From: a virus
Direction: 5' to 3' (one strand)
Length of the DNA stretch: 46,063 nt
IMG/VR virus record: IMGVR_UViG_3300050009_000007
Coordinates: 1 to 46,063 of that record
Shown here: one piece after another, positions 1 through 46,063 of the stretch
How the letters are laid out: the number at the start of each line of letters is the position of its first letter
How positions within the stretch are numbered: position 1 is the stretch's first letter
Translations under genes and position numbers: made by a program
The notes under the pieces: generated by a model
What the model was told of the DNA's origin: nothing
Databases searched by the model: none
What the model saw: only the letters and a program-made list of their open reading frames with translations

Positions 1-628
1 TCGCCTCTTGTTTGCTGATAAAAAAGTGGATTCCGTTTGAGCATTCCACCAGCGGGTTAGGGTCGTAGGTGTCCGGCTTGACCGTCTCGCCAACCTTGTA
101 TTCCATGCCGTTATGCTGGCTTTGACCGTTGCCCTCAAGCACCACGGCAAATTCAGCGCGACATTTGCGGCCAATAAAACCGCCAACACGTTTTGCTTTC
201 GCCGGAATTTGCAGTTTGCAAATCACCCCATCACACAATTTCTTCCAGCCAACTAAATCACCGTCCGGCACAATCGTCCTGACAGCTAAAAGTTTTAGAA
301 GGTCTGCGCCTGACAGGTTTGCGCGTGACAGGTCTGCGCCTGACAGGTTTGCGCCTGACAGGTTTGCGCCTGACAGGTCTGCGCCTGACAGGTCTGCGCG
401 TGACAGGTTTGCGCCTGACAGGTCTGCGCCTGACAGGTCTGCGCCTGACAGGTTTGCGCCTGACAGGTCTGCGCCTGACAGGTTTGCGCCTGACAGGCTT
501 GCGCCTGACAGGTATGCGCCTGACAGGTATGCGCCTGACAGGTTTGCGCCTGCCTCGCCTATATTTTCTTCGTCGGATTCAAACAGGATTATTTCGCTAT
601 TCCAGCGTGAGACGATTTTAATTTTCAT
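1..628 (-). CDS. Pentapeptide-repeat protein, paralog A (N-terminal ~209 codons; the 3' end is cut by the window start and completed by 45726..45745 if the molecule is circular)
   Basis: ATG at 626-628 (rc). Translation is [27 protein letters not shown], then ~17 A(D/N/Y/S)LS(G/R) pentapeptides, then a C-terminal domain with KCRAEF and GIHFF motifs. Identical to 44914..45630 outside the repeat array. Confidence 0.8.
301..552. repeat. 15-bp tandem repeat array (16 full units plus a partial unit), the coding DNA of the paralog A pentapeptides
   Basis: Head-to-tail units ggtYtgcgcStgaca with no spacers. Variation is essentially limited to two nucleotide positions per unit. Confidence 0.95.
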
Positions 629-696
629 AATTTTGCGTTGAGTTGGGGGTTATTAGTCATTTTCGCCGGTCATGTCTCCGCGCACACCGGGGCGAA

Positions 697-915
697 TCAG
701 GCAACCGGCAAATTGTTGTGGCGAGCCGCAGACTGGATGCAAAGCCATTTGTCCGGCCAAAGCTGCCAATCCGTCCCGTTCAGAGAATACCGAATCCATC
801 TACAGGTGGACGATTCGGATTCGACAATGATAGTGTGGCCGGCAAACCTAAAAACCAAGTCGGTTTTTTCGCCAGTCTCAATCTTGCTCGCCAGTTTCCA
901 TGATTTATTTTTCAT
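697..915 (-). CDS. Hypothetical protein (72 aa), first ORF of the - strand block
   Basis: ATG at 913-915 (rc). Same orientation as paralog A and 68 nt upstream of it. No recognisable motif. Competing + strand ORFs 638..919 and 643..903 leave the strand assignment uncertain. Confidence 0.4.
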   Translation of the reverse strand: MKNKSWKLASKIETGEKTDLVFRFAGHTIIVESESSTCRWIRYSLNGTDWQLWPDKWLCIQSAARHNNLPVA

Positions 916-1000
916 TTGATTCGCTTTTTGTTGTTTGTCGTACCGTCACTAACACCACACCATTAGCACTCGCCATGCCATGCCAAACGTATCAAAAACA

Positions 1001-1207
1001 GGACACTTTCTCAATTCGTGAGACACGCCACAAAACACAGAATCCACAATGGACACAATCCAATTACATCAAACTGTCCAGCAAGGCATACACAGCACCC
1101 CAAAGTGTATTCATGGACACTTTACAGGACACTATCGCAACCTATTGGAAACACCACACTTGCACTGTCTCAAATTCTCAAGACACTTTCCACAAACTTG
1201 ACACTTG
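1001..1207 (+). promoter_or_regulatory. Array of seven same-orientation RGACAC motifs in a G-poor tract (candidate terminase-binding, pac or operator repeats)
   Basis: RGACAC starts at 1001, 1021, 1051, 1115, 1127, 1181 and 1200; four copies read GACACTT(T/G). The array lies in the divergent gap between the - strand early genes and the + strand small-terminase candidate. Confidence 0.45.
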
Positions 1208-1240
1208 CAATTTAACACGACTGCAACGATATTCCCGCCA

Positions 1241-1774
1241 ATGGATGCAGTAACAACCACAGTGCCCGCCAACACCCCAAAGCGGCGCAAGCTGACCATT
1301 CAAGACGCAGAAGCTGTAGCTGAACTGGTCATTGGCTCGAAGTGCTCTGAACGTGAATCATGCCTTATCCTTAATATTAACTACGACCAATGGAGAAGCT
1401 GGAAAGCAAAACACCACAGAGCAGACGCATTTGACGCTACGTGCACGAGGATGCGAGGTTCAGAGATTCAACACTCAATGCGCCAGATCAAAAACTGTGG
1501 CGATGGTGTTGGCATGAAACAGCCAGACTGGCGAGCACACGCTTTCCGGCTTGGTGTGATCGCCCGTGATCGCTTTGGCCCGCAGTCAGGCCAGCAGCAG
1601 TCCGGCCCCGGTGTCAATACACTGTCAGACGATAGCATGGCAAGGCTCTTGTCCATGCTTAAGGCGAGCCAAGTTAGCGCTAACCACGTGGAACAATGCA
1701 AGCAAGTGGTTGATGTTCAATCGGATGTAGTTAAGAGCGTAGAGTGTCAGGGTGTCTCACAGTTAAAGCCTTGA
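1241..1774 (+). CDS. Putative terminase small subunit
   Basis: ATG 1241 lies inside ORF 1205..1774. It has an N-terminal HTH-like segment (LTIQDAEAVAELVIG...). The motif QPDWRAHAFRLGVIARDRFGP resembles the DWRA..W.LER..P motif I recall from small terminases. It is the first + strand gene and lies upstream of terL. Confidence 0.55.
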   Translation: MDAVTTTVPANTPKRRKLTIQDAEAVAELVIGSKCSERESCLILNINYDQWRSWKAKHHRADAFDATCTRMRGSEIQHSMRQIKNCGDGVGMKQPDWRAHAFRLGVIARDRFGPQSGQQQSGPGVNTLSDDSMARLLSMLKASQVSANHVEQCKQVVDVQSDVVKSVECQGVSQLKP

Positions 1775-1824
1775 ACAGCAATGACTTGAATTATAGTTAG
1801 CATTGGGGTGTTGTATTTAATCAG

Positions 1825-1833
1825 TGTTATAAT
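1825..1833 (+). promoter_or_regulatory. Extended -10 promoter-like element TGTTATAAT
   Basis: Matches TGnTATAAT exactly and sits 35 nt upstream of ORF 1869. The host sigma specificity is unknown and no good -35 is present. Confidence 0.3.
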
Positions 1834-1868
1834 TCACTCATTCACAAGCACTTGCATAGTGTAGAACA

Positions 1869-2120
1869 ATGCCAATGAATAACGATACAGAACAGGCTCA
1901 AAAACATACTCCCCCGGCACCCGGTCGGGTTAATATGTCATCAAATACATTTTCCCCTGCTATTAACCTTGGATTGAATCTTGTTGTAGATGGAGGAAAG
2001 GGGTTTGGTCGGGTCAGGAAAAAATTCAAGTCTGGTATTGGCTTCAGGGATGATTTGACTGCTGGATTGGTGGAGGAATGGAATCGGGTGGTGGATGGGG
2101 CGAGGGATTCGTTGGATTGA
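1869..2120 (+). CDS. Hypothetical protein (83 aa), doubtful
   Basis: It is the only sizeable + strand ORF in the terS-terL gap. It has no SD, and its G/T-rich repeat-like DNA (GGATTG motifs) may create the ORF by chance. Confidence 0.25.
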   Translation: MPMNNDTEQAQKHTPPAPGRVNMSSNTFSPAINLGLNLVVDGGKGFGRVRKKFKSGIGFRDDLTAGLVEEWNRVVDGARDSLD

Positions 2121-2623
2121 TTTGGGCATAGAACGCCCTTATATCCCCAAACAGGTTACGGAGAGCGTCCGCTTACCTGCTGCTGTCAGCCTTCGGCTCA
2201 CACACCCCACGCAAAGGGATGTTCGGGGACAGCGGGGACATTTCTTGGTGAGTTTGGGCGCGGGCGGATTCGAGGGGAGCGGATTGGGCTGTCTCTAGCC
2301 ATGAGCGGGCATGGCGACCACAATGCAACGGGTTACCGAGTTGGCGGTTGCGACCGATGACAAGAAAGCCGTCTGTGTGTGAAAAGCAATTGGCGGGCTT
2401 TGAGGCTTTCGCCTCCACAGACGGCAAAACGATATTTAACTGGTCAATTTCAATCACGCAAGACAATTCGCACGGATGTTTGGATTTGTCAAATGGGATT
2501 TTTGTGGCATGATGTTTTTGATGATTTTACACGTCTGGAATAGAACCATCGGAGAACTTTGGTCGGGCGTTTTACTGGCATCTTCTGCCGGGTTTCTAGC
2601 CACATTGAACACCAGACGTTAAT

Positions 2624-4150
2624 ATGGCCAAGCGTAAGAAACTCACAATGGCCGAACAGGTGTTCTTGGAATACGCCAAACTCGCGCTGGCGGCGGGATG
2701 CCCGGATGACCAGGTGATGAATTTCTACCGCGCCGGAAGATTCCTACAACCCAAGCAGCTTGAAATGGCGGCTGCGGCAAGGGCTTGCGACCATCGTTGC
2801 GCCGCGTGTGAGACTTTAGTCGCGGCGGGACAATCCATCCCTGAATCATGCCCCGATTGCGGGCCAACGGCGGTTGGGGTCGGCGGCGCTCGCGGAGGGG
2901 GTAAGTCAGATTGGATGTTCACTCAGATATGCGCCGATGACGTTCAGAGGTTTCCCGGCCTGAAAGTGCTATATCTTAGAAAGTCGGTCACGGCGGCGCG
3001 GGAACAGATTCGCGGCCTGCTTCTGAGCGTGTGCAAAAACTTTCCGGCCAACATGAAGCCGAATTACCGGGAACAGGCCGGAACCATTGAATTTCCAAAC
3101 GGGTCGTATGTCGTGGTGAAACACTTCAAGGATGAAAAAGATATTGAAAACTTCTTGGGCCAAGAATATGACGTGATAGCGATTGAGGAATTGACAACAC
3201 TCACGTTTGACAAATGGAAAAACCTGATGACGTGTTTGAGAACATCAAAGGTTGGATGGAGGCCGAGATTTTACGGAGCATGGAACTGGGGCGGGGTCGG
3301 ACACTTTTGGACGATGAAGGTGTTCTATGAGCCTTGGGAGAAGAAAGCGCAGCGAACCACGCGCTATATTCTCGCCCGCGTGGATGATAATCGCTACAAC
3401 AACCCAGAATACATCAACACGCTCAAGAGCCTGACGGGATGGAAATACAAATCCTGGTATCTTGGCGACCCGCATTTTCAAAGCGGGCAGTTTTTCACCA
3501 ACTGGAACGAGGGCTGGCATGTTTACCCAAACAAAAACGTAAATCCTTTGATTGATTCGTCCGCAAACTGGTATGCGTCATACGATTATGGCTTTGCCCA
3601 TCCATATTGCTTTCATCTTCACTTCAAGGACAAAATGGGAAATTCATTCACTGTGGATGAGGAACACGCCAACGAGTCGGTAATTGAGGAACAGGCTGAA
3701 AACTTCAAAGCCATGTTGCGCCGTAACGGACTGGACATGGGCGACATCAACAACATCGCGGCGGGTAAGGATTGTTTTTCACGAAAACAGGATGGCCGGA
3801 CAATTGCAATGGATTTCGAGGATTTGGGAATTACGCTGACGCCGGTTGAAATTGACCGCGTGAACGCTTGGGCGGTGATGCAGCAGCGATTGGGCGACGT
3901 GGAAAAGAATATCGCGCCAACGTGGTATATCCACCAGCGATGCACAAACCTGATCTCCCAAATCCCAATGGCTCAGAATCACGAAACCCGGATAGGCGAC
4001 ATTGCTAAACAAAATGCTGACGAGAACGGGGAGGGTGGTGATGACGCACTGGAATCCGCACGGAATTTTCTCGTAGCCGAAGCGGGCGGGCCAATCAGGT
4101 TTGCCCTTCCGATGGCCATTGGAAAGCCAATGCAGATGATTTGCGGCTAA
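2624..4150 (+). CDS. terL: Terminase large subunit
   Basis: 508 aa. Walker A-like GGARGGGKSDW and Walker B-like YDVIAIEELT, with a C-terminal nuclease-sized region. The N-terminal 85 aa carry CDHRCAAC...CPDCG cysteines. Confidence 0.9.
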   Translation: MAKRKKLTMAEQVFLEYAKLALAAGCPDDQVMNFYRAGRFLQPKQLEMAAAARACDHRCAACETLVAAGQSIPESCPDCGPTAVGVGGARGGGKSDWMFTQICADDVQRFPGLKVLYLRKSVTAAREQIRGLLLSVCKNFPANMKPNYREQAGTIEFPNGSYVVVKHFKDEKDIENFLGQEYDVIAIEELTTLTFDKWKNLMTCLRTSKVGWRPRFYGAWNWGGVGHFWTMKVFYEPWEKKAQRTTRYILARVDDNRYNNPEYINTLKSLTGWKYKSWYLGDPHFQSGQFFTNWNEGWHVYPNKNVNPLIDSSANWYASYDYGFAHPYCFHLHFKDKMGNSFTVDEEHANESVIEEQAENFKAMLRRNGLDMGDINNIAAGKDCFSRKQDGRTIAMDFEDLGITLTPVEIDRVNAWAVMQQRLGDVEKNIAPTWYIHQRCTNLISQIPMAQNHETRIGDIAKQNADENGEGGDDALESARNFLVAEAGGPIRFALPMAIGKPMQMICG

Positions 4151-4539
4151 CGACCGGCGATAACTGTTTTTGACCTACCAAACCCAAACTGGTTTTTCTT
4201 CGGAGTGATGCGCCGCTTCTTCTCGTTGGTTTCTTTCCTGACATCCTCAATCCGTTCCTCAACGGTCTTGGTGTTCCGTTCGGGATTTGTGAACTCCCAC
4301 GCGGCGGTTTGGGGCGCGGCTTCTGGCGACATAACGAAGTCTCTGTAAATCCAGCCACGGTCATTTGTCCAGAGCCAGTAACGGCGCGGATTTCCGTCAG
4401 CCTCGTAAGCCTCAAAGTCAATCGGTCGAAAGAATAGGCGCATACCACACCGGCCACAAACCTCTGATGTTTTTGAAATGGGCTTGTTGCGGCACTGTGG
4501 ACACCGCTTTATGTCTCTCAGCAGAATGTATTCACTCAT
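4147..4539 (-). CDS. Zinc-ribbon protein (130 aa), antisense to the packaging genes
   Basis: CPQC...CGRCG near the N-terminus and a basic C-terminus. ATGA overlap with the upstream 59-aa ORF. Its stop overlaps the terL stop by 4 nt (convergent). Confidence 0.6.
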   Translation of the reverse strand: MSEYILLRDIKRCPQCRNKPISKTSEVCGRCGMRLFFRPIDFEAYEADGNPRRYWLWTNDRGWIYRDFVMSPEAAPQTAAWEFTNPERNTKTVEERIEDVRKETNEKKRRITPKKNQFGFGRSKTVIAGR

Positions 4540-4715
4540 ATCGCAAAGATGTGTGGAATCTGCATTTCAACCGTTTTGTTCAAAGGCAGGGTTGCCCACT
4601 GCTCCGATGTGACTGGAACCAGAATTTCGGCCAACTCGCCAACCGGAACGAATCTGCCGAACTTGCCGGTTTCATTCTGAATCATTCCAACAATTTGTCC
4701 AAATGTTTTGTTCAT
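4536..4715 (-). CDS. Small hypothetical protein (59 aa)
   Basis: Translated by hand: MNKTFGQIVGMIQNETGKFGRFVPVGELAEILVPVTSEQWATLPLNKTVEMQIPHIFAI. It is below the ORF-track threshold and shares an ATGA overlap with 4147..4539. Confidence 0.35.
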   Translation of the reverse strand: MNKTFGQIVGMIQNETGKFGRFVPVGELAEILVPVTSEQWATLPLNKTVEMQIPHIFAI

Positions 4716-4916
4716 AATCTTACCAAGAATTTAGGATTCAACCGGAAGCAGCGCCGGATGTCGGCCCATCGGAAATAAAACCATGCCCTGACGAGCATTT
4801 CTTTTGTCACAATGATTGGTTCCGGGGATTTTCTTCCCACGGTTTAATTTAATCATGGCCGGAGCGGGTTGCAAGAAATAGTTGCATTTTTTTCAGTTTG
4901 TCGTATTTATACAGAA

Positions 4917-5117
4917 ATGGCGCAGACGCAATTTGAGATTGGGGACATCCTCGCCTCTAGCAAGGCGTGGGATGATTACAAGGCGCAATGGCTGTCGGAT
5001 TTGAAGAAAGCCAAGCAATCCGAACCAACGCCGATTCAAATTGCCAGCCTGCACGAAACATTCATTGAATTTTGGCTGATGGGGAGAACGAGCAATGCCG
5101 ACACTATCAGCAATTGA
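4917..5117 (+). CDS. Small hypothetical protein (66 aa) upstream of the portal gene
   Basis: ATG 4917 lies within ORF 4869..5117. It overlaps the portal start by 23 nt. Confidence 0.45.
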   Translation: MAQTQFEIGDILASSKAWDDYKAQWLSDLKKAKQSEPTPIQIASLHETFIEFWLMGRTSNADTISN

Positions 5118-6528
5118 CAATCTTCCTCAACGGAAGGTCACAACGAAAAACCTTGAGCCAATCGAGGATGCTGTTGCCGTTCATACCACGCGCCGCGCTA
5201 GGATGTCGGGACTTGGCGAGCCTCAATATCTTGCCAACCAGACCGACGTAAATCGAATCCAAGCCGCATTGCGGTCAGCCGAGCGCGGTGACACTTGGAT
5301 GTATTTCACCATCGTTCGGGATATGATTGCATCCTACACGCATTTGCAGGCTGAGTGGATGAAACGCAAGATGGTCATTGTCGGGCAACCCTATAACCTG
5401 ATTCCCTACGACAAGGACAACAAAGATGACATCGTTGCCGCTGGCGTCATCAAGGAAATGATTGACAACTGCCGAAACTGGCGGGATGGCTGTTTGCATT
5501 TGCTGGACGCGACCCTGATGCCCGCAAGTGCGGCAGAGAAGATTTACGAGCCGGTTGACAGCGCGACGAATTCACGGTTCAAATTCCCGCTTCGGATGCG
5601 GCTGAAAGAAATCGCTCCGATTCCCTACATCCTGCTTTGCTTCAAAATCCCGTATCTCGCCTATCAGCCGGGAGCGAAAAATTCAGCATCGGCTTTTGAC
5701 CCCGATATGTGGGAGGGTTGGCTTCGGTTTTACCAGACCAACACCAGCGGCGGCGTGGATTATTCAATTTCAAATGTTTATGCTCCTGACCCCGAAGTTC
5801 ACATAGTCCACAGGGGCAACATTCTTTGCCCATCTATTCCACCAAACTTCGGCGGACAAATCAGGAGCATTCTTTTCTGGTGGCTGCTGGCGACACAAGA
5901 CCGCGATTGGTGGGCGCTAATGATGCAGAAATATGGTTCGCCGTTCATTCTTGGAAAAGCCGACGCGCAGCAGGCCGACACGGTTGCTTTTTTGCAGCAG
6001 GCATTTTCAATGGCAACGCAGATCGGCGGATTGGTCATTGATAAGAAAGCCGACGCGGAACTGATTCAGGCTAATGCCACTGACGGCAGCAATGCCCACA
6101 AGGTTTTCAACGACTACTGCAACTGCGAAGTCAGCAAGATTGTCATTGGACAGGTGCTTTCATCCACGCCAAAAAACACCGGGCTTGGTTCTGGTATGGC
6201 GGCACAGGCTGAATCAGTTCGAGAGGACATCAAGCTGGCAGACCAGACAAATTTCTCCGACACGCTGGAAAAGCAGTTGTTCGAGCAGCACCTTCGCATC
6301 AACGGATATTCCGGTCGCGCTCCAAAGATATTTTGGGGCGGCGTCAAGCCGGGTGATGCAATGGCGCTCACGAAGTCTTACGCCCAGTTGTATCAGGGCG
6401 GATTGCGGCCAACGCAAGCAGCATTGGTTCACGGCGGTGAAAAGCTCGGTTACGAAATCGAGTATGTGCCGGAATCCATTTTGAATCCGAAACCGACTGG
6501 AAAAGTATTGAAGGATGACGGGGAATGA
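5095..6528 (+). CDS. Portal protein (probably Mu gp29/DUF935-like)
   Basis: 477 aa, placed after terL. The segment ...RDWWALMMQKYGSPFILGK... is reminiscent of DUF935 portals. The family call is from memory, not from an HMM. Confidence 0.75.
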   Translation: MPTLSAIDNLPQRKVTTKNLEPIEDAVAVHTTRRARMSGLGEPQYLANQTDVNRIQAALRSAERGDTWMYFTIVRDMIASYTHLQAEWMKRKMVIVGQPYNLIPYDKDNKDDIVAAGVIKEMIDNCRNWRDGCLHLLDATLMPASAAEKIYEPVDSATNSRFKFPLRMRLKEIAPIPYILLCFKIPYLAYQPGAKNSASAFDPDMWEGWLRFYQTNTSGGVDYSISNVYAPDPEVHIVHRGNILCPSIPPNFGGQIRSILFWWLLATQDRDWWALMMQKYGSPFILGKADAQQADTVAFLQQAFSMATQIGGLVIDKKADAELIQANATDGSNAHKVFNDYCNCEVSKIVIGQVLSSTPKNTGLGSGMAAQAESVREDIKLADQTNFSDTLEKQLFEQHLRINGYSGRAPKIFWGGVKPGDAMALTKSYAQLYQGGLRPTQAALVHGGEKLGYEIEYVPESILNPKPTGKVLKDDGE

Positions 6529-6791
6529 GAATCTGCAAGCCACAAGTATTTGGGAAAATTCCTTGGGACAACACGCCCGTTCAGTGGAGCCTAAACGGGC
6601 AGCAAGGATGGTGGCGTTTGCCGAACGCTTGGTTCGCAAGACGGAACGAAGATGGCACAATGACCGGAAGCCCCAACGCAGATTTTTCAAGTCCGTGTTA
6701 TGATTTAATCTTGGACGTTAGCGGCTACCTTGTGTTTCAGGATTTAGGAAGAAGCACACAAGCGGGCTTGATGAGTCCAGCGCAACACTAA
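6525..6791 (+). CDS. Hypothetical protein (88 aa)
   Basis: ATGA overlap with the portal stop. Trp-rich, with no recognised motif. Confidence 0.45.
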   Translation: MRICKPQVFGKIPWDNTPVQWSLNGQQGWWRLPNAWFARRNEDGTMTGSPNADFSSPCYDLILDVSGYLVFQDLGRSTQAGLMSPAQH

Positions 6792-6798
6792 ACGAAAG

Positions 6799-7029
6799 AT
6801 GGGGAACAATCAGACAATTTCCGATGAAGTAAGGGTCAGTGTGGCCGCTCGAATGCGCCGATATTTATTTCCACTTTCTACCCGCACCATCCAACTCATG
6901 TGCATCCGTGGCTGTTTTAAGACGGCGCACAAAAAGGGGATGGGAAAGAATTCGCCTTGGTTTATTTCCGGGGCTGAGATAGTGAGATGGAAACTAAATC
7001 GTCATGCAGTTTTTCAAGACAACATATAA
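6799..7029 (+). CDS. Small HTH DNA-binding protein (excisionase/MerR-like HTH_17 type)
   Basis: 76 aa. The pattern LSTRTIQLMCIRGCFKTAHKKG....WFISGAEIVRW matches the helix-turn-helix plus wing pattern of excisionase-type binders. Confidence 0.5.
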   Translation: MGNNQTISDEVRVSVAARMRRYLFPLSTRTIQLMCIRGCFKTAHKKGMGKNSPWFISGAEIVRWKLNRHAVFQDNI

Positions 7030-7044
7030 CAAAAACAAAACATC

Positions 7045-7551
7045 ATGCCTGAAACAATAACAGAACCAATGGGGACAGGCGCAGCCTCTCCTGAAACCAA
7101 ACGAGGCCCCGGTCGTCCCCCAAAGATGGACGTGCAAGTGCCGCTTCAATCCGCCAATCCTGAAAACATCAACTGGGTCGGGCCGGAAGAATCCGAGCGG
7201 CTGGAAACCATCATTGAGAAACACTTCGTTCGCAAGACCGAACTGAAATCCGGTGACAACAAAAAGTATTACTACGAGGTTCAAGGGGCGCATCCCTACG
7301 TTCCGGCTGGCGTTGCGACAACCAGCAAGCAGAGCCTCGTTCTGCTGGACGTTCAAAAATTCTACCGGAACAAATTCGCAAGCAAGAATTCTGTTGTCGG
7401 CGGGATTCAAAAAGAAGTGAAAGTCAACGTCGCCGCCGAATGGGTTGCGACCGACCCAAAAACGGGGGACTATGAAGTGGTTGACGCCGACGCTTCGTTT
7501 CAAATTGACTCCCGCAAGTTTGAGGAACTTTTCGTGCGGGACAGCGCATAA
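7045..7551 (+). CDS. Hypothetical head-module protein (168 aa) with an AT-hook-like RGPGRPPK
   Basis: Clean ORF between the portal and protease genes, followed by an intrinsic terminator. Confidence 0.6.
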   Translation: MPETITEPMGTGAASPETKRGPGRPPKMDVQVPLQSANPENINWVGPEESERLETIIEKHFVRKTELKSGDNKKYYYEVQGAHPYVPAGVATTSKQSLVLLDVQKFYRNKFASKNSVVGGIQKEVKVNVAAEWVATDPKTGDYEVVDADASFQIDSRKFEELFVRDSA

Positions 7552-7571
7552 TTTCAACCCCGAACCAACGC

Positions 7572-7603
7572 GAGCCGGATTAAAACCCGGCTCTTTTCGT
7601 TTT
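7572..7603 (+). terminator. Rho-independent terminator
   Basis: gagccgg (7572-7578) / 8-nt loop / ccggctc (7587-7593), followed by ttttcgtttt. Confidence 0.65.
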
Positions 7604-7681
7604 CACCGCCAAAACAGATTTACGCAAAGTGCGAAACGTGCCTAAAGACAAAAAACTCTTTGGGGTTTATTTGTTTCGCCA

Positions 7682-8722
7682 ATGGAAGGCACTTGCTTAT
7701 TTTCCGCCATCGCTGGCAATCAAAAGATTGACTCAGATTCCGGCATTATCTCCGGCGTATCAGTCATAACCGCTGGCGAGTGCGCCGGGAAACACGCTGG
7801 CACTTGGATTGACCATAATACGATTTCAAGTCTGCTTTCCATAGCCTCCGGTTTCAAAGATGGCGTCAAAGTTAAACTTTCCCAAAGCGAGGAACATGAT
7901 GGCAGCGTCGGTCAAATCATCGGCACACTGAAAGGTTTCCGAATTGATGGCAACCAGCTTCGCGCCGATCTGCACTTGCTAAAATCCGACGAAAACTACG
8001 GCAAGATTCTGGAAATGTCCTCGAAGATGCCGGAAGCCTTTGGCCTATCGGTTGCCGTGGACAAGAATTACGAAAAACAGGGTGACAAACATTTTCTCCG
8101 TCCGACCGATATTTATTCTGTTGACCTCGTTGAACAACCTGCCGCCAATCGCGGCCTTTTCTCTGCAAAACCTATGAATGACATCAAACTTGCCGCTGAC
8201 GGCAAAACTCACGAAAAAGATTGCGGCTGCAAAGCCTGCATGAGTGCCAAGGAAAAGAGCGAGCTTTCCGCCATGATTGCCGAGCAAGTTGCTTTGGCTA
8301 TTAAGGGCATTGCTGCTCCTGACGTTACCGCCTTGACCGCCAAGTTGACGGAACACGAAACCCAATTGTCCGCTTTTAAGGCCAGCACCGATGCCTCCGC
8401 GCTTTCGTCCAAGAAGGCCGAGATTGCCGGTCTGGTTGCCGACGCTACCCGCGAAGGCAAGGTTGTCCCCCTGACGGACGAACAGCTTTCCAAGATGGAA
8501 ATTCCGGTCATCAAGGAAATGTTCTCCAAGTTGACCAAGGGGCAGGTCAAACTGGCCGGAACACGCAAGATTGAGCCGCCCAAATCCGCCGATGGCAAGG
8601 TCATCACCTTTGAAACCGCCGACGCTCGCGCCGAATTCTGCCGCTCCAAACAGGCGGAAGGCGCGGCCCAACTCACCGCCCAATTTCTGGCGGATACCAC
8701 CCTCGGACTTTCACGCAACTAA
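7682..8722 (+). CDS. Prohead protease (HK97/S78-like) fused to an Ala/Lys/Glu-rich scaffold-like C-terminus
   Basis: EEHDGSVGQIIGTLKGFRIDGNQLRADLHL fits the HD....IG...GL motif around the catalytic His. FGLSVAV fits the G.S.G catalytic Ser motif. The C-terminal ~170 aa are coiled-coil-like. The gene sits immediately upstream of the capsid gene. Confidence 0.7.
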   Translation: MEGTCLFSAIAGNQKIDSDSGIISGVSVITAGECAGKHAGTWIDHNTISSLLSIASGFKDGVKVKLSQSEEHDGSVGQIIGTLKGFRIDGNQLRADLHLLKSDENYGKILEMSSKMPEAFGLSVAVDKNYEKQGDKHFLRPTDIYSVDLVEQPAANRGLFSAKPMNDIKLAADGKTHEKDCGCKACMSAKEKSELSAMIAEQVALAIKGIAAPDVTALTAKLTEHETQLSAFKASTDASALSSKKAEIAGLVADATREGKVVPLTDEQLSKMEIPVIKEMFSKLTKGQVKLAGTRKIEPPKSADGKVITFETADARAEFCRSKQAEGAAQLTAQFLADTTLGLSRN

Positions 8723-8734
8723 CCATCCAAATTT

Positions 8735-9730
8735 ATGCCCAACACGACATTATTCGACATTGCAACCCTCTACCGCGCCGATGCTTTCACCGGGCTGATT
8801 GAGGACGTAACCACGCTCGCACCGGAATTCAGCACTTTCTCTGCCGTGACCCGCGAGGGAACATGGTATGAAGTCTCAAGCCGGACAACTCTGCCAACCG
8901 CCCAGTTCCGCTATGTGAATCAGGGCGTGGCAACCAGCAAGTCCATCTACAAGAAAGCGGTCAAGGAAATGTTCAACCTGGATGTCGAGTTGCAACAGGA
9001 CGAAGCCGTTTGGAAAGCTGACCCGGCAAATGTCGGCCCGCTGTGGATGCTCGAAGCCGAAGGCGCGATGCGCGCCGCTTCCATCTTGCTCGGACAACAG
9101 ACTTGGTATGGCGTTTCCGCCGATTCCAAGGGGTTCACCGGCATTCGCAAACAGCTTGCCTACTCGGTTCTGCCGAGCACGGGCGCAAGCACGACTTCGG
9201 CCTATCTGGTCTGGATGGACCCGAAACACGGCGCACGGTTTGACGTTGGCCAAGGCGGTCAATTCGCAATTTCCGCTCCCCACCTCCAACAGGTCTTGGA
9301 CGGCTCCAGCAATCCTTACATGGCCTATGTCGGCAATTTGCAGGCATGGGTTGGTCTGAATCTCGGTTCGGCCTACTCTGCTTGGTCTGTGGGCGGAATC
9401 AACACGACTTTGGCGAACTGGCTCACGGACGACGTGGTTGCCCAATTGATTGCCAAAATCCCGGTGGCCCGCCGCAACAACCTTCGCTTGTTCATCAACC
9501 GAACTGCGGAAGCCACACTGCAACGCAGCCGCTCCACCGTCCTTCAAGGCATGGCTGGCGGCAACGTCGCTGGCGTTTCTTCGGGCGGCGTTGGCGGGGT
9601 TTCGTTCCATCCGTCTGATGCGGGTGGCCGTCCAGCTTTCGCCCCGCGTCCTCTGGAAACCAATGGGTATCCGATTACCTTAACGGATTCGATTCTCGAT
9701 ACCGAAACCAACACGACTGGCAGCACCTAG
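8735..9730 (+). CDS. Major capsid protein
   Basis: 331 aa, placed directly after the protease/scaffold gene. The size and position are typical of a capsid gene; no motif-level proof. Confidence 0.7.
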   Translation: MPNTTLFDIATLYRADAFTGLIEDVTTLAPEFSTFSAVTREGTWYEVSSRTTLPTAQFRYVNQGVATSKSIYKKAVKEMFNLDVELQQDEAVWKADPANVGPLWMLEAEGAMRAASILLGQQTWYGVSADSKGFTGIRKQLAYSVLPSTGASTTSAYLVWMDPKHGARFDVGQGGQFAISAPHLQQVLDGSSNPYMAYVGNLQAWVGLNLGSAYSAWSVGGINTTLANWLTDDVVAQLIAKIPVARRNNLRLFINRTAEATLQRSRSTVLQGMAGGNVAGVSSGGVGGVSFHPSDAGGRPAFAPRPLETNGYPITLTDSILDTETNTTGST

Positions 9731-9768
9731 GATTCGGCAAACTTGATTAACCAAAACATCAAAACATT

Positions 9769-10239
9769 ATGAGCGTATCTTTTTCAAACCTACTCACGCC
9801 GAACAACTACCCGACCAACCAACGGGCAGTCATTGACAACAACTTCGTGCAGGTCGTTTCGCTGAATGCGAATGCCGCCGCTGTTACCAACACCAATTCG
9901 ATTGATTTGCAACAGGCGACTCCGTATCCGGTTACGGAAATCGTCAATGTTCAAATTGGGATTGGTGCTGCTGCCGCCAGCAATGGCCCGGCGAACAGCG
10001 CCAACATCAATGCCGTCCTGCAAGTGTCCAGCGATAACGTGACGTTTGCCAACAGCACCATTTTCGCAACCCCACTGCTTTCGACTGGCGCGGCTGCGAA
10101 TGGTTTGCTCGCGGCCAGCACCGTCACCATCAAGCTGGCCCCCGGCGAAGTCCGTTACATTCGCGCCCAGTTCAAAGGTGAGGCGACGGCGGCGACGTAC
10201 AACGGCACGATCAACGGCACAATTCAACTCGGCTTTTAG
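9769..10239 (+). CDS. Hypothetical Ala/Asn/Thr-rich protein (156 aa), possible head decoration protein
   Basis: Position after the capsid gene. The composition predicts a beta-rich protein. Confidence 0.55.
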   Translation: MSVSFSNLLTPNNYPTNQRAVIDNNFVQVVSLNANAAAVTNTNSIDLQQATPYPVTEIVNVQIGIGAAAASNGPANSANINAVLQVSSDNVTFANSTIFATPLLSTGAAANGLLAASTVTIKLAPGEVRYIRAQFKGEATAATYNGTINGTIQLGF

Positions 10240-10264
10240 GGGATTGAAACATGGGGAAATGCTT

Positions 10265-10672
10265 ATGAAAAAAGTCACTCTTTTTCTTGTCGCTCTCGCC
10301 TTGTGTTTGACAGCCAAGGCGGGAGAACTAACCTTTCCGAAAGCGCCATCGCTGGTTGTTGTTTTTACAAACATCACGTTTGCGTCGAACATCACGGCGT
10401 CAGTTACGTTCACCAACGCGCAAAACACCATCGTTTCCTCGACGCACACGTTTCAGTTATATTACACACCAGTTGGAACCAACTCAGCCACGTTCTATCT
10501 GGACGATACCATTGATGGGTCGAACTGGAATCCGGTTTCAACGAACACCACAACCGGGGCTGCCACTCTGGATTACGAACTGGATATTCAGGGGAAATGG
10601 AGCCAATACCGATGGCGCGGAGTGGTTGCCGCGACCAACGCAACCGCAACTGGACTTTACATGGCTCAGTGA
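10265..10672 (+). CDS. Small Thr/Asn-rich protein with a Sec-type signal peptide
   Basis: ATG 10265 lies within ORF 10046..10672. N-terminus MKKVTLFLVALALCLTAKA|GELT. Confidence 0.55.
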   Translation: MKKVTLFLVALALCLTAKAGELTFPKAPSLVVVFTNITFASNITASVTFTNAQNTIVSSTHTFQLYYTPVGTNSATFYLDDTIDGSNWNPVSTNTTTGAATLDYELDIQGKWSQYRWRGVVAATNATATGLYMAQ

Positions 10673-10681
10673 TTCGATTTT

Positions 10682-12175
10682 ATGGGGAATACAATCAAAA
10701 ACCACTATGAACACACCAACGCCTCTTTCAACGAGGTTTTCGCTGGTGAGTATAAAATGCCTCTCGTTGCCGCCCCTGAAACGGTTCTCGACATAGGCGC
10801 AAACGAGGGGGCTTTCACGGCTTGGGCATTGGAGGAATGGCCGAATTCTCAGATAAACGCATTCGAGCCAATTCCTGAAAATGCCGAGTATTTCAGGAAG
10901 AACATCAATGGTAGTCCCAATGTTCGATTCTTCGAGCGGGCAATCGCCCCGCTGAGTCCGGTCAGGATGTTCTATGGCAAGGGAAATAGCGGCCAATGCT
11001 CACTGTATCGAAACGGGGAACAGACTGAAAAATCTATTGAGGTCAATGCCGTCCCGTCCAAAGAACTTCCAAGCTGCGAATTCGTCAAGGTAGATGCCGA
11101 AGGGTCGGAACTGGACATCATCACCAATCTCGATCTATCCAAGACCAAGGCTGTTGCTTTTGAATATCACAGTTGGCCGGATGCGGAGCGTATTATTCAA
11201 CATCTGGAATCGAGCGGATTCGAGTCGGTTGAACACCGTGCGAGTTCAAGTCATCGCGGGGTGTTGAAGTTCGCCCGTCCTGACGCTGTGATTAAAAAGT
11301 CCAAGGGGACAAAGAGCGCCGTCAAGGTGTTCATCGGAGTGCCGAGCTTTTTCCATATTGACCCATATTTTCACCGCTGCTTGTTGATGACCTATGGATG
11401 GCTTTCGAGTCAGCCGGACGTTCCAGAGGCCATACATGGCGCTGTGGCGCACTCTTTCGGTGACAGCCCGCATGTCGGGCGGTCGCGCAACATGATTACC
11501 CGCAACTTTCTTGAAAGTGATTGCACCGACCTGCTGTTCATTGACAGCGACCTTGTTTTCAGCATTGACCATGTAAAGCGGATACTGTCGCATGACGAGG
11601 AAGTTGTCGGCGGGATGTATTTCAAGAAAAGCCAGGGAGCGCCAGAGCCGTGCCTGAACACAATCCGAAATCCGATTGTGAAGTCAAATGGCCTGAATCA
11701 GGTTGCCTACATCGGCACGGGGTTCATGAGAATCAAGCGGATTGTATTTGAGAAAATCATCGAACGATGGGGTGACGAGATTGCCTATTGCCCCGATGGA
11801 ACAACCGACATTCTGGAATACAACTTCTGGAATCTGGCAACCAATACGTTCGCGGAAGAAATCATCGCTGTTTATCCCGAACGGGTTGAGGCGCTGGTCA
11901 AAAAGTATGGCGTGACACCAGAGCGTGCCGCAAAAGCCATTCGCACCCGCTGGCTGTCGGAAGATTGGTGGTTCTGCCAGCGATGCAACGATTTGGGATT
12001 CAATGTTTGGGCAGACAGGCGCATTGCCCTGAAACATTCCGGCAACGTGCTTTACCCGCTCGAAACACAAGAGCAGGAGATTTTCGGAAAACCAATTATT
12101 TACGGGAGTAACCCTCCCGCCAGCGCCGATGCCATGCCGTCAGCTTCCCCACTGGCAGTTCCGGCGTCGGCGTGA
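10682..12175 (+). CDS. Fusion protein: FkbM-family SAM methyltransferase (N-terminal) plus GT-A-type glycosyltransferase (C-terminal)
   Basis: N-terminal half: VLDIGANEGAFTAWA...INAFEPIPENAEYFRKN...FVKVDAEGSELDI (FkbM/Methyltransf_21 pattern). C-terminal half: LLFIDSDLVF (DxD-like), VVGGMYFKK, GTGFMRIKRIVFEKI (GT-A-like). Confidence 0.8.
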   Translation: MGNTIKNHYEHTNASFNEVFAGEYKMPLVAAPETVLDIGANEGAFTAWALEEWPNSQINAFEPIPENAEYFRKNINGSPNVRFFERAIAPLSPVRMFYGKGNSGQCSLYRNGEQTEKSIEVNAVPSKELPSCEFVKVDAEGSELDIITNLDLSKTKAVAFEYHSWPDAERIIQHLESSGFESVEHRASSSHRGVLKFARPDAVIKKSKGTKSAVKVFIGVPSFFHIDPYFHRCLLMTYGWLSSQPDVPEAIHGAVAHSFGDSPHVGRSRNMITRNFLESDCTDLLFIDSDLVFSIDHVKRILSHDEEVVGGMYFKKSQGAPEPCLNTIRNPIVKSNGLNQVAYIGTGFMRIKRIVFEKIIERWGDEIAYCPDGTTDILEYNFWNLATNTFAEEIIAVYPERVEALVKKYGVTPERAAKAIRTRWLSEDWWFCQRCNDLGFNVWADRRIALKHSGNVLYPLETQEQEIFGKPIIYGSNPPASADAMPSASPLAVPASA

Positions 12176-12186
12176 ATTTAACACAT

Positions 12187-12633
12187 ATGTCGCAATATAC
12201 AACTCAGGCCGCAGTTGAAGGCGAAATCCCGCCAATGGATTTGATTGCCCTGACAGATGACGACGGGCGCGGGGCGCTCAACACAACAATCCTGACCCAG
12301 TGTATTGCCAATTCCAGCGGGGAGATTGACCAAGCCTGTGCCAACATCTATGGCCAGCAAATCCCGTTCAATCCGATACCTCCATCGGTGGCGAACATGG
12401 CGCTCACCATCACCTGCTACCGCCTAATTCGCCGCCGCAACACCGCCGATGAGCAAAACAAGTTCTTTGCTGAATACAGCCGGGTTCGGGACTTTTTGGA
12501 TGCGGTCAACACGGGCGACAAGCATCTCAGCGACGTTACGTTGCGCGACTTCCCTCAAGGGGCGGTTGTTGGCCGTCCGGTGATTTATTCGGGCGGCATT
12601 TTCGGAACGGGTGTGATTTCAAATACGATGTAA
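12187..12633 (+). CDS. Head-tail connector protein, Mu gp36/DUF1320-like
   Basis: MSQYTTQAAVEGEIPPMDLIALTDDD... fits the DUF1320 N-terminal pattern. An alternative GTG start at 12172 overlaps the upstream stop. Confidence 0.55.
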   Translation: MSQYTTQAAVEGEIPPMDLIALTDDDGRGALNTTILTQCIANSSGEIDQACANIYGQQIPFNPIPPSVANMALTITCYRLIRRRNTADEQNKFFAEYSRVRDFLDAVNTGDKHLSDVTLRDFPQGAVVGRPVIYSGGIFGTGVISNTM

Positions 12634-12635
12634 CC

Positions 12636-13094
12636 ATGACCTTTGAACTGGACATATCTTCGATGGATTTGGCTGAACAAGTTCAAGCCAGATTCGAGGA
12701 AGTTCGTGTGCCGATTCAGGCGGCGATGGCAAACAGGTTCGCCAGCATCGTGAATCACAATTTTGGTCAAGAGGGAGAGGATAGGCCTTGGACGTGGCAA
12801 CCTTTGACACGGAACTATGCCGACACACATCATGGCGGAAATCGAATCCCAACCGAAACCCTAACCGGAGATTTGCAAGCATCCATCCAGATTGATGAAA
12901 TGAATCCCGACCATGCTTCGGTGTGGACGGATTGCCCCTATGCGGCAGAACAGCAATGGGGGACTCAATTCGTTCCAGCCCGTCCCTTTTTCCCTCTGAT
13001 TGGAACCGGAATGGATGACGCCGAATTGACTCCCTATGCCCTTGACCAAGTAATGCGAGCGGCAGAGAATGAAGCGGAAAGGCTACTGCGATGA
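12636..13094 (+). CDS. Virion morphogenesis / head-tail joining protein (Mu gpG-like)
   Basis: AAMANRFASIVNHNFGQEGEDRPWTWQPL resembles the conserved ...F..eg.....W.pL segment of gpG-like proteins. Confidence 0.55.
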   Translation: MTFELDISSMDLAEQVQARFEEVRVPIQAAMANRFASIVNHNFGQEGEDRPWTWQPLTRNYADTHHGGNRIPTETLTGDLQASIQIDEMNPDHASVWTDCPYAAEQQWGTQFVPARPFFPLIGTGMDDAELTPYALDQVMRAAENEAERLLR

Positions 13095-13630
13095 GCATGG
13101 CCATTCCCCAACTTCCAGCCGGATTGACCGCCCCGCTGTCAATCAGTCAGCAGGCGCAGCAACTTTCCGATGTGCTGTTGCCCTACGCAGCTAAGTCGGG
13201 TGGTGACGCCCAAATCGTTTCCAATCTGCAAATGCTCTGGATGCAGGCGAGCATGGCCAATGACCGCCCCCGAATCCTGATTTGTTACAATGGCGAAAAG
13301 TCTCGCGGCGAGTTCTCGGTTGCCGCCGCAAATCACCGGGTTGACCGGCAATGGATTGTGGCTGTCACTCGCGGGCGCGGCTGGAACGTCAAGCGCGGCG
13401 ACTCTCTTTACAAGACAGTTGGTAACGCCGACCCGTTTTATGATGTCATCGAGGAAGTGCGCGACTTGATTCGTTGCATGGTTGGAATCAGTGAAGAATT
13501 TCCAGTGGATTACAAGGGGATGTCGCCCATGTCCAGCGGCAATAATGCGCTGGATTCCTATGCCATCGAATTTTCCACGGCGAACGACGAGCCAGCCATT
13601 CTTTTAACCAATCCAAACGCACCAGCATAA
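13091..13630 (+). CDS. Hypothetical neck or tail-terminator candidate (179 aa)
   Basis: ATGA overlap with the upstream gene. The call rests on position between the connector and tube genes only. Confidence 0.5.
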   Translation: MSMAIPQLPAGLTAPLSISQQAQQLSDVLLPYAAKSGGDAQIVSNLQMLWMQASMANDRPRILICYNGEKSRGEFSVAAANHRVDRQWIVAVTRGRGWNVKRGDSLYKTVGNADPFYDVIEEVRDLIRCMVGISEEFPVDYKGMSPMSSGNNALDSYAIEFSTANDEPAILLTNPNAPA

Positions 13631-13632
13631 TT

Positions 13633-13806
13633 ATGACAGCCAAATCTAAAACCAGCACGGCGACTTTCGGGTTTGAAAATCATCCCGGAAACCTCGTAAA
13701 ACTGTGGCCGACCAACCAGCCATTGCACCATGAATTTCTTTCGCAATCGGACTTTGACGCCCGCTTTGAAATCGTTCCCGAAACACCAACCACAACCACG
13801 AAATAA
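13633..13806 (+). CDS. Small hypothetical protein (57 aa)
   Basis: Hand translation MTAKSKTSTATFGFENHPGNLVKLWPTNQPLHHEFLSQSDFDARFEIVPETPTTTTK. It exactly fills the gap between neighbouring genes. Confidence 0.3.
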   Translation: MTAKSKTSTATFGFENHPGNLVKLWPTNQPLHHEFLSQSDFDARFEIVPETPTTTTK

Positions 13807-13809
13807 TTT

Positions 13810-14274
13810 ATGCAATCACAAACACCCGGATCTCCGCCGATTGGTTTCGCTTCAACCGGCATAACCACCGTCGTTTGGGGCACTCAGGGCTTGGCCGCAT
13901 TTCAAGGCCAGCCCGGTGCTGACATTAACAACGGCAACAATGGCTATTACATCATGACCGATTACAAGCAGCGGCTTAAAAAGGATTTGGACTATGGCGA
14001 AAATGGTTCCGGCGTGGAATGCCGCCGAACCACCATCGTTCACGGCCAAACGTGGGACATCACTGTTGAGGACAATTCCAACATGGCCCCTCCCGCTCAA
14101 AACACGATTATTCACTGCTATGACATTCTGCAAAAGGGGCAGGGCGGCCCGATTGCGGCACAGCAATTGTGGTATGCGACGGTTGTTGAAAGTGAATACA
14201 CCGCTGCTCCCAAGCGTCCCGGCATGAGAACGATCACCGCTGAAAACCTGACTCTGGTGGATACGCAATCGTGA
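13810..14274 (+). CDS. Tail tube protein candidate (154 aa)
   Basis: It is the gene immediately before the chaperone/frameshift pair and the tape measure. No sheath-sized gene is present. Confidence 0.45.
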   Translation: MQSQTPGSPPIGFASTGITTVVWGTQGLAAFQGQPGADINNGNNGYYIMTDYKQRLKKDLDYGENGSGVECRRTTIVHGQTWDITVEDNSNMAPPAQNTIIHCYDILQKGQGGPIAAQQLWYATVVESEYTAAPKRPGMRTITAENLTLVDTQS

Positions 14275-14275
14275 T

Positions 14276-14809
14276 ATGGCCGAAGCGATTCCATTGGATT
14301 CACCGCAAGCGGCAAAGACCATTGCTGATGCTGCTGAGAAGCGGGAAGCGGCGGCGCGGGCGGCGGCGACACCGTTGCCGGGGCCGCTGGCTGATGCCTT
14401 TTCGCCCCATCCCGACATCAAGGTTGGCAATTACACCGTGCGGGCTTTTTGCGAAGCTGACTATGAGTATTTGCAGACATTGGAACATCCGATTGTTGAT
14501 ATGCTGATTGCGGCTTTTTCCGGCAAGGAATCACAATCTGATTACTTCGCTTCCGGTCAAAAGGCTTGGGAACTATGCTACCTGCTCACTCGCCCGATTG
14601 ATGACTTGGACGCACAGTTCAAGAATGGTGTGCAATCAGTGAAGGATGCGGCCAAAGCCGAGTTTTCCAAGATGCCATTTGGAGCACCGTCAATCATTCA
14701 TGCCGCAGCCCTGAAACAGGTCATGGACGCTGGCAAGACGGCTATCGCCTACGGGTCATCGGAAGATTCCGAAGGCTCAAAAAAAAATGCAGCAGCAGTC
14801 CAGTCTTAG
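14276..14809 (+). CDS. Tail assembly chaperone (G-like, 0-frame product)
   Basis: 177 aa, acidic, directly upstream of the tape measure gene. It ends 20 nt after an A9 slippery run. Confidence 0.6.
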   Translation: MAEAIPLDSPQAAKTIADAAEKREAAARAAATPLPGPLADAFSPHPDIKVGNYTVRAFCEADYEYLQTLEHPIVDMLIAAFSGKESQSDYFASGQKAWELCYLLTRPIDDLDAQFKNGVQSVKDAAKAEFSKMPFGAPSIIHAAALKQVMDAGKTAIAYGSSEDSEGSKKNAAAVQS

Positions 14810-15027
14810 GAACATTTGGATTCCTATTTGACCGACGCTGCACGCTGGTAAAGTTCTTTGGCTGGTCAGTGGATTATGTCAGACGTTTGCCAACAATTCA
14901 GGCGACTGCCTATTTTTCGTGGGCCGTTGAAAATCAAGACAGCATGTTTGGAACAGGAATAAGCCGGACAAGTCCGGGATATTGCGACCAAGAATTGACT
15001 AAGATTTTATGCAGGAAGGCGAAGTAA
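14276..15027 (+). CDS. Tail assembly chaperone, -1 frameshifted extended product (GT-like)
   Basis: After a slip on tcA AAA AAA (14779-14787), the -1 frame stays open for 80 codons (KCSSSPVLGTFGFLFDRR...WSVDYVRRLPTIQATAYFSWAVENQ...) to TAA at 15025-15027. This fills the otherwise ORF-free 199-nt gap and overlaps the tape measure start. Confidence 0.5.
14779..14787 (+). promoter_or_regulatory. Candidate -1 programmed ribosomal frameshift slippery site (A9)
   Basis: A AAA AAA heptamer in the 0 frame, in the canonical position between the chaperone and tape measure genes. Confidence 0.5.
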
Positions 15028-16289
15028 GAGCACAATTCCGATTGCTTGGCGACGAAGTTAAGGGTGACGTTGCTGCCATCCAAAGCAAGATTGCTGGCCA
15101 ATTACAGGCTTCTGGCAAGGGCACTCCACTTTCTCAAGTCAACCGAGATTTAGAGGCAAACATTGCCTTTGGGCATGGCGGGAAAGGCGGGATGGGCAAG
15201 GTCAGTTCCAAGATGCTCGCTGCCATGAGTCCAGAGGACAGGGCATGGGTTTTGAGTCGAGGTTCCAGCGGTGGCGGCAGCAGCGCGGGATTCAAGGGCA
15301 AACCCCCGCCGATTCTTGCCGACCTGAAATCCAAGATGGACATGGACAGGTCGAAGTTCATCAAGGACGCGACATTCGCCATGATGCCCCTATTCAACCC
15401 GACATCGGTTTGGGGAAACCTGTTTGCATCGCGCCAGATATTCAGCGCAATTTCACAGACAAAGACTGGACGCGGCATGATTGGAAAAGCTGGATTGTCC
15501 GGCACGGGTGGAGCGGCTTTGGCTGCTGGCGGTATCATTGGAACACTGTTGGCCGTTGGTTTAGCCATCAAAGGGCTGGCCAAGGTGATGCACGAAAGTA
15601 TCCGCGCCTATCAGGACGCACCTAAACTTTACGCTAAGGCGATGACGAGCGGGCTTGGACTGAAATTTGTCACGAAGCGTTCAATGCTTGCCGAAATCAT
15701 GGGAGTCAGCGAACAGGAAGTCATCAAATATGGGTATGCCTTTCAATACCTGAATCCGAAGATTGAATGGGCGTCGGCTATTATGGCGAGAACCAACACG
15801 AATCTGACGAGTGTGGGATGGTCGTTTAAGATTGTGGGCAACGACTTGAAGGCGATGTTCGCCGATATAGCTGACAAGGCCGCTCCTGCCGTTCGAGAAT
15901 TCACCGCCGGATTGTCTGTGATGATTAAGACAATGACAGGATTTATAGACAGAAATCCCAAAACATCCGCTATGGTCGGTAAATTATTGGTCGGACTTCT
16001 TTTAGGACCGGCAACCACATTGATTGGGAAGGACGTATTTGACCTTATTAAACACGCAGGAAAGGGATTAGACCCCGGCCCCGCTCCACAGCCGCTTTCC
16101 TTTATGAAGCAACTCCCCGCCTCGTCTTGGGAAAAGATGGGGTTGGTCATTGGCGCGGGCATGGGTGGAAGTCCAGCCTCACAAACGGCGCACAACACCA
16201 AGAGCATCGCACAGGACATGAAGAAACTGGTTTCCTACGTCGCTCGCGGCGGCGGGGCTGGAACATTCAATTTACAAAACGCACCATGA
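15009..16289 (+). CDS. Tape measure protein (short, 426 aa)
   Basis: Position after the chaperone pair. It has Gly/Ala-rich hydrophobic segments (GGAALAAGGIIGTLLAVGLAIKGL, MVGKLLVGLLLGPATTLIG). Confidence 0.55.
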   Translation: MQEGEVRAQFRLLGDEVKGDVAAIQSKIAGQLQASGKGTPLSQVNRDLEANIAFGHGGKGGMGKVSSKMLAAMSPEDRAWVLSRGSSGGGSSAGFKGKPPPILADLKSKMDMDRSKFIKDATFAMMPLFNPTSVWGNLFASRQIFSAISQTKTGRGMIGKAGLSGTGGAALAAGGIIGTLLAVGLAIKGLAKVMHESIRAYQDAPKLYAKAMTSGLGLKFVTKRSMLAEIMGVSEQEVIKYGYAFQYLNPKIEWASAIMARTNTNLTSVGWSFKIVGNDLKAMFADIADKAAPAVREFTAGLSVMIKTMTGFIDRNPKTSAMVGKLLVGLLLGPATTLIGKDVFDLIKHAGKGLDPGPAPQPLSFMKQLPASSWEKMGLVIGAGMGGSPASQTAHNTKSIAQDMKKLVSYVARGGGAGTFNLQNAP

Positions 16290-16798
16290 AAACGATTACA
16301 TTCAAAAACGAGAGCGGAAAGGTTTGGGTTGACACTGGCGAAGAAACGCCAAGCCAGCCGACGCAGCAAGTCACCGTTGGCCATACTTCCCCGCTCAATG
16401 TCAAGTGGGCGCGGAACATCCAAATCAGCAACGAGTTCATTTTTGTCAAACGCTATGGCTGTCCGGTGGTGGGAATCCATGTTGACGATCTGGTTGCACT
16501 GGCTGTTGCTGCCGAGCCGGGTTTGTCGTGGCCTCCGGTGTTCATAAAGTTTCCACAGTCTGCGACGGTCAAGACTGGTGAATCAGCAACCTTTGTGGTC
16601 GAGGTCGCAACCGGAGAACTGCCGACAACGTATCAGTGGCAAACTTCAACCGATAGTTCCACGTGGAACAATTTAGACGGCCAAACATCGCCAACGCTTG
16701 TAGCAACTGTGGCAGGACAATATCGCTGTGTCGCAACCAATGGTGCTGGCAGCACAAGCACGGCGGGAGCAATTTTAACCGTTCAAGGCAATGTATAA
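16286..16798 (+). CDS. Tail protein with a C-terminal immunoglobulin (I-set-like) domain
   Basis: ATG 16286 (ATGA overlap with the tape measure stop). PQSATVKTGESATFVVEVATGELPTTYQWQ...LVATVAGQYRCVATNGAGSTSTAGAILTVQ matches the I-set pattern (..Y.W..., G.Y.C.A.N..G). Confidence 0.6.
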   Translation: MKTITFKNESGKVWVDTGEETPSQPTQQVTVGHTSPLNVKWARNIQISNEFIFVKRYGCPVVGIHVDDLVALAVAAEPGLSWPPVFIKFPQSATVKTGESATFVVEVATGELPTTYQWQTSTDSSTWNNLDGQTSPTLVATVAGQYRCVATNGAGSTSTAGAILTVQGNV

Positions 16799-18098
16799 CC
16801 CTGTTATCAGCGACTCACTTCCTCACTTCCTAGACCGCGCTGATGGCAAGGACTACGGGGCGGGGCCGGTTGGTGCTCCGACGCCAGCAGGCGCAATCAC
16901 CATCCAAGGCCCGCAAGGTGCGACCGATTACGAGATTCAGGAAGATGTTGACTCGCCAACTTTGGAACGTGCGGAACAGGCGACAATCACCAAGAGTTTC
17001 CATGACCTGACTTGGGCAGATGCTTGCACCCGGATTTTATCTCTTGGTCGTGGCGGGATTTTGATTGACCGCTACAACAATCAGATTCGGATTCTTTCCA
17101 GCACCATCCAAAGCCAGCGCGGGGACAAGGCGACTTTGAAAATCGTTGCCGAAGGGTTGTCATTTGACACGCCACCAGATGAATTTACCTGCACTCCGGT
17201 TGAGCTTGGCATCAACATCATCAAGCATCCGAGATATTTTTACGCCCTGAATCCAAGTCCGGTTGACGATGACCCGATTACGCAGCAAGTAAAACAGTGC
17301 ATTATTCGCGCAATCCAGACGTATCAGGATTCCCCGTTCTTTCCAACGGCTGTAACTTTGACGGGGTTGTTAAACGGCCAAGTCCACGACAACATTATGG
17401 CCGGACTGAAAAGCGGACGGATGGTTTTGGGAATTGTTAATGTTAATTACAAGCCGCAATACGACTTCAAGCAGGATTTAATAATTCAGGATTCGTCAGT
17501 GTATAACAACGGAAATCCTGGGCCAAGTTTCTATCCGGCAATGGCAACCAAGAATGGAGACGTAAACGACCCATACGTTCATGTGGCATTCAATATATCC
17601 AAGGCGAACAAGCCCACTATTGAACTTGCACTTTCCGCAGCACAGGAAGTCATTCAAAAACTCTGGAAGATTGAGGACAGTCCTTACATGGTTGGGTTTG
17701 AAATAAACTGGTCGGTGTATTACTATCGCCCCCCTTATATAAATCCGGGTGGGTATGTCGAAAATCCAATCACGGAGGCCAACCCGTCATTGCCTGATTA
17801 TTTTTACTCACCTCTTGCGCCTCAAGACTCGAACTTTTCAAAAAGAACATTGTTTGATTATCTTTATGCCTACAATCCACAATGCTATCTGGATAAATAC
17901 GGGTATGCTTCGATTTCCTGCCTGAGAAAATCCGACTCCATCGAATATCAAAGAACATGGTTTAAGGTGACTCGCTCTTGGCTTTGTTCGGCAGTGGGAA
18001 TGTGGGATTTGGATATAAATTCAAACCTGCCAAGACCTATTTATGCCGGTAAGCCAAAAAATCCCGGCGACCCGGAATACTACGACATAACATACTAA
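16791..18098 (+). CDS. Hypothetical tail-tip/baseplate protein (435 aa)
   Basis: Long clean ORF overlapping the upstream stop. The function is inferred from position only. Confidence 0.55.
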   Translation: MYNPVISDSLPHFLDRADGKDYGAGPVGAPTPAGAITIQGPQGATDYEIQEDVDSPTLERAEQATITKSFHDLTWADACTRILSLGRGGILIDRYNNQIRILSSTIQSQRGDKATLKIVAEGLSFDTPPDEFTCTPVELGINIIKHPRYFYALNPSPVDDDPITQQVKQCIIRAIQTYQDSPFFPTAVTLTGLLNGQVHDNIMAGLKSGRMVLGIVNVNYKPQYDFKQDLIIQDSSVYNNGNPGPSFYPAMATKNGDVNDPYVHVAFNISKANKPTIELALSAAQEVIQKLWKIEDSPYMVGFEINWSVYYYRPPYINPGGYVENPITEANPSLPDYFYSPLAPQDSNFSKRTLFDYLYAYNPQCYLDKYGYASISCLRKSDSIEYQRTWFKVTRSWLCSAVGMWDLDINSNLPRPIYAGKPKNPGDPEYYDITY

Positions 18099-18099
18099 A

Positions 18100-19314
18100 A
18101 TGGTATTTAATTCGCCAATCCCCCGCAGCGGAATGCCGAACTTCCATGAAAGTTCAGGGCAGCGTTCTGCCCGTGACGGTGATTCGCTTGGCCAGCAATG
18201 GAAAAAGAACACGGCTCCGACTCGCCAGATAGCACAAATCACAAGGAACATGTCGAGCCTGTCGCGTCAGGTGAATCAGATTCGGCGTAGGGTTATTGGG
18301 ATGCCGCCAACGCCAGTCGTTATTCCAATTCCTATGCACCCGTTCAAAATCTATCAGCCGACGAAGTATGTAACAAATCTAGGTTCAATCATCCGGCCAG
18401 CAACCGGATTGGTTTTTGATTCTGCCGGGGCACTGACTCAGTGTGCAATCAATTCCGCAGTTCCCACAAACCTTCCAACGACGGTTAATCCCACCACGGA
18501 TGGGTGGAGGTTATGGGCGGTAAGAAATGGCCGGGTTGAAATTAGGCCGTATTACAGCCAAGCGACGAATCCAGCCAATGACATTAACCATTCAATGGTG
18601 AATAATTATTCGCAAAACATTGATATTTTTGTCCAATCGCTTTCCGACCCGGCACATTCTTCAAGCTGGAACACTCGCCGCTCTGGAACTGACGGGGTGT
18701 GCCCTGATTTATACCAGCTTTTGACCTACCAAGATACAACCACTGAAATTCAGCCATTCGGTGACGTTCTGGTATTAACGGGAAGCGAAAGTTCCAGCAG
18801 GCAATACCTGTTTTATATTGAAATAACCCCGGATACGCCAACAACTTTGCAGGTGTCAAAAATAAAGTATTTTGTCCCTGACGCTTCCGTGAACGGTGGG
18901 GCTTGGATGCCCGCCTTTTCTCCGCTCGTTATTCCGATTGGGATTTTGACTTTTGAATCTGGAAGCACGACCTCAATCGTTCAACTACTTCAAGACCATT
19001 GCTTGAACCGTTATCCGGTTGGAATGTATTCAAAGATTCAGCTGGTTGCGAAGCAGTCAATTCCAAGCGGTTGCATTTATCGGGGCTGCTGGCAGACCGA
19101 TGCAGATTTGGTCAATCAATACTTTTACCCCGGCGATGTGATTTATTGGAATCCTGGGACTTCAACAACCATAACAAAATCAGGTGTCAGCCTAAAATTG
19201 TTCAAGTCCGCATATTATATGGCTGTTAAAAACAGCAAGACATCCGACCCGTCAACGGATAGCACGAATTTTATGAAGGTTTCCGAATCTATAAGTGATG
19301 TGACGTTTCCATAA
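18100..19314 (+). CDS. Hypothetical tail-tip protein (404 aa)
   Basis: Long clean ORF 1 nt after the upstream stop. The function is inferred from position only. Confidence 0.55.
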   Translation: MVFNSPIPRSGMPNFHESSGQRSARDGDSLGQQWKKNTAPTRQIAQITRNMSSLSRQVNQIRRRVIGMPPTPVVIPIPMHPFKIYQPTKYVTNLGSIIRPATGLVFDSAGALTQCAINSAVPTNLPTTVNPTTDGWRLWAVRNGRVEIRPYYSQATNPANDINHSMVNNYSQNIDIFVQSLSDPAHSSSWNTRRSGTDGVCPDLYQLLTYQDTTTEIQPFGDVLVLTGSESSSRQYLFYIEITPDTPTTLQVSKIKYFVPDASVNGGAWMPAFSPLVIPIGILTFESGSTTSIVQLLQDHCLNRYPVGMYSKIQLVAKQSIPSGCIYRGCWQTDADLVNQYFYPGDVIYWNPGTSTTITKSGVSLKLFKSAYYMAVKNSKTSDPSTDSTNFMKVSESISDVTFP

Positions 19315-19330
19315 ACAATTTGATTTTCCC

Positions 19331-22300
19331 ATGAAAACAACGATTATATTTCCAATGAGACGGATTTTAGCAACTGTGGGGATTCTGTTTTTGTCGCTGT
19401 CGGTATTTGCGACTGACCTTGAAATTAACCTCAACTGGTTCGGGGCATCTCCAGCGACCAACCGCAACGTCACCCTGCAACCAATGTCACCGTTTGTTGG
19501 CAACCTGACTTGGGGTGTATCCGATTCAAACGGGATATGTGTTTTCAGTAATCGTAACAGCGGGGTTTACGACGGTATCATAAAAGCACCACCGTCTCAA
19601 ATTCCATTTCAAGTCAAACTTCTTCCCGCAGATTCAGGACTGATTGACGCCACAAATCGGCTGACGCCGACTTACGGGGCAACTTATCCGGAAGGCGATA
19701 CGGCATGGTCAATCGCAACGAGCGATCAACGCTACCAGCTTTCCGGCACTACGGCCAGCAACACATTTTACCCGCTTTTCAGCAATCCGAGCAATTACGC
19801 CACGGCAAACACGGCATCAAATTACTCCAACGCCAGCACAAACGGATATGGCAATATCGTCAGCCTGAACACCAATCAGGTTGAATTAGCTGGTGCGGCG
19901 ACAAACGCCGCAAATCAGGCGACGAATAATACCGGCATCATTCGGTCAGATGTCTTTGGTGTGTCCACAAACCTGATTGTGACCAATCTTTTGAGCGACA
20001 TTGGGGCTTCAAATCAGTTTGCATTGAACGCCTCAACGAACAATTCAACTGCCGAGCGAAATGCCTTGGTTGCGACACAGGCGCTTACCCTCGCCTCCAT
20101 TGGAAACTCCAACACCGCTGCAATCACAACGGCCACAAACGATGCTTGGCAGTCTTTTACCAACGCCGCATTTTCGGGCGCGACCCCGTTCAACCTGTTT
20201 TCTGCGACGAATCTACCTTGGACGGGCATAACCGGCGTCGGAACTCTTGGCCAGTGGATGGGCATTGGGACAAACACGTTCTGGCAGGCATCAACCAACT
20301 GGACGGTTGCCTATGTGCTTGGACAGGGGTATGCAACAACGAATCAATTCAACGCCGGAACGAACTGGACTTACACGAATTTGCAGGCGCAGATTGCTTC
20401 CCTGAATTCGGGAACGTCCAATTCGATTGCCACCAATACGGGGACGCTGCTTGGTTCCACAGCCGCAGCCCTGACGAACGACATCGTTGCCACCAGCAAT
20501 CAGTTGGCGGCGGCGCAGTCGGCTGGAACGAACACAGTCCAGTATTTTGTCATCACTGGCTACACCACGCTGTCGTCTTTCTTGAGTGGCACAAATCAAA
20601 TTAACACAAATCTGTTGACAATCTCCACAAACCTTTATACGCAAGGGACAAATTATGCGAACACAAATTCAAGTTCGCTGGCGCTCGCACAAGGCACAGC
20701 GGGTTCAAATAACGCGGCGGGTCTGTTCATCTTCGCTACCAACTATTCCTCTACAAACTCGCTGGCGCTTGCCGCTGCCAACTCGAATCTTACGCGGGGC
20801 GTCAGCATCGTTGTAACAAATCTCAGCGGCTACATTCAGGCCATCGCATCCGGCTTGAAATTCTCAGTTGTCGTTTCCGGCGCATCGTCTGTTCCGAATG
20901 TGAATGGGACGAACGTATGGCAATCTTCAACGTCTTGGACGAACCTGAACGGGATTTCTTTCGTCACGAATGACGCTTCCGGGACAAGAATTTATTCGAG
21001 CGGTTCTCCATTTTACGGAGCGGTCATCGGTTATCCATCCGGGACAACAACGAACATCAATGGCTCGTCACCGGCCCCGACTCTTGCGCTCTTGGCGGTT
21101 GGTTTGGGGACGGCAATTCCTGCCGGGGTGGTTACGAACGGCCAGCCGTCAGTTACCTTTGGAAACGTCACGGCGTCCAATCTCAATGGCTCTTTGCCGG
21201 GAACAAACCTGACCGGAACGGTATTAATCCCGGTGGCGTTCCCAAATCTTGGAACTGGCGCGGTTACGGTGACAAACTCAGTTACCGGAGAATGGGATTT
21301 GGAAACAGTTAGTGGCGGAAGCACTGGAACAGCCACGAATCTGACGGGCAATGCAACCAATCAGGTGAATGGAATTGCTGGAACGATTTATACAAACAAT
21401 CCATTGGGCTATATCACAACAGCCAGCGGAACCGGCACGGCTACAAACCTTTCAGGCAATGCACTTAATCAGGTCACGAACATTGCTGCGGCTGTTGGCG
21501 GTTCTGGAGCGGTGACAAATTTTACGCTACCAGTTTCGATTGATGCAGGAGACACATCAACTAATACATTTGGCGGGGCAACTGTGATATTAGGGTTTAA
21601 TGTGCAAGAAGGAACATCATACGCCAACGGGAATCCAAGTCATGCAGAGAATAATTCATCGGCACTTGGCTCATTCGACCACAGCGAGGGGTATTATACT
21701 GTTGCAAGCAACATGGCAAGCCATGCGGAAGGTTATCAATCTTTCGCACTAGGATATGTCAGTCACGCTGCTGGAATTAAAGCTCAAGCAACCAATCTTT
21801 ATTCTTTCGTTTGGAACAGTGACCCGAACAATTATTTTGGAAGCTTGGTTCAACAATCATTTTCGGTTAATGCGTTGGGTGGTATCAGATTTGTAACTGG
21901 AGGTGCGGGAATGACTGTTGATGGGGTTCCAATTTCTGGCAGCACAAACACAACGACAACAAGTTCGTCTCAAAACACCTACACCAACGAGTTCATCACC
22001 GCTTCGACAACCAACATCTGGCTGGACGGAAACACGGCGATAAATTTTGACCTGACGTTCACTTCCACGGCCACAAATCACATCCAGATTGTTTACACAA
22101 ACGTCTCGATTCCTGTGAATCGGTGCGTCACCAGCGTTGTCCGGCTGCTTAACTACGGAACGAACATTTTGAATTTCACGTTCCCCGGCAACGTCATCGG
22201 GCTTGGCTCGACCGTGACGACTGATATTGCGACCAACTTCCCGTCAACGCTGTTGTCAAATCACTGGCATACCATCACTGTTCAGATTGGTCCAAGCTTC

Positions 22301-23320
22301 GCAACGGCGTTCGCCTATTCCGGCACGCTATCGAATCTCTTGGCATTTCCGACCACAACAAATGTAGCCGTGTTTCTGCCGGAGGATGAGACTACGCCGG
22401 TTAATTTGCTTGGCGGACTGAGCACGGCATCGAAGATTCGGAACATCGGGGGGGTGTTGTATGCGACTACGCTTTCGGCAGGCAAGGTGTTGGTGTCGTC
22501 AACCAACGGGACTTACTTTTACACCAATTATTATCCGTCCGATGGGGCGTATATTCCGATTGACATGGCTAAGGGAACAAACTCGAATGGCGGAGATGAG
22601 TGGTATCTGGTTGGTGGCGGGGGGCGTATTTGGACCTCAACCAATCCACCATCTGCAAACAACACGAATTGGACAAAGTATGTTGGCGGGAATACCGGGG
22701 CATTTACATGCTGCGTCGTAAATTCAAATAACTACTTTTTGGCTGGTGGATATAACATCATTGCCGCGTCAACCAATAACGGAGTTTCATTTAGCGAGCA
22801 AACTGTTCCTGTGACCGGCGGGAACATCTTCAACATTTCATGCAGCCCAACAAACTTCTGTTTAGCTGCCAGCCAAGCTGCCTATATTACCACAGACGGA
22901 ATAAACCTGACCACGGTAGCGACTGCTGGCGCAATCAGCAGTGGAGTGAACGCGGTTTCGTATTACGGCGAGGAAGGTTATGGAGCGGAATATCGAGTCG
23001 CAGGAATTGGGTGGGCAAATACGATATTCGGAACGAACACTTCTTTGGATGTATTCTACGACTTGAATGTTAATGGGACGGTTGTTACATCCCCGCTGTG
23101 TAATGATATTTGCGTTGTGAATGAGGCTGATACTCACACAGTTTCAAGTTGCTCTGCATACAACCGGGGATTTGTATCAATGCAAACCGCTCCATGGGGT
23201 CAAGCTGGCACAATGTTCATTTCGACGCTCCATAATTACCGTAGTGAACTGGACACCTACGAGCCTGTCTCTGTGGCATACAAAGACCACAAATGGTTCG
23301 TGGTCGCTCCCCATTTTTAA
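19331..23320 (+). CDS. Giant Asn/Thr/Ser-rich fibre- or adhesin-like protein (1329 aa) with an N-terminal signal-peptide-like sequence
   Basis: N-terminus MKTTIIFPMRRILATVGILFLSLSVFA|TDLE. Internal duplicated GTATNL(T/S)GNA(T/L)NQV(N/T). A YadA-head/Hep_Hag-like run SHAENNSSALGSFDHSEGYYTVASNMASHAEGYQSFALGYVSHAAG. C-terminal Asp-box-like motifs (STNNGVSFSEQ). Confidence 0.7.
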   Translation: MKTTIIFPMRRILATVGILFLSLSVFATDLEINLNWFGASPATNRNVTLQPMSPFVGNLTWGVSDSNGICVFSNRNSGVYDGIIKAPPSQIPFQVKLLPADSGLIDATNRLTPTYGATYPEGDTAWSIATSDQRYQLSGTTASNTFYPLFSNPSNYATANTASNYSNASTNGYGNIVSLNTNQVELAGAATNAANQATNNTGIIRSDVFGVSTNLIVTNLLSDIGASNQFALNASTNNSTAERNALVATQALTLASIGNSNTAAITTATNDAWQSFTNAAFSGATPFNLFSATNLPWTGITGVGTLGQWMGIGTNTFWQASTNWTVAYVLGQGYATTNQFNAGTNWTYTNLQAQIASLNSGTSNSIATNTGTLLGSTAAALTNDIVATSNQLAAAQSAGTNTVQYFVITGYTTLSSFLSGTNQINTNLLTISTNLYTQGTNYANTNSSSLALAQGTAGSNNAAGLFIFATNYSSTNSLALAAANSNLTRGVSIVVTNLSGYIQAIASGLKFSVVVSGASSVPNVNGTNVWQSSTSWTNLNGISFVTNDASGTRIYSSGSPFYGAVIGYPSGTTTNINGSSPAPTLALLAVGLGTAIPAGVVTNGQPSVTFGNVTASNLNGSLPGTNLTGTVLIPVAFPNLGTGAVTVTNSVTGEWDLETVSGGSTGTATNLTGNATNQVNGIAGTIYTNNPLGYITTASGTGTATNLSGNALNQVTNIAAAVGGSGAVTNFTLPVSIDAGDTSTNTFGGATVILGFNVQEGTSYANGNPSHAENNSSALGSFDHSEGYYTVASNMASHAEGYQSFALGYVSHAAGIKAQATNLYSFVWNSDPNNYFGSLVQQSFSVNALGGIRFVTGGAGMTVDGVPISGSTNTTTTSSSQNTYTNEFITASTTNIWLDGNTAINFDLTFTSTATNHIQIVYTNVSIPVNRCVTSVVRLLNYGTNILNFTFPGNVIGLGSTVTTDIATNFPSTLLSNHWHTITVQIGPSFATAFAYSGTLSNLLAFPTTTNVAVFLPEDETTPVNLLGGLSTASKIRNIGGVLYATTLSAGKVLVSSTNGTYFYTNYYPSDGAYIPIDMAKGTNSNGGDEWYLVGGGGRIWTSTNPPSANNTNWTKYVGGNTGAFTCCVVNSNNYFLAGGYNIIAASTNNGVSFSEQTVPVTGGNIFNISCSPTNFCLAASQAAYITTDGINLTTVATAGAISSGVNAVSYYGEEGYGAEYRVAGIGWANTIFGTNTSLDVFYDLNVNGTVVTSPLCNDICVVNEADTHTVSSCSAYNRGFVSMQTAPWGQAGTMFISTLHNYRSELDTYEPVSVAYKDHKWFVVAPHF

Positions 23321-23321
23321 T

Positions 23322-26300
23322 ATGAAAAACATCCTGCTTTCAATTTTACTTCTAGCTGGACTGACGGCTTATGCCGTGACGAATGCGCCATCGTTTAATT
23401 TCTCTCAAGGTTACGGTGGTGGAGGCGGTAGCGCAACGAATGCTATCACAAGCCTTGTTGCAACGAACGCCACGACTCCTAGCGTGAGTGCAAATGGACA
23501 GATTGGATATGTGCCGGTGCTGTTTGACCCCTTCGGCAGTTCTCTTGTAGCGACGCAGGGACTTGGCGGCGCGGCATTCCAGCCGACGAATACGTTTGAC
23601 CTTGCAGGGGCGGGAACGACGGCGGCGAATCAAGTAACAAATGGATTACGAATTGCCGCCTCAAATCTTCTGACTGGGGCCAATGGCGGGCAGGTTCCGC
23701 TTGGTGGATTATTTTCGTCTCGCGTTCCGGCTGATACAAACAGCGGGGCATACCTTTTAGTTGCAAATACCAACACTGGATTAAGGGATGCAACGACAGA
23801 TGCGCGGGCACTGACGAACTTACAGGCATCGGCGGTCGTAGGAACAGTCTCGACGGCAACAAGTGTTGCAAATCTTGGGAACTGGTTAAGCATTATTGGA
23901 ATAATAACCACGAATGCTAACTCAGTGTTCATTAATATGATTGCTGCGCCGGAGAATTACAATGGCACGTTCACCGGGCCTGTCTATGGGAATGCAACCA
24001 CGGCGCAGACGGCGAACTCAGCATTGTATAAGCCTGTTGAACTGCTTGGTGGCCAATTTTACCTTCCTGTTTTCACGGAAGATTTTAGTCCAACCAATTC
24101 AGCCAACATAACGACCGGCGGCACGATTCCATTCACTGATGGTTCAACGAATGTGTGGACACTCATTGTAGATAACGGAGGTTTTGCAGTTGTCACCAAC
24201 AATGAATTAATGATGTCGAACACCTATGATACCTTTCGGTCTGAGCTTGTGGGTGAAAAGCTGCCTGTGCTTGGAACGAATGCGGCGGGATGGGCCATTA
24301 AAGCGCACGTTTCATTAAATTCGTATGCTTATAATGGTATGGGGATTATGGAGGTAGGATTTACTACAACCCCGTCCACTCCGGGCTCTGCCACTGCTTA
24401 TCCGGTTGCAAGCACAGTTTTTAACGGTAACCCTCACACAGTCGGCATTGAATTTGGAGCAGGCAATCTAAAATACTTTTTTAACAATTCGGTAAAAAAC
24501 CATGACGGATTTGACCTGCTTTGTGTTCTAACCACGAACGGGTTTGTTTCATATATTCAGGGTGGTGTTGGTGATAATTTTAACGGCTACGAAGGCTCTG
24601 CTTCATGGTTTGAAGTTGGTTACTATACGAACGCGACGTGGGCTAATAGTATGATTTGTCCGGTGGTTTGTTATAGTGGCGGATTTGTGGGCGGCATGGG
24701 TTATGTGTCTCACATTGAAATTTATTCCAACTGGAATGCAACAGGAACATCGGGAGTGTTGCTGCACTCAATGCCTTTTGAGAATTACTACGTCAACGCT
24801 CCATATATCTGTCAGGACACAAACGGTGCTTTCTATGCAACCTTCGACCAAGGCAGCGGTGACGTGTCACTTGACCGGGTAGTTTATGCCGCTTACAGAA
24901 ATGGGTCAGGTCAATGGCAATATCCCGTTAGCGTTGTTGCTGGCACGAATGATGGGGCGACCGCCTATAATGCTGGGGCTGTGTGGACAAATCTCACCGG
25001 GGGTGTGGTGCTAACGTATAACAAATCTCTAAACAAGTTTACAAATTCTTCGGCGATTTACTATCGGACAAGTTTTTGGAACGGCTCATCTTTGGTGTTA
25101 GGGCCAGAAACGCTATTGAATGTTACCAATCTGCCAAACAATACATACTACGTTTCATACTCTCCGGCAATTCCCGCGCCAGACGGCACACTTATCATGC
25201 CCGTTGAGTGGATGAGCACCAATATCGCTTTCACTTCTTATCAATACACCAATTCAATCCTAAAGTCGTGGAACAATGGGGTCAGTTGGAGTATGGTTCC
25301 TTCGTCAGCAATCAGCACCAACACAGCATATTGGTGCGAAGGTGCTTTGGGTGTTCAGGTTGATGGTAAAGTAGCACAGTATTTTAGACTCAATGGTGGC
25401 GGTGGGAATGGCTTTGTTGGAGTCTCTTATTCATCTAACAGCGGGCTGACTTGGACGGCTCCTGTTGACACTACCATTCCAGAATGCGACCGAGTGTGTA
25501 TATCACCCATGCCGGGAGGCAATCTGTTGCTTGCCTTGTCGGGTGATGTTTTTAATGTTGCCGACCATCCGGTTGCCTATGTGGTCGGAAATAATTCCAC
25601 AGTCATCCAGAAGATTACTTTGTTTTCGTTCAACGATTCCGTCCCGTGGTACACACACAAATATACTTGGGTGGGGTGGTTCAACAACAAAATTTGCTAT
25701 ATGGTCACTCCGCAAGTTGAAGATGGTATTTGGTATGGTGAGAAATCACTGGACGGGGCTATTGAAAATCAGTGGAGCGCCAACCGCCAGCGCGACCAAA
25801 AATTAAATGCGGCCTTACACGAAAACATTCCGTTGTTGACGAATATGACTGCGGCACAGGTTATAGCTGCTGGTGGACTGACCAATGCCGTCACGATTTT
25901 GAACAGCACGAATGGATATTACACTTGGGTCACGAATGCTGGCGGTCAAATGACAGGAACTTGGGTTCCAACAAACACACCAGCAGCGGCATTAACTGGT
26001 GTTCTGCCTATAGGATTATTAACTTCATCCGGCACAAACTTACCCGGTGGAGTATTGGTTACGGACGGCGCGGGGAATAGGATTTACACCAACAACCTGA
26101 ACGGGGTATCCATCAACGGCGCGTCACAAACAAACCCTGTTGTATATCAGTTCGCGCAGACCAACATAATGTTCATCGGCACCAATGCGTTAGGTGTTCC
26201 CTTCACAAACTTCTGGGTGCAAGGGACGGGGACGAGTCTTTATACCGTGTGGCAGTTGGACAATGTGGGATATACTTCACTCTACACGGTAGGAACTAAT

Positions 26301-26720
26301 GGGCAATACATGTTTAATCAACAGGTTAATAGTGGCACAGTGAGTGCCGGCAGTGTATCTCTAAGCCCAATCTTCCGAGGCGCCAGCAGCGCCTCGGCCT
26401 TCACATTAGGTGCATCCACCACACCCAACATCTTCGTCCTGGCCACAAATCTAAACAGCGGTGCGTTGGTAAACAATTTCACAAACGGAATCACCAGCTT
26501 TTCAACAAACAGCATCACGGTTGGTTCAACTGGATTAACAAACACATTGGGAAAGACCATCGTTGTCAATTTCACTGTTGGGACTGGCTGCTCGCTTTTC
26601 AACAATCAAGGCATTGCTGAATTTTCATCCGTAGCCGTTGGTGCTGGAACGCAATGGCGCGTTCAGGCCAATGGATGGATAACCGGCACCGCCATAACCG
26701 CAACAGCAGATGCTTGGTAA
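23322..26720 (+). CDS. Second giant fibre-like protein (1132 aa) with a signal peptide and BNR/Asp-box-like motifs
   Basis: ATG 23322 lies within ORF 23121..26720. N-terminus MKNILLSILLLAGLTAYA|VTNAPS. SWNNGVSWSMV and SSNSGLTWTAPV resemble S-x-D-x-G-x-T-W repeats of sialidase-type beta-propellers. Confidence 0.7.
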   Translation: MKNILLSILLLAGLTAYAVTNAPSFNFSQGYGGGGGSATNAITSLVATNATTPSVSANGQIGYVPVLFDPFGSSLVATQGLGGAAFQPTNTFDLAGAGTTAANQVTNGLRIAASNLLTGANGGQVPLGGLFSSRVPADTNSGAYLLVANTNTGLRDATTDARALTNLQASAVVGTVSTATSVANLGNWLSIIGIITTNANSVFINMIAAPENYNGTFTGPVYGNATTAQTANSALYKPVELLGGQFYLPVFTEDFSPTNSANITTGGTIPFTDGSTNVWTLIVDNGGFAVVTNNELMMSNTYDTFRSELVGEKLPVLGTNAAGWAIKAHVSLNSYAYNGMGIMEVGFTTTPSTPGSATAYPVASTVFNGNPHTVGIEFGAGNLKYFFNNSVKNHDGFDLLCVLTTNGFVSYIQGGVGDNFNGYEGSASWFEVGYYTNATWANSMICPVVCYSGGFVGGMGYVSHIEIYSNWNATGTSGVLLHSMPFENYYVNAPYICQDTNGAFYATFDQGSGDVSLDRVVYAAYRNGSGQWQYPVSVVAGTNDGATAYNAGAVWTNLTGGVVLTYNKSLNKFTNSSAIYYRTSFWNGSSLVLGPETLLNVTNLPNNTYYVSYSPAIPAPDGTLIMPVEWMSTNIAFTSYQYTNSILKSWNNGVSWSMVPSSAISTNTAYWCEGALGVQVDGKVAQYFRLNGGGGNGFVGVSYSSNSGLTWTAPVDTTIPECDRVCISPMPGGNLLLALSGDVFNVADHPVAYVVGNNSTVIQKITLFSFNDSVPWYTHKYTWVGWFNNKICYMVTPQVEDGIWYGEKSLDGAIENQWSANRQRDQKLNAALHENIPLLTNMTAAQVIAAGGLTNAVTILNSTNGYYTWVTNAGGQMTGTWVPTNTPAAALTGVLPIGLLTSSGTNLPGGVLVTDGAGNRIYTNNLNGVSINGASQTNPVVYQFAQTNIMFIGTNALGVPFTNFWVQGTGTSLYTVWQLDNVGYTSLYTVGTNGQYMFNQQVNSGTVSAGSVSLSPIFRGASSASAFTLGASTTPNIFVLATNLNSGALVNNFTNGITSFSTNSITVGSTGLTNTLGKTIVVNFTVGTGCSLFNNQGIAEFSSVAVGAGTQWRVQANGWITGTAITATADAW

Positions 26721-26777
26721 AATGAAAACCATCCTCCTACTCATCCTGTCACTGTTCGACGGCATTGATTACGTCAC

Positions 26778-27302
26778 ATGAGCCGCGCACTCACCATTCT
26801 GTGTCTGCTGCTGTGCTCGATGAGGGTGCAGTCCGCTCCGATCAACGCCAAGCTGTCCAATCTGCTGATGCAGCCAGCGGTAGTGGAAGCAACTGCGCCA
26901 ACTGTAACTCTGACCATCTACGCTACGCCAAATCTGCAAACTCCTGTTTGGCAAGTCTTGACCAATGTTTCGATTCCGGTATCGTGGATTTCCCAATATA
27001 CAAATCAGCCGAGCTATTACCAACACTTAGCCTGTGACCCAATAACCGATCCGATTGTGGCCGGGGTGAAGATATATTGGGGCACGACGAACGCGATTGA
27101 CTTCGGGATGACCACAAACTTTTTCGTTACGGGGCTGCCCTCAACACCTGTAACATTTTACACCACAACCTACGCCAGCAACGGGGCAGAGAGCGTTCCA
27201 TCCAACGCAGTCAACGCCCCTCCGAACACTAATTATCCTCCGATAACAGTGTTCTTCAAAGACACCGCGCCGGTTACAACCAAGCTGGCAATCTCAAAAT
27301 GA
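26778..27302 (+). CDS. Secreted protein (174 aa), possibly FN3-like
   Basis: Signal peptide MSRALTILCLLLCSMRVQSA|PINA. The FN3 guess rests on GVKIYWGTT...FFVTGLPSTPVTFYTTTYASNGAESVPS. Confidence 0.55.
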   Translation: MSRALTILCLLLCSMRVQSAPINAKLSNLLMQPAVVEATAPTVTLTIYATPNLQTPVWQVLTNVSIPVSWISQYTNQPSYYQHLACDPITDPIVAGVKIYWGTTNAIDFGMTTNFFVTGLPSTPVTFYTTTYASNGAESVPSNAVNAPPNTNYPPITVFFKDTAPVTTKLAISK

Positions 27303-27319
27303 AAGGGTAAATAGATAAT

Positions 27320-27709
27320 ATGTTCACATCATCAATCGCAAAAGGAACAGCAACCTTGGTTGGAATGTTGGCGGCAACCACATTTGCGACGAACAAGATT
27401 CTGGCTGTTACAATCAGTGAGGACACTCCAATCACGCTAAAAGCCGCCTGCTATGTTGGCGTTGCCATTCTGACTCTTGCCATTTGGATAAACAAAAATC
27501 TGTCCGACTCAAAAGTTGCCGCAAAACAGGCGGCAGAAGCGGCGGCACAGGCTTGCACCCATGCAGAATCTGCAAACAGAATAGCCGTCACGACTGCGAG
27601 GGATATGAGTAATGCAATTGGCGGGCTAAAAACACAACTGTCAAATCTGCCTTGCCACAGGGCGGATGTAAAATGTCCCACCACCGAAACAACAAAATTA
27701 AATTTATGA
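27320..27709 (+). CDS. Membrane protein (129 aa): two hydrophobic segments plus an Ala-rich C-terminal domain (holin or i-spanin-like)
   Basis: Hydrophobic segments GTATLVGMLAATTFA and AACYVGVAILTLAIWI, then a helical tail KVAAKQAAEAAAQA. ATGA overlap with the next gene. Confidence 0.5.
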   Translation: MFTSSIAKGTATLVGMLAATTFATNKILAVTISEDTPITLKAACYVGVAILTLAIWINKNLSDSKVAAKQAAEAAAQACTHAESANRIAVTTARDMSNAIGGLKTQLSNLPCHRADVKCPTTETTKLNL

Positions 27710-28044
27710 ATCCAATTCTCACATCCGCTCTTGGGAGCATCCTCCGTTACGCGCTGATGCTGCTCGTCCCGTATTTTGTCAAACACGGCATCTGGACTCA
27801 ATCAGCCGCCGAGGGTTATGTCGAGGCCGCTGTCGCCGGACTGTTAGCCCTTGGCTGGTCATGGTGGAAGATTCACGGCAACCGGGTTAAGCTGCTAACG
27901 GCGCTGGCCATGCCGGACGGCGCGACGGAGAATGATCTGAACGCGCACATAGCATCAGGGTCAACCGCTCCAAGCGTGCTGACGCCGCCAAACACCGTGC
28001 CAGTTTCCGTGCCGACATTTGCGCCCAAAGCACCAACGCCATGA
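27706..28044 (+). CDS. Two-TM membrane protein (112 aa), holin candidate
   Basis: ATG 27706. ILTSALGSILRYALMLLVPYFV and AAVAGLLALGWSWW followed by KIHGNR resemble a widespread proteobacterial-phage holin pattern (recalled from memory). Confidence 0.45.
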   Translation: MNPILTSALGSILRYALMLLVPYFVKHGIWTQSAAEGYVEAAVAGLLALGWSWWKIHGNRVKLLTALAMPDGATENDLNAHIASGSTAPSVLTPPNTVPVSVPTFAPKAPTP

Positions 28045-28538
28045 ATCGCGTCCTCATCACCATCCTTACACTCGCGCTCTTGACGGGGTGCGCTTCAACT
28101 CCGTTTGCCATGAAGCGGGTTGCTCCTGGCGTATGGCGCAGCAACCAGCCGCAGACTGAGGCGGATTTTGTGACGCTCACAAATCACTCCGTCCACACCA
28201 TCGTCAAATTGAATTACGAACGGATGGATTGGGAGCGGCGGATGTGCGCCCGATACAACATCGAATTATTTACGATTCCAATATCCACTGGAGAACAACT
28301 GTTTGGCGTCCCTGATCTGAAACTTCTGATGGCAATATGCGCCATAAGCGAATCCGGCACAGACATTCATTGCTGGCATGGTGAGGACAGGACTGGTGTT
28401 GTCATTGCCTTGTGGCGGGTTAAATCTCAAGGCTGGACGCGACTGGATGCTTTTACAGAAATGAAAGAAAACAATTTCCATCCCTTGCTCGTTGGTTTAT
28501 GGTGGGCATTCGATGAAAACACAAAACCAAAACTATGA
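28041..28538 (+). CDS. Lipoprotein with a Cys-based (PTP/dual-specificity) phosphatase motif
   Basis: Lipobox LALLTG|C at residues 12-17. P-loop IHCWHGEDRTGVV matches HCX5R(S/T). GVWRSNQP resembles the ..yRs.qP motif of the tyrosine-phosphatase-family proteins. Confidence 0.6.
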   Translation: MNRVLITILTLALLTGCASTPFAMKRVAPGVWRSNQPQTEADFVTLTNHSVHTIVKLNYERMDWERRMCARYNIELFTIPISTGEQLFGVPDLKLLMAICAISESGTDIHCWHGEDRTGVVIALWRVKSQGWTRLDAFTEMKENNFHPLLVGLWWAFDENTKPKL

Positions 28539-29110
28539 AAAATAAATTAGTCGCAACACTGTCCGCGCTGCTGCTTTGCGCGGGACTCACTCAAGCGCAA
28601 ACCAATGCGCCCTCAACAAACTCAACCCCGTCTGTTTCTGGTGGTATTTCTGAAATATGGACGGCACTTACCACGTCCAGTGGAACAAATGTGGACATCG
28701 GCGCTCAAACGAACTGGGCGGTAATCCCGTATATCGCCTACGATATACAAGCCAAGAAATTCGGTTATGGCGGGGCTATTCTTTACGCCGTGACACCGAA
28801 CTTTTGGGCCGGTGTTCGCGCTCAGTCGCTTGAAGGAGAACAAACTACGGCAGGTGTTCAATGCCAGTTACAAATTTCAAAGAAGTTGTGGGGCATCACC
28901 TACACCCCTTTTCTTGAAACATCTGTTGGTATTGGAAAGAGCGCGCTTTACGGCAGTGCGGGGCCGGGATTGCTTGTCAGTTTCCATACATGGGTTTGGG
29001 GAAGTAAAACCCTTACCGTTGGGGCGGTTGGCGATTATGAACACGCTGTCAGCGGGGGACGAAACTGGAATCAGGTCAACGCTGGCCCGCTCCTGAGATT
29101 CAGCTTTTAA
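28535..29110 (+). CDS. Outer-membrane beta-barrel protein (small, Lom/Ail-sized)
   Basis: Signal peptide MKNKLVATLSALLLCAGLTQA|QTNAPS. Alternating hydrophobic beta-strand pattern. The C-terminus ...GPLLRFSF ends in an aromatic residue, as in OMPs. Confidence 0.6.
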   Translation: MKNKLVATLSALLLCAGLTQAQTNAPSTNSTPSVSGGISEIWTALTTSSGTNVDIGAQTNWAVIPYIAYDIQAKKFGYGGAILYAVTPNFWAGVRAQSLEGEQTTAGVQCQLQISKKLWGITYTPFLETSVGIGKSALYGSAGPGLLVSFHTWVWGSKTLTVGAVGDYEHAVSGGRNWNQVNAGPLLRFSF

Positions 29111-29116
29111 TCTCCT

Positions 29117-29181
29117 CGCCGGGGCGCGCTTCATAAGAGTTTACTGTGTAACAAGGAGGGTTAGCCCCGGCGTTTTTGTTT
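29117..29181 (+). terminator. Terminator-like GC stem with a T tract
   Basis: cgccggggc (29117-29125) pairs with gccccggcg (29164-29172), followed by tttttgttt. The 38-nt loop is unusually long. Confidence 0.4.
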
Positions 29182-29370
29182 ATGAATAACATGAACACCG
29201 TCAAGCGTTGTCTGCTTTGCAGCGCATTAAACGAGTCGAATCTTCCTCAGTGTCATGCTTGCGGGTCGGCACAATTCATCCTTGTCCTTCCTGAAAAACC
29301 GATTCGACCAATTAACAAAAGGAGTCCTTTACGCAGACCTCCGGCTTATTCTCAACTCACAGTTTTGTAA
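29182..29370 (+). CDS. Small zinc-ribbon protein
   Basis: CLLC...CHAC four-cysteine pattern. ATG 29182 lies within ORF 29176..29370. Confidence 0.45.
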   Translation: MNNMNTVKRCLLCSALNESNLPQCHACGSAQFILVLPEKPIRPINKRSPLRRPPAYSQLTVL

Positions 29371-29405
29371 TCCCCGCTCACTACGGGAAAGACATTCCGA
29401 TTATC

Positions 29406-30206
29406 ATGTTCGGAGACGTGCATCGCGACAGCCCTAATCACGCCGACACAAAATGGCAGGAGGACTTGGATTATTTCCGGTCACGGAAAGACGCATACTT
29501 TTTGGGCATGGGTGATTATCTAGACTCGACATCTACCACCGAGCGGGAGTGCCTTGGGCATATTTCCAAGCAGATGCACGACACTTTTCGCAAAGACATC
29601 CAGGCGTTGCAACAGGCCAAGATTGACATGATGGCTGACGAATTGAGTTTTATGAAGGGGAGGCTGATAGGGCTTATCAACGGCAACCATTATTTTGAAT
29701 TCCAAAGCGGCATGAACAGCGACCAAAAGCTGGCTGACGCCCTAAACTGCAAATATCTAGGCGTGTGTGCCTTGATTCGCATTTATTTTAACATGGCAAA
29801 CAGGAAGTGCGCCTTGGACATATTTGCCCATCATGGCCTCGGCGCGGCAAGGCTCGTAGGCGGCTCTATCAATCGCGTGGCTCAGATGTTTGAGGGCGTT
29901 GAGGCTGATGTTGCTGTCATGGGTCATGATCATAAACGTGTGGCCGCTCCTACCACTCCCCGCCTTTTTCTTGAACACGACTCAAGGGATGGTTTGAAGT
30001 TGCGGCGGCGAGAAACTTGGGCGGTTCGGTCAGGCTCGTATCTGGCTAGCTATCGGGACGGTGAATCAAACTACAACGTGGACGCCTGCCGCCCCGCTTC
30101 ATCCTTGGGCCATGTGGAAATGCTGGTCAAGTTTACACGGGGCGGCAAGATTTCTGGTAACATAAAAGAGCGGGCGACCAGACGCGAAATAAGGTTTATA
30201 ACATGA
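29406..30206 (+). CDS. Calcineurin-like metallophosphoesterase
   Basis: Ordered motifs GDVH, GMGDYLD, NGNHY, HHG and GHDH. Confidence 0.7.
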   Translation: MFGDVHRDSPNHADTKWQEDLDYFRSRKDAYFLGMGDYLDSTSTTERECLGHISKQMHDTFRKDIQALQQAKIDMMADELSFMKGRLIGLINGNHYFEFQSGMNSDQKLADALNCKYLGVCALIRIYFNMANRKCALDIFAHHGLGAARLVGGSINRVAQMFEGVEADVAVMGHDHKRVAAPTTPRLFLEHDSRDGLKLRRRETWAVRSGSYLASYRDGESNYNVDACRPASSLGHVEMLVKFTRGGKISGNIKERATRREIRFIT

Positions 30207-30634
30207 TTGGATTCGACTCGGTTGATTTTCAAACCATCCAGTGCATTGATTACAGCGTATCGAAGCTGGTCAAGCCGGTGGATTATTTTTCGCGGGACGG
30301 GACGCATTATCGAATCCCCTACGCGCAGCCAACCGACTTTGCTTCAATTCCAAAGGTGCTTTGGGGGCCACCGCTTTACCTGATTCCGACCGGCTGGTGG
30401 TCGCTGCCGTGCATTGCCCACGACTCCGCTTTCAGGAATATGCTGTTGGTTGTCCTGCCTGACGGGTCAACGAAACTCGCCAGCCTCAATGAGCAACAAT
30501 GCAATGACCTGCTTCTGGAATCAATGCAGGCCATCAAGCCGAATCCGACTGCGTTTGAGAAGTTGCAGATGGAGGCTATTTTTCAAGGGGTCAGTATTGG
30601 TGGTGGTTCGGCCTTCAAAGATGACCGTTGCTGA
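30203..30634 (+). CDS. DUF1353-like protein
   Basis: YRIPYAQPTDFASIPKVLW...CIAHDSAF matches the vP.G..tDgaSiP...w....HD pattern. ATGA overlap with the upstream gene. Confidence 0.55.
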   Translation: MIGFDSVDFQTIQCIDYSVSKLVKPVDYFSRDGTHYRIPYAQPTDFASIPKVLWGPPLYLIPTGWWSLPCIAHDSAFRNMLLVVLPDGSTKLASLNEQQCNDLLLESMQAIKPNPTAFEKLQMEAIFQGVSIGGGSAFKDDRC

Positions 30635-30686
30635 CTGGGGTGAACACCCCATAGCGTCACGCCCGATTCAGGGCTAGGGTTGGCGC

Positions 30687-30851
30687 ATGGGAAATATCGC
30701 ATTAGTAATCTTTTTGGGCCTGTTCGGTTTTCAGGCGCTTGTTCACACTGACATTCCGGATTGGGTTTTAGGCGCGGTCGCATTGGTTGCCGCCGTTGTT
30801 ATTGGGTTTTGCGGAGTCGCAAGCGCCGGTTGGTGGAAGCGAAGTCCATAG
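30687..30851 (+). CDS. Small two-TM membrane protein (54 aa)
   Basis: Hand translation MGNIALVIFLGLFGFQALVHTDIPDWVLGAVALVAAVVIGFCGVASAGWWKRSP. It is below the ORF-track threshold. Confidence 0.35.
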   Translation: MGNIALVIFLGLFGFQALVHTDIPDWVLGAVALVAAVVIGFCGVASAGWWKRSP

Positions 30852-31226
30852 CTGACTTTTCCTTCTCAAGCCGGAACGTCCACAGCCCATGCCCATGATG
30901 GATTGAATGGCCGGTTTCACGCCACCCGTGGCTCAACAACCGCTTGGGTATGCTCTTGCCTATGTGCAGGAGATGGATTTTCATTTATCCTTAAACAAAT
31001 ACTTGCAACAGGCCAAAATTAAAAGCAGGCAGGTGACACAGTGTGTGAGAATAAGTGCGTGCCATTGAATGTCATTTAGTTGATTTAGTGTGTTCATTTC
31101 GGCGGGCATGAAGTTCAAGAATGTTTATGGCCTTTGTTGCGCCATCAAACCCAAATTCAAGTGCAAGCGCATCCTTGGGGGTTAGACTATACGATTCTTC
31201 TTTTTGTTTTTTCATAAATATACAAG

Positions 31227-32111
31227 TTATTTTTCGTTTGGCGTCGGGGGTTGTGGTTCGTCGTCTGGTTCGTTCGTCCAAATCAGCATGGATTGACAGT
31301 CTTGGCGCATAACATCTGAACGGTTTTCCTGCATCCACCATTTCCAAAAATCTTCCCCGGTTTTGAATCTTGCATGAAATCTTGGATGCCCCTTTTTTGT
31401 CGGAACGTCTTTCCATTTTTTCCAATTTGAGATTATGGCTTTTTTCCAGTTTCTTTCAAATGCTGGCCATCGTTTAAACTCCCGTATTCGGCTGGTGTTG
31501 TTTAGGGGGCAACCAACGCATCCCAATCGCGTCCATCCTTGGTCGTATAACTCACAGTATGGGATTTTATACTCTCGGATAAAACCCCAAAGCTGTTCAT
31601 CTGACCAGAACACAATCGGACAAACAATCCTTTCAGCATTGCGATCATCAATCGTAACTTCGCGCCACCGCCTTGCTCGCTTTGCTCCTTCTGCCGCCCG
31701 AACGCCCATTATTTTAGTTCTTCCCCGACCGCCGTTTTCCTTGTATTCCTCGCAGCACCATCGAACCATTCTTGTTGGGGGTGGAGAATTCCTATTTTCT
31801 ACACGCTTCATCATGTTCCCGTTTGGTGGTAGCTGCCAAGCAACGTCTTTATGCTCCCGTTTAATGAAATGAATCAATTCTGGCGGGTCAATGGTTGTGG
31901 ACATATACCACGCCTCAAATCTCACTCCAGAAATTTGAGCCAGCTTTTTAATTACACAGGAATCCTTTCCCCCGGAGAATGCTAAATAATATCCACCAGA
32001 AGGCTCGTTCTCTTTTAATAATTTAACAGCGCGAGCAATTAACTGTTCGGAATTAAAAGACGCAACCATCTCTTGGTCGGTTGGCTCAAAACCGTTTAGT
32101 GTGTTTTGCAT
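31227..32111 (-). CDS. PAPS-reductase-family (PP-loop ATP pyrophosphatase) protein
   Basis: YLAFSGGKDS PP-loop. IMGVRAAEGAKRARR fits G.R..ES..R. C-terminal CVGCPL cysteines and a Trp/Lys-rich tail. Confidence 0.75.
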   Translation of the reverse strand: MQNTLNGFEPTDQEMVASFNSEQLIARAVKLLKENEPSGGYYLAFSGGKDSCVIKKLAQISGVRFEAWYMSTTIDPPELIHFIKREHKDVAWQLPPNGNMMKRVENRNSPPPTRMVRWCCEEYKENGGRGRTKIMGVRAAEGAKRARRWREVTIDDRNAERIVCPIVFWSDEQLWGFIREYKIPYCELYDQGWTRLGCVGCPLNNTSRIREFKRWPAFERNWKKAIISNWKKWKDVPTKKGHPRFHARFKTGEDFWKWWMQENRSDVMRQDCQSMLIWTNEPDDEPQPPTPNEK

Positions 32112-32266
32112 TATTTTGGTATGGTTATTTCAGGGTTTTCCAGTTAGCATAAAATTCCACGTCAGGAGCCATAACGCGGCGCGAATGAGATTCGCACCAA
32201 CTCCAAACGTGGAAAATTGATTTGCCGCGTTACTGGCATCCAGACAATTCAAATGTTGCACACAGT

Positions 32267-32470
32267 TCATGGCTTTGCAAGCGGTTTTTCCTCGATTGGT
32301 GGGGCAAAATATCCGCCTGTTATTTCGTCGTCACGCTCGGTCACATAGACCGTTTTCCCGCCGCCGCAAGCGGGGCAGGTTTCACCGGCGTTTGAACTGG
32401 TCAGAAGCGTGCTGCCAATCCAGCCGCGCCCGCCGCACGATGGACATAGAATTGGATAGGTTCTGGTCAT
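32267..32470 (-). CDS. Small DnaJ-type zinc-finger protein
   Basis: Two CxxCxGxG-like units (CPSCGGRG, CPACGGGK). ATG 32468-32470 forms an ATGA overlap with the upstream gene. Confidence 0.55.
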   Translation of the reverse strand: MTRTYPILCPSCGGRGWIGSTLLTSSNAGETCPACGGGKTVYVTERDDEITGGYFAPPIEEKPLAKP

Positions 32471-32895
32471 TTTATTTCCTTTCGTTGGCACAAATTAGCG
32501 AATTTTTGGGCGAAATCTGCCTGTTCCCGGTTCGGGTGCCGGATTGCGCCCGGACAATGCCAAAGCAGGCCCGTTTCGTAGTCAGTCGGCCAGCGGTGGT
32601 GAATTCTGTCAAAATGGGCACAGGAACGCACCAGGATGACCGCTGTGGCGTCGGAAACCCATTTAGCATTGATTTTAGCTGGAATGGGTATTTTGCACTC
32701 CCTGAGGCGATACGGCATGATTTGAGTCTCGCCAAGCTCGCCAGATGGCCCACAGTGACGATTAGAGCCGTTTTCAAGCTGTTTTAAGGCCCAAATCTGT
32801 CGCTCCATGCTGCTCTGCGCTGATGCGGAAAGGCAGAGGGTAAGAATCAGCACCGTGCAGCCGATGCAAGTTTTTGCGGTGCTAAAAGTGGTCAT
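32467..32895 (-). CDS. Secreted lytic transglycosylase (SLT-like), endolysin candidate
   Basis: N-terminal hydrophobic signal (CIGCTVLILTLCLSASA|QS). LKQLENGSN....GELGETQIMP fits E(S/N)....G..G..Qi.P of SLT domains. Confidence 0.55.
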   Translation of the reverse strand: MTTFSTAKTCIGCTVLILTLCLSASAQSSMERQIWALKQLENGSNRHCGPSGELGETQIMPYRLRECKIPIPAKINAKWVSDATAVILVRSCAHFDRIHHRWPTDYETGLLWHCPGAIRHPNREQADFAQKFANLCQRKEIK

Positions 32896-34004
32896 ACAGC
32901 CTTGGGTTTGGACTGGAAGCCTCCACCAACCTGAGTTGTGTAAATAAACAGGTCGCCGGATTGGATAATTAAAATTGGAAATTTGTCATCAGTCAGTTCG
33001 CCAGATATGAACGCGCCGGACGAAATGGTTGCCTTTGGAGATTTAACAGACGACAGAACTCGGTAGAACGATTCGGCATTAACCCTCGCCGTGAATTTTT
33101 GGAACTTTCCCGCCGATTTCAGGTCAAGGTTTGACCCGCGACCAGCAAATTCAACCTTGACGCCATCCGTCGAGAATGTCATTTGTGCAATCGGAGTCCG
33201 CGCCGGGTAGGAAAAGAAATTGCACCGGGAGAAAATGCCAGCCATTGATTCAATATCAAGTTCTCCAATCTTGGTTTGTTTGTCTGGAATAATTTGTTTG
33301 GTGTTGGGATATTTTCCGTCAACCTGCTTCGCGCAATACGATCCGAATTCATGCGTCACCTTAATATGCTTCTCGTTGGTGGAAAGCTCCGCGCCCTTGC
33401 GGGTCAGGGATTCGGCAACGCCCGCCGCATTCGCGGACGACACGATGGTTTCAAAGTCACCCGACATTAAGGGCTGGTCAATGATTGCCAGTTCCCGGCC
33501 ATTGGTTGACTCGACGTGAAGCATCTTTGCCCCGCCGACAATGTGAACGGATTGTAGAATGTATCGGTTATCGTTCGTGGATGCCGCCCACAATGTTGCC
33601 TTGATTGCGTTGGATAAATCCTCGCACGACACGCCAATCTTTTTCAACCCTTCAACTTTCGGAGGCGGCGGAAATTCTTCGGCATCCAGCGTGTCCAGTT
33701 CAGTTGTTCCAAAATCACAGGATACGACCATGATGTTTTTGGAACAATGCAGGCTGGTGGTTTCGCCGCCGATGGCGTTTAGCAGCGCGGAGAAGTTGAC
33801 ACAGATTGGAGCAAACTCACCTTCGCACTCAATTTTCTCGACCTGAAATTGGTCAAGGTCGCTGACGGTAAAATGTAGTCGGTTCCGATCCGCGTGGATT
33901 TTAACGCACGACAGAATCGGCAGGGTTGTGCGCCGGGAAACGATAGGACGCAATCGGTTAAGAGCCTCAGTTAATGCTTTAGTTTCAATTTTCATTTTAT
34001 TCAT
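32892..34004 (-). CDS. dnaN: DNA polymerase III beta sliding clamp
   Basis: 370 aa. MKIETKALTEALNRLRPIVSRRTTLPILSCVKIHADRNRLHFTVSDLD aligns by eye with the DnaN N-terminus (..r.tlPiL..vll......l.ltgtDle). The size fits a three-domain clamp. Confidence 0.85.
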   Translation of the reverse strand: MNKMKIETKALTEALNRLRPIVSRRTTLPILSCVKIHADRNRLHFTVSDLDQFQVEKIECEGEFAPICVNFSALLNAIGGETTSLHCSKNIMVVSCDFGTTELDTLDAEEFPPPPKVEGLKKIGVSCEDLSNAIKATLWAASTNDNRYILQSVHIVGGAKMLHVESTNGRELAIIDQPLMSGDFETIVSSANAAGVAESLTRKGAELSTNEKHIKVTHEFGSYCAKQVDGKYPNTKQIIPDKQTKIGELDIESMAGIFSRCNFFSYPARTPIAQMTFSTDGVKVEFAGRGSNLDLKSAGKFQKFTARVNAESFYRVLSSVKSPKATISSGAFISGELTDDKFPILIIQSGDLFIYTTQVGGGFQSKPKAV

Positions 34005-34461
34005 TCATGGATGCGGCCATTGCTGCTTCGGCCTCTTTTATTTCTTCGTCGGTTGGTTTGTAATTTGTGTTCTGTAACTGCTTGGCAAAAAACGGAACGA
34101 ACTGCTTTCGGCTGTTTTCGGAATAGGTCAAAAGACGCACATTATCGTCGCTGTATCCTTCTTCGTTTCGGATTCGGTCAACGGAAAGGAATCCTGCTCC
34201 CCGGCCATGATTCTTGGCCAGTCCCTCATCCCAAAGCTGTTTGAATCTAGTAAAGGAAAGTGTGAACGAATGGCCGCGCTCATGCGCCCGCTTTCGGAGA
34301 TTGTTGAACGCGCACTTGTCCGGGAATTTGTCTCGGAACCGACGATACCTGCATTTGGCGCAATATGGGGAATGGTCGAGTATTATCCTTGCCATGCCCC
34401 GGCAAAACTTAGTGAGGCACTTTTGGGAATGCTTAAAAGCTTTCTGGACGATGGCGCTCAT
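33997..34461 (-). CDS. HNH/homing-endonuclease-like protein
   Basis: Cys cluster at the N-terminus. FLSVDRIRNEEGYSDDNVRLLTYSENSRK matches the sIDRId...GY...Nv......eN..K pattern of phage HNH_3-type proteins. Confidence 0.45.
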   Translation of the reverse strand: MSAIVQKAFKHSQKCLTKFCRGMARIILDHSPYCAKCRYRRFRDKFPDKCAFNNLRKRAHERGHSFTLSFTRFKQLWDEGLAKNHGRGAGFLSVDRIRNEEGYSDDNVRLLTYSENSRKQFVPFFAKQLQNTNYKPTDEEIKEAEAAMAASMNE

Positions 34462-34486
34462 ATTTCAGCCTCCGGTTTGGTTGCGG

Positions 34487-34855
34487 TTATCCGTGTTCAA
34501 TCACTTGGTATGCGTCGGTGAAATTGTCCACCACTTCGGCTATGTATCCTAATTTTCGGGCGTGGGAAATCTTTGCCAGTTGTTCGACCGTCGTTTTCCC
34601 GCCCTTCGCCTTGCACTCCAAAAACACCGTCATTGCCATCGGCATGAATATAACGAAGTCTGGAAATCCGATAGGACCGTGGCTCGGTTTGTCCATCCTT
34701 TGATGGAAATATAAGTAGCCCTTTGATTCGCAATGTTTGATTATTTCATCATGCAAATCTCCCTCACGAACAACAGCGGCGGGATTTCGCTTATCGGCAA
34801 CCTTCGGCGCAACCCGCGCCTGCATCTCCCTGAACTGGTCTGGCGTTATTGGCAT
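34487..34855 (-). CDS. VRR-NUC domain nuclease
   Basis: GFPDFVIF....VFLECKAKGGKTTVEQ fits the PD-(D/E)xK core of VRR-NUC (G.PD....E.K...gk.s..Q). Confidence 0.7.
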   Translation of the reverse strand: MPITPDQFREMQARVAPKVADKRNPAAVVREGDLHDEIIKHCESKGYLYFHQRMDKPSHGPIGFPDFVIFMPMAMTVFLECKAKGGKTTVEQLAKISHARKLGYIAEVVDNFTDAYQVIEHG

Positions 34856-35028
34856 ATTTCATTCCTCTCTTTCTTCTGTCCCCTGTCCCCGCCATGTCTC
34901 GACACGGTTGACAGGCAAAATTCATCCCAAAACTTTATGGCCTTCATCTTGGCGTTAGTCTCGGCTGAGATTTCACGCCGGAATTGAGCATAGCCACCAG
35001 GCCATGGAGATTTAGGTTTTTGTGTCAT
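34846..35028 (-). CDS. Hypothetical protein (60 aa)
   Basis: ORF overlapping both neighbours by a few nt. No motif. Confidence 0.35.
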   Translation of the reverse strand: MTQKPKSPWPGGYAQFRREISAETNAKMKAIKFWDEFCLSTVSRHGGDRGQKKERNEICQ

Positions 35029-35164
35029 TCTGTTTTGTTCTTGGTTTTTGCTTGATTTTCTTAGGATGATTCAACCTGTAAATCCGCTGATACTCGCAAA
35101 CGCCAAGCTCCTTGATCGAAAGCCCGGTGATGCTAGGCCTGCCCATCTTTGGAAGTGTGGTCAT
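35012..35164 (-). CDS. Small HTH-like protein (50 aa)
   Basis: Hand translation MTTLPKMGRPSITGLSIKELGVCEYQRIYRLNHPKKIKQKPRTKQNDTKT. It starts 9 nt after the DnaC-like stop and is below the ORF-track threshold. Confidence 0.4.
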   Translation of the reverse strand: MTTLPKMGRPSITGLSIKELGVCEYQRIYRLNHPKKIKQKPRTKQNDTKT

Positions 35165-35173
35165 ATCAAGCCT

Positions 35174-35791
35174 TCAAGTTGGCCGCAGAGAATAGCTAAC
35201 GGTGTTGACCTCTACGACGATGTTTGGTTTGCGAATCATGCGGTCGGAAATGCGCGGGTCAATGGCCGCGAGTTGGAACAACATAAGATTGCTGGTGATG
35301 ATCGTCCATCGGTTGGCGCGGCATCCGATTAGGGTATTCAGATTCTCCGAAGCGAATCCTGTTGAATCTCGCTCGGCTCCAATGTCGTCGAGGAACAAAG
35401 CCGGCCACGAAAACATATCCCGAAGCCGCTCAAAAGCGATTCCAGCCCGTAAATCAGCAACGAACATCGGCCAGTAAATTTCGGTGGGGTTATATTCGCA
35501 ACGGTTCCAGTTGCTCCGGTTTTTCAGGTTTTCCCAAAGCCGCCGACCGCAATGGGTTTTACCCGTTCCGGTCACCCCTAAAAAGGAAATCCAGCGCGGA
35601 GATAGTCCGTTGGTGAAATCCACAGCAAACCGACCGCAGGCATCCACCATTGCCTCAATTTGCGGGTCGTCATGGGTTTGGAGGTTTAACCACTTTGCCA
35701 AAGTCTTTGTATCGGCTGGCGATTCCTTCGTTTGCTGTGCCAATGCTCCGGTCAATGCGTTGGACACCGTTTTTTGCATTTGTGTTTCCAT
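35174..35791 (-). CDS. DnaC/IstB-like AAA+ helicase loader
   Basis: Walker A GVTGTGKTH and Walker B ALFLDDIGAE, then TIITSNL. The start is uncertain: 35791 overlaps the upstream gene by 122 nt, and an alternative ATG lies at 35650. Confidence 0.75.
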   Translation of the reverse strand: METQMQKTVSNALTGALAQQTKESPADTKTLAKWLNLQTHDDPQIEAMVDACGRFAVDFTNGLSPRWISFLGVTGTGKTHCGRRLWENLKNRSNWNRCEYNPTEIYWPMFVADLRAGIAFERLRDMFSWPALFLDDIGAERDSTGFASENLNTLIGCRANRWTIITSNLMLFQLAAIDPRISDRMIRKPNIVVEVNTVSYSLRPT

Positions 35792-36395
35792 AAGTATGAG
35801 CGTTTATTTTCCACGTTGAAAGAGCGTGCGTCCACGACTTCATCGGATTCTTTCCGACCCGCCAGCCATTGCTGGTGTAATAGTTAAAAAACTTCTCGGC
35901 CTCGATGTCGCTGAGTCCTATTTTGGCAGCTTGGAGTTTGATGGCCGGAAGCTCAGGAACAATAAATCTAGAAACAGATACAGAAGCAGAAGCAGAAGCA
36001 GAAGCAGAGGGTGCATCCTGCTTTGCATCTACAATATGTAAAGCATTTGCATGTGGTTTGCTCCATCTTGCTTTAGCAGCATCCCGCCTTACGTCGCTGA
36101 TATTACAGTCCCTTAGGCGTTTTCGGCAGGAAAGGATTATGCAGTCGTTTTGCATGCCAACATTTGCCACTTTGAATGTTTTTAGCTGTTCCAAAGCAAG
36201 CTGCATTTGCGGAACTCGGCAGACGCAGAGCGACGCCAACTGCTCAATCGTTCCTGAAATGCTTCCTGTTTGCTGTAACATCATGGTGTTAATCGCTTCA
36301 AACCAAATGCCCCGCGTGGCGGCTTCGCAAAGCCTCAATCCCGGCTCGCTGGCCCAGTTCGTCGGATACCACTTTTCCCAAGGGAGTTCAGGCAT
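35670..36395 (-). CDS. Replication organiser (DUF1376/DnaD-like)
   Basis: MPELPWEKWYPTNWASEPGLRLCEAATRGIWFEAINTMM resembles the DUF1376 N-terminus. The C-terminus FFNYYTSNGWRVGKNPMKSWTHALSTW resembles replisome-organiser tails. It has an SASASASASVSVS linker. An alternative GTG start lies at 36470. Confidence 0.5.
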   Translation of the reverse strand: MPELPWEKWYPTNWASEPGLRLCEAATRGIWFEAINTMMLQQTGSISGTIEQLASLCVCRVPQMQLALEQLKTFKVANVGMQNDCIILSCRKRLRDCNISDVRRDAAKARWSKPHANALHIVDAKQDAPSASASASASVSVSRFIVPELPAIKLQAAKIGLSDIEAEKFFNYYTSNGWRVGKNPMKSWTHALSTWKINAHTYGNTNAKNGVQRIDRSIGTANEGIASRYKDFGKVVKPPNP

Positions 36396-36571
36396 AAAAG
36401 CTAAAGTGGCCTGCCGTGTAGAACCGGGCGACAGCGTTGACCCGAAGGCCAGAAGCCAAACCCAATGCACGGCAAGCCGCGTTAAATTTTGATGTTCTCA
36501 CTGTCTTTTTCTGGCCGGGTTCTAATCAGCCACTGGTTTAATTTCTATCATAACAGCTATTTTGTCAACAC

Positions 36572-36796
36572 CTATTTTCCCTCATCCATAAGGCTCCCAC
36601 TTTTCTCCCCGCCGTCTTGAAACCCGATTCGGTTCAACCGCTGGCGCAGCTTGACTTCGTGCTTAACCTTGCCCACGGCGTGTTCTAGCGCAATCGCAGC
36701 CCCAATCTGCATCGCCTCTTGAACCAGCACGGCGGGACGAATTCCAGACTTTCGACTGAAATCTAAAGCGGCTGATTTTATGCGGGATTCAATCAT
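36572..36796 (-). CDS. Hypothetical protein (74 aa) sharing its first 24 aa with 38094..38471
   Basis: The N-terminus MIESRIKSAALDFSRKSGIRPAVL lies inside the 114-bp exact repeat. Confidence 0.55.
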   Translation of the reverse strand: MIESRIKSAALDFSRKSGIRPAVLVQEAMQIGAAIALEHAVGKVKHEVKLRQRLNRIGFQDGGEKSGSLMDEGK

Positions 36797-36841
36797 GGCT
36801 GTTCATTTCAATATACGACTGGCGGTTGTATAATCACTGTT
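36728..36841. repeat. 114-bp exact direct repeat, copy 1 (spans the gene junction methyltransferase / 74-aa gene)
   Basis: Base-for-base identical to 38403..38516 by eye. It covers the last 12 sense codons plus the stop codon, a 6-nt spacer and the first 23 codons. Confidence 0.9.
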
Positions 36842-37573
36842 AGCCTGCTTGACCTGGGCGAGCAGGTAGCGCCCTATGTATTCGGTATATGCCGGCGGAA
36901 TTGCCTGACACATTTCGTCTCGGTTCATCCAGTCTATTTTCATCGCCGCCGCCGCTTCCTTTCGGTAGAGCATCCGGTGCTTTCCCGTATGACCGCCGTG
37001 GCCATATACGCCGACCGCCGGGCCGCGATGGTTGCACGCCGGTTGCGGCAGCGAAAAAGATGTCTCGAATATCCGGTGGCGGCGCAGGAAGCCGCGATCC
37101 ACACCAAGCCCGAACATTGACCCACACAGCACGACGCCATGATTTCCGAACAGGTCGGAGTATTCTTGGAGCGGAGCGCCTTCGACATTTTCGATGACGT
37201 AGGGATTGCCGATGCTTTTGAGCAGTTCGCGCACCGGCTCTATCAGCATCGGGTATTCTTTTCCGGGGTGCATTGCCCGCAGGTTTGAGTAGCCCTGGCA
37301 CGGCGGGCTTGCGTGGATTGCGTCGTATTCGTCACCGTGGGCAGCGCAGTATTCCAGCGCATCGGCCATGATGAACGTGTGCGGGTTATTCTTTTGTGGC
37401 TTGATGTCCACGCCGGTCACGTCGAAGCCAGCGCGCCGGTATCCTTCACCCGCTCCGCCGGCGCAGCAGAACAAATCCAGCAGACGCGGTGTAACAAGAC
37501 GCTGGAGAGAATCGCACTTGGCCTCTGCGGTTGCGACGCTCTCAGGTGTTTGGATGTCTGCGGCTTCGATCAT
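36803..37573 (-). CDS. DNA (cytosine-5) methyltransferase
   Basis: Motif I DLFCCAGGAG, motif IV ASPPCQGYS, motif VI YVIENVEG, C-terminal AIPPAYTEYIG. Confidence 0.9.
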   Translation of the reverse strand: MIEAADIQTPESVATAEAKCDSLQRLVTPRLLDLFCCAGGAGEGYRRAGFDVTGVDIKPQKNNPHTFIMADALEYCAAHGDEYDAIHASPPCQGYSNLRAMHPGKEYPMLIEPVRELLKSIGNPYVIENVEGAPLQEYSDLFGNHGVVLCGSMFGLGVDRGFLRRHRIFETSFSLPQPACNHRGPAVGVYGHGGHTGKHRMLYRKEAAAAMKIDWMNRDEMCQAIPPAYTEYIGRYLLAQVKQANSDYTTASRILK

Positions 37574-37577
37574 GGCT

Positions 37578-37829
37578 TCAGGTGTTCGGCGTGCGATCTC
37601 TCAGCTTTTCGTTCGGCGACTCTTTGGCTTGACGGCGGCGAGTTAGAAAACTGCCACGGCATCCAGCGATGAATCCAAGCAAGAATGCCCATGATGACCA
37701 GTTCAGTTTCCACCAGATTAGCACCTCAAGCACCATGCAGACGGCTAGGGATATTGTCCACGGCGTCGTCGAACAAGTTGCTGGAGGCGACGTGATTACG
37801 CCCTCAGATTTGCGATTGTCATTTGCCAT
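37578..37829 (-). CDS. Small membrane protein (83 aa)
   Basis: Internal ATG (37827-37829) of ORF 37578..38069. Hydrophobic SLAVCMVLEVLIWW and WAFLLGFIAGC. The upstream part of that ORF overlaps the better-supported 37819..38097 gene. Confidence 0.4.
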   Translation of the reverse strand: MANDNRKSEGVITSPPATCSTTPWTISLAVCMVLEVLIWWKLNWSSWAFLLGFIAGCRGSFLTRRRQAKESPNEKLRDRTPNT

Positions 37830-38097
37830 ATTTACCTTCCTCGGTTTGCGTTTGCATTGGTGAACGCGCCTCAGCACCCACGTTATGCCGCAGGCAGCGC
37901 ACGTTGAAGTTTGGCCCGTTTGCCCCACAGACTCCGCCGCATGTGCAGAGTTCGCCGTCGTCCTCGCTGTTTTCCTTGTGGGGCTTGTTGTGCTGACACC
38001 CCTCGCAGTAGTCATGCCCGTGATGGTCGCATAACACCAACTGCGGCATAACCCGCCCGATGGAGCCAACCCGCGTTACGCTTTTCTTTTTGCTCAT
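37819..38097 (-). CDS. Cys/His-rich small protein (92 aa)
   Basis: ATGA overlap with the upstream gene. CDHHGHDYCEGCQH...CTCGGVCG...C cluster. Confidence 0.5.
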   Translation of the reverse strand: MSKKKSVTRVGSIGRVMPQLVLCDHHGHDYCEGCQHNKPHKENSEDDGELCTCGGVCGANGPNFNVRCLRHNVGAEARSPMQTQTEEGKYGK

Positions 38098-38471
38098 AAA
38101 TCTTTTGGTGTTCGTGAGTCGCCGGTCGCGGGCGGCTCATCGGGGACGTTGGGCTGCTTGTAACCCTTCACTCGTGCATTCAAGAGCCACATTGCTAGTT
38201 TGCGCCTCCATTCAGGCAGGCATGGATTCACGCACATCAGCAGTTCAGCAGCTTCGTGCCAGCGTTCGATTGGAGCGACGATGACATGACCGCCGACGTT
38301 CATGCCGATTCCGCCGCCTTCAGTCACATGGATGCTTGGCGCGTAGTAGTCGCCGGGCTTCTTGCGCCAGATTTCTTTGTCGGTGTTCGAGCAGCAGCCC
38401 AACACGGCGGGACGAATTCCAGACTTTCGACTGAAATCTAAAGCGGCTGATTTTATGCGGGATTCAATCAT
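38094..38471 (-). CDS. Hypothetical protein (125 aa) sharing its first 24 aa with 36572..36796
   Basis: The N-terminus lies inside repeat copy 2. The remainder is unrelated to the 74-aa protein. Confidence 0.55.
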   Translation of the reverse strand: MIESRIKSAALDFSRKSGIRPAVLGCCSNTDKEIWRKKPGDYYAPSIHVTEGGGIGMNVGGHVIVAPIERWHEAAELLMCVNPCLPEWRRKLAMWLLNARVKGYKQPNVPDEPPATGDSRTPKDL

Positions 38472-38516
38472 GGCTGTTCATTTCAATATACGACTGGCGG
38501 TTGTATAATCACTGTT
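38403..38516. repeat. 114-bp exact direct repeat, copy 2
   Basis: Identical to 36728..36841. Flanking bases continue with scattered mismatches for about 10 nt. Confidence 0.9.
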
Positions 38517-39041
38517 GGCCTGATTAGCCTTTAGCAGTTCGCACACTGTTTCTGCGATGACGAGCGACGCTTGTTTGCCCGTGCGCGAGTATTTGATGAA
38601 GTCTGGCGCGAATATCTCAACCAAGACATCGCCCATGATGATTTTGCGGACACTCCACATTGTTATTTTGTCCGTGACTTTTTCAAACAGTCCGATGGCA
38701 GCGTGGAGGTGTTCAGAATATCCAGCGCAGACCCGCGATATTTCACACGTCACGACGGGCCGATAGTCGGCGCTCGTTGTCGTGTCGGGCAGTTTGAATT
38801 GCCGGCAGATATCATGCTTCCAGTTTTTCCACATGTCCGGCCACAGCGATTTATCAGATGGGTCATTGAGTCTGTCCGCGAGTTGTTGCCGTTCAGCGCG
38901 GGCGTGTGGCGAGTCGTATGGCGTCCCAAAGAAGTCGAGCTGAACTCCATCGAAGCAGAACACGATGAAGTCGGCAGGTGTTTCTCCGAGCAGTTCGCAA
39001 AGCTCAAAGTCGAGCGGCTTACTTTTGATTGTCGTTTTCAT
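38478..39041 (-). CDS. Hypothetical protein (187 aa) with the C-terminal tail QANSDYTTASRILK shared with the methyltransferase
   Basis: ATG 39039-39041; the ORF-track start at 39062 is a GTG. No recognised motif. Confidence 0.55.
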   Translation of the reverse strand: MKTTIKSKPLDFELCELLGETPADFIVFCFDGVQLDFFGTPYDSPHARAERQQLADRLNDPSDKSLWPDMWKNWKHDICRQFKLPDTTTSADYRPVVTCEISRVCAGYSEHLHAAIGLFEKVTDKITMWSVRKIIMGDVLVEIFAPDFIKYSRTGKQASLVIAETVCELLKANQANSDYTTASRILK

Positions 39042-39101
39042 ATTCACAGGCCAACAAATCACTTCAGCGAATGGCCACCGCGGCCATCGCTGAGTTCTAC
39101 G

Positions 39102-39563
39102 TTATCTGGCTTTGGCTTTGAGCCGTTGGATGCGGTCTATCTCTGCCGCGATTAGAGCGCCAGCCTTTACCAGGTTTCGCACTTGGTCTTCCGATGGCTT
39201 CCACCATTTTTCAGCCCACGGCCATGCCAGCGGCTCGGTAGACATCGCCACATTGGTTGCCCCGTGGATTGCTATTTGTCCTGATAGTCTCGCGTATGCC
39301 GCGCCAGCGAACGCCATTTGGCCGTGCTTATGAGTGTCGTCATGCTTCGGCGTCCATCCTTCGGCACTGATTTGCCGCTGTCGTTCCGCCTTGATGAGTT
39401 CGACGCCAGATAACAACTCACTGGAACCAACCGCCTTTACGGTCACAGATTCGGACGGCGCTGGTTGTTCTGGCTCTTGGCAGGTCAGGCAGGTGTATGG
39501 CTCTTTGACCGCTGTTGGGAAGGCGGCGAGTTGTCCGCATTTGACGCATTTTATCGGTTTCAT
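39102..39563 (-). CDS. Conserved phage protein with an N-terminal zinc ribbon (153 aa)
   Basis: CVKC...CLTC at the N-terminus. AERQRQISAEGWTPKHDDTH...AGALIAAEIDRI is a pattern I recognise from many phage hypothetical proteins but cannot name reliably. Confidence 0.55.
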   Translation of the reverse strand: MKPIKCVKCGQLAAFPTAVKEPYTCLTCQEPEQPAPSESVTVKAVGSSELLSGVELIKAERQRQISAEGWTPKHDDTHKHGQMAFAGAAYARLSGQIAIHGATNVAMSTEPLAWPWAEKWWKPSEDQVRNLVKAGALIAAEIDRIQRLKAKAR

Positions 39564-39590
39564 GTTTATTTTTTGTTTGTCGGCGGTGGT

Positions 39591-39860
39591 TCAGTTCGGC
39601 ACGTTAGACCACTTGTCACAGTTGTTTGTTAAGCCTTCTCGCAAGTCCACGCCAGCCTCACATCCACACGGCTCGCCGGGGTCGTCATGGTCGAAGTGCG
39701 AGGCAGGTTCTCCGGGCGAGAAGTGCCTGCAGATTATGCAGGCTCGGTTCGCTGGATTCCAGTTGCACATTTCTTCGTGCCGCACCATCCGCTTGCGGAC
39801 AGTCAGCACATTGCGCCCGCAGTTCCAAGAGCAGGCATAGGCTTTTATTTCTTTTGGCAT
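39591..39860 (-). CDS. Cys-rich small protein (89 aa)
   Basis: ATG 39858-39860 is preceded by AAGGAA. It contains nine cysteines. Confidence 0.5.
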   Translation of the reverse strand: MPKEIKAYACSWNCGRNVLTVRKRMVRHEEMCNWNPANRACIICRHFSPGEPASHFDHDDPGEPCGCEAGVDLREGLTNNCDKWSNVPN

Positions 39861-39906
39861 TTTTTGTTCCTTTGTGGTTTTCGGCGGCGAGTGGCTCAAG
39901 TCACCG

Positions 39907-40167
39907 TTAGGCGACCTTGGCCGCTGGTATTTCGGACATGATGAAGGTTGACCGCTCCATCAGGTGTATCATTTGTTTCCGCTGCGATTCGGTATCGGTG
40001 GCGAGTTCCACCACCATCCGGCACAGCGCCTCTTGCATCGTGATGATTCCGCCGTGGGCGTAGGCATCCATGATTTGTTTCACGCGGACTATTTCGTAGC
40101 CAAGCACGCGCACCGGGTCAGGAAACTCGGCGTAGCGGCGTTGGATTTCTTCGTGTCGTAGTTGCAT
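39907..40167 (-). CDS. Hypothetical protein (86 aa)
   Basis: Clean ORF with no motif. Confidence 0.5.
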   Translation of the reverse strand: MQLRHEEIQRRYAEFPDPVRVLGYEIVRVKQIMDAYAHGGIITMQEALCRMVVELATDTESQRKQMIHLMERSTFIMSEIPAAKVA

Positions 40168-40280
40168 ATTGTCGGTCGCCTAACAAGTGCGTCGAGCCAA
40201 TCCCGGTTGGCCGCTGCACTTTATTCGTTCAGGTTCCTGGTTGTTGTGTGTCGTGAGTCCGGGATGGCTCACGCACGACG
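40168..40280 (-). repeat. Repeated intergenic element, copy A
   Basis: It shares cctaacaagt-N5-gagccaat-N2-cggttggccg at identical spacing with copy B, plus tggttgtt and atggctca further along. It contains GCCAA-N6-TTGGC. Confidence 0.5.
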
Positions 40281-40949
40281 TTAGACGGCTCGGCCACGGT
40301 TTGCGGTTTCAGTTGCAGCATCGGATTCTTCGCCACGCTCTTGAGCGAGTTCCTGATTGGCTATTTCCTGCGCCTCATAAATCGCGGCGGAGCGTTTGTA
40401 TTCCGCGATGGTATCTGCATATTTCAGCGAGTCGTATCTCTTTAGACCGCCTCCGTTTTCAGCCAGACGCCTAGCGATGTCGCGCCAGTAACGAACATCG
40501 CATGTGAGTTGACCGCACTTTGTCACTTCGCGGCCAAGATTTGAGTGGGCAAGCGCATAGTTTGCGGACTTTACAATCAGTTCGCGTTCAAGTTCGCGGG
40601 CGTGCGATGCTCGCACATATCCAGCCCCGCCGAGTGCGCGAAGGTTTTCTTCGGCCAGGTCGGTTCGCGGTGTTTCGGAATAGTTGCTTGAGGCGTTAGG
40701 TGCTTGATACGATGCGAACATTTCCAGCCAGTCACGCATATAGACATGAGCGGCAGTTTTCGCGTTTTGGATGTCCCACGTTTCTTGCTCGTCTGCATCC
40801 GGCACGAACGCGCCTTGCAGTTTTACTCGTCCATCCGGCGATGCGACGACCAACAGGAACAGGGTGGTTTCGGGATGGCCGGAGAGGTAGCCACGCATGG
40901 TTTCCTCGTCACGACGTTCCCACACTATTTCGATGAGTTTTTCTGTCAT
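40281..40949 (-). CDS. Hypothetical protein (222 aa)
   Basis: Internal ATG (40947-40949) of ORF 40281..41099. The upstream 150 nt of that ORF coincide with intergenic-element copy B. Confidence 0.5.
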   Translation of the reverse strand: MTEKLIEIVWERRDEETMRGYLSGHPETTLFLLVVASPDGRVKLQGAFVPDADEQETWDIQNAKTAAHVYMRDWLEMFASYQAPNASSNYSETPRTDLAEENLRALGGAGYVRASHARELERELIVKSANYALAHSNLGREVTKCGQLTCDVRYWRDIARRLAENGGGLKRYDSLKYADTIAEYKRSAAIYEAQEIANQELAQERGEESDAATETANRGRAV

Positions 40950-41053
40950 AAATTTTTCAGTTATCACGTTCGCACCTAACAAGTCGCCGGAGCCAATGAC
41001 GGTTGGCCGTCGCAGTTCCGCTTCGCGGGTGATGTTGGTTGTTCCGTCATGGC
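40950..41053 (-). repeat. Repeated intergenic element, copy B
   Basis: See copy A. The core lies at 40975..41009. Confidence 0.5.
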
Positions 41054-41332
41054 TCAGCTCCGAATGTTCGGTGGCTTTTGGCCAGTGCAGAGCGCCCACG
41101 TTATTGCCCGCACGTCTTGAGCCGCCGCCACCATTTTCTTGCCTACGTTTTGCCGTGATTTTAGCACCATCATGGCGAGGTCATTTATTCGCAAAAGTTC
41201 GTCGGCTGTAATCGGACAAGCCACCGAACCCGGCGTGGCAGATAATTTGCTCTGCGCCCGACAGCTTGGATGTACTGGGGTGTCGGTGTTCATCCCACCA
41301 AAACCGTGCGCGTATGTCGTTTTATCGCTCAT
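41054..41332 (-). CDS. Hypothetical protein (92 aa)
   Basis: Clean ORF with an ATG start. No motif. Confidence 0.45.
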   Translation of the reverse strand: MSDKTTYAHGFGGMNTDTPVHPSCRAQSKLSATPGSVACPITADELLRINDLAMMVLKSRQNVGKKMVAAAQDVRAITWALCTGQKPPNIRS

Positions 41333-41347
41333 ATCTGAACTTTCTCG

Positions 41348-42301
41348 TTACGGCGTCAAATCGAATCCCGCTTCGGGTGTGGGTTGTTGGTCATATTCCA
41401 GCTTGTCCTCAAGAGCAGAAAATTCCATCCAAGGCTCTGCTTGAACCAAGCTAAATTCGTCAGCAGGATCGTAGCCTGACCACTCGCCGGTTTTTAGGCA
41501 GCGGGCGTATTTTTCCAAAGCGTAGGTGAAACTTTGACGGCCAATGTCGAGAAAATCCTGCCCAAGCAATCGGCGTCCGGTTTCAAACGGGGCGTAATTT
41601 TCCTGCAAAATGAAAATCCACTCACACCTATCTTCGCCAGTTGCAGCCGTGTAAAGCGCAAGGTCAAACGCGGCCTGGATGTGATAACCAGCCGTGAAGC
41701 ACCAGCGGGAGAATGGTCGCTGTCCAGCATTGCGCGTGGACTTCAAATCGCCAAGGGACTTTTGAAACTCAGAATCCTTTCGAGGAACGAAGTCAATCAG
41801 GCATTGGACGGGGATAATCAGGCCGGTCTTGGCGTCCAGCCATTCCCCGGAAACGTGAACCTGCTTGTCGCTGGCTTTGTGGTAGGCTGCAATCGTGTCA
41901 TCAGACAGCAAACGCTTGACGGCGTTTTCAGCGTTTGTCAGTTCAGTGCCGGAAACAATGTTGAATCCCTCATGGTCGGCCAGCCATTCCTTGCATACGT
42001 TTGAATTGCCGTTCCAAGGTTTTTCTTCGCCGGTCTTGGAATCGCGGTAGGTTGCCGGCTTGATGGCGTAGCGCGTCTTAAATTGCTCTGGCGTTAGCAA
42101 AAGACAGTCAAGCAGGTTGCCAAACTGTTTTGCCTCCGAATCAGGCGAAACATATCCCGCCTTATATCTACTTGGGCATTCCGAGAAAGATTTAAGGCTT
42201 GATGGGGACATGCGAAACTCAGGGGTGCATCGCTCTGCTTCTTGGTGGTGATACGCCTCAGAATTTATTCCAACTCCAATAATTTTCGCGTTTTTGAACA
42301 T
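41348..42301 (-). CDS. PD-(D/E)XK exonuclease (RecE C-terminal / DUF3799-like)
   Basis: ATG 42299-42301 is preceded by GGAGG. ...CLIDFVP....LGDLKST fits D...(D/E)xK. The partner ERF gene lies upstream. Confidence 0.6.
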   Translation of the reverse strand: MFKNAKIIGVGINSEAYHHQEAERCTPEFRMSPSSLKSFSECPSRYKAGYVSPDSEAKQFGNLLDCLLLTPEQFKTRYAIKPATYRDSKTGEEKPWNGNSNVCKEWLADHEGFNIVSGTELTNAENAVKRLLSDDTIAAYHKASDKQVHVSGEWLDAKTGLIIPVQCLIDFVPRKDSEFQKSLGDLKSTRNAGQRPFSRWCFTAGYHIQAAFDLALYTAATGEDRCEWIFILQENYAPFETGRRLLGQDFLDIGRQSFTYALEKYARCLKTGEWSGYDPADEFSLVQAEPWMEFSALEDKLEYDQQPTPEAGFDLTP

Positions 42302-42302
42302 A

Positions 42303-42851
42303 TTAAATATGCCTCCACGTTTTTCCTGTGACAATGTTCCAAATACTTTGAAAACAAACCCCGTATCGCTTTGCAAGTTGGTGGCAGTTATTTCCGAAAG
42401 GCTTGGGTGAATAGATTTTTCGTATTTTCAAAACGTCTTTCGTTTTCAGTTTTGAAGCCCCGCAGCCTTCTCCCCGCGCCGTTATTCTTCTGCCTCTGTC
42501 GTCCATGTCTTTGGAGTTTGTCTTTGCGGTTCCTTTGTAAAGGTGGTCTGGATTCCAGCAGGCGCGATTATCACAGGTGTGGCAAATCATTGATTCCGAA
42601 TTTACTTCGCCAACAAAAAGAAAATAGGACAGCCGATGAATGCGCCACTGACGCCCACCGCGAAACGCCTTCCATTCCATAACCCCATATCCGTCTTTAT
42701 CTCGACACCCATCCCAAACAAAGCATCCAGCCGATTCGTGCGAACAATCTGCCAAAGAGTTGGCTTTCTGATAAGGGAAAACGAAATGACAAGAACGTGA
42801 TGTCACGTCATGTAGCATTCTGCGTATTTGCCATTGGTTCATACTTTTCAT
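42303..42851 (-). CDS. HNH endonuclease (free-standing, homing-type)
   Basis: DKDGYGVMEW....RIHRLSYFLFVGEV....ICHTCDNRACWNPDHLYKGTAKTN is a typical HNH (H-N-H with CxxC...C) pattern. The C-terminal part is HTH-like. Confidence 0.8.
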   Translation of the reverse strand: MKSMNQWQIRRMLHDVTSRSCHFVFPYQKANSLADCSHESAGCFVWDGCRDKDGYGVMEWKAFRGGRQWRIHRLSYFLFVGEVNSESMICHTCDNRACWNPDHLYKGTAKTNSKDMDDRGRRITARGEGCGASKLKTKDVLKIRKIYSPKPFGNNCHQLAKRYGVCFQSIWNIVTGKTWRHI

Positions 42852-43642
42852 TGGTGCGCCTCAACTTTCTGGCGGAACTTTTCAAGCTCTCCCTTGGTGG
42901 TCGGAATGATGGAGTCGGGCAAATCATCCATTGAGCCATCCGGCATAATGACAGATTCATCAATCGCCCATTGCAAAATCTTCTGGTGAATGTCCTTGGT
43001 GACTTCAAAGAAGCGATTGCGGATTTCAGTTGTGACAACGCGGCCAGTGGCCGACGCCTTGGGCGGGTTTCCTCCGTCCTTATCCTCGCCAGCAAACACT
43101 AGCCCGTAAGCGTTTCCCAATACGCGACGATTTGAGAACGTCAGAGCGGCGGCATATTGCTGTGTGTCGCTCATTATCGCCGTGCGTGTCCCAAGCGGGA
43201 ACTTTCCAACGCTGGTCTTGGAATGTCCAAGGGTATGCGTAATCGTCACGCTGGTTATTACCCACCCCGGCTGGCTGGCGACATCCTGGTTGTAGGTGTG
43301 GGTGAAGCCATGTTCGCGCTCGATTGGCCGGATAACTTCCTCAATTTTCTCAATCGGGGCGTATTTGTAAGCGGTCGCTCCCGAACGGTCAGGAACACCC
43401 CTGCCCTTGATGATGACCGGACATTGCGCCTGAAACGCTGACATGGCTTCGTCAAACGCTTGCGCGGCGGCTATGGCTTGATCTTCGCGCAGCATGGCGC
43501 GGAGTTCCTTCACAACCTCAACGGCGGCTTTCGAGTCAACCGCTTTGGTAATCAGTTCTTCGATATTGATGGTTGGCAATATAGGCCGCGCCAATGCTCC
43601 CGGTTTACGTTCCACAACCACCATTTCATTTTGTTTGTTCAT
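42848..43642 (-). CDS. ERF-family single-strand annealing protein
   Basis: YKYAPIEKIEEVIRPIEREHGF and MSDTQQYAAALTFSNRRVLGNAYGLVFAGEDKDG align by eye with P22 Erf (YKYRSCEDILEGVKPLL...; ...SSYARKYCLNGLFGIDDAKDAD). Confidence 0.8.
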   Translation of the reverse strand: MNKQNEMVVVERKPGALARPILPTINIEELITKAVDSKAAVEVVKELRAMLREDQAIAAAQAFDEAMSAFQAQCPVIIKGRGVPDRSGATAYKYAPIEKIEEVIRPIEREHGFTHTYNQDVASQPGWVITSVTITHTLGHSKTSVGKFPLGTRTAIMSDTQQYAAALTFSNRRVLGNAYGLVFAGEDKDGGNPPKASATGRVVTTEIRNRFFEVTKDIHQKILQWAIDESVIMPDGSMDDLPDSIIPTTKGELEKFRQKVEAHQ

Positions 43643-43664
43643 ATTGGGTTTGGTTCACCGCAAG

Positions 43665-43895
43665 TTAATCCCGCGCCGTCTCGCTGCCTTCCGACATACC
43701 GCGAACGGTGGGAACAGGCGTTTTGGGACACGGCGTGGGAAAGTTTAATGCGCTGGCCAGCATTTCGTTTTGCTTGGTCAGGCCGTCGCAAAGAGTTACA
43801 ATCATTCGTAATTCTTCGAAGGCAGAAAATAGGTCCACGGTTTTCATCCTCTCTTGGACGAACGCTTTTATTGCTGGCGTGTTGTCAATGCTCAT
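43665..43895 (-). CDS. Hypothetical protein (76 aa)
   Basis: Clean ORF with no motif. Confidence 0.45.
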   Translation of the reverse strand: MSIDNTPAIKAFVQERMKTVDLFSAFEELRMIVTLCDGLTKQNEMLASALNFPTPCPKTPVPTVRGMSEGSETARD

Positions 43896-43898
43896 AAA

Positions 43899-44084
43899 TT
43901 ATTTTATCTTGCTGATTTTAGACGCCCAAAAACGGGTCATTTTCTTTTGGCCGGGAAGTAATACCAGCCCGTCGCGTCCATTGAATTGAGGGTGTATCCC
44001 GATTAGCTTCCCAACCAATTGCAATCCCTTGAAGTTCACAATTACTTTCTGGCCAATCAGGGGTTTGAGTTCGTTTGCTGTCAT
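43899..44084 (-). CDS. Hypothetical protein (61 aa)
   Basis: GAGGAAG SD-like sequence 8 nt upstream of the ATG. GQKVIVNFKGLQLVGKLIGI is vaguely Sm/KOW-like. Confidence 0.45.
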   Translation of the reverse strand: MTANELKPLIGQKVIVNFKGLQLVGKLIGIHPQFNGRDGLVLLPGQKKMTRFWASKISKIK

Positions 44085-44160
44085 GCGTGTATCTTCCTCT
44101 ATATCTATAGATTGTCAATGCAAAAGTGCGTTTATTTTAATCTCTCCATCCCCCTGCCCG

Positions 44161-44475
44161 TCAGCGGGTTGGGTGTTTGCGCTTCGGCAACAGCGATTTC
44201 AGAAAGGCTAGTTCTTCACGGGCGGCGGCTTTGAATGCGCCGGAACGCTTGCCTATGTTAAAGTAATTCCAGTTAGCCTCTCCCCACGGCGAACCCCAGC
44301 AATCACTTTGTTTAGTTTCTGCCATCACCGGACATCCCTCACAAGGGCCGGGAAACAGTTTGCAAAGCGGGCAGTAATGGCCAGACGGTTTTTCTCCGCG
44401 TTTTGTTTTTCCAGTGGCCAACCTGCGCCAATGCGCGATGGATTGTTTAAGTGCTTTCAGTGTTTTGGCGTTCAT
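44161..44475 (-). CDS. Cys-rich small protein (104 aa)
   Basis: Internal ATG (44473-44475) with an ATGA overlap to the upstream gene. HYCPLCKLFPGPCEGCPV...C cluster. Confidence 0.5.
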   Translation of the reverse strand: MNAKTLKALKQSIAHWRRLATGKTKRGEKPSGHYCPLCKLFPGPCEGCPVMAETKQSDCWGSPWGEANWNYFNIGKRSGAFKAAAREELAFLKSLLPKRKHPTR

Positions 44476-44693
44476 ATCATCACCTCCGCGCCGGGTAATG
44501 CGTTCAGGTTGCGAACCAGCACGGCCAGCCGCGACGCCTGACGCACTTCGTAACGCTTTCCGTCCGGGCAATGGACAACCCCGCTTGCCCCGCTGCAAAT
44601 GATGCGCAAACAGGCAACCCGGAACTGGCGTTGAGGATGGACATAATCCACGGCAACCCGCTTGCCATTGTATTCGGCTATGTGTGCGCTCAT
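44472..44693 (-). CDS. Hypothetical protein (73 aa)
   Basis: ATG 44691-44693 with an ATGA overlap to the upstream gene. Confidence 0.45.
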   Translation of the reverse strand: MSAHIAEYNGKRVAVDYVHPQRQFRVACLRIICSGASGVVHCPDGKRYEVRQASRLAVLVRNLNALPGAEVMI

Positions 44694-44902
44694 CGCGTTC
44701 CTTTCTCCGCATACTCGCGCAAGGTCTGAGCCAAATTTGGGTAGTTCCATTGCTCGGCTATTTCCTCAAGAACAGCGAGGCTGGCCGTGTCGTTGCGGTA
44801 AAGGGTTTCAGCGTCAAACACCTCAACAATCGCGTTTAGCTGTCGCGTTTCCGGCGTCGTGCCTATGCGGACGCGAGGCCAGGGGTATTTTGAGTTTTCC
44901 AT
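44690..44902 (-). CDS. Small acidic hypothetical protein (70 aa)
   Basis: ATG 44900-44902 lies 7 nt after AAGGAA. It sits immediately downstream of pentapeptide paralog B. Confidence 0.5.
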   Translation of the reverse strand: MENSKYPWPRVRIGTTPETRQLNAIVEVFDAETLYRNDTASLAVLEEIAEQWNYPNLAQTLREYAEKGTR

Positions 44903-44913
44903 AATCATTTTCC

Positions 44914-45630
44914 TTAGTTGTAGTCAATCGCCTCTTGTTTGCTGATAAAAAAGTGGATTCCGTTTGAGCATTCCACCAGCGGGTTAGGGTCGTAGGTGTC
45001 CGGCTTGACCGTCTCGCCAACCTTGTATTCCATGCCGTTATGCTGGCTTTGACCGTTGCCCTCAAGCACCACGGCAAATTCAGCGCGACATTTGCGGCCA
45101 ATAAAACCGCCAACACGTTTTGCTTTCGCCGGAATTTGCAGTTTGCAAATCACCCCATCACACAATTTCTTCCAGCCAACTAAATCACCGTCCGGCACAA
45201 TCGTCCTGACAGCTAAAAGTTTTAGAAGGTCTGCGCCTGACAGGTATGCGCGTGACAGGTCTGCGCCTGACAGGTCTGCGCGTGACAGGTCTGCGCCTGA
45301 CAGGTTTGCGCCTGACAGGTTTGCGCCTGACAGGTCTGCGCCTGACAGGTCTGCGCGTGACAGGTTTGCGCCTGACAGGTCTGCGCCTGACAGGTTTGCG
45401 CCTGACAGGTCTGCGCGTGACAGGTCTGCGCCTGACAGGTCTGCGCCTGACAGGTTTGCGCCTGACAGGTCTGCGCCTGACAGGTTTGCGCCTGACAGGC
45501 TTGCGCCTGACAGGTATGCGCCTGACAGGTCTGCGCCTGACAGGTTTGCGCCTGCCTCGCCTATATTTTCTTCGTCGGATTCAAACAGGATTATTTCGCT
45601 ATTCCAGCGTGAGACGATTTTAATTTTCAT
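44914..45630 (-). CDS. Pentapeptide-repeat protein, paralog B (238 aa)
   Basis: About 22 consecutive A(D/N/Y/S)LS(G/R) pentapeptides flanked by a 27-aa N-terminal segment and a ~100-aa C-terminal domain ([24 protein letters not shown]). Confidence 0.9.
45228..45554. repeat. 15-bp tandem repeat array (21 full units plus a partial unit), the coding DNA of the paralog B pentapeptides
   Basis: Same unit as 301..552 but five units longer and with a different order of unit variants. Confidence 0.95.
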
Positions 45631-45725
45631 AATTTTGCGTTGAGTTGGGGGTTATTAGTCATTTTCGCCGGTCATGTCGCGTTCAAAACCGGCGCGCCGT
45701 CGTTCGCGTTTGGTTTTTCATAATT

Positions 45726-46063
45726 TTAGTTGTAGTTGTAGTCATTCGCCTCTTGTTTGCTGATAAAAAAGTGGATTCCGTTTGAGCATTCCACCAGCGG
45801 GTTAGGGTCGTAGGTGTCCGGCTTGACCGTCTCGCCAACCTTGTATTCCATGCCGTTATGCTGGCTTTGACCGTTGCCCTCAAGCACCACGGCAAATTCA
45901 GCGCGACATTTGCGGCCAATAAAACCGCCAACACGTTTTGCTTTCGCCGGAATTTGCAGTTTGCAAATCACCCCATCACACAATTTCTTCCAGCCAACTA
46001 AATCACCGTCCGGCACAATCGTCCTGACAGCTAAAAGTTTTAGAAGGTCTGCGCCTGACAGGT
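45726..46063 (-). CDS. Pentapeptide-repeat protein paralog A, C-terminal part (runs off the window end; continues at 319..628 if circular; 215 aa in total)
   Basis: The stop is at 45726-45728 (rc). The C-terminus ...[17 protein letters not shown] differs from paralog B (...QEAIDYN). 45746..46063 is identical to 1..318. Confidence 0.8.
   Translation of the reverse strand, partial: LSGADLLKLLAVRTIVPDGDLVGWKKLCDGVICKLQIPAKAKRVGGFIGRKCRAEFAVVLEGNGQSQHNGMEYKVGETVKPDTYDPNPLVECSNGIHFFISKQEANDYNYN
45746..46063. repeat. 318-bp terminal overlap with 1..318 (circular closure or terminal redundancy)
   Basis: The sequence is identical by eye over the full 318 bp. Confidence 0.85.

Follow-up and report, generated by a model that had tools for sequence, protein, structure and literature searches.

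The 46,063-nucleotide stretch of viral DNA analysed here (the window) encodes a single protein, among its virion head genes, that joins an FkbM-family methyltransferase to a GT-A fold glycosyltransferase (MT-GT). Our best reading is that this enzyme glycosylates a protein of the capsid surface in the cytoplasm late in infection and then O-methylates the attached sugar. We regard that reading as evenly poised between right and wrong, and we consider modification of a host glycan or of phage DNA less likely. Dozens of related phages keep the enzyme's gene in a fixed position by the cement gene, which suggests that environmental phages, of which this one probably infects a member of the Verrucomicrobiota, build heads that carry a methylated sugar.

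Two enzyme domains in one polypeptide

A first-pass annotation of the sequence had described one open reading frame with FkbM-type and GT-A-like halves. The gene is as described, reading from an ATG on the + strand (Table 1), and every motif quoted is present: VLDIGANEG at residue 35, AFEP, VKVDAEGSE, FIDSD at 286-290 and GTGFMRIKR at 345-353. The full-length AlphaFold2 model has a pLDDT of 91.7 and a pTM of 0.81, and the protein is predicted to be soluble, without a transmembrane segment (maximum 19-residue hydropathy, 1.0). Full-length relatives with the same architecture are 62-73% identical to MT-GT, and 76-80% identical over the GT half.

The methyltransferase half scores above the curated cut-offs of both Pfam PF05050 (34.8 bits against 22.7, E 2.3e-8) and TIGR01444 (61.5 bits against 37.7, E 1.1e-16), which bears out the FkbM assignment, and it matches the PHROGs methyltransferase family phrog_8156. 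Its neighbours in a whole-protein fold search are class I methyltransferases, with E values down to 3e-8, and the glycine-rich SAM motif I is kept in the consensus of 73 fusion proteins. Its family and its recurrent fusion to GT domains suggest that this half O-methylates a hydroxyl group, such as that of a sugar.

Because the methyltransferase half dominated the whole-protein fold search, the GT domain was modelled separately (pLDDT 87.9). The model shows the single Rossmann-like alpha/beta/alpha fold that binds nucleotide-sugars, and its top 37 Foldseek matches in the PDB are all GT-A glycosyltransferases; three lower-ranked matches among the top 50 are nucleotidyltransferases, which have the same nucleotide-binding fold. 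Glycosyltransferases of viruses and of proteins are prominent among the neighbours (STIV A197, LH3, COLGALT1, mimivirus R699, Mnn9, GalNAc-Ts and PBCV-1 A64R), and matches in viral libraries are annotated as GT-A, GT2 or nucleotide-diphospho-sugar transferases. Structurally, A197 (PDB 2c0n) comes closest (E 2.7e-7, 22% identity). It is also the best profile match in PDB sequences, over the DxD region at an E of 0.099, which is below significance; in that search FIDSD falls opposite FLDED in A197.

Among library families the GT half matches just one, phrog_1574, of unknown function (E 3.9e-20). Searched on its own, the C-terminal half matches nothing in NCBIfam, in PDB sequences or, even at E<=10, in Pfam, and it reaches the gathering score of neither PF00535 (GT2) nor PF03452 (Anp1/GT62). 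Similarity to Anp1 is seen in relatives only, the window's own GT half having no PF03452 match: 48 of 57 GT-domain members match PF03452 at E<=0.1 (best E 2.6e-6), all below threshold, with the per-protein scores shown running from 15.8 to 23.5 bits against a gathering score of 28.8. These searches thus place the GT half in none of the curated families. What backs the GT-A-like assignment is structure, namely the two models and their GT-A Foldseek neighbours, not the sequence libraries.

The motifs expected of a GT-A active site are in place on alignment. D288 and D290 belong to the DxD motif, which in this fold binds metal and nucleotide-sugar at the end of the fourth strand; neither varies in any of three alignments (86, 57 and 73 sequences), and R267/R269 are likewise invariant among the 86. 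E427 and D428, an acidic xED-type motif and candidate catalytic base, are kept in at least 90% of the 86 sequences, and across the three alignments they are either that well conserved or invariant. H452 reaches the same 90% level among the 86 and is invariant in the 57-sequence GT-domain alignment.

Table 1. Features of the MT-GT region, in nucleotide positions of the window
Feature	Position	Strand	Basis or remark
Major capsid protein, alternative acceptor	8735..9730	+	PF20911 E 7e-11; phrog_212
s1, BPP-1 Bbp16-type capsid cement/decoration protein	9769..10239	+	Profile match to 3j4u and 8cjz
s1 N76, N79, N81	9994-10011	+	Asn specific to GT-carrying phages
s1 N95	10051-10053	+	Asn specific to GT-carrying phages
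s2, small beta-rich protein with signal-peptide-like N-terminus	10265..10672	+	Between cement and MT-GT genes
MT-GT, bifunctional methyltransferase-glycosyltransferase gene	10682..12175	+	Single ATG-started ORF, 497 aa
FkbM-family SAM-dependent methyltransferase domain, residues 34-181	10781..11224	+	PF05050, TIGR01444, phrog_8156
SAM motif I VLDIGANEG, residue 35 onward	10784-10810	+	Within FkbM domain
GT-A fold glycosyltransferase domain, residues about 214-468	11321..12085	+	phrog_1574, model, Foldseek
DxD, D288-S-D290 (in FIDSD)	11543-11551	+	Conserved motif
E427-D428 (in SEDWWFCQ)	11960-11965	+	Conserved ED
H452	12035-12037	+	Conserved His
Pro/Ala/Ser-rich C-terminal tail, residues 471-497	12092..12172	+	Low model confidence
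Mu gp36-type head-tail adaptor	12172..12633	+	PF07030 E 1e-17; phrog_195

A phage family in which the two activities recur together

The GT family comprises 1,218 clusters at E<=1e-30 and is almost confined to phages. Cellular genomes contribute five family loci in 185,579 species, and the two closest of these are phage-like contigs with the same synteny. FkbM is the partner in 59 of the 73 two-domain family members; it may be N- or C-terminal to the GT, or encoded by an adjoining separate gene, and other two-domain members carry different SAM methyltransferases or a second GT2 domain. Judged across these members, the GT-FkbM fusion is the standard two-domain form of the family and not a rarity. 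Since the fusions are independent, occur in both orders and are accompanied by adjacent-gene pairs, the two halves probably act in one pathway or on one glycan. The earlier idea that they form a single module is thus strongly supported as far as action on the same glycan goes.

Distant members of the family, at about 28% identity, occupy nin-like or replication regions in other phages, so the family overall is not tied to capsids. The homologues in Cr30 and in two lambdoid phages, for example, sit among replication and recombination genes. Could MT-GT then act on DNA? It might glycosylate phage DNA, for instance on 5-hydroxymethylcytosine made from 5-methylcytosine, and methylate the sugar, protecting the genome from restriction at packaging; expression at packaging time would fit such post-replicative modification. 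The window does encode a C5-cytosine methyltransferase (36803..37573, with FCCAGGAG, PPCQ and ENV motifs), and phage GT-A enzymes with R...DxD...ED motifs glycosylate DNA (10.1101/2023.12.21.572611), a pattern that the MT-GT family shows as R267/R269...DSD...ED. However, this motif set is generic to GT-A enzymes. Known DNA-glycosylation genes cluster, whereas in this window some 25 kb separate the GT from the C5-methyltransferase gene, which is on the opposite strand. A Pfam and PHROGs scan of 30 proteins for DNA-hypermodification partners, which could miss very divergent enzymes, found none: neither a TET/JBP-type dioxygenase nor a thymidylate-synthase homologue occurs among these proteins or the neighbours of the C5-methyltransferase. 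A lone C5-methyltransferase is a common anti-restriction gene, and we know of no described FkbM partner for DNA sugars, both of which weaken the case. We therefore consider DNA modification very unlikely.

MT-GT sits in the head operon beside the cement gene

MT-GT was said to lie between the capsid and head-tail connector genes and to be tightly packed with them, and it does: the major capsid gene is upstream, the Mu gp36-type adaptor gene follows, and the spacing is a 9-nt gap on the 5' side and a 4-nt stop/start overlap on the 3' side. Because the adaptor start overlaps the MT-GT stop, translation of these two late-operon genes is probably coupled. Terminator-like sites were at background level in a promoter and terminator scan of the region, which was uninformative.

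The gene order of the clade is capsid, s1, (s2), GT with or without MT, and Mu gp36-type adaptor, and the order from capsid through GT to adaptor persists down to about 35% GT identity. In 54 assessable viral loci, s1 is directly upstream of the GT in 27 and a capsid or scaffold gene is upstream of it in 37; other lineages likewise carry the GT just 3' of a capsid-like gene. The capsid gene and s1 are kept without the GT in three loci (L009, L012 and L104) and in Akkermansia phage Chantilly, and GT-less phages nest within the GT-carrying clade. On this comparative evidence the GT is an accessory gene, dispensed with by relatives that keep both the capsid gene and s1. The GT-less sample is small because few capsid-anchored loci were collected (at least five by alignment scan, seven by a back-translated TGLIEDVTT pattern); the s1 alignment was too divergent to seed a collection.

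This setting bears on the host-glycan half of the first-pass proposal. MT-GT might add and methyl-cap a sugar on a glycan of the host envelope (LPS, capsule or S-layer), masking receptors, and the phage would benefit from less superinfection or from progeny that are not trapped on cell debris. FkbM relatives do include methyltransferases of the terminal sugars of polysaccharides, and MT-GT has a weak RfbT (PF05575) match, as do 10 of 73 relatives. Lambdoid phages have some of the distant GT homologues in accessory nin-like regions, and a few occur in bacterial chromosomes, but almost no family member is found in cellular glycan clusters. The s2 protein, encoded next door, looks exported, but MT-GT itself has neither a membrane segment nor a signal peptide. 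Nor does MT-GT resemble a GtrB-type seroconversion enzyme, having no hydrophobic segment and no GT2 Pfam match and lying in the late head operon. That location, mid-operon and probably coupled to the adaptor gene, is not a lysogenic-conversion position, and even deeply diverged relatives keep the gene next to that of the cement protein. We judge the host-glycan explanation, together with its proposed benefits, unlikely.

The cement protein is the leading candidate acceptor

Two small genes immediately upstream of MT-GT had been proposed as acceptors. The first, s1, is indeed a capsid cement protein: a profile built from 26 homologues matches the 'cementing protein' of PDB 3j4u (E 2.4e-11) and the 'Capsid Decoration Protein' of PDB 8cjz (E 1.1e-5). 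In BPP-1 the cement protein is dimeric and lies on the outer face of the capsid (PMC3863775). At the alignment columns that best separate the cement proteins of GT-carrying and GT-less phages, Asn is found in 82-94% of the former and in none of the five GT-less proteins. In all, four Asn that GT-carrying phages conserve are missing from the cement proteins of GT-less relatives. These patterns make s1 the leading candidate acceptor; any choice of acceptor here is one of guilt by association. The GT-less locus L104 combines a capsid gene like that of L002 with an s1 like that of L012; adjacent genes recombine together, so the correlation between s1 type and GT may reflect cassette inheritance rather than function.

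The second gene, s2, fares differently. In all ten unique s2 homologues the N-terminus stays basic plus hydrophobic, and in most of them a small-x-small cleavage-type site comes next; with this signal-peptide-like start s2 is probably exported, and one would not readily take it for a virion protein. It is present also in the GT-less L012 and L104, and both points tell against it as an acceptor. Its relation to s1 is not one of paralogy (hhalign probability 4%), and no PDB match to it was found. The Asn/Thr-rich composition that had been taken as a mark of acceptors also lost its force, since counts of N-X-S/T sequons were at the composition-based expectation in every structural protein and were rejected as evidence. 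What remains of the proposed virion-protein decoration, once composition and s2 are set aside, is a GT gene that comes after the cement gene in most related phages, a cement type that co-varies with the GT, and the precedent of mycobacteriophage Corndog.

A different phage protein might nonetheless be the acceptor, either the Asn/Thr/Ser-rich tail fibres (19331..26720) or s2 glycosylated before Sec export. The fibres contain 20-24% Ser+Thr and 10-11% Asn, and s2, directly upstream of MT-GT, is likewise rich in Asn, Thr and Ser. Cytoplasmic glycosylation ahead of export occurs in autotransporter adhesins. However, only about 10 unique loci have s2, which persists where the GT is missing, the GT is linked to the head module and not to the fibre module in every lineage examined, and a shallow look found no fibre feature that covaries with the GT. 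An acceptor of this kind seems improbable to us.

The major capsid protein is the other capsid-surface candidate. Its C-terminal tail was considered as a GT-linked acceptor and rejected, the PITLTDSILDTETN motif being equally conserved without the GT, including in Akkermansia phage Chantilly.

How might the capsid surface be modified?

In our preferred reading, capsid glycosylation followed by sugar methylation, a soluble two-domain enzyme would be produced late, alongside the head proteins. In the GT-A domain, D288/D290, probably with H452, would hold a metal through which a host nucleotide-sugar is bound, and the domain would move the sugar onto a capsid-surface protein. The likeliest acceptor would be the cement protein, whose gene lies two upstream; the site may be N95 or the Asn/Ser cluster N76-S77-x-N79-x-N81. 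The alternative would be the major capsid protein. The fused FkbM domain would then O-methylate the attached sugar with SAM and so cap it, leaving the phage head coated with methylated sugar. The donor, the acceptor and the order of the reactions are our suggestions, as is the benefit, which may lie in shielding the surface or in changing adhesion. A cytoplasmic GT-A enzyme that links sugar to Asn would be unusual.

Parallels and differences with known enzymes

Corndog carries an O-methyltransferase (gp35) and glycosyltransferases (gp36-38) in its head-gene block, between the portal and capsid protease genes, and like MT-GT these pair a GT with an O-methyltransferase among virion structural genes. 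Mycobacteriophage genes of this type (Corndog gp35-38, Che8 gp110) modify virion surface proteins (PMC11600133, PMC12363180), and the acceptor sites lie in the C-termini of capsid and tail-tube proteins. In the phage studied here, by contrast, the capsid C-terminus does not track GT presence, and its enzyme is fused and probably serves a Verrucomicrobiota phage, whereas the Corndog enzymes are separate and come from phages of Actinobacteria. Homology was not found: hhalign probabilities between the GTs were 0.3% for gp38, 0.1% for gp36 and 44% for gp37 (over 39 columns around the DxD), the FkbM half and gp35 appear unrelated by BLASTP (E 0.17), and tblastn with MT-GT returned no mycobacteriophage.

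PBCV-1 A064R of the chloroviruses offers a second parallel. It comprises a GT-A rhamnosyltransferase, a second GT and a SAM methyltransferase, which adds a 2-O-methyl group to the glycan's terminal rhamnose; working in the cytoplasm, it assembles the glycan carried by the virus's own capsid protein and caps it with methyl (PMC9614988). Like MT-GT, it is one viral polypeptide that joins GT and sugar O-methyltransferase activities. Its D1 structure (2p73) is a weak fold neighbour of the GT domain (Foldseek rank 44, E 2.7e-4). However, A064R belongs to a eukaryotic giant virus, has three domains in the order GT-GT-MT, and extends an existing N-glycan, so that it need not attach the first sugar. 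Its methyltransferase is described simply as a class I SAM-dependent enzyme (PMC9614988). We consider the resemblance of MT-GT to Corndog gp35-38 and to A064R to be analogous rather than homologous.

Other relatives are by fold. A197, an archaeal-virus GT-A enzyme of about 200 residues, has no methyltransferase, unlike MT-GT, and to our knowledge its acceptor is unproven. Anp1/Mnn9 (PF03452, the GT62 mannosyltransferases) is the only curated family that the GT domain touches, and Mnn9 (3zf8) is a fold neighbour, but these enzymes are eukaryotic Golgi membrane proteins acting on mannan. The phage DNA glycosyltransferases associated with 5mYOX or ThyS share with MT-GT the GT-A fold, the generic R...DxD...ED pattern and a phage origin. 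They cluster with a C5-methyltransferase and dioxygenase or ThyS homologues, whereas the C5-methyltransferase gene of this window is distant and neither partner was found.

Implications for phage heads

Why would a phage glycosylate its head? In the literature found, phage-encoded virion glycosylation has been shown experimentally in a few mycobacteriophages only, where it blunts antibody recognition. If the family described here, which has no name in any current annotation library, serves the same purpose, glycosylated heads would be widespread in uncultured phages, across more than 1,000 sequence clusters, and would extend well beyond actinobacteriophages. Thousands of phage genes now called 'hypothetical' would gain a function. 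Capsid decoration would also gain a compact two-activity enzyme and a defined enzyme-acceptor pair, MT-GT and a BPP-1-type cement protein; surface exposure of the cement protein has already been proposed as the basis of peptide display on BPP-1.

If the conserved Asn residues were attachment sites, they would reveal a new way of glycosylating proteins on Asn in bacteria. The broadest form of this idea is that the phrog_1574 GT-A family, usually with FkbM, is dedicated to capsid glycosylation in environmental phages that infect Gram-negative hosts and places a methylated sugar on conserved Asn residues of the jellyroll cement protein. Attachment would then be cytoplasmic, sequon-independent and Asn-linked, through a GT-A enzyme. 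We offer this form as a long shot.

Beyond its two domains, MT-GT ends in a tail in which residues 474-487 have a pLDDT below 50 in the full-length model. The C-terminal tails of its homologues are similar to this one but variable in sequence.

Results

The window has the appearance of an almost complete tailed-phage genome (~46 kb), with replication and recombination genes on its minus strand. The ORF joining a methyltransferase to a glycosyltransferase (MT-GT), first seen by reading the sequence alone, proved real. It is separated from its upstream neighbour by 9 nt, its stop codon overlaps the GTG start of the adaptor gene, and promoter- and terminator-like sites in 6500..17000 show no excess over shuffled sequence. 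Together these features place MT-GT within the late head/neck operon, as the first-pass annotation had proposed.

Features of the window and positions of s2 homologues in related loci
Feature	Coordinates	Strand	Remarks
Large terminase	2624..4150	+
Mu-type portal	5095..6528	+
Scaffold-like gene	7682..8722	+
Major capsid protein	8735..9730	+	PF20911
s1, cement-protein gene	9769..10239	+	small gene
s2	10265..10672	+	small gene
MT-GT	10682..12175	+	497 aa
Mu gp36-type head-tail adaptor	12172..12633	+
Neck1/tail-completion protein	12636..13094	+
Short tape-measure-like protein		+
Very large ORF, presumably fibre or spike protein	19331..23320	+	1329 aa; Asn/Thr/Ser-rich
Very large ORF, presumably fibre or spike protein	23121..26720	+	1199 aa; Asn/Thr/Ser-rich
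PAPS-reductase-like protein	31227..32111	-	PF01507, phrog_424
C5-cytosine DNA methyltransferase, compact	36803..37573	-	255 aa; FCCAGGAG, PPCQ, ENV motifs; phrog_363
HNH endonuclease domain	42303..42851	-	plus weak, below-cut-off Mor-type transcription-activator segment
Pentapeptide-repeat protein fused to DUF5758	44914..45630	-	PF00805, E 2.5e-45
s2 homologues	L001 9563-9994; L002 7596-7994; L003 7600-8004; L005 8891-9298		also in L010, L012, L019, L029, L104

By curated thresholds, residues 34-181 belong to the FkbM family of SAM methyltransferases, in agreement with the initial call (PF05050, 34.8 bits against a cut-off of 22.7; TIGR01444, 61.5 against 37.7). SAM motif I reads VLDIGANEG, and the fold neighbours of this half are class I methyltransferases. 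The C-terminal half, searched alone in Pfam, NCBIfam and PDB sequences, had no match; its sole library match was phrog_1574 (E 3.9e-20), of unknown function. AlphaFold2 models built from homologue alignments were confident (whole protein, pLDDT 91.7 and pTM 0.81; C-terminal half, pLDDT 87.9), and the top Foldseek PDB neighbours of the C-terminal model were GT-A glycosyltransferases only, which upholds the GT-A-like reading. STIV A197 came first (E 2.7e-7, 22% identity), followed by human LH3 and COLGALT1, which are collagen hydroxylysine glycosyltransferases, and by B4GALNT1, mimivirus R699, GlfT2 and yeast Mnn9; GalNAc-transferases and PBCV-1 A64R were also among the neighbours. TM-scores were modest (0.34-0.48 relative to the query), and therefore the half is a GT-A domain, yet close to no solved family. 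A 57-homologue profile reached A197 among PDB sequences at E 0.099, in an alignment spanning the DxD. Pfam Anp1 (GT62) was touched below threshold by 48 of the 57 members (best E 2.6e-6), and the half scored under the Pfam membership thresholds of both GT2 and GT62.

The candidate catalytic residues of the glycosyltransferase (GT) half are retained on alignment. Across alignments of 86, 57 and 73 sequences, D288 and D290 (FIDSD) and R267/R269 are invariant, and E427/D428 (SEDWWFCQ) and H452 are invariant or at least 90% conserved. An active metal-dependent GT-A enzyme should show this pattern. No hydrophobic segment was found in the protein, whose C-terminal tail is Pro/Ala/Ser-rich and modelled with low confidence. 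Phage GT-A enzymes with R...DxD...ED motifs also modify 5hmC DNA (10.1101/2023.12.21.572611), and the window has a C5-cytosine methyltransferase, albeit one with no Pfam match at E<=0.001. It is nevertheless very unlikely that MT-GT glycosylates phage DNA: known DNA GT-A genes cluster with C5-methyltransferase and dioxygenase genes or ThyS homologues (10.1101/2023.12.21.572611), whereas here the C5-methyltransferase lies ~25 kb away on the opposite strand, and neither a dioxygenase nor a ThyS homologue turned up in the 30 proteins scanned or among the C5-methyltransferase's neighbours.

A profile search of the GT domain over 1.84 billion representative proteins returned 1,218 representatives at E<=1e-30 and 11,074 at E<=1e-10; the domain defines a large, unannotated family. 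Cellular genomes are nearly free of it (5 loci in 185,579 species, one genome each), and the two closest cellular-genome loci are phage-like contigs binned with Verrucomicrobiota, with a gene order identical to the window's. Only one isolated phage, Akkermansia phage Chantilly, has a similar capsid protein (27% identity). From these two observations, the host is probably a verrucomicrobium. Rare cellular homologues in Burkholderiales/Betaproteobacteria MAGs (L096 1562-2377 and L097 4953-5765; 25-26% identity) have a non-phage context: a TPR-repeat-like protein of ~515 aa lies beside them, with riboflavin/thiamine housekeeping-like genes, judged by eye, around.

In many family members the GT stands alone, in proteins of 250-290 aa. 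Among the 150 best representatives, 73 are at least 400 aa long; because 59 of these carry FkbM, the fusion is the family's usual two-domain form. Others of the 73 carry Methyltransf_23, _24 or _25, and four have a GT2 domain. FkbM may be N-terminal to the GT (as in the window), C-terminal (family proteins P0048 and P0070) or encoded separately, immediately up- or downstream; the fusion arose or was rearranged repeatedly. Recurrent fusion is classical evidence that both activities serve one pathway, formation of a glycosidic bond and then methylation of the sugar. Further variants of the pairing are a class I methyltransferase-like ORF flanked by two GT paralogues and adjoining terminase and portal genes (L037 1630-3800), and a methyltransferase-like ORF directly upstream of the GT (L042 4474-5672). 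One sequence in the alignment of two-domain members matches Pfam LAGLIDADG_3 and Intein_splicing, which suggests an intein within the GT/MT protein.

Four homologues (76% to ~40% identity) led to five genomic places, all with the same order: Mu portal ... scaffold, capsid, s1 (~157 aa), s2 (~135 aa), GT with or without methyltransferase, gp36 adaptor. In 80 fetched viral contigs with GT homologues, we located the neighbour genes by iterated HMM searches, and we counted contexts in the 54 non-redundant loci that had 2 kb or more of sequence upstream. s1 was directly upstream of the GT on the same strand in 27 of the 54; a detectable capsid gene lay upstream in 28, and a capsid or scaffold gene in 37. 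In more distant loci, inspected manually, the GT again stands right behind a capsid-like gene, as in L050 (portal, scaffold, 294-aa capsid-like gene, GT) and L057 (411-aa capsid-like gene, two small ORFs, GT), which L039 resembles. At ~28% identity the context differs: homologues lie beside RusA in a nin-like region (two lambdoid records), among replication genes (T4-like Cr30), or in the tail region beside a GT1 gene and near a 2OG-Fe(II) oxygenase (Pelagibacter phage HTVC023P). The capsid linkage therefore belongs to this clade and some others, not to the whole family. In marine podovirus-like contigs (L067 3521-10449, L075 2411-9776) and in HTVC023P (L107; gp71, gp77, gp78), structural-looking genes surround the distant GT homologue. 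With it lie several ORFs that by eye appear 2OG-Fe(II) oxygenase-like (gp71 of HTVC023P is annotated as one) and, in HTVC023P, the GT1 gene. Such a combination is reminiscent of collagen LH3, a top fold neighbour, with its hydroxylase-plus-glycosyltransferase logic.

A profile of 26 s1 homologues matches PDB 3j4u, 'cementing protein', over nearly its whole length (E 2.4e-11), and 8cjz, 'Capsid Decoration Protein' (E 1.1e-5). 3J4U is the head of Bordetella phage BPP-1, in which the jellyroll cement protein Bbp16 dimerises at the twofold axes on the outer capsid surface (PMC3863775). By this likeness s1, whose gene the GT gene follows, is the outermost capsid component. The GT itself is dispensable: L009/L105, L012 and L104 lack it (order capsid, s1, (s2), adaptor), and Chantilly has capsid and s1 without it. 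GT-less contigs nest within the GT-carrying clade at two positions in a neighbour-joining capsid tree rooted on Chantilly and carrying no support values.

We aligned cement proteins of GT-carrying loci (33) and of GT-less phages (five, among them Bbp16). The columns that best separated the groups were Asn in the GT-carrying set (94, 85, 82, 94 and 70% conserved), and four of them are Asn in the window's s1 (N76, N79, N81, N95). At these four columns, one of 20 GT-less residues is Asn (L009, N76 column), the remainder being A, T, S, K, E, D or G. Where s1 has N79, the GT-less proteins carry Thr or Lys, and where it has N81, Thr, Ala or Ser, in the motifs T-x-T, T-x-A, T-x-S or K-x-T. These columns are the sole in-silico hint to the acceptor. 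In L104 the capsid groups with that of GT-carrying L002, but s1 matches the L012 type; by this mixed ancestry the s1-to-GT stretch moves as a cassette. Adjacent genes are co-inherited with or without interaction, which weakens the correlation between s1 Asn residues and the GT.

Two other acceptor signals were rejected: N-glycosylation sequons are not enriched, and the capsid C-terminal motif is identical with or without the GT. The first-pass annotation, which had proposed decoration of the virion or of a host glycan, stands as to domains and operon position but not in taking Asn/Thr-rich composition as a mark of acceptors. Another phage protein as acceptor, fibres or s2, is without comparative support and seems improbable.

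s2 is small and beta-rich, with no detectable relation to s1 or PDB structures. A basic-plus-hydrophobic N-terminus occurs in 10 of 10 unique homologues, mostly followed by a small-x-small site, and makes a signal-peptide-like leader (MKKVTLFLVALALCLTAKA|GEL). s2 accompanies only some GT loci and is also present in GT-less L012 and L104. An apparently exported-type protein inside the head module, between the cement and MT-GT genes, is unexpected, and we treat it as an unexplained neighbour. Modification of a host glycan by MT-GT would fit such a neighbour and the FkbM/RfbT flavour of the enzyme; we consider it unlikely, given that the enzyme is soluble and fixed in the head operon and that its family is almost absent from cellular glycan loci.

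Discussion

Glycosylation of the capsid surface followed by O-methylation is the best-supported model, and we give it an even chance of being right. It builds on the observed folds, motifs, operon position and comparative patterns. A soluble late enzyme would take a nucleotide sugar from the host; the scanned proteins of the window included none for sugar-nucleotide biosynthesis. The GT domain would move the sugar onto a capsid-surface protein, the cement protein being the leading candidate, and the FkbM domain would thereafter O-methylate it; relatives with a second GT2 domain instead of the methyltransferase would be expected to build a disaccharide. Donor, acceptor, order of reactions and benefit are what we infer.

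The two closest functional precedents are mycobacteriophage virion glycosylation and chlorovirus PBCV-1 A064R. Corndog encodes an O-methyltransferase (gp35) and three GTs (gp36-38) between portal and capsid protease, but MT-GT has no homology to its proteins beyond the DxD region. A064R is one polypeptide in which two GT domains are joined to a methyltransferase; the latter adds a 2-O-methyl group to the capsid glycan's terminal rhamnose (PMC9614988). In fold, MT-GT is no more than a distant neighbour of A064R-D1. MT-GT therefore seems analogous to both systems and a member of neither, and we predict that it is a non-homologous version of virus-encoded glycosylation and methyl capping of the virus's own capsid. 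The enzyme stands for a large phage family that lacks annotation, and it comes with a specific acceptor hypothesis that can be tested; until a glycan is seen, this stays a prediction.

The two large ORFs contain 10-11% Asn and 20-24% Ser+Thr and have no PHROG match; as listed they overlap by ~200 nt, and the second probably starts further downstream. In L001 (21305-21497), the closest full-length relative, the gene behind the large fibre gene carries PF07801 (DUF1647), which may point to another carbohydrate-related function close to the fibres; the window yielded no equivalent. The pentapeptide-repeat/DUF5758 gene stands where the early region ends, and its product is a possible DNA mimic or anti-defence candidate.

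Follow-up and report, generated by a model that had tools for sequence, protein, structure and literature searches.

Two giant fibre-like proteins of a tailed phage, encoded at 19331 and 23322, begin with segments that are very probably genuine Sec signals, from which we infer that the proteins are exported. The window analysed here (the whole stretch of 46,063 nucleotides of record IMGVR_UViG_3300050009_000007) is a complete genome of approximately 45.7 kb, that of a tailed phage with a Mu-type head whose host is a cell with two membranes. In our preferred reading, which falls a little short of an even chance, the exported giants join virions at lysis. The features concerned are listed in Table 1.

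Table 1. Features of the window discussed in the text, with the basis of each assignment
Feature	Position	Strand	Basis
Small all-beta protein, 135 aa, head module, signal peptide	10265..10672	+	Translation, orthologues
Tail-tip module, signal-less	15009..19314	+	Always upstream of fibre family
Tape-measure-like protein, no signal	15009-16289	+	Tail-tip module
Ig-domain protein, no signal	16286-16798	+	Tail-tip module
435-aa protein, no signal	16791-18098	+	Tail-tip module
404-aa protein, no signal	18100-19314	+	Tail-tip module
Giant fibre-like protein 1, 1329 aa	19331..23320	+	Translation, homologues, AF2, weak similarity to tail spike repeats of Flavobacterium phages
Protein 1 signal peptide, aa 1-27	19331..19411	+	Translation, position-specific profile of 94 family members
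Protein 1 conserved N-terminal family domain	19412..19855	+	Alignments, HMM search, AF2, Foldseek
Giant fibre-like protein 2, 1132 aa	23322..26720	+	Translation, Pfam, independent gene calls
Protein 2 signal peptide, aa 1-18	23322-23375		Translation
Protein 2 BNR_2 propeller (predicted), aa 503-739	24828-25538		PF13088, E=4.8e-10; 39.7 bits (gathering score 31.4)
174-aa protein, signal peptide aa 1-20	26778..27302	+	Translation, heuristic
129-aa protein, weaker signal-like start	27320..27709	+	Translation
Holin, membrane protein	27706..28044	+	PF23987 Phage_holin_10, E=3.7e-7, above curated cutoff
Lipoprotein with tyrosine-phosphatase-like domain	28041..28538	+	PF03162, 1.4e-6; lipobox from translation
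OMP-like protein	28535..29110	+	Signal LTQA/Q, mature QTNAPS, C-terminus ...LLRFSF

Predicted signal peptides in the late operon

Signals were called with a crude, home-made n-h-c heuristic. It was positive for 7 of the 58 genes, every one in the late operon (10265 and six genes between 19331 and 29110), and for none of the 22 early-strand genes. One of the seven, the holin at 27652/27706, has a membrane segment, not a signal peptide. As background, the heuristic is positive for 3 of 103 out-of-frame ORFs and for 2.1% of random N-termini matched in composition. The four N-termini named in an earlier, sequence-only reading of this DNA were all reproduced by translation: MKKVTLFLVALALCLTAKA/G for 10265, MKTTIIFPMRRILATVGILFLSLSVFA/T for protein 1, MKNILLSILLLAGLTAYA/V for protein 2 and MSRALTILCLLLCSMRVQSA/P for 26778 (a slash marks the predicted cleavage site). 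Each has a positively charged n-region, with K or R within the first residues, and small residues stand at -3 and -1 (VFA/T, AYA/V, AKA/G, QSA/P). Signals are also borne by two neighbouring products, those of 28041 and 28535; the start of 27320 (MFTSSIAKGTATLVGMLAATTFA/T) fails the heuristic. SPase I would be the predicted cutter for the two giants, 26778 and 28535, and SPase II for 28041 and possibly also 10265.

It is scarcely credible that these features reflect chance resemblance or wrong start codons. Shine-Dalgarno motifs are found upstream of only 6 of the 58 genes, so that start codons in this genome cannot be checked by way of ribosome-binding sites, and the predictor is our own; however, independent gene calls give the same starts, the number of positive genes and the clustering of six of them compare with a background of 2-3%, and the feature is kept across hundreds of protein clusters. 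Signals are called in 17 of the 34 genes that lie downstream of the fibre in related loci, versus 4 of 81 upstream core genes. A Tat signal was considered and rejected: protein 1 has MRRIL, but in its family the n-regions contain both K and R, and they are followed by strongly hydrophobic h-regions rich in Leu. Export for periplasmic glycosylation was also rejected, as the counts of N-x-S/T and D-[ST]-[AILVMT] equal the shuffled-sequence expectation. No T9SS C-terminal sorting domain (Por_Secre_tail or related) was matched in Pfam or NCBIfam.

The other signal-bearing products include known phage categories: a lysis-cassette lipoprotein (28041), a putative OMP-type moron (28535) and a possible lipoprotein (10265). 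The lipobox of 28041, LLTG/C, conforms to the pattern [LVI][ASTVI][GAS]C, and its N-terminus has a weak spanin-like match (phrog_456, E=0.0091). The 10265 product may be a lipoprotein in view of its invariant Cys14 (LAL/C, with AAG/C in one homologue); its orthologues in loci L001, L002 and L004 also carry signals, and the AF2 model of this family is poor (pLDDT 46). The 28535 product had been described as a beta-barrel protein. Its signal and C-terminal F-x-F pattern agree with this label and are its sole basis: there is no family match, and OMP barrel families gave none even at E<=10. The motif TNAPS, said to be common to the mature 23322 and 28535 products, is present in both translations (VTNAPS and QTNAPS). 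These two N-termini have a local BLOSUM62 score of 56, compared with 20-40 for other signal-peptide pairs; their similarity at the DNA level is not significant. The 26778 product has no match in Pfam and other family searches. The holin gene, a marker of the lysis cassette, lies two genes downstream of the fibre pair.

According to the heuristic, signals are absent from the head, portal, terminase and tail-tube proteins, suggesting that the core particle is cytoplasmic. This argues against an unusual host cell plan, or a non-cytoplasmic assembly compartment reached via the signal, either of which we consider highly improbable. The paucity of Shine-Dalgarno motifs does imply that translation initiation in the host is atypical; however, the lysis genes are of the usual diderm type, and the envelope set of holin, lipoprotein and OMP-like protein is equally ordinary. 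The unusual cell plan raised in the sequence-only reading thus finds no evidence here.

The host may belong to the Bacteroidota. The few Shine-Dalgarno motifs, the Gln at +1 in relatives and the match to Flavobacterium phage repeats point towards such a host. Against it, the genome shows no enrichment of the -7 promoter box TAnnTTTG (25 observed versus 23.5 expected), and Gln occupies +1 at only 1 of 5 SPase I-type sites in the window, a low value compared with the Bacteroidota mean of 71% (PMC5837995). The genome contains no tRNA genes, and its portal is 21-28% identical to Mu-like phage portals. Among 50,697 cultured phage records, megablast and tblastn identified no relatives of the genome or of the protein 1 N-domain, and family alignments, used in two scans against 185,579 reference genomes, recovered no relatives of the fibre family. 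Scans of metagenomes and IMG/VR returned free phage contigs only.

Architecture of the giant proteins and their family

Protein 1 opens with the n-region MKTTIIFPMRR, the h-region ILATVGILFLSLSV and the c-region VFA, with predicted cleavage before T. Public gene callers place an alternative start at Met9 (nt 19355), and a signal is obtained from either start. Residues 28 to approximately 175 comprise a transthyretin-like beta-sandwich and a conserved linker; these are followed by a long N/T/S-rich shaft, with SHAEG-type repeats at approximately aa 760-815, and a propeller-like C-terminal region. In the AF2 model (pLDDT 80-93 for residues 20-100), the hydrophobic N-terminal segment is a helix and the first beta-strand of the N-domain starts at the predicted cleavage site. 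Foldseek matches the N-domain to transthyretin, CnaB and CBM-like folds (E~1e-3), with weak tail-fibre matches among viral models; the modelled fold is a generic one, also typical of secreted and surface proteins.

An HMM search with the first ~150 residues of protein 1 recovered 436 protein clusters at E<=1e-3, of which 226 reach E<=1e-10; the domain almost always occupies residues 1-150 of modular proteins of 600-2700 aa. The heuristic is positive for all 17 homologues found by word search, although their h-region sequences differ, and for 126 of the 153 HMM-search representatives listed, most of the remainder appearing N-terminally truncated. A profile was built from 94 members anchored on the first beta-strand, which is invariant. 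K/R reaches 43-47% at -18/-17 and falls to 12% at -16 and <=4% from -15; positions -16 to -5 are hydrophobic (mean Kyte-Doolittle 1.3-3.1, D/E <=1%); A or S predominates from -4 to -2; and A (44), Q (27) or E (8) occupies position -1, with T next in 87 of 94. To judge from sequence, this is a textbook SPase I signal. Gln directly follows the predicted cleavage site in 29-36% of members. Such a residue immediately after the SPase I site is characteristic of proteins processed in the periplasm of Bacteroidota (PMC5837995, PMC10653852), and selection for it would not be expected in an uncleaved segment. The claim that fibre-like proteins of this phage carry cleavable Sec-type signals is strongly supported by this family-wide conservation of n-h-c architecture and cleavage site.

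The hydrophobic N-terminus is accordingly unlikely to be a membrane anchor that stays uncleaved, or a structural helix. During assembly, such a segment might hold fibres at the inner membrane; alternatively, it might lie buried in the baseplate or enter the host membrane upon infection. Cytoplasmic virion assembly and the AF2 helix are in its favour, as is the precedent of the SAR-type uncleaved signals that occur in phage lysis proteins. However, the h-region retains its hydrophobicity and not its sequence, whereas sequence conservation would be expected at a packing interface; small -3/-1 residues and +1 Gln/Glu are conserved exactly where the first beta-strand starts; and unrelated downstream proteins of all related phages share the signal feature. 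The transient anchor suggested in the sequence-only reading is thus disfavoured, the small -3/-1 residues and frequent +1 Gln pointing to cleavage.

Both giants appear, from their predicted modules, to have the architecture of receptor- or glycan-binding fibres, in which a conserved N-terminal module precedes long, rapidly exchanged C-terminal modules. Protein 1 is 63/52/28/28% identical by quarter to its L001 orthologue, and C-termini vary among its homologues, one of which has Pectate_lyase_3. A gradient of this kind, from conserved N to variable C, is typical of receptor-binding proteins. Protein 2, which was also called as a 1132-aa product by independent gene callers, has no homologues by word search; it shares with protein 1 a segment of 41 aa (44% identity, E=0.002). 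BNR-like motifs had been proposed for these proteins and are borne out in protein 2 by its predicted BNR_2 propeller. The proposed YadA-head motif did not hold, the Pfam YadA_head match having E=0.051 and 14.4 bits against a cutoff of 25. Sequence searches of the PDB with both giants gave no matches, and neither giant matches any tail-fibre family in Pfam or PHROGs. The sole matches among the cultured phage records are annotated Flavobacterium phage tail spikes, which share the SHAEG repeats.

The gene order is conserved: tape-measure, Ig-domain, 435-aa and 404-aa genes precede the fibre in all loci that extend far enough upstream, among them that of a 62-kb phage. The 404-aa protein has its own gradient (58/41/22/25% identity by quarter), and locus L005 encodes an 819-aa protein without a signal. 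These signal-less receptor-binding candidates mean that the giants need not be receptor-binding proteins.

Probable export of the giants and their possible fates

Our preferred reading, attachment at lysis, has four steps, of which the joining itself is conjecture. The giants would be synthesised as precursors; they would be exported through the inner membrane and trimmed at the A/T or A/V site; they would fold in the periplasm; and they would meet the cytoplasmically assembled particles once the holin-led lysis cassette, immediately downstream, breaches the membrane. With contact possible only upon this breach, fibre attachment would be the last maturation step and an extracytoplasmic one. 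In the complementation experiments of Edgar and Wood, free fibres and fibreless T4 particles reportedly join in vitro. The sequence-only reading did not include joining at lysis, which fits the synteny and modular architecture at least as well as the secreted, non-virion role that it did propose. Several points count against it. Before lysis there is no evident way for a soluble, mature protein in the periplasm to reach the cell surface; the absence of tail-fibre family matches and the generic fold of the N-domain both weigh against virion fibres; and no precedent for a signal-bearing or exported tail fibre was found in the literature.

The giants may instead be exported and never become part of the virion, which we regard as a serious possibility, if not a probable one. 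They would then be late-infection products, enzymes or lectins that are either free or associated with the envelope, which may destroy or mask receptor glycans (leaving progeny untrapped and blocking superinfection) or remodel the envelope or matrix, and the true receptor-binding protein may be the 404-aa protein, with its receptor-binding-type gradient. The apparently genuine signals, the BNR/sialidase-type propeller of protein 2, the resemblance of the N-domain to secreted and surface proteins and the adjoining genes, which clearly encode envelope proteins, are all consistent with this. To our knowledge, validated signal-bearing proteins of tailed phages are all non-virion: morons, Sie lipoproteins, spanins and secreted endolysins. 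However, giants without a structural role would take up approximately 16% of the genome; the fixed place behind the tail tip and the conserved N-module with shuffled C-termini are hallmarks of virion fibres; an enzyme that is soluble and freed at lysis would need no signal; and the absence of the family from the reference genomes indicates that it is not a common lysogenic-conversion factor.

Relation to known systems and significance

Export signals are known on phage morons and exclusion proteins, such as lambda Lom and Bor, T5 Llp, and Cor. As in those cases, signal-bearing envelope proteins are found here beside tail-fibre genes, and 28535, 28041 and 10265 fit by position and signal; however, there is no sequence match to the Ail/Lom family or others, and the giants are not of the moron kind. 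With YadA-family trimeric autotransporter adhesins the giants share a Sec signal and head-like repeats of similar composition, but YadA_head is below threshold and no C-terminal membrane-anchor barrel was found in Pfam searches. Textbook accounts place the whole of tailed-phage assembly in the cytoplasm, and efforts to predict or engineer host range rely chiefly on receptor-binding proteins.

The tail spike of Flavobacterium phage immuto (YP_010114582), a conventional one, resembles the proteins described here in being modular, in its location behind the tail tip and in its SHAEG-type repeats, with 36.8% identity across 85 aa (E=7e-4); in contrast, the spikes of this cultured phage begin MANEH..., MAITF... 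and MAIVN..., without a signal. Secreted (signal-peptide) and SAR endolysins, e.g. Lys44 of Oenococcus phage fOg44 and the lysins of the Bacillus J5a clade (PMC8878798), are late phage proteins that use host Sec and wait outside the cytoplasm for the holin, as is predicted for the giants. Those endolysins are small lysis enzymes, whereas the proteins described here are fibre-like, modular, 1100-2700 aa in length and devoid of a lysin domain. Porphyromonas gingivalis phages encode Q-rule signal-peptide proteins of unknown function in which the predicted SPase I site exposes Gln, read as an adaptation to the host export pathway (PMC10367356). These have not been described as tail fibres, and few sites in our window share the exposed Gln.

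If the export signals work, then either an extracytoplasmic assembly step exists, or phages possess exported enzymes or lectins of giant size that form a new class, fibre look-alikes that are liable to be mis-annotated as fibres. Both outcomes bear on host-range prediction, depolymerase discovery and the interpretation of viromes. It is possible, though we would not call it probable, that a widespread lineage of uncultured tailed phages routes its receptor-binding fibres via host Sec and attaches them outside the cytoplasm, at or after holin-triggered lysis. If true, such attachment would be a compartmentalised assembly route undescribed for Caudoviricetes.

Predicted export signals in the window

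The four N-termini that the sequence-only reading had quoted as signal peptides, for the genes starting at 10265, 19331, 23322 and 26778 on the + strand, are all present in the translations. An n-h-c rule (net positive start; at least 10 uncharged residues with a mean hydropathy of at least 1.9; small residues at -3/-1) was applied to every gene in the window (n=58) and was positive in seven: these four, the holin (27652/27706), 28041 and 28535, which encodes an OMP-like protein. The holin hit is a membrane segment, not a signal peptide. None of the 22 early-strand genes was positive, and the terminase, portal, capsid, tape-measure and tail-tip genes were all negative. The background of the rule was 3 of 103 out-of-frame ORFs and 2.1% of composition-matched random N-termini. 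The N-terminus of a 142-aa early-region ORF (32467-32895, - strand) also resembles a signal (MTTFSTAKTCIGCTVLILTLCLSASA/Q), and its predicted site is followed by Gln; since this ORF overlaps another on the + strand, its coding status is doubtful.

Several of the window's signals belong to ordinary categories (holin, lipoprotein, OMP-like moron); it is those on the two giant fibre-like proteins, proteins 1 and 2, that are unusual. Of the 34 genes that lie downstream of the fibre in eight related loci, 17 were signal-positive, versus 4 of 81 in the upstream core, the latter four including orthologues of 10265. Since the signal and an invariant Cys are kept in five homologues of 10265, its product may be a lipoprotein moron. 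Given the assignments of 28041 and the holin, two small proteins (26778-27302 and 27320-27709) are taken to come next after the fibre pair, with a lysis-type cluster of envelope proteins behind them. The phosphatase-domain lipoprotein encoded by 28041 lies directly after the holin, at the position expected for a spanin. The TNAPS sequence said to be common to protein 2 and the OMP-like protein was found in both, as mature VTNAPS (23376-23393) and QTNAPS (28598-28615). QTN... occurs at similar sites in two related phage loci (L002 at 14476, L004 at 17628), and VTNAPS/QTNAPS may serve in sorting or recognition, or may derive from a leader that has recombined.

The N-terminal domain family

The first ~150 residues of protein 1 are common to 16 other large proteins with differing C-termini; all 16 have a signal-like start, its sequence different in each. 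An HMM of this region, compared with 1.84 billion representatives, matched 436 clusters at E<=1e-3 and 226 at E<=1e-10, and the domain almost always occupies residues 1-150 of proteins of 600-2700 aa. The n-h-c rule was positive in 126 of the 153 family sequences examined, and most failures seem to be N-terminally truncated. Three failing members (P0100, P0114 and P0152) keep the hydrophobic segment and cleavage site, but these are immediately preceded by an in-frame ~160-aa HNH-like domain; a homing endonuclease may have inserted there, or the fibre gene may start at a non-ATG codon.

A column profile of 94 full-length members, anchored on the domain's first beta-strand, has K/R at 43-47% at -18/-17, followed by twelve hydrophobic columns (acidic residues <=1%; K/R from 12% at -16 down to <=4%), with A or S predominant at -4 to -2. 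Position -1 holds A (44), Q (27) and E (8), and is followed by T in 87 of 94, then D or H, then V. The profile is that of a textbook signal peptide, and by it the folded domain starts one or two residues into the predicted mature protein (+1 or +2). Gln immediately follows the predicted cleavage site in ~30% of family members; most SPase I substrates of Bacteroidota have Gln exposed in this way, and a periplasmic cyclase turns it into pyroglutamate (PMC5837995, PMC10653852). An AF2 model has a helix at residues 2-13 and a confident beta-sandwich at residues 20-98. It is closest in fold to transthyretin-like, CnaB and CBM domains, and some phage tail fibres match it weakly.

Genome layout and host

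The window is a complete phage contig of 46,063 bp, and the same phage was assembled from several samples, in no fewer than 20 contigs. Independent gene calls are concordant for both giants.

Main features of the phage contig
Feature	Coordinates	Strand	Remarks
Late genes	~2.6 to 30.6 kb	+	
Large terminase		+	late block
Mu-type portal		+	late block; PF06074, 2.8e-43
Major capsid protein		+	late block
FkbM-type methyltransferase domain fused to phrog_1574 domain	10682-12175		within structural module
Mu gp36-like and gpG-like proteins		+	late block
Tape-measure-like, Ig-domain, 435-aa and 404-aa proteins		+	late block
Giant proteins 1 (1329 aa) and 2 (1132 aa)	19331-23320 and 23322-26720	+	after 404-aa protein
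Holin	27706-28044		
Tyrosine or dual-specificity phosphatase domain protein	28041-28538		lipobox LLTG/C; PF03162, 1.4e-6
DnaN, ERF, PDDEXK nuclease, VRR-NUC (replication/recombination)	31 to 45.6 kb	-	
Pentapeptide-repeat protein	44914-45630		encoded by 15-nt periodic repeats; PF00805 2.5e-45

An exact 318-bp sequence occurs three times (1-318, 44928-45245 and 45746-46063), as a terminal overlap and one internal copy 818 bp upstream of the end copy. The copies sit within the 15-nt periodic repeats (coordinates also 195-704 and 45122-45631); a second pentapeptide-repeat coding copy spans the contig start, and the ORFs read on the + strand at 129-1253 are probably not real genes. All relatives (L001-L003) carry the methyltransferase fusion in the corresponding position. 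The late operon is closed by a metallophosphoesterase/exonuclease-like gene (phrog_7339, 5.6e-16) and a DUF1353 gene (phrog_1158, 'tail assembly chaperone') at 29406-30634, and no endolysin was recognised across the whole genome. A 132-nt duplicate, 96% identical (36724-36855 and 38399-38530), yields two - strand ORFs (36572-36796 and 38094-38471) that do not differ in their first 24 residues.

Only 6 of the 58 genes have a Shine-Dalgarno-like motif upstream and the leaders are A-rich, suggesting that initiation in the host may be SD-independent. Together with Q-type sites in accessory proteins of relatives and the Flavobacterium phages as sole cultured-phage match, the few SD motifs hint at a Bacteroidota host. 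Counting against such a host, the -7 box of Bacteroidota (TAnnTTTG) shows no enrichment in the window (25 found versus 23.5 expected), and the window's own predicted sites are mostly without Gln.

Identity and fate of the giant proteins

Several observations favour the giants being fibres. Wherever the sequence of a related locus reaches far enough upstream, a 62-kb phage among them, the family gene lies 3' of homologues of the 435-aa tail-tip protein, and in most related loci it is also 3' of the N-terminal module of the 404-aa tail-tip protein. Protein 1 and its closest orthologue become less alike along their length, with identity dropping from 63% to 28%. One homologue of protein 1 contains a pectate-lyase-type domain, and the BNR-like motif claimed earlier corresponds to a BNR propeller in protein 2. 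The only cultured-phage matches are annotated Flavobacterium phage tail spikes, which have SHAEG-type repeats in common with protein 1 but start without a signal. Two observations count against fibres. No fibre family in Pfam, PHROGs or PDB matched either giant. The signal-less 404-aa protein also shows a gradient from conserved N-terminus to variable C-terminus, and could be the real receptor-binding protein. Near their N-termini, both giants carry a 41-residue segment (19835-19957 and 23550-23672; ...LAGA.T.AANQ.TN...; 44% identity, E=0.002), which may act in both as an attachment module or as the start of the shaft.

The predicted Sec export of the giants is very probably genuine. After cleavage the mature proteins would be soluble in the periplasm; domain-family searches found no lipid anchor, barrel or T9SS domain in them. 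We tentatively prefer the reading that they are peripheral fibres, which would be exported and then attach to completed particles once the downstream holin cassette opens the membrane. Fibres and fibreless T4 particles join in vitro, and attachment at lysis is therefore physically possible. It is also quite possible, if short of probable, that the giants are free exported enzymes or lectins, such as receptor-destroying proteins, that never enter the virion; these two fates are inseparable from sequence alone. An uncleaved hydrophobic anchor is unlikely, as it conflicts with the conserved cleavage site and gives no reason for the frequent Gln after it. An odd host cell plan is without support and highly improbable, and chance resemblance as the source of the signals is ruled out in practice.

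Among phage proteins, spanins and Lom/Bor/Llp-type morons have export signals. Such signals are also known from secreted and SAR endolysins (PMC8878798), Q-rule proteins in Porphyromonas phages (PMC10367356) and ~5% of soil-prophage CAZymes (PMC13507307). We found no report in the literature of signal peptides as a conserved trait of tail-fibre-like proteins.

Follow-up and report, generated by a model that had tools for sequence, protein, structure and literature searches.

A mosaic late-operon module with a holin-family protein and an outer-membrane beta-barrel in an environmental phage: a possible lysis region without spanins

The window, the whole stretch of 46,063 nucleotides that was analysed (IMG/VR record IMGVR_UViG_3300050009_000007), has redundant contig ends (1-318 is repeated at 45746-46063) and is a complete 45.7 kb phage genome with a diderm host, from peat or bog metagenomes. 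A cassette of four plus-strand genes forms the 3' end of its late (tail-fibre) operon: g1 (27320..27709), g2 (27706..28044), g3 (28041..28538) and g4 (28535..29110), with open reading frames of 129, 112 (counted from the ATG at 27706), 165 and 191 aa and GC contents of 47%, 59%, 50% and 51%. ATGA stop/start overlaps, read from the sequence, fall exactly at 27706-27709, 28041-28044 and 28535-28538. The original prediction of four ATGA-linked genes after the tail fibres was therefore correct in its overlaps, ORF lengths and position, and its description of the products as two inner-membrane proteins, a lipoprotein and an outer-membrane barrel also stands. Because 4-nt overlaps occur at 8 of the 46 same-strand junctions in this genome, three in succession represent real coupling, yet are unremarkable for a phage.

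The terminator-like hairpin expected at the end of the cassette is present on the plus strand at 29117..29181, with a 9-bp GC stem, a long loop and a U-run. The stem is formed by CGCCGGGGC (29117-29125) and GCCCCGGCG (29164-29172), followed by TTTTTGTTT. Its folding energy was -26 kcal/mol (z = -2.0 compared to shuffled sequences, of which 6 out of 200 folded equally well), and a simple terminator scan did not pick it up because of the long loop. Profile scans showed no integrase or repressor in the window, which disfavours a lysogenic-conversion role here.

Immediately 5' of the cassette, g0 (26778..27302, plus strand) encodes a secreted fn3-like protein of 174 aa, with a signal peptide read from the sequence. 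Among related metagenomic phage loci, cited here by their L numbers, g0 has a 90% identical homolog in L030 and weaker ones in L053 and L013, and lipoprotein fn3-like genes fill its position in L007, L010/11, L017, L021 and L055. It may lie outside the lysis module. The first cassette gene, g1, encodes a small inner-membrane protein with a strong hydrophobic segment at residues 42-58, a weak one at 14-32 and a helical C-terminal tail of 71 aa rich in Ala and Lys. It had been described as a two-TM protein with a helical Ala-rich tail, which holds with the reservation that segment 14-32 is weak. The two segments and the K/R-rich tail suggest an N-in/C-in topology. No Pfam or PHROG family matched g1. 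Its N-terminal 73 aa showed 29% identity (pairwise E 2e-7) to a 100-aa two-TM protein encoded two genes 5' of the barrel gene in L022, and an unrelated TM plus coiled-coil protein stands in its place in L030. We consider g1 a candidate for a holin-class or holin-accessory protein.

By hydropathy alone, g2 contains two hydrophobic segments (about residues 4-20 and 34-50) followed by a Pro/Thr-rich C-terminal tail of 54 aa. Residues 8-55 matched Pfam PF23987 Phage_holin_10 (Pam3 gp28 family) at 30.5 bits (E 3.7e-7), above the gathering score of 27 bits, and this profile match assigns g2 to a Pfam holin family and confirms the holin-like, two-TM character predicted for it. The family name derives from an annotated cyanophage gene, and no functional test of the founding member was found in the literature. 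Homologs of g2 with 88% identity are present in L055-L058, where they are ATGA-coupled to a different barrel gene and g1 and g3 are missing.

The third gene, g3, encodes a lipoprotein that by profile and sequence similarity belongs to the TpbA-type Cys-based dual-specificity phosphatases. Both features claimed for it were found, a lipobox (LLTG|C, with Ala at +2) and a P-loop of the HCX5R(S/T) type (HCWHGEDRTG), and it matched Pfam Y_phosphatase2 at 28.4 bits (cut-off 27). Its closest solved relative is TpbA of Pseudomonas aeruginosa (4R0S/2M3V; E 1.1e-7, residues 23-146), a periplasmic dual-specificity tyrosine phosphatase (PA3885; PMC2691606, PMC4409338). The alignment covers 124 residues including the HCxHGxxRTG P-loop, and g3 is predicted to be exported to the periplasm through its lipobox, as TpbA is exported. 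However, TpbA is soluble while g3 would be lipid-anchored, the P-loop of g3 is acidic (GEDRTG) compared to that of TpbA (GNNRTG), and g3, unlike TpbA, is phage-encoded within a lysis module. A single homolog was found among the related loci, in L047 (35% identity, P-loop HCEHGEDRTG, with lipobox), where it lies directly 3' of the barrel gene and thus on the opposite side of the barrel. It is not present in L030, and no further cluster was found among 5.8 billion proteins. Therefore, g3 is an accessory gene outside the conserved core. As a separate curiosity, it places a phage-borne relative of a biofilm/c-di-GMP regulator inside a lysis module.

The conserved core of the module is the g4 barrel. 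The AF2 model of g4 (mean pLDDT 79; above 90 for most of residues 60-191) contains eight strands over residues 60-190, all connected by only 2-4 residues. The signal peptide is followed by a short N-terminal helix in the periplasm. The best Foldseek matches were designed 8-strand transmembrane barrels, the TM domains of OmpA and OprF, and NspA, and the chain ends in the aromatic RFSF. The modelled structure thus identifies g4 as an 8-stranded outer-membrane barrel, in agreement with the earlier description of a signal-peptide beta-barrel with an aromatic end. No Pfam family, including Ail_Lom and OMP_b-brl, was found at E <= 1 and no PHROG matched; OMP_b-brl was touched by just one very distant representative (P0060, E 0.0015). 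The family comprises 26 homologs at 43-100% identity and 23 representative clusters at E < 1e-30, and its members lie on viral or metagenomic contigs. Searches of 185,579 bacterial species genomes and of GenBank phages gave no homolog, and the family is phage-borne. The outer half of the barrel holds a cluster of invariant polar residues (R95, Q109/111/113, E128, S130, D167, E169 and H170).

Downstream of the hairpin, an ORF with a CxxC...CxxC (zinc-ribbon-like) pattern (29176..29370, plus strand; 62-64 aa) is of uncertain coding status; it has an identical copy in L030 and no Pfam match. It is followed by g5 (29406..30206, plus strand), a metallophosphoesterase-like protein of 266 aa that matched PHROG 7339 'DNA repair exonuclease' (E 5.6e-16) and carries the motifs GDxxD, GNH and GHDH, read from the sequence. 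This gene is an insertion common to L030 only and is missing between the barrel and the DUF1353 gene in L010, L032 and L050. A PAPS reductase is among the other accessory genes inserted near the cassette. The DUF1353 protein itself, g6 (30203..30634, plus strand; 143 aa), has no signal peptide and matched Pfam DUF1353 at E 2.5e-4 (21.0 bits, just under the 22.5 cut-off). Orthologs with 61-95% identity lie 3' of the barrel in L030, L007, L010, L048 and L052, and the same position in L032 and L050 is taken by more distant ones (about 31-33%). In L030, the whole g4-g6 block is kept together with the hairpin at 98% DNA identity.

TtaP, a DUF1353 protein of the typhoid-toxin islet, was shown experimentally to be a phospholipase A2 with catalytic H70/D71/D85; its gene adjoins the phage-type muramidase gene ttsA, a similarity to prophage DUF1353 proteins was noted, and no envelope phenotype was seen in S. 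Typhi (PMC11525133). H73, D74 and D87 of g6 are invariant across three orthologs and, judged by residue position, appear to keep the H-D...D spacing of the TtaP set, and both proteins lack a secretion signal. While TtaP activity is demonstrated, that of g6 is predicted from a sub-threshold match. Within this sub-clade, g6 is the recurrent 3' partner of the barrel, and it is a candidate phospholipase A2.

As had been stated before, scanning the main ORFs across the genome with Pfam detected neither a muramidase nor an amidase. The only peptidoglycan-hydrolase candidate is, as also predicted, a weakly SLT-like protein of 142 aa on the other strand (32467..32895, minus strand) with a signal peptide and an E...GPSGE...QIMP motif. 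Its support is weak: Pfam SLT was matched by 1 of 4 homologs (E 0.0028), and no PDB sequence match was found. Homologs occur in L030, where the gene is adjacent and convergent to the DUF1353 gene, and in L007 and L016.

The synteny survey covered about 29 distinct metagenomic phage loci carrying the barrel. The original prediction had pictured a conserved, stoichiometric IM-IM-lipoprotein-OMP machine and had proposed looking for its four-gene order in other phages. The g1-g2-g3-g4 order recurs in 0 of the about 29 related loci, and the genes are exchanged separately. In L030, g4 is 98% identical but g1-g3 are replaced by unrelated small membrane genes, so g4 cannot depend on a specific partner among g1-g3. 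The module is mosaic and not a fixed four-protein machine. Assembly of g1-g4 at fixed stoichiometry into one machine spanning inner membrane, periplasm and outer membrane could be proposed from the three consecutive ATGA overlaps and from predicted locations in all envelope layers. The independent recombination of each gene, the one distant g3 homolog in a different order and the frequency of 4-nt overlaps in this genome leave it very improbable, and by the comparative data it is strongly disfavoured.

Upstream of the barrel, the loci encode one to three small TM proteins, and the barrel start overlaps the upstream gene by 4 nt in L013, L016, L019, L021 and L022. Furthermore, some proteins join a holin-type domain, a signal peptide and a barrel in frame. 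In P0070, Phage_holin_10 (E 2.6e-10) is fused to a g4-like barrel, and L054 encodes this fusion as one uninterrupted ORF. A weak match to the holin family Hol44 was seen in P0093, and further holin-type/barrel fusions are P0029, P0048 and P0049. Both barrel families are found fused behind the same two-TM N-terminus (P0006 and P0013 compared to P0186). Since the fusions retain a cleavable-looking signal peptide, their parts probably separate after export.

The second barrel family is the one that follows the 88% identical g2. It is unrelated to g4 by HMM, also folds into eight strands, and has a periplasmic N-terminal helix after the signal peptide similar to that of g4 (PSVSGGISEIWTALT and PTIGGLISTFSLWVS). 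This barrel is followed by a YiiX-like enzyme, and a homolog of it precedes Lipase_3. Downstream of the g4-type barrel, DUF1353 was found in 8 loci, a YiiX-like permuted NlpC/P60 protein in at least 12 loci (E 4.3e-4 against PDB YiiX), Lipase_3 in L016 and patatin in L004, which also carries an inserted HNH-like gene near the barrel. These barrel-adjoining enzymes have no signal peptide and come from lipid-active families. Lipid binding or lipid-directed activity is described for clades of permuted NlpC/P60 proteins (PMC3142127, PMC12994826), and the YiiX-like neighbours are predicted to be lipid-active from their sub-threshold matches to this family.

These neighbours, the invariant polar residues in the outer half of g4 and PagL as the top structural match of the second barrel family would also suit a barrel that is itself an outer-membrane enzyme, hydrolysing or modifying LPS or phospholipid in the manner of PagL, PagP or OMPLA. 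PagL (PDB 2ERV) has a catalytic His-x-Ser and Glu on neighbouring strands, facing the outer leaflet. In the g4 model, however, S130/E128 and H170/E169 are on strands 5 and 7, which are not adjacent, and the conserved residues alternate along strands as in the lumen-lining polar network of OmpA/OmpX-type barrels. The second barrel has no invariant His, and the Foldseek matches of both barrels were generic 8-strand barrels with TM-scores of 0.4-0.7. We give an enzymatic g4 only the slightest chance.

Regarding spanins, the i-spanin of Rz/Rz1 is an N-terminal TM segment with a periplasmic coiled-coil, and an o-spanin is a small outer-membrane lipoprotein of about 40-130 aa, Pro-rich and non-globular, whose gene is usually embedded in or overlaps the i-spanin gene. 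A small lipobox ORF of the kind typical of o- or u-spanins was found neither in the window nor within 2.5 kb of the barrel in the 29 loci. The sole lipobox ORF of the genome is g3, whose mature form of 148 aa is a globular phosphatase domain and whose PHROG 'Rz-like spanin' matches were weak (E 0.009) and confined to the signal peptide. Type-II TM plus coiled-coil proteins of 85-153 aa with a K/R-rich N-terminus lie 5' of the barrel in most relatives (L001, L002, L007, L013, L017, L019, L021, L030 and L055, and nearby in L016). Together with the missing o-spanin and the N-terminal helix shared by both barrel families, this arrangement could mean that the barrel is the outer-membrane subunit of a spanin, the upstream coiled-coil protein its inner-membrane partner and the fusions unimolecular versions. 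In the window, g1 resembles a two-TM protein with a cytoplasmic-type tail more than an i-spanin. Members of the g4 family with 168-172 aa lack the helix, the upstream proteins beside 98% identical barrels are unrelated, unlike co-inherited Rz/Rz1, and the fusions are to holin-type domains and probably separate after export. A beta-barrel spanin is thus quite improbable.

A different origin is suggested by the position of the cassette. Phage lambda keeps the moron lom after its tail fibres, and the place of the cassette after the tail-fibre genes and before a terminator would also fit a lambda-lom-like moron site, which counts against a lysis role. The genes could form an envelope-remodelling moron set resembling the surface-changing proteins Lom and Bor of lambda, Llp of T5 and Cor, in which g4, with g3, alters the host surface so as to bring about superinfection exclusion, mask receptors or shield an infected or lysogenic cell. 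Its location beside lysis genes would then mean only that insertions are tolerated where the late operon ends. Gene-by-gene GC differences in a mosaic region are expected of such a hot spot, and the nearby insertions (metallophosphoesterase, PAPS reductase and the HNH-like gene of L004) and the integrases in some relatives agree with it. Small phage-encoded barrels are common in viral structure predictions, where no role is assigned to them, and the role of the TpbA family lies in signalling and biofilm instead of lysis (PMC2691606).

With Lom, Ail and OmpX, g4 shares the signal peptide, the 8-stranded barrel with its C-terminal aromatic residue and a place 3' of tail genes. However, it lacks their Pfam matches, and they have long extracellular loops or a protruding sheet through which adhesion or serum resistance is mediated, whereas with its modelled loops of 2-4 residues g4 would expose hardly anything at the surface for masking or binding. 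Usually, a moron is transcribed from a promoter of its own and neither overlaps translationally with nor is fused to a holin-type gene, and those of the Lom type are autonomous transcription units, whereas the barrel gene overlaps or is fused to holin-type genes. Moreover, the barrel is kept across otherwise diverged phages while the accessory g3 and g5 come and go, and its absence from the bacterial species genomes is unusual for a lysogenic-conversion gene. On this evidence, a moron set is unlikely.

The original prediction had listed non-canonical lysis or outer-membrane disruption among its candidates. Because of the holin-barrel coupling, the fusions and the lipid-hydrolase neighbours, the comparative data favour this reading as the best backed, while the fixed four-protein complex was not sustained. 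Adjacency and coupling could also reflect mere late co-expression of envelope proteins. We regard the chances as evenly balanced that the region is a lysis/envelope module without spanins whose barrel contributes to the outer-membrane step. Under such a lysis scheme, g1 and g2 would accumulate in the inner membrane during late expression, while g4 would be exported by Sec, inserted by BAM and accumulated in the outer membrane, with coupling or fusion keeping it in step with the holin. The periplasmic, lipid-anchored g3 would be an optional envelope-modifying accessory. Upon holin triggering, the cytoplasmic DUF1353 phospholipase, or in other phages a YiiX-like enzyme, lipase or patatin, would gain the periplasm, and meanwhile the secreted SLT-like protein would attack the wall. 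In the last, outer-membrane step, the g4 barrel would stand in for spanins, either by docking or activating a lipid hydrolase or by weakening the outer membrane directly. A broader and tentative proposal is that minimal 8-stranded outer-membrane barrels of at least two sequence-unrelated families are an unrecognised class of phage lysis proteins, made in synchrony with the holin or as a cleavable fusion to it. In phages without spanins, they would destroy the outer membrane jointly with a phospholipase or acyl-hydrolase that the holin releases.

The module shares with the lambda-type cassette (S, R, Rz/Rz1) its small membrane-protein genes, overlapping frames, place at an operon end, a holin-family member (g2), a signal-less soluble hydrolase adjoining it in relatives and mosaic replacement. 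It differs in that no recognisable endolysin and no o- or u-spanin lipoprotein are present, the third conserved element is an 8-stranded outer-membrane barrel, and the enzymes are from lipid-active and not muralytic families. The u-spanin gp11 of T1 combines an outer-membrane lipoprotein signal with a TM segment at its C-terminus; uncleaved holin-barrel fusions would likewise join inner- and outer-membrane anchors in one chain, but they have holin-type TM hairpins at the N-terminus and the barrel at the C-terminus, with a cleavable-looking signal peptide between the two. In mycobacteriophages, the lipolytic enzyme LysB detaches the mycolic outer membrane and was named a spanin counterpart (PMC5707550). 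The likeness would lie in an enzymatic, lipid-directed outer-membrane step encoded inside the lysis cassette. LysB is a cutinase-like esterase acting on mycolyl-arabinogalactan, whereas here DUF1353/PLA2, YiiX-like, Lipase_3 or patatin enzymes accompany a barrel, and the outer membrane of the host would be of the classical type with BAM and lipoproteins. In agreement with the original prediction, no precedent for a beta-barrel in a lysis cassette was found in the literature.

The lysis field has yet to explain how spanin-less phages of diderms get through the outer membrane. The barrel family and its interchangeable second family, genetically tied to holins, with lipid hydrolases of four families in the slot adjoining the barrel, provide a concrete, testable candidate. 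If true, it would join spanins and cationic 'disruptin' peptides as a third way of accomplishing the outer-membrane step and bring a new class of component into the lysis paradigm. It would also account for part of the 'hypothetical protein' load of environmental phages and give a function to phage DUF1353 and YiiX-like genes, and small self-inserting barrels and outer-membrane-active enzymes would become tools against Gram-negative bacteria.

The two ends of the window overlapped exactly over 318 bp in alignment (1-318 = 45746-46063). Therefore, the window represents an entire genome of about 45.7 kb, circular or terminally redundant. It encodes a terminase, a Mu-type portal, a GP7-type capsid, a Mu gp36-like protein, and large proteins of the tail or fibres, one of which has a BNR domain; its replication module is on the minus strand. 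No tRNAs were found in the genome. Amid the head/tail structural genes lies the gene of a 497-aa protein (10682-12175, plus strand) that has an FkbM-type methyltransferase domain (E = 2.3e-8). In addition, 1-676 aligned with a paralogous, 89% identical copy at 44928-45678 adjoining a pentapeptide-repeat gene (44914-45630; Pfam Pentapeptide, E = 2.5e-45), which suggests a tandem duplication of this gene across the contig junction.

The four-gene cassette g1-g4 (27320-29110, plus strand) was examined first for its layout. The predicted ATGA overlaps at 27706-27709, 28041-28044, and 28535-28538 and the four ORFs matched the sequence exactly, with g2 encoding 112 aa from the ATG at 27706; a mechanical ORF list placed its start earlier, at a TTG. 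The terminator-like hairpin expected 3' of the cassette was not reported by a simple terminator scan but was recovered by direct folding, as a 9-bp GC stem (29117-29125 paired with 29164-29172) followed by TTTTTGTTT, with a folding energy of -26 kcal/mol and z = -2.0. The coupling of g1-g4 is real, yet it is ordinary phage gene packing, because 4-nt overlaps occurred at 8 of the 46 same-strand junctions of this genome.

The small inner-membrane protein g1 (129 aa) showed one weak and one strong hydrophobic segment followed by a K/R-rich helical tail, and matched no Pfam or PHROG family and no viral contig. By sequence, g2 belongs to the holin family, exceeding the threshold for Pfam Phage_holin_10. 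The lipobox and Cys-phosphatase P-loop (HCWHGEDRTG) ascribed to g3 were both present, and its sequence places it in the phosphatase family, over the Y_phosphatase2 threshold. The nearest solved relative of g3 (E = 1.1e-7) was TpbA of P. aeruginosa, which acts in the periplasm as a dual-specificity phosphatase and decreases c-di-GMP and biofilm formation (PMC2691606, PMC4409338). Searches of viral contigs and of a 5.8-billion-protein index recovered only g3 itself; the single homolog, at 35% identity, was in the related locus L047, where the barrel gene is followed directly by the g3 homolog and then by a YiiX-like gene. We rejected g3 as an oversized o-spanin because it has a globular enzyme domain, is missing from nearly all relatives, and is located on either side of the barrel. 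It would instead be an optional periplasmic accessory in a lysis module. Together with the metallophosphoesterase g5 (29406-30206; PHROG 'DNA repair exonuclease', E = 5.6e-16), it makes two different phosphatase-type genes within 2 kb.

The fourth protein, g4, was modelled by AF2 on 26 homologs as the signal-peptide beta-barrel originally proposed. In the model, a signal peptide and a short helix precede eight long strands, which have pLDDT above 90 and are joined by connections of 2-4 residues; this establishes the predicted barrel fold. Foldseek returned designed 8-strand transmembrane barrels and the OmpA, OprF, and NspA barrels, and the invariant polar residues alternate along the strands in the pattern of a lumen-lining network. 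No Pfam or PHROG family matched g4, and its profile found nothing among PDB sequences. The family contained 26 close homologs, with 23 representative clusters at E < 1e-30, and all members found were from metagenomic or viral contigs. The g4 profile gave no match in 185,579 GTDB species genomes, nor did GenBank phages match the cassette region, g4, or g2 at the DNA or protein level.

The four genes did not behave as a conserved fixed unit. The related locus L030 was 98% identical to the window from g4 through g6, the DUF1353 gene (30203-30634), and 92% identical in g0, the fn3-like gene 5' of g1. However, window 27322-28557, containing g1, g2, and g3, was replaced in L030 by an unrelated 812 bp encoding two proteins, one with a TM segment and a coiled coil and one with two TM segments and a Pro-rich tail. 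Furthermore, four IMG/VR contigs carried an 88% identical g2 but lacked g1, g3, and g4. The GC contents of g1 (47%), g2 (59%), g3 (50%), and g4 (51%) fit a mosaic origin of the cassette. An obligate four-protein complex of g1-g4 is thus highly improbable, given the swap in L030, the separate recurrence of g2 and g3, and the ordinary nature of the overlaps here.

The neighbourhood of the barrel gene was surveyed in about 29 distinct loci. Its 5' side almost always had between one and three genes for small membrane proteins, of a TM plus coiled-coil type or of a two-TM type whose tail is Pro-rich; the one in L019 matched Phage_holin_10 (E = 1e-4). The barrel start and the preceding stop shared 4 nt in L013, L016, L019, L021, and L022. 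Its 3' side carried a signal-less enzyme of one of four kinds: DUF1353 in the window, L030, L007, L010, L032, L038, L048, and L050; a permuted NlpC/P60 protein (His before Cys) in at least 12 loci; Lipase_3 in L016; and patatin in L004. The permuted proteins matched Pfam Peptidase_C92 (E = 3e-5 and 2e-3) and PDB YiiX (E = 4.3e-4). Only in the window and L030 were the metallophosphoesterase gene and a zinc-ribbon-like small ORF (29176-29370) inserted between barrel and DUF1353.

Several other genes were observed around the barrel. In many relatives, a fn3-like secreted protein or lipoprotein of 105-235 aa lies between the tail-fibre and small membrane-protein genes (window 26778-27302; L007 2788-3219; L011 3226-3585; L017 3243-3680; L021 3250-3840; L055 2773-3336); it could belong to this envelope module or serve the virion as an accessory. 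Barrel-containing modules also included a protein combining an SLT motif with a signal or lipoprotein leader (L033 2246-2650), papain-like C1-type peptidases (L021 4124-4846 and L019 6609-7238), and a DUF7689 protein (L007 5218-5787). In one phage contig with the barrel, an IS605 OrfB/Cas12f-like TnpB gene (L004/L005 1486-2637) was adjacent to the tail-fibre genes.

The barrel was also found fused to holin-type sequences in single ORFs, in the order holin-type N-terminus, Pro-rich linker, internal signal-peptide-like segment, and barrel (P0070, P0029, P0048, P0049, P0093, P0006, P0013, and P0186). P0070 is an uninterrupted ORF in its own contig (L054 820-1752) and matched Phage_holin_10 (E = 2.6e-10), the same family as g2, and P0093 weakly matched the Hol44 holin family. 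In L055-L058, a g2 ortholog was ATGA-coupled to the gene of a 211-aa secreted protein, of which the g4 HMM recognised only the signal peptide. This protein was predicted as an 8-stranded barrel with an N-terminal helix as in g4 (pLDDT 79), and Foldseek returned PagL, OmpX, designed barrels, and OmpA. A YiiX-like gene followed it, and a 60% identical member of this second family sits 5' of a Lipase_3 gene, mirroring the g4-family member in L016. The same two-TM N-terminal module (MNIHYLLIGIAL...) was fused to members of both unrelated barrel families. The best evidence for a functional link between barrel and holin, as opposed to a passenger gene, is that two unrelated barrels fill one slot and that fusions to holin-type domains recur.

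That the barrel serves as a moron or in exclusion is unlikely: its place after the tail fibres, the terminator, and the many uncharacterised phage barrels speak for this, but the fusions, the very short loops, and the lack of homologs in the bacterial genomes searched are hard to reconcile with it. That g4 is itself a barrel enzyme we consider very doubtful; a PagL-like enzyme was set aside as the main hypothesis in view of the residue pattern and the lack of a conserved His in the substitute family. A similar motif, P-S/T-V/I-x-GG-L/I-S-x-I/F-W, follows the signal peptide in g4 (residues 33-47) and in the second barrel (L055 4354-4989, residues 30-45). It is predicted to be helical, is missing in short family members, and may be a plug or interaction element.

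In the window, and in 29 loci searched to 2.5 kb around the barrel, no small lipoprotein ORF resembling an o-spanin or u-spanin was present. This lack of spanin-type ORFs is a direct observation, as are the synteny of the barrel and its pattern of coupling and fusion. A barrel-type spanin would agree with the recurrent coiled-coil proteins; it is nevertheless rather unlikely, being weakened by the swapping of partners beside an identical barrel and by the apparent topology of g1 in this phage. The only wall-hydrolase candidate of the genome was a secreted 142-aa protein on the opposite strand (32467-32895) with weak SLT resemblance; it matched no PDB sequence, singly or as a profile, and a muralytic nature is weakly indicated. 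In L030 this gene is directly convergent to DUF1353. In the window, a PAPS-reductase-domain protein (31227-32111, minus strand; E = 4e-21) lies between the two, and its gene is not in the otherwise near-identical L030.

Lipase_3 and patatin are lipase families by definition. The DUF1353 protein TtaP is a phospholipase A2 shown by experiment, with H70, D71, and D85 (PMC11525133), and H73, D74, and D87 are kept in g6. Permuted NlpC/P60 enzymes of the YiiX-like and LRAT-like kinds have been described as binding or acting on lipids (PMC3142127, PMC12994826). A signal peptide was absent from all four kinds of partner enzyme 3' of the barrel. Like classical endolysins, these enzymes would depend on the holin for access to the envelope. 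The DUF1353 profile gave only 27-36% matches to genomes, in unrelated taxa, and thus no host was inferred.

The chance that the region is a lysis module in which the barrel has a lysis-linked role appears evenly balanced from these sequences. On late co-expression, the holin(s) would fill the inner membrane and the barrel the outer membrane; the triggered holin would then release the lipid hydrolase. The barrel would assist the hydrolase on the outer membrane, or would itself weaken this membrane, so that lysis could be completed without spanins. This specific new mechanism, a barrel and a holin-released lipid hydrolase breaching the outer membrane, is put forward tentatively.

A literature search found no precedent or description of a beta-barrel in a lysis cassette, and we know of none among characterised lysis systems for a holin-linked barrel with an adjacent lipid hydrolase. 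The parts are of known kinds, namely a holin, a DSP phosphatase, an 8-stranded outer-membrane protein, and a PLA2-like protein, as is the whole cassette when taken as a lysis module. What would be new is the combination of a holin-linked barrel with a lipid hydrolase next to it.

Follow-up and report, generated by a model that had tools for sequence, protein, structure and literature searches.

The window examined in this study, a stretch of viral DNA of 46,063 nucleotides that represents positions 1 to 46,063 of the IMG/VR record IMGVR_UViG_3300050009_000007, carries two genes that encode pentapeptide repeats and are built from near-perfect 15-bp units. This locus raises the question of what keeps the units so alike at the DNA level, why the few differences between them fall where they do, and whether the number of units is subject to change. 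A preliminary description had proposed that the arrays expand and contract by slippage or unequal recombination and thereby produce a protein family that varies in length and surface. In our interpretation, the arrays are probably the coding sequence of a pentapeptide beta-helix in duplicated early genes, where concerted evolution of the units is accompanied by selection that diversifies the protein surface.

A tandem gene pair spanning the ends of the genome

The first 318 bp of the window were found to be repeated exactly at its end (Table 1), which indicates that the genome measures 45,745 bp and is circular or terminally redundant. The apparent partial "third copy" of the gene at 45746-46063 is a second reading of the window's first bases and there is no third gene copy; the end of the window coincides with the first difference between copies A and B. 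Once the genome is read across its ends, gene A is the immediate upstream neighbour of gene B on the minus strand, which offers the only sensible reading frame through the repeats, and it crosses the genome junction into 45745..45726 to give a protein of 215 amino acids overall. Genes A and B are a tandem duplication. Their C-terminal ends (…EANDYNYN in A and …EAIDYN in B, each followed by a stop codon) differ by one substitution and by the slip of a 6-bp TAGTTG repeat. The junction between the two copies (45679-45745) is single-copy in the genome and opens with a remnant, ATGAAAAAC…, to be compared with ATGATTATGGAAAAC… at the start of the gene that follows B, and this remnant of the downstream gene fits a true duplication breakpoint. 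Three tandem but divergent paralogs were observed at one other locus of the family (L170).

The genome is that of a tailed phage, with the large terminase, portal and major head protein all encoded on the plus strand. The minus strand also codes for a sliding-clamp-like protein, an Erf-type annealing protein and an exonuclease VIII-like gene. No tRNAs were found in the phage genome and no close DNA relatives were found among the GenBank phages; the terminase is less than 30% identical to that of any deposited phage. Scans for promoters and terminators around both copies gave results at or below the shuffle expectation.

In the window, genes A and B open the leftward early operon, and the arrays sit where this operon meets the packaging genes. 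In phage 244 and RHph_TM3_3_14B the corresponding gene is located just downstream of the repressor, in phage BOESR1 it occupies the left-end early region, roughly 5 kb into the record, and in contig L091 it lies close to a repressor-type Peptidase_S24 gene. Erf-like proteins were found as neighbours of family members in eleven loci, SSB in nine and a YqaJ-type exonuclease in eight. Taken from gene order, this position points to a putative role in early host interaction. The PADLOC defence models gave no match.

Table 1. Coordinates of the annotated features in the window.
Feature	Position	Strand	Description	Basis
Terminal redundancy	45746..46063	.	Identical to 1-318	
Gene B	44914..45630	-	238 aa; N-terminal cap, 22 pentapeptides, linker helix, DUF5758 domain	ORF, Pfam and structure model
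N-terminal cap, gene B	45555..45630	-	Predicted beta hairpin and short helix	ORF and model
Array B	45228..45554	-	21 full 15-bp units and a degenerate 22nd; encodes A(N/D/Y/S)LS(G/R)	
Linker and DUF5758 C-terminal domain, gene B	44917..45225	-	Residues 147-234 matched by Pfam	
Gene A, first 209 codons	1..628	-	Start codon is the complement of 626-628	
Array A	301..552	-	16 full 15-bp units and a degenerate 17th	
Gene A, last codons and stop	45726..45745	-	…EANDYNYN (stop)	
N-terminal coding and 48-bp leader block, 124 bp	45555..45678	-	Matches 553-676, upstream of array A, at 100% identity	
Single-copy junction of the tandem pair	45679..45725	-	Remnant from the downstream gene's start (ATGAAAAAC…), then sequence found nowhere else in the genome	
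Erf-like single-strand annealing protein	42848..43642	-	Same leftward operon	PHROG 155, E 8e-17
Exonuclease VIII-like gene	41348..42376	-		PHROG 412, E 8e-48

Composition of the repeat arrays

Tandem Repeats Finder recovered both arrays with a period of 15, 92% matches and no indels, array A at 300-552 (16.9 copies, score 422) and array B at 45227-45554 (21.9 copies, score 551). The near-perfect 15-bp units that had been described beforehand were therefore recovered by an annotation program, and the counts of sixteen and twenty one full units were confirmed when the arrays were cut in register, each array having one additional degenerate end unit. The motif GGTNTGCGCSTGACA fits every full unit of both arrays. 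Only position 4 (T/C/A), position 10 (C/G) and a single C at position 3 in each array were found to vary among the full units, in agreement with the earlier claim that substitutions are almost confined to two nucleotides per unit. On the minus strand the unit reads GCA-NAC-CTG-TCA-SGC, which encodes A-(N/D/Y/S)-L-S-(G/R). All the differences between full units are nonsynonymous and fall, as proposed, on the D/N/Y/S and G/R residues; the lone synonymous difference that was scored occurs in the terminal unit, where it runs into the flank.

The uniformity of the units is not explained by codon bias, since the codon homozygosity of Ala, Leu, Ser and Gly in fifteen other genes of the same phage is only 0.18-0.27, which corresponds to a near-even choice of codons, as compared with a same-amino-acid codon identity of 0.97-0.98 inside arrays A and B. 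Being composed of in-frame, near-identical DNA units arranged head to tail, the arrays have the build of an intragenic variable-number tandem repeat locus.

The order of the unit types differs between arrays A and B, as had been noted, and a unit-level alignment of the two requires at least three indels (2+1+2 units) together with two unit substitutions. The two arrays were said to differ by exactly five units, which is correct as a net figure and does not hold as a single event. The two arrays have an exact stretch of 119 bp in common. The flanks are 100% identical, both in the 300 bp of C-terminal coding sequence and in the 124 bp of N-terminal coding and leader sequence (424 bp). The changes that distinguish the arrays all arose while 424 bp of flank gained no change.

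Distribution of the family and its codon signature

With the C-terminal domain as query, an initial protein search retrieved 255 proteins, IMG/VR yielded no fewer than 566 viral loci, and a further 173 loci came from genomes of bacteria and archaea that span many phyla. In a library of 1.84 billion proteins, 2,964 clusters at 50% identity match DUF5758 (E<=1e-3), and the match reaches the C-terminus of the protein in nearly all of the 150 clusters listed out of these 2,964.

A total of 83 arrays from viral contigs were found to contain between 3 and 56 units, with a median of 20. The same-amino-acid codon identity within these 83 arrays has a median of 0.98 and is exactly 1.00 in most of them. 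When each unit was compared with the consensus of its own array, 1,970 nonsynonymous and 251 synonymous differences were counted, about two thirds of the latter (166 of the 251) being contributed by seven degenerate arrays. A further 65 arrays from bacterial genomes have a median codon identity of 1.0. Among their sources are isolates of Luteimonas, Rhodanobacter, Shinella, Bradyrhizobium, Rhizobium and Pseudoxanthomonas, as well as a metagenome-assembled genome labelled as a nanopore ('ont') bin (L101). Pure arrays were also observed in cultured phages. The Rhizobium phage RHph_TM3_3_14B has 19 units with a codon identity of 1.0 and 0 synonymous versus 38 nonsynonymous differences, and the T7-like Ralstonia phage BOESR1 has a pure array of 27 units.

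The consensus unit varies by lineage, even for one and the same peptide: it is GCA RAC CTG TCA GGC for the window, L006 and L007 (GCA GAC CTG TCA GGC as given for the window), GCG GAC TTG AGC GGG for L002, and GCC AAC CTG TGC GGT for L001. The nucleotide diversity of third codon positions is 0.08 within arrays as compared with 0.53 between array consensuses, and that of the first two codon positions of the outward residues (i-1, i+1 and i+2) is 0.31 within arrays. Among 147 arrays, the distinct variant codons comprise 185 synonymous and 1,124 nonsynonymous types, giving a synonymous share of 14% where 28% is expected without selection (p = 2e-32, in a test that counts variant types and not independent events, in arrays of which related ones have a common ancestry); 78 of the 147 have no synonymous variant at all. 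The pattern across the family is the one left by units that evolve in concert under selection that retains replacements at the surface.

Gain and loss of units among relatives

A comparison of array length across related phages had been suggested beforehand as a check on whether the arrays expand and contract. The closest relatives overall were found to have 4, 17, 19, 21 and 26 units. The closest relative of the window gene is L086; its DNA matches copy A at 97% identity, and its 17 units follow another order. More distant relatives that use the unit codons of the window have 21 and 26 units, and a protein that is 96% identical in its C-terminal domain has just four.

Two sets of near-identical contigs differ by whole units. 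One phage is represented by a 10-unit allele in three samples (L002, L003 and L004) and by a 4-unit allele in a fourth (L005); over about 10 kb these are 99.9-100% identical, and their sole structural difference is a clean deletion of 90 bp (six units) that is bounded by a 30-bp repeat. L091 and L092, which were produced by different assemblers, show three mismatches in 10.5 kb and one indel of 45 bp (three units), with the protein P0055 representing a third allele of the same gene. These pairs are short-read metagenome assemblies, which can collapse repeats, and the bounding repeats are of 30 bp or less, far below the k of 141. A further pair, L078 and L081 (15 and 18 units), was dropped as a third example due to the many small indels in both assemblies. 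Differences in unit number on a near-identical background were therefore observed both among relatives and between paralogs A and B, whose arrays are rearranged within identical flanks, and these differences support the proposed recent expansion and contraction.

A control is provided by the homologue gp59 of phage 244, which occurs in 152 cluster E mycobacteriophages and has the architecture and position of the window gene. Its repeats are degenerate, with a codon identity of 0.50 and with differences that are synonymous in 8 cases and nonsynonymous in 24. The alignment covers the whole 846 bp in each of the 152 records; among the 60 matches listed of the 152, the gene is 846 bp long, or 840 bp in two, and no 15-bp indel was found in these 60 matches at 95.5-100% identity (divergence of 4.5% or less). 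As the degenerate array shows no change in unit number, length instability tracks DNA-level purity. The contrast that was originally drawn with degenerate pentapeptide genes was therefore found inside the family itself, in a member of stable length.

Fold of the encoded protein and the DUF5758 domain

Protein B belongs to two Pfam families, with 152 bits against PF00805 (Pentapeptide; cut-off 20.2) and 62.1 bits against PF19062 (DUF5758; cut-off 26.9). The NCBIfam 'Alr5209' assignment was not accepted, its cut-off being passed only through matches to the repeats. The AlphaFold model has one beta bridge per five residues over residues 29-129 and is thus predicted to form a right-handed quadrilateral beta-helix, preceded by an N-terminal hairpin with a short helix and followed by a low-confidence linker helix and a confident C-terminal domain. 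The pLDDT is about 87-92 over most of the array and drops at its C-terminal end, and the repeat part superposes on the crystal structure 2j8k at 0.8 A over 106 columns.

In the pentapeptide fold, the interior is lined by residues 1 and 3 of each repeat, and residues 2, 4 and 5 are turned to the outside (PMC10886550). The D/N/Y/S residue at position 2 and the G/R residue at position 5 should therefore be exposed, and the model, read with this orientation rule, lends support to the earlier suggestion that the variable residues face outward. The inward positions are strongly constrained (Ala 96%, Leu 100%). A face-specific surface pattern was rejected as units with R and with Y occur on different helix faces, and the number of units modulo 4 is uniform across the family (18/16/16/15). 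The array carries a charge of -7 over 22 units in B (-0.32 per unit) and of -4 over 17 units in A, and the family has a median of -0.11 per unit, with 23% of the arrays below -0.3. A DNA-mimic role of the Ocr/ArdA type is possible, if weakly supported, and is made less attractive by a surface that is only mildly acidic.

The DUF5758 domain has the conserved motifs WKK, RKCRAE and ECxxGIHFF, and its invariant columns, taken from 50 sequences, include Cys, Cys, His and Glu. When modelled alone it reaches a pLDDT of 89. No analogue of this model was found among the PDB folds (best E 0.8, TM at most 0.25), and in a search against PDB sequences only the pentapeptide part of the protein was matched. 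In BFVD the model matches the C-termini of predicted phage and giant-virus proteins (E 1e-6 to 1e-4, TM 0.7-0.8), the N-terminal parts of which are HEAT, MORN, pentapeptide or RING scaffolds.

Proposed mechanism

The protein would consist of a small N-terminal cap, a beta-helix rod and the C-terminal DUF5758 domain. In-register slippage, unequal recombination or gene conversion between units would keep the 15-bp units near-identical, and the same homogenising process would also add or remove whole units, so that the length of the rod changes in steps of one pentapeptide, or a quarter of a helix turn. Nonsynonymous changes in the codons of outward residues would be the only differences that persist against this homogenisation, and their persistence would indicate selection for a varied protein surface. 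The indels may originate from replication slippage or from annealing between units, and the Erf and exonuclease pair of the phage appears suited to the latter; the Erf-like protein is a candidate catalyst of recombination between units and the product of the exonuclease VIII-like gene is its likely partner. The homogenisation of the units and their gain and loss at the DNA level are well supported.

The protein itself may serve as an early host-interaction factor in which the rod acts as a tunable spacer or as a binding surface that carries the DUF5758 module. The uniform modulo-4 counts, the scattering of charged and aromatic units over more than one face and the flexible linker suggest that bulk properties, namely the rod length and the mix of surface residues, matter rather than one precise interface. 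A broader reading, which we regard as doubtful at present, is that the pentapeptide-DUF5758 genes are a widespread viral 'solenoid display', where recombination among identical 15-bp units and selection would continually reshuffle the length of the rod and, on a beta-helix that itself stays fixed, a combinatorial code of surface residues (D/N/Y/S and G/R/S/D…). An early phage protein could thereby follow host targets that vary, defence proteins among them, and DUF5758, which in giant viruses is fused to HEAT, MORN and RING scaffolds, would be the common effector. If true, the system would achieve by recombination what retroelement-driven or LRR-type diversification does elsewhere.

Alternative explanations

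The main caveat on the exact lengths and on the duplication is an assembly artefact, in which the duplication or the lengths would result from an assembler walking a repeat, for instance by merging two strain variants of one gene. The window starts and stops exactly at the borders of the 318-bp exact repeat, the arrays have the 119-bp exact stretch in common and are flanked by exact repeats of 300 bp and 124 bp, none of which can be spanned by short reads, and many related contigs break inside the array. We nevertheless consider an artefact unlikely: the junction between A and B is unique and has the remnant of the downstream gene as at a real duplication breakpoint, the C-terminal ends of the two copies differ, an independent contig (L086) has a 17-unit array with 97% identity to copy A, and pure arrays also occur in isolate genomes, in the nanopore-labelled genome and in cultured phages. 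Another explanation that accepts the arrays as real is that they are very young and change by neutral slippage only, non-outward changes being removed and the surface diversity not being selected. The strong constraint on the inward Ala and Leu agrees with this explanation, and the window alone offers four variant types with none of them synonymous, which is not statistically significant. Neutral slippage would, however, leave synonymous third positions at least as free to vary, whereas these are the least variable positions within arrays (0.08 versus 0.31), and synonymous variant types amount to half of the no-selection expectation (p = 2e-32), which makes slippage without selection an improbable account.

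Two further explanations relocate the cause of the pattern, and both are very unlikely in our assessment. The repeats could act as DNA, for example as origin iterons, packaging sites or protein-binding sites, with the reading frame being secondary; the arrays do sit where the early leftward operon gives way to the packaging genes, and some phage origins are known to consist of repeat arrays inside genes. Against this, it is the peptide pattern and not the DNA sequence of the unit that is conserved between relatives, the variation follows codon structure, and the predicted protein folds with high confidence in the model. The frame is also open through the array in the loci examined, with one possible frameshift in L078, an indel-rich assembly. 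Alternatively, the codon variation could be made by targeted hypermutation from a diversity-generating retroelement or a similar mutator. The variable codons are indeed of the NNC type with changes in the first two positions, retroelement targets change at adenines, and the replacement of N by D, Y or S corresponds to changes at the adenines of AAC. The G/R variation, on the other hand, is a G-to-C change that involves no adenine, the pattern spans many unrelated phage backbones, no reverse transcriptase was found among the twenty larger (mid-sized) ORFs scanned, and no template repeat was found; the locus was therefore not assigned to the retroelement targets. Concerted evolution of coding units under surface-diversifying selection is retained as the preferred interpretation.

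Comparison with known systems

Close counterparts among known systems are the pentapeptide-DUF5758 proteins of cluster E mycobacteriophages, for example gp59 of phage 244, annotated as a 'pentapeptide repeat protein', which likewise combines pentapeptides with a C-terminal DUF5758 (37.5% identity in that domain) and occupies an early operon position next to the repressor. Its repeats differ from those of the window genes as they are degenerate in both protein and DNA, whereas the window genes have near-perfect units in variable number.

Variable pentapeptide arrays have been described in the Legionella protein DotG/IcmE, where the length varies between species and even between strains, and DotG was placed by the authors among the components with high intragenic recombination (PMC6761968). 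Unlike the window proteins, DotG/IcmE is a component of a bacterial type IVB secretion system and lacks DUF5758; no report of codon-level homogeneity or of nonsynonymous-only variation was found for it.

The topoisomerase-protecting proteins Qnr, MfpA, AlbG and McbG share the right-handed quadrilateral beta-helix fold. Membership of the gyrase-protecting type was rejected with scores far below the NCBIfam equivalog cut-offs (Qnr, 49.6 versus 240; MfpA, 39.8 versus 360). In contrast to these proteins, those of the window have neither loop insertions nor a C-terminal dimerisation helix of their type, and possess an extra DUF5758 domain and a weakly acidic surface.

Gain and loss of whole in-frame units with an effect on protein length is also known from contingency-type loci, namely the repeat tract of tolA in E. 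coli (PMC3477136) and, as far as it is cited in PMC6761968, CagY of H. pylori, in which in-frame tandem repeats gain or lose units by slippage or recombination. The window locus resembles these in its whole-unit changes and differs from them in being located in a phage early gene, with the unit being one structural repeat of a solenoid, and the family adds a family-wide excess of surface replacements to the homogenisation.

A likeness to the targets of diversity-generating retroelements exists in the fixed scaffold with exposed residues diversified on NNC-type codons. The absence of a reverse transcriptase from the twenty larger ORFs and of a template repeat, together with changes that are not restricted to adenines, sets the window genes apart, and the diversity in their family would come from ordinary mutation and recombination among units.

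Novelty and significance

Pentapeptide proteins, DUF5758 and intragenic variable repeats such as those of DotG are already known separately. Our literature search found no paper that mentions DUF5758, none that presents pentapeptide proteins of phages in an anti-defence role or as variable repeats, and no description of the codon signature of the pentapeptide-DUF5758 genes or of the phage family as a locus of variable repeats. Early genes of unknown function have been the source of many anti-defence and host-takeover factors in phages. The family is large and unstudied; it forms about 3,000 clusters (50% identity) and is carried by phages of bacteria from many phyla, and a matching C-terminal fold is predicted for giant viruses. 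The arrays break short-read assemblies, with the consequence that the family is under-represented and truncated in metagenomic catalogues. The repeat region behaves as a built-in variator of length and surface, for which three experimental handles are available: the codon-identity signature with replacements at exposed residues only, the natural alleles that differ by whole units, and the cluster E gene as a control.

Tandem paralogues and their 3' ends

Besides the window, tandem paralogues of the pentapeptide-repeat family were found at two loci. Two tandem copies of 456 and 299 aa, containing 56 and 35 units respectively, occur at L032, and three tandem copies are present at L170, in a Pirellulales MAG. 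The arrays at both these loci are degenerate, with a codon identity (the sameness within an array of codons for the same amino acid) of 0.29-0.70, unlike those of the window pair.

The two window paralogues, genes A and B, also differ at their 3' ends, where gene A terminates in …NYNYN and gene B in …YN because of a short TAGTTG repeat in the former. This tract is a small slippage event, the second one at the A/B duplication. The nearest relative, L086 (Ga0182017_10055133), contains one gene copy within a 2.6-kb contig. The region ahead of this gene (L086 1-430) holds, in place of a second copy, a sequence (…GFWSQVKRSLDGTHHSVSPKYLQGYINEFAWRYSHR) that by eye resembles a transposase-type gene at its 3' end.

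Arrays and assembly breaks

Many of the IMG/VR and metagenome loci are contigs that end within or directly beside the array (L009, L011, L018, L028, L041, L059, L060, L066, L068, L073, L077, L079 and L090). Short-read assemblies are broken by the arrays, and catalogued family members are therefore often truncated. Near the contig start of L002 (positions 156-545), and likewise in L003, L004 and L005, there is an internal repeat family with segments 83-97% identical at several offsets, which has no relation to the pentapeptide array.

DUF5758 in other viruses

Matches to the DUF5758 model among the predicted viral proteins of BFVD include at least four proteins with this fold in Acidovorax phage ACP17. 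Giant viruses (Klosneuvirinae, mimiviruses and a pithovirus) carry it as a fusion with MORN, HEAT, RING and pentapeptide scaffolds. DUF5758 therefore appears, on these model-based matches, to be a virus-wide module joined to repeat scaffolds.

Further repeats and genes in the window

The two copies of a 132-nt direct repeat, spaced 1,675 bp apart, could represent the ends of paralogous genes or a recombination substrate. The AGAAGC tract would be frame-preserving if coding and could constitute another small variable tract. In the 497-aa protein, a methyltransferase PHROG matches residues 14-184 and an unknown PHROG residues 276-455. Two very long ORFs, which overlap by 200 bp, gave no PHROG match; they may encode tail or fibre proteins, or may be a pair split by a frameshift.

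Repeats and additional genes annotated in the window
Feature	Coordinates	Strand or region	Details
132-nt direct repeat	36724-36855, 38399-38530	minus-strand early region	96% identity
AGAAGC x 6.5 hexamer tandem repeat	35970-36008		90% matches
TAGTTG x 2.7 6-bp repeat	45727-45742	gene A 3' end	tandem-repeat scan
PAPS-reductase-domain gene	31227-32111	-	Pfam PF01507, E 4e-21
497-aa protein	10682-12175	+, among structural genes	PHROG matches
Very long ORF	19331-23320	+	1,329 aa
Very long ORF	23121-26720	+	1,199 aa

Follow-up and report, generated by a model that had tools for sequence, protein, structure and literature searches.

A recent tandem duplication of a pentapeptide-repeat gene with a C-terminal DUF5758 domain in a 45,745-bp phage genome

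Pentapeptide-repeat proteins such as MfpA, Qnr (QnrB1, AhQnr, and EfsQnr), AlbG, and McbG are right-handed quadrilateral β-helices built from A(D/N)LXX units. Those of the Qnr/MfpA type have about eight coils and dimerize head to head through a C-terminal helix, forming a rod that corresponds to ~30 bp of DNA (PMC8145042). In Salmonella phages ST64T and L, which are P22-like, a pentapeptide-repeat gene (Orf-232) lies in the early-left operon adjoining ral, and the number of its 15-bp units differs between near-identical phages (PMC8022706). The closest described proteins in domain content are gp54 of Mycobacterium phage Bruin, gp59 of mycobacteriophage 244, EVB67_031 of Rhizobium phage RHph_TM3_3_14B, gene 9 of Ralstonia phage BOESR1, and proteins of Synechococcus phages B3 and B23, all of which carry two Pfam domains, pentapeptide repeats (PF00805) and DUF5758 (PF19062), in the order found here. 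Proteins of the Bruin, RHph_TM3_3_14B, and BOESR1 type are 253 to 281 aa long and share both the DUF5758 motifs and the early-operon position of the two genes that we describe, A and B. Pfam already lists this architecture. In contrast to A and B, which form a near-identical tandem pair, the relatives in sequenced phages are single-copy genes whose DUF5758 is just 37 to 53% identical to that of the window. Our literature search on DUF5758 found no paper naming the domain, and a search on pentapeptide repeats together with phage found no functional study.

The window, by which we mean the whole 46,063-nucleotide stretch that was analyzed, is a phage genome. Bases 1–318 are an exact copy of 45746–46063, the longest overlap returned by an exact test and a repeat search, and the window therefore represents a single 45,745-bp unit, either circular or terminally redundant. 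Because of this 318-nt terminal overlap, paralog B appears split across the window ends: its first 209 codons occupy 1..628 on the minus strand (ATG at 628), and the gene continues over the window junction to its last six codons (NDYNYN) and stop at 45726..45745, beyond base 1 once the map is closed into a circle, for a reconstructed protein of 215 aa. The overlap at 45746..46063, to which no strand is assigned, comprises the C-terminal portion of B together with 18 nt of the B array and is not a third gene. Paralog A (238 aa) lies intact at 44914..45630 on the minus strand. The range 44914–46063, given for both paralogs in an earlier note on this DNA, covers A completely but includes no more of B than its C-terminal 111 codons.

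In the ORF map, the minus-strand genes run from the gap at 916–1204 through 697..915, B, and A to 44690..44908, so that B and A are, as had been proposed for the pair, the second and third genes of the block, a placement similar to that in other phages. The first gene (697..915, minus strand, 72 aa) is directly upstream of B, and its product has no Pfam, PHROG, PADLOC, or NCBIfam match. The divergent intergenic region (916..1204) separates this block from a plus-strand block starting at 1205; AGTGTCYW motifs are clustered there, a scan found no sigma-70-like promoter site in it, and a terminator scan was likewise uninformative. Directly downstream of A, the ORF list has a 72-aa gene at 44690..44908 on the minus strand. 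In L174, an independent metagenome contig that has a single-copy orthologue of A and B, that orthologue is likewise followed by a start homologous to this gene.

A and B have the same layout, which in A comprises a 27-aa N-terminal cap, 22 pentapeptide units, a linker helix, and DUF5758 (ORF list, Pfam, and AlphaFold2). The array of A spans 45220..45549 on the minus strand (22 units of 15 nt, residues 28–137), and that of B spans 293..547 on the same strand (17 units, residues 28–112), as read from Tandem Repeats Finder (TRF) and a unit table; at period 15 and 92% matches, TRF placed the arrays at 45227–45554 (21.9 copies) and 300–552 (16.9 copies). The units encode A(D/N/Y/S)LS(G/R), and those of A, the last unit excepted, differ from one another only at codon 2 (AAC/GAC/TAC/AGC) and codon 5 (GGC/CGC). 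Outside the arrays, the two genes differ by one codon and a 6-nt duplication, which bears out the earlier description of tandem near-identical paralogs: the N-terminal 27 aa are identical, and the C-terminal ~100 aa differ by an Ile-to-Asn change and an extra Tyr-Asn from a TACAAC duplication. The identity extends upstream of each start codon, again as previously noted, through a 48-nt leader that is part of the duplicated unit (45631..45678 for A and 629..676 for B, both on the minus strand). A 47-nt junction (45679..45725, minus strand) that is unique within the window connects the B stop codon to the duplicated leader of A, and therefore the two copies stand in tandem. An exact look-up of paralog A found no such protein on record, and no near-identical phage turned up when the region was compared by megablast with 50,697 phage records. 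We conclude that a single gene of the pentapeptide-repeat plus DUF5758 family was very recently duplicated in tandem to give A and B.

Both window ends fall exactly where A and B begin to diverge, and the 318-nt block that the copies share is longer than the usual short-read k-mers, so the pairing of arrays with tails and the copy number rest on the assembly. We consider it decidedly unlikely that the tandem pair or its array lengths are an artifact in which two strain variants of a single-copy gene were stitched serially. Such an artifact would fit with the position of the window ends at the branch points, with the 18% of family genes in public contigs that are cut at the array, with the single copy in the closest relative (L174), and with exact-pattern scans of viral and metagenome contigs, which found no independent copy of the tandem junction. 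Against it, collapse of two alleles cannot yield a junction made of a B-specific tail, 47 unique nucleotides, and an A leader. Repeats are at most 52 nt long within each array and at most 119 nt between arrays, which k-mers of 127 to 141 can resolve; four other lineages also carry tandem copies, and a 17-unit array was seen independently in L174.

Each protein is predicted to be cytoplasmic and to have three parts: the N-terminal cap, a β-helix, and a short helix leading into a compact, β-rich DUF5758. The Pfam match to PF00805 is strong in both proteins (E 2.5e-45 for A and 4e-42 for B), and the arrays, with 22 and 17 contiguous A(D/N)LXX pentapeptides, exceed the minimum of eight that defines the PF00805 (Rfr) fold. 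The AlphaFold2 model (pLDDT 89.9) has one short strand for every five residues over residues 29–133 and forms a right-handed quadrilateral β-helix with four repeats per coil, which amounts to 5.5 coils in A and 4.25 in B; a post-array helix (residues 135–142) then runs into a globular domain of ~95 aa. Modeled alone, DUF5758 retains a pLDDT of 88.4. The closest solved helix by Foldseek is NP275/NP276 (PDB 2J8K; 56% identity, rmsd 0.8 Å over 106 columns), so that the β-helix anticipated by the earlier note is upheld by profile, model, and structural match alike. The NCBIfam model for Alr5209 also matches (152 bits against a cut-off of 125). NP275/NP276 and Alr5209 are cellular proteins that lack DUF5758, and their match reflects the consensus repeat only.

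The array evolves by gain and loss of near-identical 15-nt units and by substitutions at two outward-facing positions. Across the family, arrays have 0 to 56 units (median 17), making 17 and 22 units typical, and the predicted variability of array length is seen between close relatives. The single-copy orthologue in L174, which is 97% identical in nucleotides, has 17 units in a different order. Compared with the consensus unit, nearly all array codon differences are nonsynonymous and fall at positions i−1 and i+2 (nonsynonymous to synonymous counts of 16:1, 14:1, 22:0, 25:0, 21:0, and 26:4). This near-exclusively nonsynonymous change at exposed positions suggests that the surface of the array matters, and a target-binding or mimic surface would show it too. 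Duplication recurs as well, with two or three diverged copies at 4 other loci of ~170. The variation of codon 2 among AAC, GAC, TAC, and AGC led us to consider that the array might be the target of a diversity-generating retroelement. We rejected this idea because the two gene copies are the only places with array-like sequence, with no template repeat elsewhere, because no reverse transcriptase is present among the ORFs scanned, and because the G/C variation at codon 5 is not adenine-specific.

These features bear on the mechanism first put forward for the pair, in which an acidic β-helix mimics B-DNA and blocks a host DNA-binding enzyme (for example, a restriction or defense nuclease, RecBCD, or gyrase), with array length tuning the mimic. 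The pentapeptide-repeat fold, supported by Pfam, AlphaFold2, and Foldseek, favors this idea; the exposed positions vary nonsynonymously; and an early operon beside a recombination module is the site at which lambdoid phages keep inhibitors of the Gam, Abc, or Ral type. The arrays of both proteins are net negative (A −7, B −4), as are 63% of the 206 family arrays for which we computed charge. The sign of the charge is not conserved, however: 27% of those arrays are positive and 10% neutral (range −18 to +5, median −1), and the non-negative ones include close relatives with a DUF5758 60 to 97% identical. The description "Asp-rich" held only in a mild sense, since the 238 residues of A include 19 Asp (30 are acidic and 21 basic, net −9; B is net −6 over 215 aa), which is the ordinary A(D/N)LXX consensus. 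With its units read in fours, one face of A carries an Asp in every coil; B has no such ladder, and we treat the ladder as chance.

Comparison with the known mimics points the same way. Qnr and MfpA models score far below their NCBIfam cut-offs (49.6 bits against 240 for Qnr, 39.8 against 360 for MfpA, and 32 to 51 bits against 425 to 500 for QnrA, B, S, C, D, E, and VC), that is, 5 to 9 times under the Qnr/MfpA family cut-offs, and identity to those structures is 14 to 25%. The 5.5 and 4.25 coils of A and B fall short of the ~8 coils of those proteins, which end in a C-terminal dimerization helix. MfpA, Qnr, AlbG, and McbG lack DUF5758, and some have functional loops, whereas A and B have perfectly regular coils followed by DUF5758. 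Like T7 Ocr (gp0.3), A and B are net acidic and are probably encoded by early genes, but Ocr is an α-helical dimer whose 116 residues include 34 acidic and 6 basic ones, and the charge density of A and B is far below that very high negative charge. A and B are unrelated to Ocr in sequence or fold; a PDB sequence search returned only pentapeptide-repeat proteins. Finally, the conserved residues of the family are confined to DUF5758, which also occurs alone or on other scaffolds. We conclude that the mimic mechanism is not supported by the array charge, the Qnr/MfpA scores, or the location of the invariant residues, and we regard it as unlikely, although this mildly acidic pair in particular might still act in that way.

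The C-terminal domain, which had been recognized as recurrent in phage and bacterial proteins but not named, is DUF5758 according to an HMM search, scoring 62.1 bits in A (residues 147–234; 44929..45192, minus strand; E 5.5e-17) and 62.5 bits in B (residues 122–209; 2..265, minus strand, the same bases appearing again at 45747–46010) against a Pfam gathering threshold of 26.9 bits. Both A and B have the motifs WKK, AKR, RKCRAE, and EC..GIHFF..EA, which show little or no variation over 33 diverse members. All family invariants lie within this domain and none in the array: K20, R38, the run R45-K46-C47-R48 (in which R45 and C47 are near-invariant), Y68, C87, and G90 and H92, which belong to the GIHFF motif. 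The basic cluster among them and the Cys/Cys/His set lead us to suspect that the domain binds a metal, a nucleic acid, or some phosphate-rich ligand. Foldseek found no structural match for the domain in the PDB (best E 1.2, TM below 0.3), its profile hit only a spurious bZIP among PDB sequences (E 0.47), and the one weak hint in Pfam at E ≤ 10 was DUF7666 (E 0.07); with no relative of known function in either structure or sequence, any activity assigned to the domain is a guess. Orf-232 might have served as a characterized relative, but it has a different C-terminal domain with no DUF5758 match, and we regard it as an analog and not as a family member.

DUF5758 is modular. Stand-alone genes exist, one locus (L090) keeps the pentapeptide repeats and DUF5758 in separate genes, and fusions in giant viruses and phages join the domain to MORN, HEAT, RING, or pentapeptide modules. 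Proteins of Hyperionvirus, Harvfovirus, Edafosvirus, Klosneuvirus, mimiviruses, and Acidovorax phage ACP17 have the same predicted DUF5758 fold (TM 0.7 to 0.82, E down to 2.7e-07) and, like A and B, often occur in several copies per genome. The giant-virus proteins differ from A and B in belonging to viruses of eukaryotic hosts and in having MORN, HEAT, RING, or no partner in place of pentapeptide repeats. It is possible, though doubtful, that DUF5758 is an unrecognized effector or targeting domain with a new fold, common to phages of many bacterial phyla and giant viruses of eukaryotes and carried on swappable repeat scaffolds; the phage helix would then be remodeled by 15-nt slippage under diversifying selection, and a tandem duplication would field two variants against a host factor.

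The family is widespread in phages. We found 242 close homologs, and all 120 of those listed carry PF19062. A wider search gave 1,740 clusters at 50% identity (E ≤ 1e-30), whose top matches are mostly 200 to 340 aa long and align through both array and DUF5758, along with some giant repeat-only proteins. Pentapeptide repeats and DUF5758 occur together in at least 583 IMG/VR contigs and in 158 phage records, 152 of them mycobacteriophages (the records examined, such as that of Bruin, genus Kostyavirus, are ~71 to 75 kb), with others from Rhizobium, Ralstonia, and Synechococcus phages. Such genes usually lie in early, recombination-linked operons. The family gene is third after the repressor-divergent promoter in Mycobacterium phage Bruin, belongs in Rhizobium phage RHph_TM3_3_14B to the operon that follows the repressor C gene, and in the autographivirus BOESR1 precedes the RNA polymerase gene; in metagenomic phages, it is near Erf, RecT, SSB, exonuclease, or SNF2 genes. 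No fixed partner gene, such as one of an immunity or antitoxin-like kind, was found among ~170 loci. Unrelated phages thus repeat the proposed placement close to the start of an early-type operon, with some exceptions in which the gene is ~15 genes into the operon.

Because Erf-like annealases (12 loci), SSB (11 loci), and exonuclease-like genes are the most recurrent neighbors at the ~170 loci, A and B could instead be parts of the recombination or replication module, with DUF5758 binding DNA ends or single-stranded DNA, and have no anti-host role. The conserved basic cluster of DUF5758 is consistent with this idea, as are the Erf, HNH endonuclease, and exonuclease genes that lie 1.3 to 3.5 kb downstream of the pair in the window. 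The linkage is loose, however, with such neighbors in fewer than 10% of loci; T7-like BOESR1 has the gene upstream of its RNA polymerase gene without such a module, DUF5758 is present in giant viruses, and copy number and array length vary too much for a core replication part. We therefore think a place in this module quite unlikely.

We consider it very unlikely that A and B are lysogeny-expressed morons that guard the host against other phages by superinfection exclusion or defense. Family genes do lie near repressor and immunity regions in temperate phages, their variability and duplication are frequent in defense cargo, and bacterial genomes contain them, presumably in prophages. Yet in such phages the gene is oriented with the lytic early operon, divergent from the repressor, and the family occurs in the autographivirus BOESR1, albeit one with an integrase gene. 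Bacterial occurrences amount to just 132 matches among representatives of 185,579 species. The PADLOC-DB defense-system models gave no match for A or its two neighbors.

We tentatively favor, with a little less than even confidence, the interpretation that A and B are early accessory host-takeover or counter-defense proteins in which DUF5758 is the conserved working module. In this mechanism, both genes would be transcribed early from the divergent control region, and their products would act as accessory factors in takeover or counter-defense, with DUF5758 as the probable working or binding module. The β-helix would be a rigid, length-variable, and fast-evolving surface that serves either to display DUF5758 or to make its own contact with a variable host partner. 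Its array is probably prone to slippage, and the duplication may make two variants of length and surface available to the phage simultaneously. Counting against this interpretation are the negative sigma-70 scan of the control region, the lack of a PADLOC match, the deeper operon position of the gene in some phages, and the nonsynonymous variation of the exposed array positions. Because these two natural alleles are distinguished by little besides helix length, they are well suited to tests of the effect of length. The combination of pentapeptide repeats and DUF5758 is very common in phage early regions, from mycobacteriophages to T7-like and temperate phages across several phyla. The function of DUF5758, once found, would annotate thousands of viral genes, and it could reveal a mechanism of host manipulation or counter-defense common to bacterial and eukaryotic viruses.

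Gene content identifies the window as a tailed-phage genome. A plus-strand block (1205 to about 30,600) encodes the terminase large subunit, portal, major head, and tail proteins, and a minus-strand block (about 31,000 to 46,063, continuing through 915–1) holds the replication and recombination genes, among them an Erf-like annealase, HNH endonuclease, exonuclease, DnaC-like loader, clamp-like protein, resolvase-type nuclease, and methyltransferase. A repeat search and an exact overlap test showed that 45746–46063 is an exact copy of 1–318 and that no terminal overlap exceeds 318 nt. The true unit thus measures 45,745 bp and is either circular or terminally redundant, and the gene interrupted at the window end is the one that starts at 628. 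On the ORF map the minus-strand block is headed by a divergent gap (916–1204) and a 72-residue ORF (697–915, minus strand). Behind them, as the earlier note had placed them, lie the second and third genes of the block: paralog B (215 residues, minus strand; 628–1 joined to 45745–45726 by reconstruction across the junction) and, after a 95-nt spacer, paralog A (238 residues, minus strand; 45630–44914, from the ORF map and its translation). Another 72-residue ORF (44908–44690, minus strand) and several small genes then precede the Erf gene. Within the gap, four copies of AGTGTC(C/T)(A/T) cluster in 190 nt (1000–1187, minus strand), out of 11 copies on both strands of the whole window; the cluster could represent candidate operator or iteron-like control-region sites. 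A scan of 916–1204 for sigma-70-like promoters detected none. Farther along the block, the HNH endonuclease gene (42303–42851, minus strand) sits between the Erf-like annealase (42848–43642) and exonuclease (41348–42376) genes, overlapping both, and may be a homing-type insertion within the recombination module.

The A/B pair is a genuine tandem duplicate, recent in origin, of a gene that joins a pentapeptide-repeat array to a C-terminal DUF5758 domain. Sequence comparison bore out the proposal that the two are identical outside the array and the last codons: they share 48 nt 5′ of the ATG, the first 27 codons, and the last ~100 codons save for a single Ile/Asn difference and a TACAAC hexamer that is duplicated in B. 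This duplication (45729–45740, at the 3′ end of B) adds a C-terminal Tyr-Asn to B and is a second small slippage event beside that of the 15-nt array. At about 99 to 100% identity outside the array, the pair is a case of very recent duplication. The arrays consist of 15-nt tandem repeats; A has 22 units, B has 17, and each array closes on ADLLK. Their unit codons follow the pattern GCA-(A/G/T)AC or AGC-CTG-TCA-(G/C)GC, and variation is therefore confined to the outward-facing codons i−1 (N/D/Y/S) and i+2 (G/R). Elsewhere in the genome, a 117-nt exact direct repeat (36724–36842 and 38399–38517) spans a gene junction and the first 24 codons (MIESRIKSAALDFSRKSGIRPAVL) of two otherwise unrelated minus-strand genes (36572–36796, 74 residues; 38094–38471, 125 residues), and is this genome's second case of a duplicated leader and N terminus.

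Both window ends fall on the exact bases at which A and B begin to diverge, and the whole overlap is sequence that the paralogs have in common. With the shared 318-nt block also exceeding normal k-mer sizes, both copy number and array–tail phasing are assembler-dependent. Three observations point against an assembly artefact. The B-specific tail is joined to the duplicated leader of A through 47 unique nt, a junction explicable only by a tandem arrangement; exact repeats within each array do not exceed 52 nt; and the closest relative, an independent JGI metagenome contig (L174), carries a 97%-identical single-copy gene with 17 units, an A-type tail, and a similar start to the downstream gene. 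The L174 gene suggests that a single copy with an IDYN tail is ancestral and that the B tail is derived. This orthologue lies directly downstream of an ORF that by eye resembles a transposase fragment (L174, 2–379), and L174 shares only the last ~27 nt of the 48-nt leader. A search of IMG/VR and JGI contigs for the tandem junction sequence did not find it.

The array matches PF00805 in Pfam (E 2.5e-45), and the C-terminal domain, which the earlier note had recognized as recurrent and left unnamed, is DUF5758 (PF19062; residues 147–234 of A, 62 bits against a cut-off of 26.9). PHROGs matches were to unknown-function families only, PADLOC returned no match, and we found no paper mentioning DUF5758. 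Using AlphaFold2 with a family alignment, we obtained models of high confidence (pLDDT 89.9 for full-length A, 88.4 for DUF5758 alone). In the model of A, a two-strand cap and short helix at the N-terminal end lead into an unbroken beta-helix (about residues 28–133), which is followed by a helix (135–142) and a beta-rich domain with a terminal helix. The beta-helix superposes at 0.8 Å, with 56% identity, on the cyanobacterial consensus protein NP275-NP276. For DUF5758, Foldseek found no counterpart among solved structures (best E 1.2), and its profile had no genuine match among PDB sequences.

With the C-terminal domain as query, we found 242 close homologues; all of the 120 matches listed have PF19062 and most also have PF00805. 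An exhaustive profile search gave 1,740 clusters at 50% identity (E ≤ 1e-30), a count that takes in giant repeat-only proteins because the profile had repeat columns; its top matches are mostly proteins of 200 to 340 residues with the same architecture. The gene occurs on at least 583 IMG/VR contigs, at 132 loci from many phyla in representatives of 185,579 bacterial and archaeal species, and in 158 sequenced phages. Mycobacteriophages make up 152 of these (those examined, e.g., Bruin gp54 and 244 gp59, have genomes of about 71–75 kb), and the others include Rhizobium RHph_TM3_3_14B, Ralstonia BOESR1, and Synechococcus B3 and B23. For the four phage proteins checked directly, either both domains are present or the annotation is that of a pentapeptide protein. 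Among 146 copies intact at contig ends, median array length is 17 units (interquartile range 12–22, maximum 56), and the 17 and 22 units of the window are typical of the family. A contig end cuts the array side in 31 of 177 copies (18%; loci L009–L173), which fits 15-nt arrays breaking metagenome assemblies; database proteins of the family are often truncated, and their arrays may be collapsed. Invariant or near-invariant residues of the family alignment lie in DUF5758 only (K20, K21, I32, R38, R45, K46, C47, R48, Y68, C87, G90, I91, H92, F93, E99, and A100, numbered in the 104-residue domain). DUF5758 also occurs as a stand-alone gene of about 100 residues. On contig L090, whose operon diverges from terminase genes in a layout resembling that of the window, a pentapeptide gene (5631–6137, 168 residues) stands upstream of a DUF5758 gene (7001–7285, 94 residues), and two genes separate them. 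In BFVD, giant-virus proteins described as MORN, HEAT, RING, or pentapeptide share the DUF5758 fold (TM 0.7–0.82), and Acidovorax phage ACP17 has four paralogs with it. The window gene thus belongs to a large, catalogued, unstudied viral family in which DUF5758 is the part that is conserved.

The earlier note proposed that the acidic beta-helix of A and B mimics DNA, as do MfpA and Qnr, rods of about eight coils with a DNA-like negative surface that dimerize head-to-head through a C-terminal helix (PMC8145042). The continuous beta-helix it called for is predicted, and both proteins are net negative (A −9, B −6), but this charge is modest and "Asp-rich" was an overstatement: A has 19 Asp, and its 30 acidic residues are set against 21 basic ones in 238, whereas the 116 residues of Ocr include 34 acidic and 6 basic (PMC3439906). 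The rods are short, at 5.5 coils in A and 4.25 in B, and run into a globular domain. Qnr, MfpA, and AlbG align to the beta-helix of A at only 14 to 25% identity, and the NCBIfam models score far below cut-off (Qnr 49.6 bits against 240, MfpA 39.8 against 360). Across 206 family members the median array net charge is −1, with 63% of arrays negative, 10% zero, and 27% positive; some of the positive arrays, built from units like ANLRG and ANLRS, belong to proteins closely related to that of the window. Since array charge is not kept across the family, any function that its members share cannot depend on a polyanionic helix. We therefore consider DNA mimicry an unlikely mechanism; mimicry by this particular, mildly acidic pair is possible, with no result pointing specifically to it.

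In the window clade (A, B, and loci L008–L011), off-consensus codons are almost all nonsynonymous and located at i−1 and i+2 (nonsynonymous:synonymous 16:1, 14:1, 25:0, 26:4, 22:0, and 21:0 in the six arrays), with virtually no variation at third codon positions. This pattern suggests that young arrays are homogenized by slippage or recombination while amino-acid diversity is kept at exposed positions, although the counts are of units and not of independent events, so this reading is suggestive, not proven. The flanks of L174, A, and B are 97 to 100% identical, and unit order and number differ. A similar early-operon gene with 15-bp unit indels is Orf-232 of Salmonella phages L and ST64T, which differs between the two by one unit (PMC8022706); in ST64T (L007, 11086–11784) it lies in the early-left operon between ral and gene 17 and has ADLRG/TNLRG units, but it lacks DUF5758 and its C-terminal domain differs from that of A and B. 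We considered mutagenesis by a DGR because codon 2 varies among AAC, GAC, TAC, and AGC, and rejected it: a template repeat is absent, the variation at the second site is between G and C, and no reverse transcriptase was found among the window ORFs scanned. Four other lineages have tandem or nearby multiple copies (domain identity 68–89%), indicating that duplication is occasionally retained. These independent genes (L031 6852–9259, L151, L168, and L172) have non-acidic arrays of up to 56 units, rich in Lys or Trp (ADLSK, ADLWR).

The A/B genes stand near the head of a replication/recombination-side operon, and related genes have comparable settings. In Mycobacterium phage Bruin the family gene is third in a repressor-divergent operon, with exonuclease and Erf genes a few kb downstream; in a Rhizobium phage three small genes separate it from the repressor C gene upstream; the autographivirus BOESR1 has it in a group of small genes that precedes the RNA polymerase gene; and in metagenomic phages it adjoins Erf, RecT, SSB, SNF2 helicase, or methylase genes. 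Its rank after a divergent gap is third or fourth on two contigs (L090, L091) and about 15 genes in on two others (L089, L092). Clustering of same-strand neighbors at about 170 loci identified no obligatory partner gene; the commonest neighbors were Erf-like (12 loci), SSB (11 loci), and exonuclease-like genes and upstream HTH repressors. From this synteny we reasonably infer an early, accessory role. Our reading, a tentative one that we put slightly short of even, is that A and B would be expressed early as accessory host-takeover or counter-defence proteins, in which DUF5758 would act as the working module and the beta-helix would provide a rigid surface, variable in length and rapidly evolving. 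The family is a good experimental target.
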